Shown piece by piece: positions 1 through 64,000 of a DNA stretch of 64,000 nucleotides. Under the pieces are notes generated by a model. That model was not told where the DNA came from and ran no database searches. It was given only the letters and a program-made list of their open reading frames with translations. Source of the stretch: Macrostomum lignano (lineage: Eukaryota); assembly GCA_002269645.1 (NCBI GenBank), contig NIVC01002333.1, positions 21,065 to 85,064 on the forward strand, written 5' to 3'. The first letter of the stretch is position 1, and each line of letters opens with the position of its first letter. A program made the position numbers and the translations under genes.

Positions 1-717
1 ATAATGAGGGACTAGGGTATTCCCATTTGCTTATTGACAAAATAGCCAAAGTTTTTATTATATCAGTGATATGTATCTAATGTAACTGCATAGTCATTGC
101 TATTTATAATAATTGTTATTAGTGACATTATTTTAATAATTATCTTATTTAATTTAATTTAAAACAATAAAATTTAGCATTCAATTTTACTAGTATTACT
201 GTATATAGGTAAAATGTTCCAATGCTATTTTTTATACAAATATATTACCCATGCATATTCAACTCTAATTCTAGCCAATATGTATCCATGTCTTATAAAT
301 CTTATATATTTATGCATATGCAACTATATATAAATGTCTACATGGGTCATTTATCCTATCAAAATTTATTAAGGACTACTAATAGTCTATAGAGTTGAGA
401 ATATTTGTAAGTAGTATAGCAAAAAATATTGAAGATCTATGTAGAGGCCCCAGTCTAGGGTTGCTAAAAATTGGTAGACTATATATATCTTCAGCTTCAA
501 TTCCTATCTTTCTATCTTGCTATGTGCAATCAACCAATTTTTGCAAGCTGATCTCTTGCAACAAATCTTGATACCTAGTATTGCTCATGGAGCATCATGC
601 ATAATTTATACACATCATGCCATATTAGTTCATTTCACTCTGTCACTAAAGTTTTAAGCCAATATTAAGTCATTTTACATATGAGAAGTAAAAAAAGGAG
701 ATTGCTAGCATTTTCAT

Positions 718-763
718 TAGAACGACATGTTTCGCCTAACTTTAGGCATCATCGGGCATTCTA
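718..763 (-). ncRNA. Degenerate minimal hammerhead ribozyme (core U4>C)
   Basis: Minus strand reads TAGAATGC-CCGATGA-T-GCCTAA AG TTAGGC-GAAAC-AT-GTC-GTTCTA. Core is CCGATGA instead of CTGATGA; stem II perfect; stem III palindromic (ACATGT). Confidence 0.6.
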
Positions 764-2454
764 CATATATACTATGCAAGGTTGGTAACCCTCTTCTATG
801 CATTCTTGACTCCTACAAAGTATCAAAATAGCAAACAGCAATATAGTTTTTTATTTGCAGAAATAGCTAAAAGTCCACAGGGACAAATTAGGGGATTAAG
901 GTAGATGTAGCACTACTTGAATCATGTGTAGATAGGCATTATCATGGTGTAAGAACCAGCCACTCATTGTTGACTATATAGCCTTGCTCTATATAGATCT
1001 TGTGTGTAGACAAGACCCTGCAAGTAAAAAAAAACAATGGCCATTATTTTCTTGGCACTGCTGGATACCTAGGCCTTTGTTGTGGGGGGGCATTGGCACC
1101 CATTGACACTTACTGCTTGGACTAGTTCTTGGTTTCTAGAGTCACATAGTAAAGTCATTTCATTAGCAATAATGATTTGCTGCAAAAAGCCTAGCTCACT
1201 GCATTATATAGAAGAAGTATTAAGCATAGCATAATCAATCAAGTTAAAAGCTATGATTTAATAATTAAAATGTTTGCTGAATGCTGTCAAATTGAGTTTC
1301 TATTGACAATTTATTGATTTTTTATTAATAAAGCCCTACAAGAGAAGCATAAAGTAAAAAAGATAAAACATATAGTTATTTGTCTTTCATTAGATTGATT
1401 CTAGAATAATGCAGATGGCACTTACACAGTTGGATTGGTGGCATGTCTCAGGTTCTGCAAACCCAGACTAATCTCTAGTATTTCTAGAGAATTTTCTATG
1501 CAATGGTCATGTTTTAAATTGAGTGCCAAAATGATATGACATACATTAAAAAGGCTTGAATAGATGACTCCATCTTCACACAAATTCCCAATAATTGCAC
1601 TCTAGTCCAATAACCATCTGATACTGATGCTAAAATGGGACAATTTTGTAGGCCCTTGGGGCATTTTATGTACAATATATACATATTTACATATAGCTAT
1701 ATAATATATACAATGAATAAACAATGTAATAAACAATAAACAATTAACAATTAACAGCAAATAAAGTAGCATAGCAGTATTAAGAAAATCTGACAAGGAG
1801 AAAAATTGAAGGGACAATAAGTCTCAAGTCAATGTATCTAGTTATACCACTTTCACTTTATATAAAAAATAAAATAAAAATGAAACTCATATTACAAAGT
1901 GAGCAGGACAAAACAACTTTTTTAAAACTGCAATAAAAGTAACAAAGGTTTTTAGAACAATAAACTTACAATGCTTAACAAAAGTGTTATTAATAATTAA
2001 TATATATACTTATATGAAAGATTTCAATTTTGATAAAAAGTCCATTTGCTAAGTTTATCTTTTTTGTCTTTTGTAATTTTTAAAGCAAGTATTTTAACTG
2101 ATTTTACAAGAAATTTTTACCTCTATATATTAAATCAATTTTATTGGCTTTTAAACTTTATATGTATAGATTATTGCTTGGGGTTATGTAAAATCACTAA
2201 AATGTATAATTTATGTTCATTTCTGCTCAGTTTGGATACTGTTTAACTGTATTTGCATTCAGCCACTTTTGGCCTAATGATGTTCAGCAGCTTTTTTGGT
2301 CACATACAATTTACAGTGTATGGTAGTCCAAAAAATTTTTTTTCTAGACAACAATGTTCAAACTTTAGAAAACTAAAAAAGTTGGCTTTAAGTTGCTAAA
2401 GTCAATTACGTGGCTCACTATTGCAACACTTCAATACAGAGTATTTGCAAAAAG

Positions 2455-2916
2455 GGTTCCTAGTCATTTCGTCATCTGCCATTTCGTCATCTGGGTGTCT
2501 GGGGTGCTCACCTCGACTATGGTCACTTCGTCATCTTAATTAACATGCACTACCTGAAGAGAGTCATTTCGTCATCCACCAATCATATTAGTTCCAACTT
2601 CAAGTGAATTATTGTGGCAATTAAATATATTTACTTGGAATCCTAATGATCCCAGTCATTTTGTCATCTCGATTGATAAAACCTGTTGATCGATCGGTAT
2701 TGCTTGCCGCAGCTTATAGTTAGGGGGCCTATTAAACAAAAAATTATTTTACACTAACTCAAATCATGCATGCACAGATTGATTGGTTGATGACGAAGTA
2801 TCCAGCATAACTAAATATTTGGTCACTTCGTCATATTTTTTTCAAGCTACTTTGCTTCTGGTCACTTCGTCATCCAATATGATGAAATGGAATATGACGA
2901 TCTGACCAGTGACCGC
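2455..2916. mobile_element. MITE-like insertion with dispersed GTCA(T/C)TTCGTCAT repeats
   Basis: Direct copies at 2463, 2479, 2522, 2563, 2655, 2822, 2861; inverted copies near 2789 and 2879-2913. Family not assigned. Confidence 0.45.
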
Positions 2917-4537
2917 AAATAGCACCATGTTTCAATTAAATTTAGTCTAATTTTTTATGCTAAATATTTTTTTAATTTAATTTTCTCAAGTCAGTAGCTT
3001 TACTTATAAGTAGTATATTAAGCAAATACTGGTTTGTCTCATCAATTTTCAATTAGAAGAATCAGTTGTTATTTTTAAGCAGGTTTTACATAGTAAAAAT
3101 AAGAGATGGTGAGGCACATTAAAAGCAGCTGCTCAAATTAGAACAGGCATGCAGTGACCGAGGCTAAGACAGAGACCATCTAGGAAGTACAGTGACTGAC
3201 TGTTGGGCGAGAGATATAATCCTCCGTCTTTCTTGACTAGCCCTAATGCTCTCAGAAGACTCAGATTTTGAGCAGGGGGCAGGAGTTTGATTAAGGTCTG
3301 CCTTTAACTAGAGCTCGAATGGACAGGGGTTGTCAGATGCTACGGGAAGGGGACCTGCTGGAGTGAGTAAAGAGAGGGATGAGGTGGGAGAGGGAAGTAC
3401 GAGTCCCTGGGTGTGTTGGGGATTGGCTGGCAGTGGCGGGCGTGTTCTCACTGCATGCGCGCCTGATTGCGAACAAAAATCGAGTGCAAAAGATGTCGAT
3501 AAGGCAGACAGAAGCGCGGTAGCCAGGCTTCTTCTTCCCTTGCTCGTTTTAGTTTTGCATTTTTCACCCCGCGACTTACTCTCCAGCTCCACCCCTCTGG
3601 CCTAGCCTGTTTATCACACTAGCCTTCTCTTTTGTGTTTTCGAGTCATTTTGTTATTCCCAGCTTCAATTGCAGTCATAGGGAGAGAGCTCGGATATTGC
3701 AAAGAAGGTAAGCTATATAAAAGTCCCAAAGGGGAATTTCCTGTTTTTTTGGGATGAAGGCTTCAGCTTTATTAGAGGCCCCACCCAGCAATTGTTTTTT
3801 GCTTTTTATCAGTTTCTTGTTAAATTAGCTGTTTCTTTGCTACTTTGCTTGTTTGCATGGGGACAGGTGGGGGGACACGCTTTGAAGATTAATTGAACAG
3901 AATAACGGGCCTTTTTAACTCATTTCGAATTAATAAAACCAAAACCTCATATTACTCATTCCAGCACTTCTTTCCAAGGCAGAAGACTAGAAGGCAGCAA
4001 AGCAAACAAAAAATCCAAGCAGAAAATCTTGCCAATAGCAGCGCAAATGTCTGAGCAGCAGCAGCAGCAGCAGCAGTCGGTGCAACAGGAGCAGCAAGAG
4101 CAGGAGCAGCAAGAGCCGGAGCAGCAATCTGCTGAGCAACAGCTGCCGCAGCAAAAGCAGCAACACCTCAGCCAGGAGCAAGAGTTAGTACTCAGTATAA
4201 TATGGATTTGACCATGGTGTCTTAGTCTGCCCCACATACGCTTATAGTAGTAACTAGACAGGCCACTTCTTAGGCGTATTGTTTGGTAAAAACTGTTTGT
4301 CAACTTTCAGTTCAGTGGGTGAGAAGTCCTGTTTGTCATTGTCGCCAGCTTGTAGCTCGCAGCATAAACGGTTTAGACCTTGTGAAGTTTCGAGCTTCGA
4401 GCTTGTGAAAGCAACCTGTCGAGCTTTTCTTTTGGTCCAAATGACTGAAATTTGAGTCTTACTCTAAAATGCAGAAATGCTTGTGTTAATCTGACAGTGG
4501 CTTGTCAAGAATTTGATTCTATTCCGCATTTTTCCAG

Positions 4538-6691
4538 CCTAAAACTTTCAGATTGCAGACTCGCGAGGCGTTGAACCAGCAGACGGCTATCCAGTTCCGT
4601 CAGTACGCAGCCGAGCAGCATCCCAACAATGCAGCTAAGCAGCAGGAGCTCATTAGCCAGCTGCAGGAGCAGCACTATCAGCAGTACATTAGCATGTCCT
4701 ATGAGCAGCAGTTGCATCATCAGAGGGAGCAGGCCAGGCAGCTACTTATGCAGCGCCGGCAACCGAATTCGTCTAGCCCTAGCAACCAAGAGGCTGCTAA
4801 TGTTGCCGTTGAATCGCTCGACGGTGGAGCCGAAACCGACGCCGCCGGAGATGATGAAGCGCCTCCGGCCAGTGCTGATTCTGGAACTGCGGTTCTGCCG
4901 ATTTCGCCGAGCGGCGATCCCGCCCTGGAGGGCATCGACGGTGAGCAGTGGCTTGGTGATCACCCGCCTCCGTCCACCACGCTTACACCTAACTCTGCGA
5001 AGCACCCACCTCACTCCGCCAAGCACCCACCTCACTCCACTAAGCACCCACCTCACTCCACCAAATATCCACCTCGCTCCGCCAAGCACCCCTTCCTCCG
5101 CCAAGCACCCACCTCACTCCAATAAGCACCCGCCTTCCTCCACCAAGCACCCACCTCACTCCGCCCAGCACCTCACTCTGCAAATCCACCTACTCCTCCA
5201 CCCACCTCCGCCAAGCACCCACCTTCCTAATTCTCGTCAAAACTGTGAGTCCCCAATCTCTAAACTTCAGAGCCCCTGCCCGAGATGCCGCAGCTGATTC
5301 CCGCCAGTATTTGGACTCGCCAGAACATTGCCGAATTTAAGAAAGAGATTCTGCGCGACAGCAAGCACTGCTGCATTAAGATCGGGTCTCTGGCTACTGC
5401 CACTGTAGGTGCCAAATCTTTCAATGTTCATCTGCATTTTAATTCAATTTTTTTCTAAATTCAAGCGTGCGCTAATTTTGCTCGTAGGTCCGGGTTCCAA
5501 CCCACGAGGAGGGCACGTGCATTGTTTGGGAATTCGCCACTGATCATTACGATTTGGGATTTGGCGTCTATTTCGAATGGACTATCACACCGTCGGACAA
5601 GGTGACAGTGCAAATTAGCGAAAGCTCCGACGAAGAGGACGATGATGAAGGAGAAGATGGAGAAGCCCCGCGCGGCGAGGGCGGTGAGCAGCTTTTTGAG
5701 CATTGCGGAACTTTATTTTAGTGTAAAGAGAACTACTCTGTTATAGGGTGCTAACGCATTCTGACACCCACCTCAATCCGACACCCAGCCACCGCCACCG
5801 CCTCACTGCCAACCACCTTACTCCCACAACCACCTCACTCCGCCAACCACCTCACTCCGCCAACCACCTCACTCCGCCAACCACCTCACTCCGCCAACCA
5901 CCTCACTCCCCCACTGACCTCACTCCGCCACCCACCTCACTCTGCTACCCACCCCACTCCGCCAACCACCTCACTCCGCTACCAACCCACTCAGCCAACC
6001 ACCTCACTCCGCTACCCACCCCGCTCCGCCAACCACCTCACTCCGCTACCCAACCCCACTCCGCCAAGCACCTCACTCCGCTACCCAACCCCACTCCGCC
6101 AACCACCTCACTCCGCTACCCAACCCCACTCCGCCAAGCACCTCACTCCGCTACCCAACCCCACTCCGCCAACCACCTCACTCCGCTACCCAACCCCACT
6201 CCGCCAACCACCTCACTCCGCTACCCAACCCCACTCCGCCAACCACCTCACTCCGCTACCCACCCCACTCCGCCAACCACCTCACTCCGCTACCCACCCC
6301 ACTCCGCCAACCACCTCACTCCGCTACCCACCCCACTCCGCCAACCACCTCACTCCGCTACCCACCCCACTCCGCCAACCACCTCACTCCGCTACCCAAC
6401 CCCACTCAGCCAACCACCTCACTCCGCTACCCACCCCACTCCGCCAACCACCTCACTCCGCCGTCAGACGTGGAGCGCCCCGACGATCCCGAGCGTGGTT
6501 CTCGACGCCGCCGCGATGACGATAAATCAATCGACGAGATCATACCAGTGTACAGGCGCGACTGCCACGAGGAGGTCTACTGCGGCAGCCACCAGTACCC
6601 TGGCAGAGGTGTGTACCTGTTGAAGTTCGACAACTCTTACTCGCTGTGGCGCTCCAAGTGGCTCTACTATCGAGTCTTTTACACCAGATAG
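4538..6691 (+). CDS. ACBD3: Golgi resident protein GCP60 / acyl-CoA-binding domain protein 3, 3' part (Q-rich region plus GOLD domain); 5' exons not found in the window
   Basis: Exons 4538 (or 4552)-4940, 5271-5404, 5488-5683, 6468-6691; all GT-AG and phase-consistent. Peptides [76 protein letters not shown] and the terminal [52 protein letters not shown] match ACBD3 as I recall it. Confidence 0.93.
4995..5225. repeat. C-rich ~21-bp minisatellite (GCCAAGCACCCACCTCACTCC), ACBD3 intron
   Basis: Tandem copies seen directly. Confidence 0.85.
5765..6462. repeat. C-rich minisatellite (CCACCTCACTCCGCCAA / CTACCCACCCCACTCCG) running up to the ACBD3 last-exon acceptor
   Basis: Tandem copies seen directly. 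Confidence 0.9.
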
Positions 6692-7140
6692 ACCGCGGCT
6701 GTTTAGTCTGAAGACTGAAAGCAATACTGTAATACCCGTTTATTAATGTTGTAGACGGCTTGTCTGTTTCCTTTGCTTGCTATCGTGTTCGCCGAAAATT
6801 TCGGGTTAAAAGACGAAATAAAAAAAATTGTATTTTCAGTTCTGTTGTTGTTGCGTGTCCAACGTGTTTTTTCTGAATGCTCTGTTTATATGCGGACAGT
6901 TACAAACCTTTGATTTATAATCGTGTTTTCAATTCTATTTATATAATTTTTGAGCGCATTTTTATTGAACTCCAGTTTTGTTACTGGCCCGTTTTTTGAT
7001 ATTTTCATGTCGTGCTCTGAAATAAGTTATTGAGCTGATGATGTGCACTGTGAAATATTTGTTACTTCACATGTCGGTAGATTGCAAACGTCCTTATGAA
7101 CTGGAATTCACTAGTGCACAGCCACTGAGCTAATCTACCT

Positions 7141-7885
<745 letters not shown>

Positions 7886-8577
7886 TGTGTCACTTTACTC
7901 TGTCTTGGAGCACCTACTCAAGCACAGCTTTTAATTGCATCTCTTGTGTGTCTCGCGTTTAGCGGTTAGTGAACGCCATCGGCGCAAGTTGTTTATTAGC
8001 TATCCGCAGTTCCGCTTCTGTGTAGGCCATCGTTAAACTTTATTGTGCAACTCTGAATAAAAAAAGAATAAAATCTCGCTGTTCAAAGAATCATGGAAAT
8101 TTTGAAATTAATAAAAAACGCTTGCATAGTAGTATTATATGTCTCGTCCAGGCCCAGTCACAGCTGTTTGTTATTAACTGTGCGTACTGCTTGATTAATT
8201 AATTTAATAATCTGTCTCATTGTGGCCTAGTCAGAGTAATCAGCACATCTTTGATCTAAATTTTTTGTGAATATACTATTAAATATATATATATATACAC
8301 ATATATTTGTATACGCCGTTTGTAGTTGTTACAAACTCTGGTAAACTGTGTTAATTTTTTCATGATAATTAAATCATAGCTATGTCAGGTTCAGTGGATG
8401 GATATCCAGCCTCTTCGAGCTGCATCGAATTAGTAAAAAATTCTAGAGAATAGCTCTGCTATAGTGTATCTGTTAATTTAACTTGTAATGTCTAGTGTTT
8501 TGTAAAAATTCAAATATTTCTACTATCAGTAGCTTGAAAGCGCATTTTATTTTAATTCAAGATTCCATATTATTTGC

Positions 8578-23655
<15,078 letters not shown>

Positions 23656-23844
23656 GGTTCTGAGCAGCGGCTTACAGTGTTTGTCCACCCAGATTCCATT
23701 GGATGTATTTGCTTATATTTATATGCTGGCAGTATGTATACCTATGTTCTGTTCATTTTATGTGTATTGTGGTTTTTGTTGCTTCTTATTGAACTGCTAG
23801 TGCGTTTTTTGTGTTGAGGTTGGTTTTGTTAGGAAAAATGACCC

Positions 23845-24460
23845 GTATCCAAGGTAAACAAACCGTTGCTATGGGCCGTTTAGCCGTATCCGAGATAAAC
23901 AAGCCGTTGCTATGGCTATAAAGGCCGTATCCAACGCAAACAACCCGTTGCTATGGCTTGAATGGCGATATCGATCAATGATAAACAATTCGTTGCTATG
24001 GACCGTATAGCCGTATCTAAGGTAAACAATCCGTTACTATGGCCTTATCAAACAGAGACAATCAGTTGCCTTGGCTCGAATGGCCGTATCCAACCCAAAC
24101 AATCCGTTGCTATGGCTTGAATGGCGGTATCCAAGGTAGATAGTTCGTTGCTATGGGCCGTATAGCCGTATCTAAGTGAAACAATCGTTGCTATGGTTTT
24201 CAAGATGGTATCCAAGGCAATCAATCAGTTGCTATGGGTCGTATAGCCGTATCTAAGGTAAATATTCCGTTACCTATGGCCTTATCAAACAGAAATAATC
24301 AGTTGCTTTGGCTCGAAAGGCCGTATCCAAAGGAAAAAATCTGTAGCCTTGGCTCTAATGGCCGTATCCAACCTAAACAATCCGTTGCTATGGTTTTCAA
24401 GATGGTATCCAAGGCAATCAATCAGTTGCTATGGGTCGTATAGCCGTATCTAAGGTAAAC
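23845..24460. repeat. Degenerate ~41-bp satellite (GCCGTATC..AAACAATCCGTTGCTATGG) downstream of the SEL1L stop
   Basis: About 14 copies; larger blocks are duplicated within the array. Confidence 0.8.
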
Positions 24461-24902
24461 AGAAGCTTTTATTACCTAGTCAGGATAGGCCTGTTTATTG
24501 TTTGGTGTTTTTTTCTGTTCCCCATCTCTCCTTGTCGATTTTAAAAATCTAACACGATTTCTGTTTCCAACGATTTCTATGTCGTGCTGACCATAAGCGT
24601 GCGTAGTTCCTGACCTGATCCTCCCGCCTCTGGCCAATGCTTCGATCCCGCCATTCTATCCACCTGTATTCTCTATTTGCTTGATTTGTACGCCTTGTTT
24701 TTATTCTGAGTTTTGTTTTCGTCAATGCTAGTTATGCAACCGGCAGGTGGTGAGAGCCTTCATTGCTAAAATATAAATTCTGAATCACCTTTGCTTGTTT
24801 CTTCATGCCTTTGTTTAACTGGTAATTAATGGCAAACTTGTGTCACGTGTTATGTTTTCCATTTTAACCTAGATTCATTGGTTAACCCGACTGTGCCACT
24901 TT

Positions 24903-24904
24903 CC

Positions 24905-24937
<33 letters not shown>

Positions 24938-24996
24938 TAGTGTCTGTGTGTCTGTGTGTCTGTCTGTCTGTCTGTCTGTCTGTCTTAGTGTCTGTG

Positions 24997-25029
<33 letters not shown>

Positions 25030-25066
25030 TAGTGTCTGTGTGTCTGTCTGTGTGTCTGTCTGTCTG

Positions 25067-25111
<45 letters not shown>

Positions 25112-25114
25112 TAG

Positions 25115-25155
<41 letters not shown>

Positions 25156-25174
25156 TAGTGTCTGTGTGTCTGTG

Positions 25175-25229
<55 letters not shown>

Positions 25230-25320
25230 GTCTGTCTGTCTGTCTGTCTTAGTGTCTGTCTTAGTGTCTGTGTGTCTGTGTGTCTGTCTGTCTGTCTGTC
25301 TTAGTGTCTGTGTGTCTGTG

Positions 25321-25365
<45 letters not shown>

Positions 25366-25384
25366 TAGTGTCTGTGTGTCTGTG

Positions 25385-25417
<33 letters not shown>

Positions 25418-25436
25418 TAGTGTCTGTGTGTCTGTG

Positions 25437-25469
<33 letters not shown>

Positions 25470-25480
25470 TAGTGTCTGTG

Positions 25481-25535
<55 letters not shown>

Positions 25536-25658
25536 GTCTGTCTGTCTGTCTGTGTGTCTGTCTGTGTGTCTGTCTTAGTGTCTGTGTGTCTGTCTGTCTG
25601 TCTGTCTGTCTGTCTTAGTGTCTGTCTGTGTGTCTGTCTGTCTGTCTGTCTGTCTGTC

Positions 25659-25694
<36 letters not shown>

Positions 25695-25793
25695 TAGTGT
25701 CTGTGTGTCTGTGTGTCTGTCTGTCTGTCTGTCTTAGTGTCTGTGTGTCTGTGTGTCTGTCTGTCTGTCTGTCTTAGTGTCTGTGTGTCTGTG

Positions 25794-25826
<33 letters not shown>

Positions 25827-25885
25827 TAGTGTCTGTGTGTCTGTGTGTCTGTCTGTCTGTCTGTCTGTCTGTCTTAGTGTCTGTG

Positions 25886-25918
<33 letters not shown>

Positions 25919-25941
25919 TAGTGTCTGTGTGTCTGTCTGTG

Positions 25942-26020
<79 letters not shown>

Positions 26021-26031
26021 TAGTGTCTGTG

Positions 26032-26068
<37 letters not shown>

Positions 26069-26087
26069 TAGTGTCTGTGTGTCTGTG

Positions 26088-26126
<39 letters not shown>

Positions 26127-26241
26127 GTCTGTCTGTCTGTCTGTCTTAGTGTCTGTCTTAGTGTCTGTGTGTCTGTCTGTCTGTCTGTCTGTCTGTGTGT
26201 CTGTGTGTCTGTGTGTCTGTCTGTCTGTCTGTCTGTCTGTC

Positions 26242-26273
<32 letters not shown>

Positions 26274-26364
26274 TAGTGTCTGTGTGTCTGTGTGTCTGTC
26301 TGTCTGTCTGTCTGTCTTAGTGTCTGTCTGTGTGTCTGTGTGTCTGTCTGTCTGTCTGTCTGTC

Positions 26365-26406
<42 letters not shown>
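24903..26406. repeat. (GTCT)n microsatellite with GTCTTAGTGTCTGTGT interruptions
   Basis: Seen directly. Confidence 0.95.
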
Positions 26407-27204
26407 TTATTTATTCTGTAATAAACCCATGACTTGAGGTTATTACAATTATTTAATACCCTTAACCAAATAGGCCGGCTGGGAAGTGATTATCAAACCA
26501 TCAAAAGTGCAGATTCATTACTGTCAACAAATCGCTCGTAAATCGCTTTGCTCCTCCATCTTGTTGTCGATGCAGTTTAGCATCATAAACCAACTAGACG
26601 AGAATGTTAATTATCGCAATCTGAGACAAGGACCAGCCAAGCTGATATGCTTCGCAACTCTGTTTTCCGGAATCATTTTGCGGCTCGATAGATTTTATTA
26701 AGAGAAACTCTGAGCTCAACTCCCCCCCCCCTTGCTGAGATCTGCTTTCAACAGTTTCGCCATCAGGTGAAGCTGAAAGAAAAGGAGACGGGAGGGTTCT
26801 CAGGATTTCTCCTAAGCTGAGGAAGACTCTCAAGTGCGGCCTCATTAGCCTCATCACCTGAATCAGTCCTTCCGCTTCCTTGCCAATAATCCTCACTGCA
26901 TGGCAACATGGATAATTCCGGGCATCTAGGAATCAACTATCAATCAGCCAGTTTATCCGCCCGTAGTTTCTATGCAGGATTTGCTTACTTCCTGTGCATT
27001 TCTTGATTGATCCGGATTAAGCAGGCATCGAATTACTGGCTGCATAGCATTTGAGTTTGGTCATCGATTCCGTTATGAGCAAGTTGAAAACATCGTAAAA
27101 ATTCAACTCTGCAAAAAAAGCTTGACCTGTTTTTTTTCCTGGTTTCTCCACAGACACTGAATTTGATTAAAATGTTGGCTGTTTAGCTTCATTTGCTCAA
27201 TAAA

Positions 27205-28440
27205 CCGTTGAAGTTTCGAGTTTCTGAACTTTCGAGTTCCTGAAGTTTCGAGCTTGTGAAGTGTCTAACTTTTTTCGAGTACGTGAGGTTTCAAGTACGT
27301 AAAGTTTCCAGTTCCTGAAGTTTCGAGTTCCTGAAGTTTCGAGTTCCTGAAGTTTCGAGTTCCTGAAGTTTCGAGTTCCTGAAGTTTGAGTTCCTGAAGT
27401 TTCGAGTTCCTGAAGTTTCGAGTTCCTGAAGTTTCGAGTTCCTGAAGTTTGAGTTCCTGAAGTTTCGAGTTCCTGAAGTTTCGAGTTCCTGAAGCTTCGA
27501 GTTCCTGAAGTTTCGAGCTTGTGAAGTGTCTAACTTTTTTCGAGTACGTGAGGTTTCGAGTACGTAAAGTTTCCAGTTCCTGAAGTTTCGAGTTCCTGAA
27601 GTTTCGAGTTCCTGAAGTTTGAGTTCCTGAAGTTTCGAGTTCCTGAAGTTTCGAGTTCCTGAAGTTTCGAGTTCCTGAAGTTTCGAGTTCCTGAAGTTTC
27701 GAGTTCCTGAAGTTTCGAGTTCCTGAAGTTTCGAGTTCCTGAAGTTTCGAGTTCCTGAAGTTTCGAGTTCCTGAAGTTTCGAGTTCCTGAAGTTTGAGTT
27801 CCTGAAGTTTCGAGTTCCTGAAGTTTCGAGTTCCTGAAGTTTCGAGTTCCTGAAGTTTCGAGTTCCTGAAGTTTCGAGTTCCTGAAGTTTCGAGTTCCTG
27901 AAGTTTCGAGTTCCTGAAGTTTCGAGTTCCTGAAGTTTCGAGTTCCTGAAGTTTGAGTTCCTGAAGTTTCGAGTTCCTGAAGTTTCGAGTTTCTGAAGTT
28001 TCGAGTTCCTGAAGTTTCGAGTTCCTGAAGTTTCGAGTTCCTGAAGTTTCGAGTTCCTGAAGTTTCGAGTTCCTGAAGTTTCGAGTTCCTGAAGTTTCGA
28101 GTTCCTGAAGTTTCGAGTTCCTGAAGTTTCGAGTTCCTGAAGTTTCGAGTTCCTGAAGTTTCGAGTTCCTGAAGTTTCGAGTTCCTGAAGTTTCGAGTTC
28201 CTGAAGTTTCGAGTTCCTGAAGTTTCGAGTTCCTGAAGTTTGAGTTCCTGAAGTTTCGAGTTCCTGAAGTTTCGAGTTCCTGAAGTTTCGAGTTCCTGAA
28301 GTTTCGAGTTCCTGAAGTTTCGAGTTCCTGAAGTTTCGAGTTCCTGAAGTTTCGAGTTCCTGAAGTTTCGAGTTCCTGAAGTTTCGAGTTCCTGAAGTTT
28401 CGAGTTCCTGAAGTTTCGAGTTCCTGAAGTTTCGAGTTCT
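27205..28440. repeat. 16-bp GTTCCTGAAGTTTCGA minisatellite; each unit matches a three-unit heat-shock element
   Basis: About 70 near-identical copies, a few 15-bp variants, and two copies of a ~55-bp interruption. Confidence 0.95.
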
Positions 28441-28604
28441 TAAGAAGCTGTAGTCATTATTCACTGGATATGCGATTATTCTCTCCAGGAAAATGTCTAA
28501 AAAGACGATTTTCCATAATCCACACAGAACATTGATGTTTAATATAGATGAGAAAAACGTCATTGAGCATGAGTTCCTTAGCTCGTAAATTTTTTAACAT
28601 ATAT

Positions 28605-28690
28605 AATATGATCCTCAGTCATAGAATCGACCCTCAGTCATAGAATTGCTCATCAGTCATAGAATTCATCCTCAGTCATAGAGATCAGTC
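28605..28690. repeat. Short ~20-bp CCTCAGTCATAGAAT array
   Basis: 4-5 copies. Confidence 0.7.
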
Positions 28691-28994
28691 ACAGGTTGAA
28701 CAAGTTTCTAGTTAAGTAAATGAGTTAAGTGGAACACCTATGCACTTCTGCAAGCGGTGTTAATGTTTTAGGATTTATTATAAGACGTTGACAAGACGCC
28801 CAATTTTGGGCTGTAGCTTGTGTATAACAAAAAGAACAGGGATATGATTGCTTGAAGTTAAAGCGACATCCAAGGTGCGCCTGCTTGAAATTTTGAGTTG
28901 GGATCGTGCAATTAATTGTGCATCTGGTTTGACTATCAGTGTACATGCAGAACTGCGGCTGCAAAATTCAATGACTCATTTGACTATTTTACTG

Positions 28995-31213
28995 TCAGGT
29001 GTCACTGCTTGTAAGATGTCATTTCTGGTCAGGTGTCAGTTCTGGTCAGATGTCATTTCTAGTCAGGTGTCAGTTCTAGTCAGGTGTCAGTTCTGGTCAG
29101 GTGTCAGTTCTGGTCAGATGTCAGTTCTAGTCAGGTGTCAGTTCTGGTCAGATGTCATTTCTGGTCAGGTGTCAGTTCTGGTCAGATGTCATTTCTGGTC
29201 AGGTGTCAGTTCTGGTCAGATGTCATTTCTGGTCAAGTGTCAGTTCTGGTCAGATGTCAGTTCTAGTCAGGTGTCAGTTCTGGTCAGATGTCATTTCTGG
29301 TCAGGTGTCAGTTCTGGTCAGATAATGTCAGTTCTGGTCAGGTGTCAGTTCTGGTCAGGCGTCAGTTCTGGTCAGATGTCATTTCTGGTCAGGTGTCAGT
29401 TCTGGTCAGATGTCAGTTCTGGTCAGGTGTCAGTTCTGGTCAGGTGTCAGTTCTGGTCAGGTGTCAATTCTGGTCAGATGTCAGTTCTAGTCAGGTCTCA
29501 GTTCTGGTCAGGTGTCAACTCTGGTCAGATGTCAGTTCTGGTCAGATGTCAGTTCTGGTCAGATGTCAGTTCTGGTCAGGCGTCAGTTCTGGTCAGATGT
29601 CAGTTCTGGTCAGATGTCATTTCTAGTCAGGTGTCAGTTCTGGTCAGGTGTCAATTCTGGTCAGGTGTCAATTCTGGTCAGGTGTCAGTTCTGGTAAGAT
29701 GTCAGTTCTAGTCAGGTGTCAGTTCTGGTCAGATGTCAGTTCTGGTCAGGTGTCAGTTCTGGTCAGGTGTCAGTTCTGGTCAGATGTCATTTCTGGTCAG
29801 GTGTCAGTTCTGGTCAGATAATGTCAGTTCTAGTCAGGTGTCATTTCTGGTCAGATGTCATTTCTAGTCAGGTGTCAGTTCTGGTCAGGTGTCAGTTCTG
29901 GTCAGGAGTCAGTTCTGGTCAGGTGTCAGTTCTGGTCAGGTGTCAGTTCTGGTCAGATGTCAGTTCTGGTCAGATGTCAGTTCTGGTCAGATGTCATTTC
30001 TGGTCAGGTGTCAGTTCTGGTCAGATGTCATTTCTGGTCAGGTGTCATTTCTGGTCAGGTGTCAGTTCTGGTCAGGTATCAGTTCTAGTCAGGTGTCAGT
30101 TCTGGTCAGGAGTCAGTTCTAGTCAGGTGTCAGTTCTGGTCAGGTGTCAGTTCTGGTCAGATGTCAGTTCTGGTCAGATGTCAGTTCTGGTCAGATGTCA
30201 TTTCTGGTCAGGTGTCATTTCTGGTCAGGTGTCAGTTCTGGTCAGGTGTCATTTCTGGTCAGGTGTCAGTTCTGGTCAGATGTCAGTTCTGGTCAGGTGT
30301 CAACTCTGGTCAGATGTCAGTTCTGGTCAGATGTCATTTCTGGTCAGTTGTCATTTCTGGTCAGGTGTCAGTTCTGGTCAGATGTCAGTTCTAGTCAGGT
30401 GTCATTTCTGGTCAGGTGTCAGTTCTGGTCAGGTGTCATTTCTGGTCATGTGTCAGTTCTGGTCAGATGTAAGTTCTAGTCAGGTGTCAGTTCTGGTCAT
30501 GTGTCAGTTCTGGTCAGATGTCAGTTCTAGTCAGGTCTCAGTTCTGGTCAGGTGTCAGTTCTGGTCAGATGTCATTTCTGGTCAGGTGTTATTTCTGGTC
30601 AGCTGTCAGTTCTGGTCAGGTGTCAGTTCTGGTCAGGTGTCAGTTCTGGTCAGATGTCAGTTCTAGTCAGGTGTCAGTTCTGGTCAGGTGTCAGTTCTGG
30701 TCAGATGTCATTTTTTGTCAGGTATCATTTCTGGTCAGGTGTCAGTTCTGGTCAGGTGTCATTTCTGGTCAGATGTCATTTTTTGTCAGGTATCATTTCT
30801 GGTCAGGTGTCAGTTCTGGTCAGGTGTCATTTCTGGTCATGTGTCAGTTCTGGTCAGATGTCATTTCTGGTCAGATGTCAGTTCTGGTCAAATGTCATTT
30901 CTTGTCAGGTATTATTTCTCGTCAGGTGTCAGTTCTGGTAAGATGTCATTTCTGGTCAGGTGTCATTTCTGGTCAGATGTCAGTTCTAGTCAGGTGTCAG
31001 TTCTGGTCAGGTGTCAGTTCTGGTCAGGTGTTATTTCTGGTCAGGTGTCATTTCTGGTCAGGTGTCAATTTTGGTCAGGTGTCAGTTCTGGTCAGGTGGC
31101 ATTTCTGGTCAGTTGTCAGTTCTGGTCAGGTGTCATTTCTGGTCAGGTGTCAGTTCTGGTCAGGTGTCAGTTCTGGTCAGTTGTTATTTCTGGTCAGTTG
31201 TCATTTCTGGTCA
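28995..31213. repeat. 17-bp TCAGTTCTGGTCAG(G/A)TG minisatellite abutting the GPCR stop codon
   Basis: About 130 copies. Confidence 0.95.
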
Positions 31214-31219
31214 GCCCAG

Positions 31220-34200
31220 TCAGACGTAGCCGTCATCGCGAAAGGAGTCGCTGCCGCAGTCGGCAGGGCGGCCGCAGCGGGATTGCATCTCGAAGTGCTG
31301 CTCCGCGCGGCTCCCAGCTCCGTCATCGGCCTTCGCCTGCCTCTCGCAGAAGATCGCAGAGGACTCTTCAGTGCTCTTCCGCTGTTGTCTGTGCATCGGT
31401 GCCGACTTCAGAGTGGTTGACTGCTTGAGCAGCTGCTGGTGGTGCTGACTGTAGGTGCTCACGGTGCCGCCGCCTCCGCTGCTGCTGCCGACAGCGCCGG
31501 GACAGCAGCAGCAAAGGGCCCGACGGTACCCCAGACGGAACCTCTGCGACATGAAATAGTACACAATCGGGTTGCTCATGGAGTTCACGAAGCCGATGAG
31601 ATGCAGCAGCACCATCAGCAAGCCGTAGTTCCTGTCGTACATGTTCTTGTACACCAGGCCGATCACGTTAGTTGAGTACCAGGGCACCCAGGACACCAGG
31701 TACAGACAGGCCACCACCACCATCATCTTGGCCACCTGTGAGTTAAAATGAACGATAGAATTAGATTTCTATAATCTCAGTGTTCAGCCTCGGGGGCTTG
31801 GAAGCACACAGCTTGAGCACTCGCTTATTCAGAAGGGAGCTGTCAATTTCTATTTCTGAGCAAGTTTGGAAATTTGAGAAATTTGAGAAACTTCTCTTAG
31901 ACGCGCTTGATGAAGCGGGATTGTAAGAGCCTGAGGGTTCAGTGTGAAGCTGCATGTGTGCATCTCGGACCATCCCATCCCCGTCGGCCGCTTCGAAAGT
32001 TTATCGGGAAATTTTATTCCGTAAGATTTTCTCCCGAATGGCCATTCTGTTTTCGCTCTGTAAGATTCGAATTTCAAAACACCGTTTTTTGCCAGAGTGG
32101 AAGCTCGGGAACCACTGAGGCAGGGCAAGCCAAAGAGTTTAAGTTGTTTTGCAGATCGATCGCGGCCTCAAAGTGTTCTTTGATCGTGGGATCTTCGAGT
32201 TGGACTGTGCTGGCCTGTGCCCGTTGCTAATTAGGAGCTTAGGATTGATTTTTTAATTGCATCGTTTCAAAGCAGTAATGGGAATAGATAGGGTTGAGAT
32301 TCACTGGGTTAAGATTCTCTCGGGTGAGATATTCTAGGGTGAGATTATCTGCGGTGAGATTATCTTAGGTGATCTACGGTGATTACGGTGATCTATGACG
32401 AGAATCTCTATTTCTAGGGATTTCTAGGGTGAGATTATCTTCGGTGAGATTCTATAGGTTGAGTTTCTATAGGGTGAGATTCTATAGGGTGAGATTCTAT
32501 AGGGTGAGATTCTATAGGGTGAGATTCTATGGGGTGAGATTCTATAGGGTAAGATTCTATAGGGTGAGATTCTATAGGGTGAGATTCTATAGGGTGAGAT
32601 TCTATGGGGTGAGATTCTATAGGGTGAGATTCCCAGGTAAGATTCTCCAAGATGAGATTCTCTATGCATTATATTCCTTAAGTATGAAATTATTTGGGTC
32701 AGATTCAACCAGATGCTGAGACTACCTTCCGCTTGCTCTCCTCTCTGTTGCTTCCGCCGCCGGCTCCTCCGCCTCCGCCGCTGCCGCCGCTGGCGCCGCC
32801 GCCCGGACAGGCTTCGAGTTGAACTGGAGCGGGTCGAACTAGAGCCAGCACGATGGCGCAGGAGGTGTAGGCCACGACCAGCAGGGGGCACAGGAACAGC
32901 AGGACGAACGAGGACAGCACGTAGACATTTCGGCCGACATTGTCCAGGCTATCCAGGCAATGCTGGTTGCGCATCTCGCCGTACTGACTCACCCCATAGA
33001 ATGGTGTCGGCTTGGCGTGCAGAGCCTGCACGAGGCAGAAGGCGCTCGGCACAGCCCAGGTAAGCAAAATGAATAGGCAGGTGCGACGATTCGATTGAAA
33101 TAGCCTGCTGCGCAGCGGGTGCACGATTGCCAGGAAACTGCAAGTTGAGGGGGTTGTGAAAAGTTCGCAGTTGTACACATATTCTATTTTGTGGAATGCG
33201 CACTCGGGTTAGGGGTGAGAGTAGGGGAGTAGGTGTTTTTTGGTGGGGGGGGGGTTGTCCGCATGCAGAGGGACAGAAAGGGTTTGGAGGGGGCTGTGCG
33301 CACGCAGAGGGGCAGAAAGGGTTTAAGGGGGCTGTGCGCACGCAGAGGGACAGAAAGGGTTTGGGGGGGCTGTGCGCACGCAGAGGGGCAGAAAGGGTTT
33401 AGGGGGGCTGTGCGCACGCAGAGGGACAGAAAGGGTTTGGGGGGCTGTACGCACGCAGAGGGACAGAAAGGGTTTGGGGGGGGGCTGTGCGCACGCAGGG
33501 GGCAGAAAGGGTTTAGGGGGGGGGGGCTGTGCGCACGCAGAAGGGCAGAAAGGGTTTAGGGGGACTGTGCGCCTGCAGAGGGGCAGAAAGAGTTGCCACT
33601 GTGTCGTCGTGCTGGTGAAAGTTCATTGAGAACTTTATACTAAATACTTTATCAAGCCTGAGATACTGAGATACCTAAAAGGTTCTAAAGACTCTCAAAG
33701 GATTAGTTAGGAAAGCGGCTTCGGAGCGGAAGCTTCTTATAGGGAAATCAATGCTTCGACGAAATTTCAGAATTAAAACTATGGCTTTAAGAATGATGCT
33801 AAGCCTGACACCCAGCAATCTCATACTTCTCATACTTGTGTTTGCGTTCACTGCTCACTTGTACCCATCTAGCCAATCGAATTTCAACTTTAGATTTAGC
33901 TGGCACTTAAATATCAAAATCGATAAAAGTAGGCTGCCTAGTGACTGGCTAGACTAGGGACTGACAAACCGCCAGGTACGAACATCAGGGTCGACAATCA
34001 TCTTCTCCGACCCATCCCAATGGTCCTTCCTTTTCACCCATCTACGGTCTGACTTGCCAACGAGATTGCTAAAAACTTTGATAAGCTACAAAATAAACCA
34101 GGCTCCCGCATAATGCCCGCATTTACACGGCAACGTAACTTACAGAGCCTCCTGGCTCCCAATAAGTTCAAGTCTCAGCCAGGAAACATTGAATCATTTT

Positions 34201-36896
34201 AACCAATGGAGGGTTCATCGGAAGTCAGAGTTTAAGGCAATGGCCTTTGACACGAGCGGCGGTAGCCGCGAGTGTCAATTAGGCCATTGCCTTAAACTCT
34301 GACTTCCGATGAGCATCATTGCTTAAAATTTCAAAACTCTTACGTAATCTACGCACTTTATGTACACTATCGTGAATTCTTATCAGTCGATGCTTCTAAG
34401 GGGGTTTGAGATAAGGTTACCTCCACCTCGCCTATGTCTCACCTTTAAGTCGCGCATCTGAAGTCACCCACCCCTTACTCTGCACCCACCCCTAAATTAA
34501 TTACAAATATAAATATTTGCGTGTCTAGAGATCAAATCTCAGATAGAGAAAAGCGGACGGCTGCAGAGATGGAGGCACCGCTCATTAATTGGAAGCATTT
34601 GCCCTGCAGTGAGCTGGGCAACGTGACTAAGGACGAATTGAATTTTGTTTCGGAGGCTTCTTACAATGACAGAAGGGACGACGAGTTCGCTAGATTTCTC
34701 GAATTCATTCAAAAGGAGCCCGAGCCCGATGAGCATCTGCCGCTCCTGCAGGAAGGCAGCGTAGATATCAGCGCCATGGACATCGCCGAGATTGACAGCC
34801 TACCAGCAGACAGCAGGAAGCAGATGATCAGCCATGGACAGCGGTTCAAGACATTCCTCACAGAGGAAAATCTTCAGCGCAATTTACAAACCATTCCGAA
34901 TTCGGTGCTCAACCAATACATTCGCTACTTCTACTTTAAACTGAAGAAGATTGACGGCGAACCCTACTCGCCCGCATCGCTGGTGTGCATCAGGGCTGGA
35001 CTGCAGCGCTATTTGCGAATGATCGAGAAGCTAACCGTTGACATCATCAATGGAGAAGACTTTTCTTCTGCAAATAGCATGCTGCGTGTGAAGGTTCGAG
35101 ACTTTCACCAGAGTGGTGGGAGGACGCAGCAGTTTGAGCCAATCGAGGAGGGGGACATGAGGAAGCTGATGATCTACTTCCAAGGCAGCACAGCTGAAGT
35201 TGAGCAGGACAAATTCTTATTCTACATCATATACAGCTTTGGCGAGCGAGGCCAGGAGCACCTCAAGTTCTTGAAGGATAGAAGCTCACTTCAATTGCAC
35301 GTCGACTCTGATGGAAAGCCGTACTACTGTCTGCCTCCGTTGCCCTCGAAAAATAAGTCAGCAGATCCAGAGAAGGCCAAGAAGCAGCCGGACAACAAGC
35401 AGGCCAGAATTTACGACGTGGAAAAGGTGGAGAAATACCTCAAGCTGCTTCCAGTTACAACGAAGGACAACAATCTGTTTCCTCGTCCTTTGGCCAGCCG
35501 CAACGATGGAGGCCCTGTTTTCTCCTCGAAGCAGAACCGTGGAGAGAATTATCTGAGTGGCTTCATGAGAAACTTGAGTACGAAGGCGGGACTTGCGAAG
35601 ACCTACACGAATCATTGCATTCGGTAAGACTGATAAATTAATAATAGTAACTTTAATTATGTTATGATACATGTTATGTTACCAGTTACTCATGAATCCA
35701 ACTATATAAATTTGCACTCTAAAACAGGGTCACGCGAATATGCGATCTCGAGGCGGCAGGGCACAGCATGAGCGATATAATGAGCATTACTGGACAGCTG
35801 AGCGAGCGAACGACTAGGAGGTACCTAGCCAAGCGTCGCGACCGGTCGCTTCAAAAGACGAGTGAGTCTGTTCAGGTGGCGTTGAATCGTCATGATCTAG
35901 AGCAAGAAGCTGGGCCACCCGAACATGCTGATGCTGTTGAGATTGTCGGTGAGACTGCAGTATCGACGGAGGTTAGTGTTAGCACTGAAGCTGCCTATTC
36001 TGTTGGTACGAAGTTTGCCTTCAACAATTGCACCTTTCACGGATGTTCCTTTAATTAGGCATGCAATCTTTACTTCTACAGGAATCAGCAAATTGTACTC
36101 GTAGAATTACTGAAAGAATAAGAACGACAGTCTAGTTTAATATTTTTTATTTAATGACTTTTAGTACTTTGCTCGACCAGTATGATGTTCATCACCGACA
36201 AAAATTTACATGATATACTGACACCAGCTGTGCTTTTTGTACTGTCGATTTTGCAATTCCTGTGCCAGTTTAATTATTTACATCTTAAAATAAACGTTTT
36301 GAATTGACTGATGCAAAATATGCTTTGCAAGATGCTGGATAAAAACTGGCTTGAATTAATTGGTTGCATTGGAATTGGAATTCTAGGCAATGGCCGGCCA
36401 TTGCCATGGGTCATTGCCATGAGGAGAAATTTTGGGCAATGCGCTATTTTTACCCTATTAAAGTACAATATTTATTCACGTGTCATTTATTTTATTTTAT
36501 TCAAACTGCTTAATTGTATGCTCAATATTGATTTTTATGCTCCTACCCCCAATACCGGCATTTCATCTAATCGTATAGTATCGTATATCGTATAGTACTT
36601 CGAAATAACAATTTTTTATAACAAATATACTGTCGTTTAAAATTAATGGTGGAAGGCCTCTGGGACAAGTTAGAGCTAGGCAAAACAGGGTTTTAAATGT
36701 ACATACCTCATATGTACAACTACTCATCAATTCTATCAGACTAAGAAAAATAATACTTTAAAGACCAACTTGAATTGCATGACACACAGATTTTTTGGCC
36801 TGACGAAGAGCCCAGAGGCTCGAAACCGGTAGCCCATATTAAATAAATTAGTCTTTTGATTTTTTTAAACACGCCGTGACCTCTCTTCTCTCTCTC

Positions 36897-36956
<60 letters not shown>

Positions 36957-39127
36957 TCTCTATTCTCAGTCACTCCCAGTCTAGTCACTCTCTCACTATT
37001 CTCAGTCACTCCCAGTCTTGTCACTCTCTCTCTATTCTCAGTCACTCCCAGTCTAGTCACTCTCTCTCTATTCTCAGTCACTCCCAGTCTTGTCACTCTC
37101 TCTCTATTCTCAGTCACTCCCAGTCTTGTCACTCTCTCTCTATTCTCAGTCACTCCCAGTCTAGTCACTCTCTCACTATTCTCAGTCACTCCCAGTCTAG
37201 TCACTCTCTCACTATTCTCAGTCACTCCCAGTCTTGTCACTCTCTCACTATTCTCAGTCACTCCCAGTCTTGTCACTCTCTCTCTATTCTCAGTCACTCC
37301 CAGTCTAGTCACTCTCTCACTATTCTCAGTCACTCCCAGTCTAGTCACTCTCTCTCTATTCTCAGTCACTCCCAGTCTAGTCACTCTCTCACTATTCTCA
37401 GTCACTCCCAGTCTAGTCACTCTCTCACTATTCTCAGTCACTCCCAGTCTTGTCACTCTCTCTCTATTCTCAGTCACTCCCAGTCTAGTCACTCTCTCAC
37501 TATTCTCAGTCACTCCCAGTCTAGTCACTCTCTCACTATTCTCAGTCACTCCCAGTCTAGTCACTCTCTCTCTATTCTCATTCACTCCCAGTCTAGTCAC
37601 TCTCTCTCTATTTTCAGTCACTCCCAGTCTAGTCACTCTCTCTCTCTATTCTCAGTCACTCCCAGTCTAGTCACTCTCTCTCTATTCTCAGTCACTCCCA
37701 GTCTTGTCACTCTCTCTCTATTTTCAGTCAGTCCCAGTCTAGTCACTCTCTCACTATTCTCAGTCACTCCCAGTCTAGTCACTCTCTCACTATTCTCAGT
37801 CACTCCCAGTCTAGTCACTCTCTCACTATTCTTAGTCACTCCCAGTCTAGTCACTCTCTCACTATTCTCAGTCACTCCCAGTCTTATCACTCTCTCTCTA
37901 TTCTCAGTCACTCCCAGTCTAGTCACTCTCTCTCTATTCTCAGTCACTCCCAGTCTAGTCACTCTCTCACTATTCTCAGTCACTCCCAGTCTTGTCACTC
38001 TCTCACTATTCTCATTCACTCCCAGTCTAGTCACTCTCTCACTATTCTCAGTCACTCCCAGTCTTGTCACTCTCTCTCTATTCTCAGTCACTCCCAGTCT
38101 AGTCACTCTCTCACTATTCTCATTCACTCCCAGTCTAGTCACTCTCTCACTATTCTCAGTCACTCCCAGTCTTGACACTCTCTCCATTCTCAGTCACTCC
38201 CAGTCTAGTCACTCTCTCACTATTCTCAGTCACTCCCAGTCTAGTCACTCTCTCTCTATTCTCAGTCACTCCCAGTCTAGTCACTCTCTCACTATTCTCA
38301 GTCACTCCCAGTCTAGTCACTCTCTCACTGTTCTCAGTCACTCCCAGTCTTGTCACTCTCTCTCTATTCTCAGTCACTCCCAGTCTAGTCACTCTCTCAC
38401 TATTCTCAGTCACTCCCAGTCTAGTCACTCTCTCACTATTCTCAGTCACTCCCAGTCTAGTCACTCTCTCTCTCTATTCTCAGTCACTCCCAGTCTAGTC
38501 ACTCTCTCACTATTCTCAGTCACTCCCAGTCTAGTCACTCTCTCTCTCTCTATTCTCAGTCACTCCCAGTCTAGTCACTCTCAGTTTTCCTTTCGTGAGG
38601 ATGGAGATGAGAGGGATCTCCATCCTCATGAGGAGGAAGTGAGATAATCCCTTACTCGGAAGAAACCCAGATCCCACTCACCGCTCAATGCAGATGGCAA
38701 CCAGGGTGAGCAGGCTCGTGAACACCAGCAGCATCAGGAAGAAGCTGATGAGCGGACAGCCGACTCTGTTGAACACGGCCGCGGCCATCCAGCACGGCCC
38801 CATCAGCTGCAGACCTTTGAACGGTACAACCACAACCGAGGCCAGCAGATCCGTGACAGCCAGATTCAAGATGTACCAGTTCGTAGGCGTGTGCATCGCT
38901 TTATTCAGCCAGACTGTGATGATCACCAGCAGATTTCCTGCGAACATCATCAGCCCGACGCCTGTCCACGCCAGCGCGAGAGCGGCTCTGAGAGGCTTGT
39001 AGTGCAGCACATCCGTGTAGTTCGACGGTGCCACCGACAGGCAGTTGACCTGCTGCTGGTCCATGCTTTCTTCTTTGTCTGGCTCTCGGTCTTCTGGCTG
39101 CAGCGCAGTCGGGTACCCCTTTCCCAT
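31220..39127 (-). CDS. Class A (rhodopsin-like) GPCR, neuropeptide-receptor type, 457 aa; ligand unknown
   Basis: Exons 39127-38682, 33137-32726, 31735-31220; total 1374 nt, in frame. TM1 GNLLV, TM2 TNWYILNLAVTDLL, TM3 end ER|F-LAIVHPL across the splice, TM4 W, ECL2 Cys, TM6 KVAKMMVVV..SWVPWY, TM7 NSMSNPIVYYFMSQRFR, Cys run in tail. Start taken as the first in-frame ATG after an in-frame TAA. Confidence 0.88.
32290..32655. repeat. 15-bp GGGTGAGATTCTATA minisatellite, GPCR intron 2
   Basis: Seen directly; same GGTGAGATT core as 9255-9750. Confidence 0.9.
33240..33590. repeat. ~38-bp GGGGGCTGTGCGCACGCAGAGGGACAGAAAGGGTTT minisatellite near the GPCR exon 2 acceptor
   Basis: About 9 copies. Confidence 0.9.
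33640..34202 (+). mobile_element. Decayed Penelope-like retroelement fragment (RT C-terminal/linker region)
   Basis: One reading frame with internal stops gives FIKPEILRYLK (33648) and RPIPMVLPFHPSTV*LANEIAKNFDKLQNKPGSRIMPAFTRQRNLQSLLAPNKFK (34008-34170), resembling the PLE motifs FIKGExLR, IPLVLPYHP and PxxAYRRxxNLxxxL. Homology is from memory, not a search. Confidence 0.5.
34196..36649 (+). mobile_element. Putative Crypton-like DNA transposon inside GPCR intron 1, antisense to the host; ends approximate
   Basis: Intact recombinase gene, long hairpin at the left end (34196-34329), related palindrome at 36386-36405, and AATGG at both candidate ends (34205-34209, 36645-36649). Boundaries are inferred. 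Confidence 0.6.
34569..36058 (+). CDS. Crypton/DUF3504-type tyrosine recombinase, 461 aa, two exons
   Basis: Exons 34569-35623 and 35728-36058 (donor CG|GTAAGA, acceptor AAACAG|G); total 1386 nt, in frame. Core-binding motif LNQYIRYFYFKLKKIDGEPYSPASLVCIRAGLQRYL, catalytic R (SFGERGQEH), K (SKNK), HxxR (NHCIR, split by the intron), TGQ at the usual TGH, Y (RRYL), and a typical FNNCTF..CSFN tail. Confidence 0.88.
36797..36834 (+). ncRNA. Minimal type I hammerhead ribozyme (Penelope-type)
   Basis: GGC-CTGACGA-A-GAGCC cagA GGCTC-GAAAC-CG-GTA-GCC: complete core, 5-bp stem II, palindromic stem III (ACCGGT), 3-bp stem I (GGC/GCC); AATAAA follows at 36842. Confidence 0.85.
36900..38580. repeat. (CT)n followed by a 36-bp CTCAGTCACTCCCAGTCTAGTCACTCTCTCACTATT minisatellite, GPCR intron 1
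   Basis: About 45 copies. Confidence 0.95.
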
Positions 39128-39539
39128 ACCTGGGGCTTGCAATTATCGCCTATGAGAACCAATGAGGATCTTCTCCGAATGGATTGGCTGCCCCTGTCTC
39201 CCAATCTGTCTTTTCCTACCCTTTTTTAGAAAATTTTAACAGTTAAAAATTTATCAAACCTTGTTGCCATGACAACTGCCAGCATCAAGCTGTCTTTTAC
39301 AAGGGGGTCGATTAAATCAGCATCTTGTGACCACAGCTGACCTCTCCATGCTTCTTGATGCTCTCTCGGCTCTTGCCTACTTGCCAGCTCCGCTCTCTCT
39401 GAGCTCATTTGGGCTCCAGCGCTTTAGACAAGTGCTGGCCTGAGGCTGCAAACTCAATCAAGTAGAAAATTGAGAATAATGGGATATCAGTAACTATCGA
39501 TATATAAAACATTAGAGAATAAGACCCTTGATATAATAT

Positions 39540-40037
<498 letters not shown>

Positions 40038-40429
40038 CTCCCAGGATTCCTAGATTTCCAGATAGGTCACAGCTCACTTAATTATCTTGGCTTTCTACCT
40101 AGGCCTTTCCACTTGACTGTTTCCCTTGAGCAAATACAAAAAATTATTATTTCTTTTATACAGCTCAAAAGAAAAACTGGGCTGCTTCTCTTGAACACAA
40201 AACCATGATTTATTTCCCAGGATAGGCTGGAGACATTTCCCCGGCAGCGGGAGCGGAAGGCTCGACCCGATCGCCTCAGTTTCGATCAGGCGCCCTCGGG
40301 GGGCTCCCGCGAAAGCCAACTGGTTTATGAGCCCTGATCGGCTCAGATATTCGAAACTGAATGAGCTGCTCCCGCCGTGTGGAGCCCGATTCAGTGCTTG
40401 ATAATGCCTGCGGCTTGCCGCTATCGGTG

Positions 40430-40551
40430 TCTGCCTGTCCGTCTGTCTGTCTGTCTGCCTGTCCGTCTGTCTGTCTGTCTGCCTGTCCGTCTGTCTGCCT
40501 GTCTGTCTGCCTGTCTGTCTGTCTGCCTGTCTGTCTGCCTGTCTGTCTGCC

Positions 40552-40635
<84 letters not shown>

Positions 40636-40650
40636 ACTCTATCTGTCTGT
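40430..40650. repeat. (GTCT/GCCT)n microsatellite
   Basis: Seen directly. Confidence 0.9.
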
Positions 40651-40959
40651 CATGTTCCCTCTACCGAAAGCCGGTCCAGAAAAAGCAAGCACCCATAAGA
40701 CCCAGGTCACCGGAGTACACGTAGAGATCAGATTCTGTGGGCAGTACCAGGGGAGCAGAAAGTTTCACTTCCAGCTGATTGGCCTGCTGGCGGACGTGAC
40801 TGGCATGGCAACAATTCCATGGCAGAATTGTCGTCTTAAGCAAGTTCCTCAAGTCGCTTTAAGGCACCAAATTGCATCGAGTTTTCTTTGCAGCTGTGGA
40901 TTGGGGCCGTGCGACTTGAGCAGCCGGGTGCACTTGTTCAATCACAATCTCTGCCTCTT

Positions 40960-41780
40960 CACACTCTACCTTTCCCCTCTCCACCTCTCCCTCTCTACCC
41001 CTCCCCATCTTACTTCTTCCTTCTATACTGCACTTCTCATTATTTCTTTCCAGTCTACTTAACCCTCTTTTTCTCTCCCGTTTACCTCTCTCTTGTCTTC
41101 CTCTCTCTTGTCTACCTCTCTCTTGTCTACCTCTCTCCTGTCTACCTCTCTTGTCTTCCTCTCTCTTGTCTACCTCTCTCCTGTCTACCTCTCTCTTGTC
41201 TTCCTCTCTCTTGTCTACCTCTCTCCTGTGTACCTCTCTCCTGTCTTCCTCTCTCCTGTCTACTTCTCTCCTGTCTACCTCTCTCTTGTCTACCTCTCTC
41301 TTGTCTACCTCTCTCCTGTCTACCTCTCTCTTGTCTTCCTCTCTCTTGTCTACCTCTCTACTGTCTACCTCTCTCTTGTCTACCTCTCTCTTGTCTACTT
41401 CTCTCCTGTCTACCTCTCTCTTGTCTACCTCTCTCTTGTCTACCTCTCTCCTGTCTACCTCTCTCTTGTCTTCCTCTCTCTTGTCTACCTCTCTCCTGTC
41501 TTCCTCTCTCCTGTCTACTTCTCTCCTGTCTATCTCTCTCCTATATACCTTTCCCGTGTCTACCTCTCCTCTCTCTCTTTCCGTCCTCTAACTCTCTCTT
41601 GTCTATCTTTCTCTTACCTACCTCTCTCCTCTCTACTTCTCCCATCTCTACTTCTCTGACGTCTACTTCTCCCCTACATACCTCTCCCCTCTCCACCTCT
41701 CCCCTCTACCTCTCCCCTCTACCCCTCCCCTCTCTACCTCTCCCCTCTCTACCTCTCCCCTCTCTACGAGCTACTTCTCC
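40960..41780. repeat. Pyrimidine-rich 15-bp CTCTCTCTTGTCTAC minisatellite
   Basis: Seen directly. Confidence 0.9.
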
Positions 41781-42519
41781 CCCTCCTTAACTACCCAATC
41801 CTCCCTATCATAAATTTTACTTTCGTCTCCACCTCCCTTTATAATAAATCGACAGCATCTTCCATGGGATGTACTTTTCCTACGGTGCCTGTTGCATCAG
41901 TCCCCTTTTTTATTTGGCAACTCTGAGCAGTGCCTTAATTAAACCTTAATATAGTTGCTAGCGATGCCGTAAAATCCAATTTACAATTTTTTTGTGATAT
42001 CACAAAAATTAAAGTCAAAATCGAACGAAACTTGAATTTCGCGGCAATATACATTGTCGGCTCAGCCAGGGCAGCACGGCAGGGCCACAACTCCCCGCGG
42101 GATGGTCAAGTCAAAGCAGTCTCTCCCAACTGCAGAACGGGTCAACCGCGCGCCTTGCACTATTCTGAGCTGCAGTGGCATACGAGAAAAAACCTTAGTT
42201 TCCAAGGCCCCTCTTCCCCAGCAGGCAATCCGATATGATCCCCAAGCCGCATTATTGACGTTGCATCACTTCGGCTGCTCCGAATCCCCGCGAGAGATAA
42301 AAGCAGCAGAGGCTGATCCCCAAGTTTAGTCCCCTCCTCCTCGTCCTCACTCCACACCCGAGGGGCAATCCGAGGTGGGGGTCGGATTGGGAAGTTTCCT
42401 GGAAATAAGTCCCTTTACGCTTGGCAAGGCACCCAGGAATTTTAGACACTGAAGATGGATTTTGAGGTATATTTTTTACAGTTTTAAAAGCCTGTCTCTG
42501 CGGTGTCTGTTTTAGTGTG

Positions 42520-43390
42520 TATTGTGTCTGTCCTAGTGTCTATTTTAGTTTCTTGTCTGTCTCAGTGACTGTCTTAGTGCCTGTCTCAGTGTCTGTCTCA
42601 GTGTCTGTCTCAGTGCCTGTCTCAGTGCCTGTCTCAGTGCCTGTCTCAGTGTCTGTCCCAGTGTCTGTCTCAGTGCCTGTCTCAGTGGCTGTCTCAGTGT
42701 CTGTCCCAGTGTCTGTCTCAGTGTCTGTCTCAGTGTCTGTCTCAGTGACTGTCTCAGTGACTGTCTCAGTGACTGTCTCAGTGTCTGTCTCAGTGACTGT
42801 CTTAGTGCCTGTCTCAGTGTCTGTCTCAGTGCCTGTCTCAGTGACTGTCTCAGTGCCTGTCTCAGTGTCTGTCTCAGTGCCTGTCTCAGTGTTTGTCTCA
42901 GTGTCTGTCTCAGTGTCTGTCTCAGTGCCTGTCTCTGCAGTATCTGTCTCAGTGTCTGTTTTAGTATCTTATCTGTCTCGTGCAGTATCTGTCTCAGTGT
43001 CCTGTTTTAGTATCTTGTCTGTCTCGTGCAGCATCTGTCTCAGTGTCCTGTTTTAGTATCTTATCTGTCTCGTGCAGCATCTGTCTCGACTCTCAGTGTC
43101 CTGTTTTAGTATCTTATCTGTCTCGTGCAGCATCTGTCTCGACTCTCAGTGTCCTGTTTTAGTATCTTATCTGTCTCGTGCAGCATCTGTCTCAGTGTCC
43201 TGTTTTAGTATCTTATCTGTCTCGTGCAGCATCTGTCTCAGTGTCCTGTTTTAGTATCTTATCTGTCTCGTGCAGCATCTGTCTCAGTGTCCTGTTTTAG
43301 TATCTTATCTGTCTCGTGCAGCATCTGTCTCAGTGTCTGTTTTAGTATCTTGTCTGTCTCGTGCAGCATCTGTCTCAGTGTCTGTCAGTA
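42520..43390. repeat. 12-bp GTCTCAGTG(T/C)CT array grading into a ~46-bp TTTTAGTATCTTATCTGTCTCGTGCAGCATCTGTCTCAGTGTCCTG array
   Basis: The first part is the reverse complement of the 14695-16780 unit. Confidence 0.9.
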
Positions 43391-45313
43391 TCTGCCTCTA
43401 CTATAATTTTAGAAATGTTGATTGTTAAATGTAATAAAAACTGACATTTGGCACTCCAGCGTCTCTCTAGAAGCCTTCCTTTGCCTAGGAATCAGTCAAA
43501 AGTAATAAACAGAGACAAACCGTTCCTCACAAACTCGATCAGTGCACTAAACGAGCTTATTCTTATGTTTTATAATCGCGGAAACAGGTCAGCCATGCAG
43601 TCCCTGCACAGCATGAGCAGTTTTACAGCTGAATGCGATTCTTTCCGCCCTGTGCGTGCAGCTCAGTGCCGCTGTCAGAGAAGCATCATCCTATTATGAT
43701 AAGAAGAATCTATCGGGCCTAAATCTAAAAGAATATAAAAAGACGATATCACAATGGGACTGAATGGACAGCTCGCATGCGATCAGCCATTTGTTGATTC
43801 AGCAGCCGGGGTAAATTTGTTCCCGGATGTTGATGATGGATGCTGAGCGGGACATAGACGTCGTGTACTTTATTTTAAACAGAGTCGCGATATTCCATTA
43901 TGTATACAATTGCAATACGCTGGACGAAAACTTTCTTAGAAAAAAGCATTTGAATTCGCGCCTTAAGTATTTATTATCGCACCTTTTCCGGATTTGTTTT
44001 TTTCAACGTGGCGCGGGTGGATCTGTGACAGTTGGTAGGTATAGATGTACAGTCTTTGTTAGGTACTCAGCCAACTGCCGATATGTATCGTATAAAACTA
44101 TATTAAGCGAAAAAATAAGTCAACACATTCAAGCCAACCTATCATTATAAACACTTTTTATCAAGATAGCCTAGCCTAGCCTAGCTTTTATAGGCTATAA
44201 TTAATATTTCGGATCAAAAGCTAACAGATGTCGGAATAGGACCATTGTAATAATGGTAATATTTATTTATTTGTCAATAACAACACTCGAACAGTTTTGC
44301 TATAATATGCCTAATAAACTTTTTCAACTCCATGGCTACCCTCAGTGTCAGATGCGAGAAGACTAAGCAAAACAGGCAGACAGCAAAATAACAGAAATGT
44401 TTTGGTCTTCACACGCAAAAACCGATTAGGTATGTATGGTTATGTGAGTTATAGTGAGAGTAGCCGCGCAGACAAACAAAGGTTTATTACATTGCAAACA
44501 ATTATAATTAGTAATCATTAATCATAAATCATAAAAAATTGAATTAAATCCATAGCCCATTCAGCTAATAATAGAATCTATCAAAAAATAAACTTCGCAA
44601 CACGCTACTACTGTTAGCGGACAAATAGTAGCACACTAAGCATATTACGCTCATATTGTTGGGGGGTAGAGAAATTTACTGGGATCAATAAATATGAATT
44701 ATTATTCTCTGGGACTAAGGTAAATGACAGACACCAAAATATTTGCGGGTGAATTATAACTTGATACAGAGACGCACACAGATACAAGCAAACCACCGAG
44801 TGAGTCTCCTGACCAGGGAGGACTCAGGGGCAGAGAGGACAGGCAATATAGTAATAAATTAAAAATAACAACAGCCAACCAACAGACAGGCAACACAAAA
44901 GCAGCAACAGGCCAATCATTTGTTTATCTAACAAAGAGAAAACAAACAAAACTTTTACTGCCTAAAAACTGAAATGATGAAGTTGAAAATTTGCTTGAAT
45001 TACTGTATGAACCTGTTGGCATTTTTGTGATTTTATATAAAGGGGATCTACAATTCAATAGATGAGGAAGTTAAAGAGAAATAAAGAGTGCATGCGGCTT
45101 AGTGCTGACAGACAAACTCGTGCTTGACAATAAGCTTGATTCCCCAAATCACCTGTCAGTCACACATCAGCACAATGTGTCTGATTGTAGCAGACAGAAG
45201 CAGCAAAGAAGAAACTGTTCATTTAATTTGCTAAGATAAAGAATCTTCTAGGCGGAAGAAGATTCAATCAAGAAGCAGAGTTTATAATTGTTCAATGTAC
45301 TTTATTTCATCAC

Positions 45314-48300
45314 TCAGTGCGATTGATGAGCGCTGATTTTTAAGCCCGTGACATCCTTGCCGATCTCCGTGCACTGCAATGGCACAAGAGTACAGGGTGA
45401 CATTTAATAAAGCGCAAGAAATTGTAGGAACATGCCAGAGTGAAATTAGATGCAGAGGGACAAGGTAAAGTGACATGGTGGGGTGATTTTAGCATGGAGT
45501 GACATGGCAGTGACATTGGATCCAGAAAGAGTTGGCGGATTGACACTAGATTATGAGTGACATGTCAGGGTGACACTAGACACGGAGTGACATGTCAGAG
45601 TGACACTAGACACGGAGTGACGTGTCAGAGTGACGCTAGACACGGAGTGACATGTCAGAGCGACGCTAGACACGGAGTGACATGTCAGAGTGACGCTAGA
45701 CACGGAGTGACATGTCAGAGTGACGCTAGACACGGAGTGACATGTCAGAGTGACGCTAGACACGGAGTGACATGTCAGAGTGACGCTAGACACGAAGTGA
45801 CATGTCAGAGTGACGCTAGACACGGTGTGACATGTCAGACCAACATTACATACCTGAGTGACCCGGCAGAGCTGGCCGGCAAACTCGGGAGCATAGCAGG
45901 CCCCGGACAGCGGATCCTTCACAAGCGGCCTGCCCCGATAAATAGGCACGTAGGAGGCGGCGCAGATGTCGAACGGATTGTGCGGATCGTAGTTCAACTG
46001 TCTGGCGTCGGTTGGATTCTTCTCGCAGGTCTGCAAGATTTTCCGAGTCTCGTTGGCCACCTCGGGCTTGGGGCCGAGCTCAAGCAGGCGCCTGGCGAAC
46101 ATGGCGGCGGTAGCGAAGTTGCGCAGCTTGTAGAGAATCTTCAAAGCCGAACGGACAGTTAGCATAGTGTGGGTTGGCTGCAGGTCGCAGTGAGTGAAAT
46201 AGCAGGCCATTTCGGCTGAGCGAATCTCCTCAGTCCGAGGCAGAGCCTTGCGGGCCAGCTCCATCTGCAGGCCTACTATGTAGTTGCGGCACACCTCAAT
46301 GAGCTGCTTGACCTCCGCCACCTCCTGCGAATAGAAATTGAGAAATAGTTCAGCTGATGTGCTCTAGATTACTAGACAATGTCTATAGATTGTCGACTTT
46401 TAGATCATAATTTTAGACGATAAAACGTGAATCTCCAGATAATTATCATTATCGACAGATTAATTGACACAATCTCTATAGATAAGCTTAGTGACTATAG
46501 ATGAATATACAATATCTATAGATACGTTAACAGTATCTATTTTTAGCTCTCGATGAATTTACAAATCTATAGATGAATCTGCAATATCTATAGATAAGTC
46601 AACAATATCCAAAGATGAATCTACAATATCTATAGATGAATCTACAATATCCACAGATGAATCTACAATATCCATAGATGAATCTACAATATCTATAGAT
46701 GAATCTAAAATATCCACAGATGAATCTACAATATCCATAGATGAATCTACAATAGCTATAGATGAATCTACAATATCCACAGATGAATCTAAATTATCTA
46801 CAGATAAGTCGACAATATCTATAGATGAATCTACAGTATTTATAGATAATCTACAATACCTATAGATGAATCTGAAATATCTATAGATGCATCTACAATA
46901 TCTATAGATAAATATATTTCTCCTTCGTAAACTCACCTGGTTGCTAGTGACAACCAGCATCAGTACGCCCAGCAGGCACTGACGGAATCGATCAACAGCA
47001 TCGGCAAAGTTGCCGCGAGTAGTCAAACCGTAGGCAGTCTGCAGCCGGTCCAGCAGCTGACGGAGCCGGATGCCCACCGCTGGCAGTCCGCCGCCGCCTC
47101 CGCGCTGGCCGCCGCTGCCGGCCTCCTTCCAGTTGCGCAGGGGGGCGGCAAAGAGAGGCGGCGAGCCGGCCAGGGTGGGCAGGCAGGCTCGGGACCTGGC
47201 GTAGGCGGCTACGAACAGCGGCTTGAGCGGCTCGAAGCGGGCCACGCCGACCTGAGGAATTGCAAGCGGTTTGAAAGTGTCAGTGGAGTGACAATTAGAG
47301 TGACACAATACGCGGAGTGACAATTAGAGTGACCTAATATGCGGAGTGACAATTAGAGTGACTTAATATGCGGAGTGACAATTAGAGTGACACAATACGC
47401 GGAGTGACAATTAGAGTGACCTAATATGCGGAGTGACAATTAGTGACGTAGGAGACGGAGTGACAATTAGAGTGACCTAATACGCGAAACCACAATCTGG
47501 AGTGACCTAATACGCGGAGTGACAATCAACAGTGACCTAAGCAAGACACCTAAGGTCTGCAAAGCCAAACCTGTTGCGCAAGCAGCCTCATCGCAGACTC
47601 CCAGCTGCCGGCAGCGGCGTGATCGGCAGCCAGCTGGGAGCCGGCAGTCCAGACCTGCCTAGGAGGCGGGCCGCGCACGGGCGGCACGTAGCCGCCACCG
47701 CCAGCCGCAGAGTCGTGACCGCCGGCGTCGGCTGGCAAGTCCAAATCGTCGTCGACCTCCCAGCCGTCGCCCTCCTCATCTTCGACGTCGGAGCCTTCGC
47801 CTTTGGCGCCGCCCTTGGATGCGTTCTCGTCGTCTTCGTCGTCGCCCCAGCCGCTGCCGACTTCGGCTTCTTCAACTTCGACGGCGGCCACAGCGGACGC
47901 CGGCCCGGCTGATGCGACAGCGGCGGCGGCGGCTCCGGCAGTTCCACCGGCGCCCCTGGCTCGCATGGCGGCCTCGAAAAAGTCCTTAGTAACGGTTAGC
48001 AACGGCCAGTTGGAGTCCTGGCTGCGCAGCGGGCAGGGCGGCTGCAGCAGAGAAGCGTTCGGCGGCGGCGTCACCGTCGGCGGGCCAGTCGCCGGATCGT
48101 CGGCGGCGCCCGGTTCGGCCTCCTGCAGGCCGTGCGCGGCGGCGGTGAGGCCAGCCAGGCCGGTCTGGCCGCAGGCGCGCAGAACTCGGACACGCTCGGA
48201 CACGTCGCCAAGCAGCAGAGCCATCTGGAAGTGGCCGCTGGTGTCCTTGCGAATTTCAGCTATGCGCATCATCTTGCGCAGCTTGTCCAACTGGCCGCTG

Positions 48301-51300
48301 ATCAGGTACAGAAAGGCCAGCTTGTCGAAATTCTTAGTGCGCTGGTAGGCCATCTCCACCATCTGGTGGTTGCCATGGGCCAGGGCCAGCTCGCCCAGCC
48401 GTTCCCAGCACTGCTTGTCGTCAAGGGCCCGGGCGCTCTCCAGGGCGGCGTCAAGGTTGCCGCATTCGACGGCCAGGCCGAATCTGGTGCGCTCGTCTTT
48501 GACAAAGTGCAGCGCCACCTCCGGGTAGCCTTTGCGCTGCAGGTAGGCGATGAGAGCCTGACCAACTAGCTTAGCGTGGCGCACCATGTGCAGCACCTCT
48601 TCGTATTTGCGATTCACCAGGGCCATCTTGAATCGGTACTCGGTGGGGTCGATGCCCAGCACGCGGGGCACGCATTCGCGGTCCAGACAGTAGACAGAGG
48701 TGCCTAGTTTGAGGGTATGAGGAGCACGATATAATCATCTCTTCGGGTGTACCGATATGTATCGAAAAATGACACCTATATGTATCGAAAAATGACACCG
48801 ATATGTATCGAAAAATGACACCGATATGTATCGAAAAATGACACCGATATGTATCGAAAAATGACACCGATATGTATAGAAAAACGCTAAATAATAAGTA
48901 TAAAACTGATATATATTGATAATATGATGATTCGATCATTTACTACCGATATGTATCGAAAAACTCGATATGGTAAAGATGACACCGATATGTATCGAAA
49001 AACTCTATATGGTAAAGATGACACCGATATGTATTGAAACACTTTTGCCAGTTTAAAAGCTCACCTTTAACCCGAGTAAGGTAGATTGGCACGTCCAGGG
49101 TTCTAATAATGCCATTATCGCCGGAGGTCAGCAGGTACTTAATATGATTGGCTGTGGTGTACAGCAGCACACCGGAGTCGTCCCAGGCGGCGCTCTTAAT
49201 CCGGACGCTCTCCTGCACTGTGCACAGGGTGGCCAATTTCCTATCGCACAGGGTCACGGTCAGCTTTGAGATTAGGGCCACGTTGGACATGTCGGCAGAC
49301 CAGATCGCCTGGCGCACCTGTTTTGTTGCGGACGGAGAGGACGAGGGGTAATTTTAAATTATTAGGGACCAGGGATATTAATATTAGGGATCAGGAACTG
49401 CTCAGGATATTAGGGATCAGGGATTAGGGATATTAGTGATCAGGGATTAGGGATATTAGTGATCAGGAACTGCTCAGGATATTAGGGATCAGGAATTTGG
49501 GATTTGGGATATTAGGGATTAGGAACTGCTCAGGATATTAGGGATCAGGAATTTGGGATTAGGGATATTAGTGATCAGGAACTGCTCAGGATATTAGGGA
49601 TCAGGAATTTGGGATTTGGGATATTAGGGATCAGGAACTGCTCAGGATATTAGGGATCAGGAATTTGGGATTTGGGATATTAGGGATCAGGAACTGCTCA
49701 GGATATTAGGGATCAGGAATTTGGGATTTGGGATATTAGGGATCAGGAACTGCTCAGGATATTAGGGATCAGGAATTTGGGATTTCGGATATTAGGGATC
49801 AGGAACTGCTCAGGATATTAGGGATCAGGAATTTGGGATTTCGGATATTAGGGATCAGGAACTGCTCAGTATATTAGGGATCAGGAATTTGGGATTTGGG
49901 ATATTAGGGATCAGGAACTGCTCAGGATATTAGGGATCAGGAATTTGGGATTTTGGGATATTAGGGTCAGGGATCGGGAACTGCTCAGGATAATAGGGAT
50001 CAGGAATTAGGGATTTTAGGATATTAGGGATCAGGAACTGCTTAGGATATTAGGCATCAGGAACTGTTCAAGATGTTAGGGATCAGGAGCTGCTCAGGAT
50101 ATTGGGATATTTGTTTTCGGATACGTACTGTACCCAATCGAAACCTAGATGAGTATTAATGAAAGGTTGAAATCCGGGAAACAATCAACAAATATTTAAT
50201 CTTACCTGAGCAGCTTTCACAGAGCTCAGAGCTCGTTTCTGCTGCACATCGTACAGCGACACGGTGTCGGGCTCCTTCACCAGCAGGCAGCCAGTACCGG
50301 CGTAGAAAATCTCCTCAGCGTTGGCCAGCTGAAACTTCTTAGACACCTCGTTGCGCATATTCTTAACGGCCAGCGTGTGGCCTTTGTCAAGCACGGCGAA
50401 CCGGTTGCGGGCCACCCAGATTGCGGTCAGGCCCGAAGATCGCTTCGAGTCGGCGGCATCGATAGCCGAATCGGTGGCGTCTCTTGGCAAGCAGTGCAGC
50501 TCGTAGGTGGAATTTTCCGGATTAGCGCTCCGGCAGCCCAGCAGTACGGCATTCTCGGCTGGGTTGTAAGTCAGACTGGTGTAGTTGGCCTTCTTTGGCA
50601 GCTGCAGTACCGGCTGGTCTTTGTTTGTGTTCAGGTCTAGCCGGCGAAGCGTCTTCTGCTTCACGTATAGCAGGCAGTTCTCGTGGATCTGATTAGAAGG
50701 CGGTGTTTGGGATTTCTGCTTTTGCTGCCTGCTAAGGATCGAGGGACTGAGGGATCGAGGATCGAGGATCGAGGATCGAGGGACTGAGACTGAGGGATTT
50801 GGGATCGAGACTGAGGGATATGGGATCTAAGCCTAAGTACGGAATAGGATCTAAGCTACGGGAATGGGATTTCAGCTACCGGAATAGGATCTACAGCAGC
50901 ACTAACCGAGTAGGCGGGCCGCTCCCGCTCCAGCTTGAAGATGACCATGCCATTGTCGTGCCCAGCAGCGAACAGGTTCAATGACGGATGCGCTGTTAGA
51001 ATCCAGAATCGGTCATTGTCCCTACGAAACGTTTGCACGCAGGTCCGCTTGGCCATGTCCCACACTCGAATGCTCTTGTCTTCGCTATTGCTGAGCATGA
51101 GCTCTTGACGGGGATGGAAGATGGCGCAGGACACGTTGTTATAGTGGCCTCGGCAGGTGTCCAACTCCCAGGCTTTGCTGTCATTCATTCGCCACAGTTT
51201 CACTTGACGGTCGTCGGCGGCGCTAACAATGACGGGCATAGTTGGGTGGAACATCACCCAGTTGACGCCGCGATCGTGGCCTTCTAGCACGTGCTTCACA

Positions 51301-54047
51301 ATGGCATCGGTGGTGCCGAACAAGTCGGTATGACCGGGACCCTGGGCAAATGGTTCACAATAAACAGTGCTGTTTAATCATATTTTTCAGGCAAAATTGG
51401 CCTCAACAACTATAAGCTCAACTAACCTGCATGCCGCCGCCGCCTCTGTAACCTCCGATATCGTCGTGACCGCCAAGTCCCGGAGCCACGTTCTTCTTGC
51501 GCAGGCCGCTAATATCCCAGACTCGAATGGTCTGGTCTAGGCTAGCGCTGACAACCAGATCTTCGCTCGGGTGGAACTGGGCGCACATAACGTAGTGACT
51601 GTGGCCAGTTAGCACGCAGATAGCAGTGCGAGCCTGCCAATTCCACACTCTGATTGTCTGGTCATCGCTAGCGGACAGAATCCACGGATACTCGTGATGG
51701 AAGAATGTAGTTCGGATGTAGTCCAAATGGCCTAGCAGGGTGAACAGGCACTTGCGCTGCTTGTAATTCCACACCTTGATTTTGTAATCGTCTCCGCCGG
51801 ACACAAACAATGGCTGGTTGCCATGGAAATGGATGCCTCGAACTGGGCCCTCGTGTTCATCGAACTTCTCAATAAGAGTGCGCATTCGATAGTCCCAGAG
51901 CTGGATGACGCCATTGTGCAGAGAGCACAGGATCCATGGCCGCTTGGGATGGAAGGAGAGGCCTGCATCCGTGAGTTAATGTGAGTGGCTTGGGCTTAGG
52001 AAAAATTTGCTTTATAAGCTTTCTGGACAGGCTAATTTTAGCCAAAATTTATGTGCAATATATTAATAAATACTGGCCAAATAGTGGTAGATGGTATTTA
52101 AACCATAAATATGGTAAAAGACAAAAGTTAATTAAAAACATATGCCTAACCACTTTTTAATACACAAAATGCAATTAAATGATTAAACATACTAGCCTAT
52201 AATTTGATACATTTATCAAATTAACATTGAAAAATAACACTGTAGTAATACAATAAATATGAAAAGCTTAGCCTACTGTATGAAAAAGAGTTTTTTCATT
52301 GGCTGAAATTAGAGCTGTAGCTATAAATAATATCTTAAAGTTTATAAAAACCATCTCAATATTTCTTACTACTTTAGGCAAGCATTTTTATCTTATATTT
52401 GTTAAAATAATAAAGACTGCCTTCATTTTTACATAGAAAATTAGTATAATTTTGCAAATAAATGACTAAAAAGCAAATATGCAAAAAAGAAAGACTTTTT
52501 TACAATGAAAAATACTTGTTATAAATATAACTCAAAATTGAATGAAGTTCATAATTTGAACAAAGGTCATTAAAAATGCAGTGCTATTATAGTAAACTTC
52601 TATTTCAATTTTTAATTAGCATATTAAATTTCAAATATTAAAAACTTGCTTAAATTTTTAGTTTTTTTAGATTTGCTTTTTTCTTAATCAAAAACAAAAT
52701 AGGCTATAAAAATTATATTAGATACAATAGAAAAAAATTACATATTTGTGGAAAGGGTATTATTCTATCTTTTGAAACTAATCTAATTGCTACAACCAAG
52801 TTGTAGAAAGTTTCCATTTCTAATGTGACATTTTGATGTATTTTTAACATTGTACTTTGTGCTAGTAGTACTGCTTATATATCATCTTAAGCAGGTAATA
52901 TATATGTACTCTTGGCCTGAGCAATCTATAACACTAAACTTCTATCTGTATTAATTCTCTCTTTTAGGGGCTTTTCTTAGTCCAGGCATTACTAGGATCA
53001 AAGGGTCACAACTTACACTTTGGTAGATATTTTGCTTTGAGGTAAGTTCTTAGATCCTAGGTCTAAATATTCCTAACCATTTAGTAGATGTTCTACCCTG
53101 AAGTGATTTTTTAGATTCTAAATCTAGAAGTCTAGTTCTAATCTTGTTCTAAGAATTGAATGAGTTCTTTCAATGCTTAGGGTCTTTGGTATCCTTAAAT
53201 GACTAAGACAGAAATATTGCTCAATTTATTTTCATTGTAGAAGCCTAAAAAGAAGCACACAGGTTTAGTTTTCCCTGTTGGCAACTTATATACTTGTATT
53301 TATAGGTTTTTCTTGGTGCTGTTTAAAACAAAAGAGTTGTCACAATCATAATATTCAAAATATTTACAATATTTTTAATATTATATACATTAAAACAAAA
53401 TTGCACATTTAGGATATGAAAGAATAAAGCTATTATACATTGGTCTATATCATGAAAATAGCAAAAAAGTCTAGTTTCTTTATTTACTTCAAAGGTTAAA
53501 TCTATTCATTTTTATTAATTTTAAATTTTAATGACCTAACATAAGTATATCTATATCAACATTGGCTACAATATAGAGATAAACAAAAGAATCAATTATG
53601 TTAGTCATTTTCAATAGATAAAAACACTTAGGGTTAGATACTAAATGTTTTTGAGAAAAGCTATATACAATTCAATCCAACAATCCAATTAATTATAAAT
53701 ATTTCATAGCTAGGTCATAGCTGAGAGGAAGGCCATGGCCACCTTAGCAATTGACAATGATTCTTCTATTGCTTTGTTTGCCACCTTTCTGTCTAGTAAT
53801 AATTGTAGAGAGCCATTTTTCCACTAAGTTAGTCATTTTGTCTGGAACAAAATTATTAGGCCTACAAGATACATATTAGGTTATAGCACTTCTGTCTAAA
53901 AATTTGACTAATAGGCACAATCAGAAAAAAATCTATTGAATATGCAAAAGTTTTAATTAAAAATACATTGTAAAATAAATTGTTTAAAATTCCGCAATTG
54001 TACTTACCCTTCACTCGTGCAGATTTCGACTCAAATTTGGATAGCAT
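45314..54047 (-). CDS. COPA: Coatomer subunit alpha (alpha-COP), 1241 aa
   Basis: Exons 54047-54008, 51962-51427, 51341-50907, 50688-50206, 49317-49065, 48703-47571, 47251-46937, 46324-45854, 45373-45314; total 3726 nt, in frame, all [27 protein letters not shown] start, WD40 repeats ([20 protein letters not shown]), [35 protein letters not shown], and [12 protein letters not shown] end. Confidence 0.97.
45455..45838. repeat. 30-bp GAGTGACATGTCAGAGTGACGCTAGACACG minisatellite, COPA intron 8
   Basis: About 10 copies. Confidence 0.92.
46480..46910. repeat. 21-bp ATCTATAGATGAATCTACAAT minisatellite, COPA intron 7
   Basis: Seen directly. Confidence 0.9.
47283..47540. repeat. 29-bp GGAGTGACAATTAGAGTGACCTAATATGC minisatellite, COPA intron 6
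   Basis: About 8 copies. Confidence 0.88.
48750..49035. repeat. 23-bp CCGATATGTATCGAAAAATGACA minisatellite, COPA intron 5
   Basis: Seen directly. Confidence 0.85.
49360..50105. repeat. GGATATTAGGGATCAGGAA(CTGCTCA/TTTGGGATTTG) minisatellite, COPA intron 4
   Basis: Seen directly. Confidence 0.92.
50735..50895. repeat. GGATCGA / GGGATCTA short-period repeat, COPA intron 3
   Basis: Seen directly. Confidence 0.75.
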
Positions 54048-55386
54048 TTCTGACTTCTTGGTCAGAATTTAGGATAATTAGAGAGAGAACGTACAGATTT
54101 GATACTGAAACTGATATCTGACTACTCTTCTTATCAAACCTCCAGATGCACAGAAAGGCAACTTGTAATGAGGTCAATATACAAGAGAAACAAATGCTGA
54201 GGAGAGAACATAAGCAAAATCGTGTGATGTGTCAGCAAACAAAAATGTACAATTCTCTAGTTAATATTAGTTTTTAATTCCAAGGCTAAAAATGTATTTT
54301 TAAAAAATGTCTTCTTGTTTGAATAAAATTTAAGCTTTACCTCAAAAACTACACAAATAATATCAGTCTTGTTTTTATGTTACAAAAACCGTTAATTTAT
54401 TTTTTGGAATAAACACGTATCTTGCACTTTAACCACCAAGCCTTTAACCACAATTGCGTAATTTGATTCATTTGATTTAAATTAAGTCTCAAAGTTTTTA
54501 ACGCTTGTGTTCATAGTCCAGTTTTAAACTGACTGCAGAGTATCCGAAAAAGATCACGTTCGTATCGAGTGTGTAGAATTGTAACATGCAAGTCACTACT
54601 AATGAACATGCACTTTAATTCTGTTGCTAATCCTGCATATTTGTTTCTTATGCACTTTTCCAATTTGCAATTGATGACACTCCTAGAGCGCCTGATTGAC
54701 GTAGCCTAACCGGAGGTCAGTCCATTATTTTAATTCGTGTTTACTACATTTACATCCTCTGCCCAGCATTACAACTTATTAAAGACACTTTAAGTCAGCC
54801 TTGATCGTGTCGCCCGGCCGCAACTACTTCAGGATATATGCGCTTATGCTTCTGTCTCTTCTCGGATTTTGAATAGGTCAAAAACTACTTGCAGGCATTT
54901 GTGGTCCACATTTTTTTAGCAAAAGGGATTTAATTATAGTGTAGAGCGAGGTCGATCGGGGCGTAACGGTTTGGAGTGCTTGGGGAAGATTTACGACAGC
55001 TACAGACATGCAAATGTATGGTGTACAAATCTGGACTTCTGAAGCTAAAATCCATGGTCACCTTGAATTAAAACGCTATACACTTGCAGTTGATTTTTCT
55101 AGAAATGAGCTGGGAAGGTCGGTTACACATGTACATGTATATACATGTATTTATCATATCGCTGGTGCATTGAGCATGCTTTCGAGAAATGGGATTTATC
55201 TAGCGCGGATTTTTATCGACAGAATTTGTCTATGGCAAAACCCCATTCAGCGCTATGCGTTCTCTAGAGCTTTGCGTCCTGCGCCTAACGGACGGTGTTC
55301 TGCACTTTTTCAATTTCTACCACATGCTTGTTGTGCTTTATACTGCGTCTCATATCTTAGCCTAGTATTTGTACGTGTTGTTCTTG

Positions 55387-55740
55387 CTAGTAGCTCTGGC
55401 TCAAGCCTGTTTGCTCGGAGCTGATTGGCTCTGCCAGGCTTTTATCACCATTGCTTTCGCCCTCTCGCCTCAAAACTTTTGTGAAGCTGGCTACCTAGTA
55501 AATGTCATTTTGATATTGATAAATAAATCAATAAACCGAGAAGACATACAAAGCTTCGTAACCGGCTCGCTTGTACATGAATGCAATACAATATAGAATT
55601 ATTATGCAAACATGAGCATATACCTCCTTGTCCTTTTCATCTCTATGGTACGAGATCAGTTGCTTTAGAATTCTCTCTATCGTTGGCAAATGAACAATTT
55701 CTTCACGCCCAAGCAAAAAACCATAACTTGGCTTAAGCTC
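55387..55740 (-). CDS. Candidate last two exons of an unidentified minus-strand gene
   Basis: Open frame ..LLGREEIVHLPTIERILKQLISYHRDEKDKE ends at a GTATAT donor (55624|55623); a 129-nt AT-rich intron and TTTACTAG acceptor lead in phase 0 to VASFTKVLRREGESNGDKSLAEPISSEQTGLSQSY* (55494-55387). 5' boundary unresolved. Confidence 0.35.
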
Positions 55741-55774
55741 TCATGCATGCATAAGAGGAATAAATAAGTAAAAA

Positions 55775-57088
55775 ATGTCCGGTAAAAAGTACACGGTCTT
55801 CTGCACCCCTGCCTTCGGTTTGTTCGGCAGCATAATCGACCTTGGCGTCGACCTGGCCCCAGCTCGCGATCGGATTCAAGCTTGCAAGCTGCGCTACCAC
55901 AAGGAATTGTGGAACATCATCTGCGATCAGGGTATTCAGGGTAGCGATAGTGGCGGCGGTGGTGGAGGCGATGGCGGCGGCGGCGGCGGCAGTGGCGGTG
56001 GCAACGGCGGCGGCGTCCGTGGCGGTGGCGGCAGCAGTGGCGGTGGTAACGGCGGCGGCGGCGGTGGTGGTATTGGCGGCGGCGGTGGCAGCGGCGAGGA
56101 GCAGCCAGCTGAGGAAGGCGACGATGAAAACCAGAGCAACGCCAGAAGCAGAAGATTTGGTACTTCAGCATCGAACTCTGGTGCAGTTTGCAAAGGCGGC
56201 AGCAACGCCAGATGGCGCAATCGCAAAAGCCAAGGAGTCCAACAGTGCAGCAGCCCAGTCCTGGCCTATTCGCAGACTTCGTCACCAAACTCAGCAACTC
56301 TAGCTGAGACGCTTCTGACTCAACAGGCGCAGATGATGATGCAACAAGGTGCAACGAGTTTGCGGAACCGGGGGCCAAACCAACGGTCGCAACAGCAGTC
56401 CGGTTACCAACCCCAGGCTGCAGGTCAGCAGCAGCAGTTTATTCCGCAAAAAATCCCCCCGCCAGGTCCTCCAAACGCAATGCAAGCGCAACAGCTGCTG
56501 TATCCTGAAGCTCAGGTGCAGCCTCCTCTGCACCGTCTGCCCCATTCCAAGCATCCACGACCGGCTAAATCGCGACACAAGCCACAACAGTTGCATCAGC
56601 AATTTGAGCCGCAGTCTTATGCAGAGAAGCAGAAACCTCACATTCAACGGCAATACTATCCACCGGTCAATATCCAAAGTAATTTTCTTCTTCAACAACA
56701 ACAGCGAGATTTCCTATCTCAGCAGAAGTCGTATCTAGAGCCCAGGTCCGCCTATCCAATGCAGCGGTATTGTGCAGAAAACCCGTTCGAAGCAGGTACG
56801 CAGCAGTCGCATCCAGTCAATCCACGGCTGGCGTACCTGAGCCGGCGAATGTCTCACCTGCATGACTACAACTTGTCCAGCACATCCAGCAGCAGCAGCA
56901 GCAGCTGCTCCTCTCCGCACAGCACAACAGCTGTCGACGAATCACTGAAGAGCGAAGCAGGAAGTGCGCCGGCGCGGCGCCACATAGGTAGTCACTCTTT
57001 TGTTCCAATGAAGTGCGGCGACTGGAACAAATCTGCCACGTGCATAGCCAAGAAGAAGCGGCACAAGAACTCCGATACGGAACGGTAA
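55775..57088 (+). CDS. Intronless 437-aa protein of unknown function (paralog A): novel N-terminal domain, poly-Gly, Q/P-rich region, C-terminal FxPxxCGxW motif
   Basis: Uninterrupted ATG-to-stop ORF. Residues 7-54 are 28/48 identical, ungapped, to residues 17-64 of the ORF at 58357. Confidence 0.75.
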   Translation: MSGKKYTVFCTPAFGLFGSIIDLGVDLAPARDRIQACKLRYHKELWNIICDQGIQGSDSGGGGGGDGGGGGGSGGGNGGGVRGGGGSSGGGNGGGGGGGIGGGGGSGEEQPAEEGDDENQSNARSRRFGTSASNSGAVCKGGSNARWRNRKSQGVQQCSSPVLAYSQTSSPNSATLAETLLTQQAQMMMQQGATSLRNRGPNQRSQQQSGYQPQAAGQQQQFIPQKIPPPGPPNAMQAQQLLYPEAQVQPPLHRLPHSKHPRPAKSRHKPQQLHQQFEPQSYAEKQKPHIQRQYYPPVNIQSNFLLQQQQRDFLSQQKSYLEPRSAYPMQRYCAENPFEAGTQQSHPVNPRLAYLSRRMSHLHDYNLSSTSSSSSSSCSSPHSTTAVDESLKSEAGSAPARRHIGSHSFVPMKCGDWNKSATCIAKKKRHKNSDTER

Positions 57089-57522
57089 CGAACTCGTCAG
57101 TAAGCTACTCAACACTGTCCAGGCTAACTACATACAAATATTTCATGGCTAATTTTTTGAACAACGCAACAATTCGAGTTTGTGTCGGTTTTAAATATCC
57201 TCCTACGCAACTAAACGTATGTTAATAATTTTTTATTTTTAAAGCCCCTCCGTATGCTGTCTAATTAAATGCCTGTACAATAGAAGTGTAATAACCTTCC
57301 TCGGTACCAATCGAATGAGAAAGGTTGACCCGTATTCTGCAGCCTATACTCAAGTACAAGGCATGAATAATTGTCAATGCAGTCCACTTCTTTACGTTTA
57401 TACAATTGGCATTAACGAATTATTAGAATGAGCAAGAACAATATGATTCATTGAGAAGAGTAGAACTGGGCCAAAGGTTGTACAGTACGCTCGTATTCGT
57501 CATTTTTTGCAATTGACGGATT

Positions 57523-58090
57523 TTACTTTGCATTCGCAACTGAAACTTGAAAAAGCACACGCGTGTACATATGGTCCCATACTATTTTCAGTCCGACAGC
57601 CAAGCAGCCCTTCAGGCTCTCTGCCATAGTACTACCAGCTCCAAATCTGTCCTGGACTGCAACGCCCAGCTCAATGGGCTCGCGCTGGGCAATGAGGTGC
57701 AGCTCAAATAGATCCCGGACCTGCTCCGCCAGCGCGCTTCTCAGGCCGGGCCCAGAGGCCCCATCCCCATCTCGGTGATCAAATCCCAATTGCAGACAAT
57801 CCCTCGCTGCCGTCCCCTGTCGCCTTTGGCTCAACCCGCAGGGATCTTAGAGCAGTCAGCATGGCGCGTGGCCCTCCCGGCCATGGCTGCTTTGCTTGCC
57901 ACCGTTTCCTTTAGGACCAGGTACCTGAGGAGCGGTGCCCCTTTTTGTCGCGCAGGCAGTGAAAACCATGAGCACTTTATCTGCCCCTGCCCAGTCTTCA
58001 GGCTCACTCACCTCGGGCCAAAACCGGTTCTCCCCGACGTTTGCAAGCCCGAGAGCATACCGCTGCTTGCCCGGCCCTTATAGGTGGACC
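57523..58090 (-). CDS. GC-rich coding-like island, possible exon(s) of an unidentified gene
   Basis: Open frame 57845-57523 (LRSALAEQVRDLFELHLIAQREPIEL..LKIVWDHMYTRVLF); possible upstream exon 58090-58012 with TGTAG acceptor and GTGAGT donor. No family recognised. Confidence 0.25.
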
Positions 58091-58356
58091 CTACAGTATA
58101 ATTAGCGGCACATGATTCCCCGTTCAAAGTTTTGTTTTTGTACTCGTCGGACGCGTTTCCACCGAGCCACTGTATCCTGCTTCCGATTTGAGTATAAGCT
58201 ATTTTTAACCCAAGATATTACTACTAATGTCCCCATAGTTTGGCTGTCTATGGCAGTTTAAAATGCACATCGAATGCAAAATCCTTCAAGAGGTTTTATT
58301 TAAAATCTTTTGATATTAAGGAGCATCCATGATTTTTAATTGAACAAGGACTCAAA

Positions 58357-59745
58357 ATGAACCGATTTACGCAGAGAAGTCTAAGGATGCCTGACGAAAA
58401 CGACACGACTTTCTGCGCGCCCACACCGGCCGTGCTCGGTTCAGTCATAGACCTTGGCATCGACCTGGAGCCATTGCGATCCCAAATCAACGAATGCAAG
58501 CTGCAATACCGCAGAGAGCTGTGGAAAATCATCTGCGATCGGGGCATCGGAGCAGTTCACGAAGCCGACCCGGGTGGCGAGGGCTACATCGAGGTCTATG
58601 GTGGTGACGATGGTGGCGAGGAAGAACCTGTTGAGAGTGGCGAAGATACTCCTCTTGTCAATGACATCGATGGAGGCGACGGCGGTGGCGTTGATGGCGG
58701 CCGCAGTGGCGAAAGTATCAAAATGACTAACATTGATGGTGGAGGTGGCGAAGGTGGCGAAGGCGGCGAAGGCGGCGGTGGTGGTGAAAGTTTCCGAATG
58801 AGCACCATCAGTAAGATTGAGCGCAAGCTCAAGGCCGACACCGATGGGCAGCTGTTTGATTGGGGCTTTGAAGGCATATTTAATGATAACATTGATGAAC
58901 TAAACCAAAGCAACGCATGGGGAATTAGCGACAACGAAGATTCGAGTTCGTGCGAGGCAAGCGACAACGATTTCTGCGTCAGCCGTCGAGTTCTGGACAG
59001 CGCGACCTACGTTATCCCGCGGCGCTCATCGGAGCCAACAAATTCATCAGTTCCAACGGAGCAAAATCGAAATGAAGCGTTGCTTATTAGAGATAAACGG
59101 AAGAAGTATCTGGAAAAACTGCAGCGGCTGGAGCTAAATCAGAAAGTTCTGCAACAACTTCAACAAAACCAATCAAGGAAGAAAAGTCGGCAACAAAAGC
59201 AGATCCAGTTTGTTAAAAATAACCTGAATTTGCAGTACGAACAAGAGAGCAAGTTGCACCTGAAGATTTTGCAGCATCAAAAGCAGATCCAGCTGCTTCA
59301 GAAAAATATGCAACAGCTTCAGCAGAGCCAGTTACAACAGAGGAATCTGCAGCAAAAGCAACAGAGTCAGCTTGAAAAGCATTTGAAACAATTGCAGCAG
59401 AGCCAGTTGCATCAAAATAATCTGCAGCAAAAAAAGGAAATCAAGTTGCTTCAGAAGAACCTGCAACGACTCCAACAGAGCCAGCTTCATCAAAGGAATC
59501 TGGAGCAAAGACAGCAGATTGAGCTGCTTCAGAAGTATTTGCAACAACAAAGGCAAATCCAACTGCTTCAGGAGAATCTGCAGCAGCAACAGCAGGGTCG
59601 AATGATTCAGAAATATGTGTATGCTCAACCCCAGCAAAATGAACTGCTTCAGCCAAATCTCACACTTCAGAACAGCAATCTTCAGCCACTTCTGCAAGTT
59701 CAAACACATCAGGCCAATCTACAAAGACTCTATCAAGGTCACTAA
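58357..59745 (+). CDS. Intronless protein of unknown function (paralog B), open 462-aa portion; Gly/acidic then Q-rich
   Basis: ATG-initiated ORF sharing the N-terminal domain with 55775-57088. Coding-like sequence continues past the stop in shifted frames. Confidence 0.72.
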   Translation: MNRFTQRSLRMPDENDTTFCAPTPAVLGSVIDLGIDLEPLRSQINECKLQYRRELWKIICDRGIGAVHEADPGGEGYIEVYGGDDGGEEEPVESGEDTPLVNDIDGGDGGGVDGGRSGESIKMTNIDGGGGEGGEGGEGGGGGESFRMSTISKIERKLKADTDGQLFDWGFEGIFNDNIDELNQSNAWGISDNEDSSSCEASDNDFCVSRRVLDSATYVIPRRSSEPTNSSVPTEQNRNEALLIRDKRKKYLEKLQRLELNQKVLQQLQQNQSRKKSRQQKQIQFVKNNLNLQYEQESKLHLKILQHQKQIQLLQKNMQQLQQSQLQQRNLQQKQQSQLEKHLKQLQQSQLHQNNLQQKKEIKLLQKNLQRLQQSQLHQRNLEQRQQIELLQKYLQQQRQIQLLQENLQQQQQGRMIQKYVYAQPQQNELLQPNLTLQNSNLQPLLQVQTHQANLQRLYQGH

Positions 59746-60641
59746 ATAACCAAATTCTGCAACAGCCCGAGAAGAGTCAGGTCTATCAGGAAAGCTTGCA
59801 ACCCGAACAGAGTCATACATGTGTGCTTCAGCAAAACCTGCAACACCCTAAACAAAGTCAAATTCTTCAACAAACTTTCAACAGACGCAGAAAAGTCCTA
59901 TGTTTCAACAGAACGTACACCCAACTCAGCAGAATCTGGTTCTTCAACAGAACGGATATCCAACTCAACGAGTCCAGTGCTTCAACAGAACGGATATCCA
60001 ACTCAACAGAGTCCAGTGCTTCAACAGAACGAATATCCAACTCAACGGAGTCCAGTGCTTCAACAGAACGGATATCCAACTCAACAGAGTCCAGTGCTTC
60101 AACAGAACGAATATCCAACTCAACAGAGTCCAGTGCTGCAACAGAACGAATATCCAACTCAACAGAGTCCAGTGCTTCAACAGAACGAATATCCAACTCA
60201 ACGGAGTCCATTTCTTGAGCAGAATATGCATCAGACTCAGCAAAGTCAGCTACTTCAGGTGACTCTGCAAAATACCAACAATGGTGAAATTGCGCGGCAA
60301 AGTTTGCAAGAACCCGAGAAGATTATCGAATTAAACCATCCGAATTCCCACTGCAGCAGCAAGCTGTCGAAATGCAGTGCAATTCGAGCATAGTGCGGCC
60401 AGGCAAAGAACAGAGCCAGCATCGGCCACAGCATTCCACAAATTCAGATCGTCGAATTCACAAGAAAAAACTGTTCAGCGACGACTACAACGGCCAACGG
60501 AAAGCCCAGATGCCGTGCTGGCAGAAGACGTCGTCGCCAGTCGATTTGACAGCTTCCACCGGCAGGAACCGTTTCACTCCTCTCTACTGCGGCGGCTGGA
60601 CGTCCACTAGCTGTAGCGCCGCCAAGACAACAGCAAAGTAA
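59740..60641 (+). pseudogene. Frameshifted continuation of paralog B (assembly errors or pseudogenisation); repaired length about 760 aa
   Basis: Q-rich reading moves frame 1>3>2>1>3 (near 59742, 59875, 59968, 60340), each consistent with a 1-bp deletion, and ends in RFTPLYCGGW..C, matching SFVPMKCGDW..C at the end of paralog A. Confidence 0.6.
59940..60210 (+). repeat. 39-bp coding tandem repeat (LQQNGYPTQQSPV) x7 in paralog B
   Basis: Unit CTTCAACAGAACG(G/A)ATATCCAACTCAAC(A/G)GAGTCCAGTG; the first copy is 38 bp. Confidence 0.9.
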
Positions 60642-61150
60642 GCGCACAGAGCAGGAAAAGCTGCTGTGATTGCAATCGCAAAGTTCCAGCCGATCATTCT
60701 AGCAGTTATTGCATTTCAAATGAAATGTGTTTACAGCGTATTATTACTGTATTCTAGAAATTTGGCTATCGAGAAATAGTCAAAGTCATTTTGGATGTAT
60801 TACTTATCTACGACTAAATACGCATAATACTATAAAACCACGGTGTACATTAGGTATATTCGGCAGACGTGTTACATGTACATGTATACCATAGCCTGTG
60901 CATTAATCGACGACATTTTTTCTTAATGTTGTGCTCTGCTTGTATAGTATATTTCATATTAATTTTCACGGTTCTTCATCTTGCGATACACAGTATTGCA
61001 TATGCAATTACAATATATTATCGTAACACACAACCCCCCTTTGTATGCATCATACTTCTTATGCATACGCGAATTTTAAGTGTGACTCTAGAGCAATTCT
61101 TCAATTACGAGTACTTGTTTGGAAACATATTTGAGCACCCCTGGCGTAAG

Positions 61151-61510
61151 GGGGGGCGTAGCTCAGCGGTAGCGCAGCTGCTCTGGTGTGCCAGCGACCC
61201 AGGCTCGATTCCAAGTGCAGTCACATTAATTTGGGGCTGAATTGGAATCTCGGCTTGGCTCTGCTCGTGCAATTAACGGCCTTGAGAGCCAACCCCCAAG
61301 GCGCAGTGAAGTGTACATGCCTAACGATAATATAAAATTAGGGCCGCTGTACACTCCTGTGTGAGTGTGTGCCTGCGTACGTATCCGCGCGCTTGTATGC
61401 CTGCTCAGGGGAGTCGGCGGAATGGGCAGTAATGCCTCTCGCCGGTTGTGTGCCTATGTCGCTTAAAGTGCGCCAGGGTGCACACAACCCCCCCTGCCTC
61501 TAAAAAAAAA
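61151..61510 (+). mobile_element. tRNA-derived SINE, full length, with target-site duplication
   Basis: Pol III A box TAGCTCAGCGG (61159-61169), B box GGCTCGATTCC (61202-61212), A9 tail (61502-61510), flanking direct repeat ACCCCTGGCGTAAG at 61137-61150 and 61510-61523. Confidence 0.85.
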
Positions 61511-64000
61511 CCCCTGGCGTAAGTGTACAAATGAAGCACGGCATGTGGACTGCACCAGAAAGACTCAAGGACGAGAGGGAAATTTCCGAAATTATTAAAA
61601 TATACATGTAAAGCTATCTATGTAAGTGGAACTTAATTCATCACCCGATTAGCCTGATCTGAAACTCTCACTTCGACGCTTGAGAATCCACGATCAGCAG
61701 ACAAAGAAACAAAAAGAGACAAAGAATTTCCGGAAACACCGCAATACCCTTATAATAACACGTCTTTGGCTATCTGCATGTACATTTACAACTAGGTCGT
61801 GTGACGGGACTGTTTCCCCTGTCTTTAATAATCCTTAACTGCTGATACTAGAATTAAGAGCTAATTAAGAGCAGCTGCCTTTAATTTAATCTCTTTGATG
61901 CCACCAAAGTTGTTTAAGGGGAAAGTTCTACCCTCTAAATTAATAGTCTCACTATACTGTCACTAAGTTGTCGTAGGGTTAATTCTATACTTTCTTAGAA
62001 TCGGTCTGTGAATTATTCTTAGTATATATATGAGTAATTGTCTGAGTATCTGTCTGAGTATTGAGCTGAGATATATATTTGCGTATTCCTTTCTTCTTAC
62101 TGCGTAGCGTCTTCTCTCTGTACTGGTAGCGTTCTTACTTAGTTCTGGTAGCGTATTGCCTGAGCGGTATGTACATGTACATGTCTCTACTGGTATATGT
62201 ACTGCATGTATGATCTTTCCAGTTCTGGGCGCTCCCGAGATTAGATCAGGGTCACGGCCTCCGGTATTCTATAAGTCTGCTTTGAGATCTACTTCGTCTT
62301 TTAATTAATCAGTAGTATTTACAGGATACTTCACTCTCGGAAAATTATACTGTCGGAATCACTTCTTAATTATTTACTCGGAATTCGTAATAGATTTTCT
62401 CAACTAGCTAGTAAAGGCTGAAGGCTGTTTCGAAGCTCGAAACTAGTCGAGTTATCTTCTCCTCGCCCAAAATCGCGTCTATTTACTAAAATTTCAGTGC
62501 AGTTTGTTCAAAACAAAAATTAAATTGCAAAAATATTTTGAGAAATACGAGTACTTAAACAAAAAGTTTTTCTTTCAAATGCGCAGATTTAAAATGGCAT
62601 AGACAGTTAGATTTTCGAGTAAAAAAGAATAAAAAGAGGCATTACACAGTCGTAAATGTACATGAAGTAAAGTATTCGCGTACCCGTGCCTACGTCGCGA
62701 AATGAGATATCGTCGCTCTTGATTGATACATGAATACAATTGCATTTAACATTTTGGATACATTGGATATATTTTGGAATACATTTTGGAAGGATCAAAA
62801 ATGTAACCGTAGTAAAATTGAAAATATTGCCGATTCGAAATCGGCTCGGGAAATTTATATACTACTGAGCTCGAGCTAATTGGCTAATAGAATGCATGTA
62901 TTACAGTATTAATATATATATACATGTACTAGTACATCTAAGCTATAATGCTCTCAAGCAATAAAAAACGCGACGTTTGGAAAAAGCAATTAGGCTGCAG
63001 CGAGACCTCGATTGTATTGCATTATATTTCTTATTGTGAGGCATTTAAAATAAGGATAAAAGAAGAAAAAAAGAACTGCGCAAAAACACACTGCCTGCCA
63101 AGTGCCCAGCAGCGCGGTTGCAAGAATAAAATGCCCCCGCCGGCGGAGGGGTGGGTGTTCACCAAACCTACCCGAGCTGCCGTACACACGCGGCGGGGGC
63201 GTACAGAATGAGCGTGCTTGGTCACTATAAAAAGCCGGTTTGCTCAAGGCAAGCATAGCGCAAACCGCAGCTTTATATAGTAGAATATGTACCGTTTTTC
63301 TGAAAAGCTCATAGAAGAGATGACGATCTAGAACCACATGATCCAAGTTAAGATTTTTTATTTTACAGCCTATAATTTTCTGGGACTATGCACCCTATCC
63401 CACATTGAGAGGAAAAATGACAAGAATATGTTTGTAATATAAAGACGTGACCTACAATTCGTATTTGTACCAAATATCAAAAATAGCTGTGGTGAGTTTT
63501 AATTTAAAACATTTTCATAAGTTTTCGTACGTTTCTCCATTTTGAGGAGCCGGAAACGCATCATTTTCAAATTTATCTGATTCTTGACCCTAAATGAAAA
63601 CATAAGACGTTAACCTTTTTGCTTTTGAAAAAGATTCGAATAATCTTCTTTCACGAAGTGAAAATTGCGCACGGTTTTAAAGTCGGTTCTTTCAAAGAAA
63701 GTTAGATAAGAATTTTGGCAAAAAAGAAAACAAATGTAAAAAATTGCCTTATGCTCGTAGGGCGTAGGGCGTATACGCACTACATTCAAGTGTAGAAACA
63801 TGTTTTCTCACCTTTATTTCAATTTATAACTTGTGAGTTGAGCTGGGAGTTTTGAGATTGCATACTAGTGTACCTCATATTTTTTACGCTTATACCATAC
63901 CCATAGAAGAAGCAGATTAATCTAAAATGTGTATACTGTATATTAATATTTCAACAGTGATGTGATAAGATAAGAAATCGATTTTTTTCTAAAAGATATT

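Follow-up and report, generated by a model that had tools for sequence, protein, structure and literature searches.

Mastermind-like coactivators consist of a short N-terminal helix followed by a Gly-/Gln-rich remainder with basic stretches, and the CDI domain of Cip/Kip CDK inhibitors comprises a cyclin-binding LFG, a linker helix, a CDK-binding W..F.F and a Y/F-x-W segment. The Macrostomum lignano genome, with a mean of ~5 introns per gene, was annotated from RNA-seq transcriptional units, in which ORFs were called by TransDecoder (PMC5730564). A flatworm-specific gene studied in M. lignano (PMC5816591) comes from the same genome annotation and, like the family described here, is without homologues outside flatworms; the family ids are absent from the supplementary neoblast and germline gene lists of that study, and no relation is implied. 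The family gene ids are likewise absent from the supplements of the M. lignano papers examined.

The closest known proteins are unnamed M. lignano products without a described function, deposited as hypothetical, namely PAA74659.1 and PAA53295.1 (Mlig025130), PAA82631.1 (Mlig012493), PAA61241.1 (Mlig005397) and PAA89508.1 (Mlig024224). These share with the tandem gene pair analysed here an N-terminal block (N-block), a Gly/acidic region, an island of the N-Q-S-N type, a low-complexity middle, a C-terminal motif (C motif) and a single exon, and they differ in their overall identity to copy 1, which is 21-39% outside the islands, and in their length (345 to 813 residues). The Mlig028124 group (PAA93024.1, PAA81051.1 and PAA92992.1) shares the N-block core, VDMGIDV...INECKRRYHREVWKILCD, but has three exons, no C motif and another remainder. 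One UniRef entry of this group is titled 'Zf-CpG_bind_C domain-containing protein'; current Pfam assigns to the group neither zf-CpG_bind_C nor any other domain, and a PDB search gave nothing.

The window, i.e., the whole stretch of DNA under analysis, covers 64,000 nt of M. lignano GCA_002269645.1, contig NIVC01002333.1, on which both genes are called. The pair represents old tandem paralogues belonging to a small family that has so far been detected only in Macrostomum, and this is in all likelihood a real, selected and taxon-restricted host gene family. As a whole, the evidence is best explained, with a probability of about 0.6, by a taxon-restricted disordered family of adaptor-type proteins. 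The features of the locus are as follows:

45551..51885, minus strand: coatomer alpha (COPA), multi-exon, divergent from the pair (ordered Pfam WD40, COPA beta-propeller, TPR and COPI_C matches)
55775..57088, plus strand: copy 1, intact single-exon gene of 437 codons (single ATG-to-stop ORF, called on the GenBank contig)
55835..55936, plus strand: copy 1 N-block core I21-I54, IDLGVDL plus helix (conserved in all family members)
56120..56140, plus strand: copy 1 acidic and N-Q-S-N island D116-N122 (conserved, flanked by the Gly-rich and Gln-rich parts)
56999..57085, plus strand: copy 1 C motif FVPMKCGDW (56999-57025) and basic tail (pattern search)
57089..58356, no strand: spacer between the copies, with a GC-rich block at ~57540-58080 (99.6% identity to the second locus barring small indels)
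58357..60641, plus strand: copy 2, a member of the same family whose frame is broken in this contig (comparison with the second locus)
58447..58548, plus strand: copy 2 N-block core (tblastn against the copy 1 core: 65% identity in 34 residues, E ~1e-13)
58894..58914, plus strand: copy 2 acidic and N-Q-S-N island, DELNQSN (aligned with the copy 1 island)
59290..59548, plus strand: copy 2 internal 78/39-nt tandem array of Leu/Gln-rich repeats (Tandem Repeats Finder and repeat search)
59904..60224, plus strand: copy 2 internal 39-nt tandem array, 8.3 units with 92% matches (Tandem Repeats Finder and repeat search)
60573..60599, plus strand: copy 2 C motif FTPLYCGGW (pattern search)

Four features are common to the members with the complete architecture: the N-block, a Gly/acidic stretch ending in the acidic N-Q-S-N island, a repeat-prone Gln-rich/basic region, and the C motif. 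When 1.84 billion proteins were searched exhaustively with a profile, 11 reached E<=1e-3, and the true relatives correspond to the M. lignano groups Mlig025130/012493, Mlig005397, Mlig028124 and Mlig024224, together with one Logan contig pair. Paralogues were recovered by profile search at E values of 6e-32 to 2e-4, and the 40%-identical Logan relative occurs in transcript-like contigs from two independent runs. No relatives were found elsewhere among the 1.84 billion proteins with the 34-residue profile, which very distant animal homologues may escape, and searches of Pfam, PDB, viral and metagenome sequences found nothing. In Pfam, no family was matched at E<=1 by copy 1 or by the ORFs at either terminus of copy 2, and the repeat-region ORF of copy 2, as well as six paralogues at E<=10, gave only sub-threshold matches (8.9-14.2 bits versus cut-offs of 20.9-34). 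The pair had been proposed in an earlier note as an unrecognised protein family, which is borne out by the absence of a Pfam or PDB assignment, but its products were already deposited as hypothetical M. lignano proteins. Both genes belong to the RNA-seq-built annotation (PMC5730564), which provides indirect evidence of their transcription.

Each member that has the full architecture is encoded by one exon, 345 to 813 codons long. Single exons were found in copy 1, in copy 2 at a second locus, in Mlig025130 and in Mlig005397; there are at least four distinct intact genes, and the Mlig025130 locus holds a second, independent tandem pair. Given these intronless members, and the presence of the N-block in the three-exon Mlig028124, which is without the C motif, a retrogene origin may be considered, in which old retrocopies of a spliced, Mlig028124-like N-block parent were tandemly amplified; we regard this as rather unlikely. 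Neither window gene shows a poly(A) remnant or direct repeats at its flanks, and in the putative parent the C motif and the N-Q-S-N island are either missing or weak, with only the N-block in common; a Mlig028124-like gene was therefore not the direct source. The retrogene proposal concerns origin, not function, and can coexist with the reading of a taxon-restricted family of adaptor-type proteins.

A 48-aa block shared by the two copies (55793-55936 versus 58405-58548) had been reported earlier, and was confirmed here with agreeing translations and 28/48 identical residues, including three Cys and one Trp. The similarity between the two N-blocks greatly exceeds chance expectation, with E=1e-21 by BLASTP and E ~1e-19 by tblastn against the six-frame translation of the window, where tblastn found no third copy. 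Both window genes fit the consensus hD(L/F/M)G(I/V/L)D(L/V)...I..CK.(R/Q)(Y/F)..E(V/L)W..hC, and the core of ~34 residues contains a predicted helix that carries the invariant I, C-K, E, W and C; among six diverse members, only two of the three Cys are invariant. A Cip/Kip CDK inhibitor was rejected as an identity, as no Pfam CDI match was obtained and the 'LFG' that precedes the N-block is limited to the copy 1/Mlig025130 branch, being absent from other members.

The second locus is 98.7%-identical to the window locus, the assembly being redundant, and displays the same gene order of COPA, copy 1 and copy 2. There, the counterpart of copy 1 has 434 codons and is 98.7% identical, with a dN/dS of 0.72 that counts against the favoured reading, though it is based on only 17 differences, while the N-block core of copy 2 is identical and copy 2 forms an uninterrupted 813-codon ORF. 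Relative to this ORF, copy 2 in the window differs in length at four places that break the frame (by 1 nt at three and by 157 nt at one); these differences were read from one assembly and are either real or assembly errors. The Met at 58387 of this copy corresponds in the alignment to Met1 of copy 1. Its starting frame runs into three stops, the frame from 58357 ends about three fifths along its length, and the C motif, which the second locus keeps in frame with the N-block, is found in another frame in the window. The truncated product is recorded as P0002 and the second-locus product as PAA89508.1, a deposited model of 735 residues that omits 78 repeat residues despite the continuous ORF. 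The description of two intronless ORFs is hence accurate for copy 1, but not for copy 2, which is not one ORF in the window and is intronless by its design at the second locus.

The frame-broken state of copy 2, the splitting of one Mlig025130-locus paralogue into two ORFs and the unstable tandem repeats that make up the middles could suggest that the ORFs are neutral low-complexity by-products or decaying pseudogenes, whose ends appear conserved only due to recent duplication. Substitution patterns speak against this. The N-block comparison of the pair (dS ~0.94, dN/dS 0.26) agrees with the earlier proposal of an old duplicate pair under selection; N-block dN/dS was 0.20-0.43 in 10/10 pairs, with dS of 0.8-2.0, and 0.23-0.38 between the copy 1 core and its paralogues, so that on these sequence comparisons the N-block is under purifying selection. 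With paralogues this old (dS ~1), middles past alignment, at least four distinct intact genes, and a relative in transcript-like contigs of two independent runs, we consider neutral or pseudogene status decidedly improbable.

The C motif was found as first described, FVPMKCGDW at 56999-57025 and FTPLYCGGW at 60573-60599. Although marginal by BLAST when taken alone (E 0.002-0.03), the pattern F[VT]P[LM]..G.W matches exactly twice when the window is translated in six frames, against 0 matches in 100 shuffles, and in five paralogues the motif lies 21-49 residues before the C-terminus. In most C motifs there is a Cys, which is replaced by Val in the second paralogue of the Mlig025130 locus (FVPLWVGDW) and displaced by one position in P0008. 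Between the two ends, the Gly-rich and Gln-rich parts are hardly alignable, as had been noted, but the middles include a third conserved island, formed by the acidic run and N-Q-S-N, in which N122 of copy 1 is invariant in an 8-sequence alignment. The Gln-rich or basic region is fast-evolving, and a Lys/Arg-rich tail follows the C motif in most members.

AlphaFold2 models of two family members showed a mean pLDDT of 47-49 and a pTM of 0.21, the N-block being predicted as a single helix (pLDDT ~77-89) that is the only confident element in both; in copy 1 the helix spans residues 28-55, with a pLDDT of 82-85. At the C motif, pLDDT was ~41-48, with no confident structure, and apart from the helix the products are predicted to be disordered almost throughout. 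The earlier note had proposed two folded or metal-binding modules, and two N-block Cys, invariant in six diverse members, together with the Cys of most C motifs, would fit ends that ligate zinc or fold jointly. This proposal is not sustained by the lone predicted N-block helix, with no N-C contact domain in the models, by the C motif without confident structure, or by the motif Cys, whose replacement by Val in one paralogue argues against metal binding, as does its shift in P0008. Moreover, conservation does not extend to the third N-block Cys, and there is no conserved His or fourth ligand; a zinc-binding module with four invariant Cys/His ligands was rejected because only two N-block Cys are invariant. 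Overall, metal-binding or jointly folded ends are very improbable.

Under the favoured reading of a disordered, taxon-restricted family, the products would be intrinsically disordered, probably nuclear, adaptor-type proteins, in which each end, the helix of the N-block as well as the peptide at the C-terminus, may serve as a short module that binds a partner or mediates self-association, and the low-complexity linker may confer length and multivalency, and perhaps also the properties of a coiled coil or a condensate. This adaptor mechanism is itself proposed only tentatively. The helix is no more amphipathic than its shuffled versions, and a docking face is thus not evident from the sequence. 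The idea of a condensate scaffold or transcription cofactor would be compatible with the observations. Two bolder extensions are, taken together, improbable: macrostomids may have invented two-ended nuclear adaptors from a spliced N-block gene, with a rapidly resizing, repeat-driven Gln-rich linker between helix and C motif, seeded by that gene through retrocopying and repeated tandem duplication; or the N-block may be a conserved metazoan cofactor helix that has diverged past recognition, in which case a missing flatworm pathway component would be assigned. If the favoured reading is correct, hypothetical proteins of an established regeneration and reproduction model would become a defined family, and studies of expression and localisation would gain three short, selectable sequence islands. 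Real as it is, the family is an ordinary one, with no bearing on a long-standing open question, and its value is mainly for annotation because orphan low-complexity families are common in the M. lignano genome.

Of the spliced host genes in the window, four of which had been claimed, only the multi-exon coatomer alpha was confirmed. The GC-rich block of the spacer had no further copy in the DNA searched, and its ORFs had no Pfam match. A transposon or viral origin, previously suggested and here extremely unlikely, could be argued from the intronless genes and from an integrase-core ORF ~1.1 kb past the Mlig025130 tandem pair on the opposite strand, but this fragment lies outside the genes and the window locus lacks it, neither the window ORFs nor the paralogues have a Pfam match of any kind, the products carry no hallmark domain (RT, integrase, transposase, Gag/capsid, envelope), the repeat search of 52000-64000 found only internal coding repeats and no terminal or inverted repeats flanking the pair, the IMG/VR scan gave no relative, and the same host context beside COPA is found at both loci.

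Equally slight is the probability that the family is a strongly diverged known cofactor with an N-terminal helix and Gly/Gln-rich disorder, such as the Mastermind-like coactivators, which only the overall architecture supports: one short ordered N-terminal helix, long Gly/Gln-rich disorder and a nuclear-type composition would be shared by analogy, but the family helix is much shorter (only ~26-28 residues), the C-terminal peptide motif is extra, and without sequence or profile similarity membership is unsupported. The MamL-1 N-terminal domain was rejected, as neither it nor any other Pfam family was matched by the window ORFs (E<=1) or the paralogues (E<=10), and the N-block profiles had no PDB sequence match. 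To our knowledge, the C motif has no counterpart among Mastermind-like coactivators.

With respect to composition, G, S, Q and P are dominant in the family, and pI ranges from 7.7 to 9.6. The last 30 residues hold 8-11 K/R in three members (8 in copy 1), whereas copy 2 and P0008 have a weak basic tail. The array at 59904..60224 codes for 13-residue Q/P-rich repeats and has four units more at the second locus; the family exemplifies how short modules are kept while a repeat-driven disordered linker resizes, even between near-identical loci.

We interpret the tandem pair, with a probability of about 0.85, as a genuine host gene family under selection. Two genes are called at the positions of copy 1 and copy 2 on contig NIVC01002333.1 (M. 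lignano assembly GCA_002269645.1, Mlig_3_7), and according to the GenBank contig annotation the pair lies downstream of, and divergent from, a gene encoding a 1241-residue WD40 protein, which its Pfam matches identify as coatomer alpha.

Features of the window locus
45551-51885, minus strand: neighbouring coatomer alpha gene (COPA), several exons, from Pfam matches on minus-strand ORFs
55775-57088: copy 1
58357-60641: copy 2

Copy 1 reads cleanly from ATG to stop as one ORF of 437 codons. The N-terminal blocks (N-blocks) of the two copies are as the earlier note had described them, with 28 identities over 48 residues, including three Cys and a Trp, and they match each other by BLASTP at E=1e-21; when each was compared with the six frames of the window by tblastn, the other block alone was found (E ~1e-19). 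The shared C-terminal motif, F-(V/T)-P-(L/M)-x-x-G-x-W (C motif), is by itself marginal in BLAST; as the pattern F[VT]P[LM]..G.W it has exactly two matches in the six-frame translation of the window, both at the expected 3' ends, and none in 100 shuffled windows. The middles, which had been called not alignable, have indeed diverged beyond alignment. Regarding selection, the dN/dS check proposed at that time was carried out on the N-blocks (34 codons, Nei-Gojobori), and values below 1 (0.20-0.43) were obtained in all ten pairs, with dS of 0.8-2.0. As a side observation, the copy 1 gene call (7419-8732 of the window locus L001, that is, window 55775-57088) spans exactly the 1314-nt ORF, yet its product has 431 residues, not 437; the gene model probably drops 18 nt of GGC repeat.

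Window copy 2 is not one ORF: its starting frame ends about three fifths into the gene, and the rest of its Gln-rich repeats and the C motif sit in other frames. The protein PAA89508.1 (Mlig024224g1, contig NIVC01000150.1) belongs to the same 90% cluster as the window copy 2 product, and at this second locus the gene order is that of the window: COPA, a 434-codon copy 1 and copy 2. There, copy 2 is an uninterrupted 813-codon ORF that covers the N-block, both repeat arrays and the C motif, which settles the gene structure. The claim of two intronless ORFs stands for copy 1 and for the second-locus copy 2, each a single ORF, and is not confirmed for the frame-broken copy 2 of the window. Between the two loci, identity is 98.7% in both genes and 99.6% in the spacer, and the N-blocks do not differ; in the first part of copy 2, 7 differences are synonymous and 6 non-synonymous (dN/dS 0.22), and copy 1 shows 5 and 12, respectively, where the dN/dS of 0.72 comes from too few differences to interpret.

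Relative to the 813-codon ORF, window copy 2 carries four frame-breaking length differences (three of 1 nt and one of 157 nt), in all of which the window is shorter, and its starting frame meets three stops. The single-base differences lie in runs of 2, 1 and 4 identical bases, which does not point plainly to a homopolymer artefact. Mlig_3_7 was assembled from PacBio reads with Canu and polished with Pilon, and it contains 180 Mb of duplicated blocks with at least 95% identity, a feature that its authors connect with the extra large chromosomes of the DV1 line (PMC5730564). Given these run lengths, the assembly method and the duplicated blocks, the broken frame may reflect either an assembly error or a true pseudogene in one of the duplicated copies. 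Two further differences concern repeats: the 39-nt coding repeat of copy 2 (window 59904-60224, compared with 10001-12442 of the second locus, L002) has four units fewer in the window in spite of the 98.7% identity, and the deposited PAA89508.1 model has 735 residues, 78 repeat residues having been cut as an 'intron' though the ORF is continuous.

In order to find relatives, the two N-blocks were combined into a profile, which was scored exhaustively against 1.84 billion representative proteins and recovered 11 proteins at E<=1e-3. Five of these (P0004 and P0009-P0012) were judged by inspection to be repeat-protein false positives; what remained was one protein from Logan contigs (P0008), the product of the window itself and M. 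lignano hypothetical proteins falling into four groups. Protein searches based on word indexing, with full-length copy 1, a 2-sequence block or a 6-sequence block as query, gave nothing or one low-complexity match; this method missed even known paralogues and does not suit a block of 34 residues, and the exhaustive search alone worked.

Family members with the whole architecture, and a further tandem paralogue
Mlig025130/Mlig012493: 328-350 aa, whole architecture
Mlig005397: 427 aa, whole architecture
P0008, Logan protein: 450 aa, whole architecture
10026-11383 of L005 (Mlig025130 locus), plus strand: second paralogue, with an (A/S/T)GGK repeat array and the C motif FVPLWVGDW

In this architecture, the N-block is followed by a Gly/acidic stretch, then by an acidic island of the N-Q-S-N type and a middle that is Gln-rich or basic; the C motif comes last, 21-49 residues before the C-terminal end, and a Lys/Arg-rich tail follows it in 3 of the 5 members examined. 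Mlig025130 and Mlig005397 are single-exon genes. The second paralogue of the Mlig025130 locus lies 2 kb downstream, unannotated and split into two ORFs; it forms a separate tandem pair, so that such pairs arose more than once. N-block identity is 85% in this young pair versus 65% in the window pair (dS 0.94), which is therefore an old duplicate, as had been proposed. About 1.1 kb beyond the second paralogue, an integrase-core ORF (rve, E 5e-15; L005 12489-13010, minus strand) is presumably a retroelement fragment. P0008, which shares 40% identity with Mlig005397 and has a much higher GC content, derives from 1.6-kb contigs (L003 and L004) of two runs, SRR30276804 and SRR30276812, with almost the same ends in both and AATAAA close to the 3' end, and probably represents a transcript from another species. 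The Mlig028124 group has the N-block alone in common with the others, lacks the C motif and has three exons. One UniRef entry for Mlig028124 (6001-9125 of its locus, L007) is titled 'Zf-CpG_bind_C domain-containing protein', a domain that current Pfam does not find there at E<=10, and the C-termini of its two deposited products differ by frame.

Gene calls in GenBank rest on transcriptional units from RNA-seq (StringTie together with a de novo transcriptome, expression-filtered), with ORFs predicted by TransDecoder (PMC5730564); that these genes are called is therefore indirect evidence of transcripts. The family gene ids were absent from the literature text and supplements searched, where no copy-specific expression data were found, and the SRA run ids were absent from the literature text searched.

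A retro- or viral-derived origin, also suggested in the earlier note, is rejected, since the pair has no hallmark domains and no flanking repeats, IMG/VR and JGI metagenome searches yielded no relatives, and the surroundings of the pair in the host genome are conserved.

No recognised domain was found, as first thought: no Pfam family matches any member, and PDB sequences gave no match to the N-block profiles or to Mlig028124. The idea of small folded modules is not supported, as the conserved parts have neither the length nor the degree of structure of folded domains. AlphaFold2 models of copy 1 and Mlig005397, built from an 8-sequence family alignment, had mean pLDDT of 49 and 47, respectively, and pTM of 0.21; the sole element confident in both was a helix in the N-block (residues 28-55 in copy 1 and 95-120 in Mlig005397, pLDDT 77-89), with two additional Gln-rich helices in the copy 1 model and pLDDT of ~41-48 for the C motif. 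The variable Cys of the C motif, and an N-block with only two invariant Cys, likewise argue against a metal site. In composition, the products consist mainly of G, S, Q, P and A.

The most economical mechanism that the architecture suggests, which we advance tentatively and with some doubt, is that the products could be intrinsically disordered, probably nuclear adaptors. The N-block helix end would bind a partner or self-associate, the C motif end would act as a short linear motif, and both would be joined by a repeat-prone linker whose length shifts even between two near-identical loci. Other functional readings were rejected. The hydrophobic moment of the N-block helix is no higher than in shuffled versions, which gives an amphipathic helix no support; a signal peptide, assessed by reading the sequences, is contradicted by the absence in three branches of the hydrophobic stretch before the N-block and by the ~87 residues preceding that stretch in two. 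Likenesses of IDLG to the CNC/Nrf2-type DLG motif, of LFG plus helix plus W to CDK inhibitors and of L-R-C-G-D to LxCxE were unsupported by any profile search and concern residues conserved in only part of the family.

The nearest known sequences are the deposited M. lignano hypothetical proteins themselves. The products resemble Mastermind-like coactivators in architecture, although they show no defining feature of these or any other known family. The family is undescribed, its kind is familiar (taxon-restricted proteins of low complexity that carry short conserved motifs), and its value is mainly for annotation.

Rfam gave no match in the whole window. Between the copies, a GC-rich block of ~540 bp (57540-58080) amid AT-rich sequence holds ~100-codon ORFs on both strands with no Pfam match; it is kept at the second locus (94% with indels), with no further copy in the DNA examined. 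Most of the sequence at 4000-44000 is densely packed with micro- and minisatellite arrays of dozens of kinds, which have periods of 4 to 64 nt and individually reach up to 2.2 kb, and its composition is strongly skewed between the strands; the long ORFs there and their Pfam matches (MSG, Keratin_B2_2, GLTT and others) coincide with tandem arrays and are artefacts, as is a Phage_int_SAM_3 match within an array at 27265-28563. In a 368-codon ORF (34521-35627, plus strand), a QRICH1-domain match stays below threshold (E 8e-5; 23 bits, where the cut-off is 30.8). Sel1-repeat matches lie outside the arrays, in plus-strand ORFs 12883-13461 and 20967-21647 (E 2e-9 and 4e-16), probably exons of a Sel1-repeat host gene with satellite-filled introns. 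In the last COPA ORF (45551-46321, minus strand), the COPI_C match stops at about residue 166 and the frame stays open for ~90 codons more, running through a 30-nt tandem array at 45555-45839; this end is either a repeat-encoded C-terminal extension or else reflects an unrecognised splice or stop.
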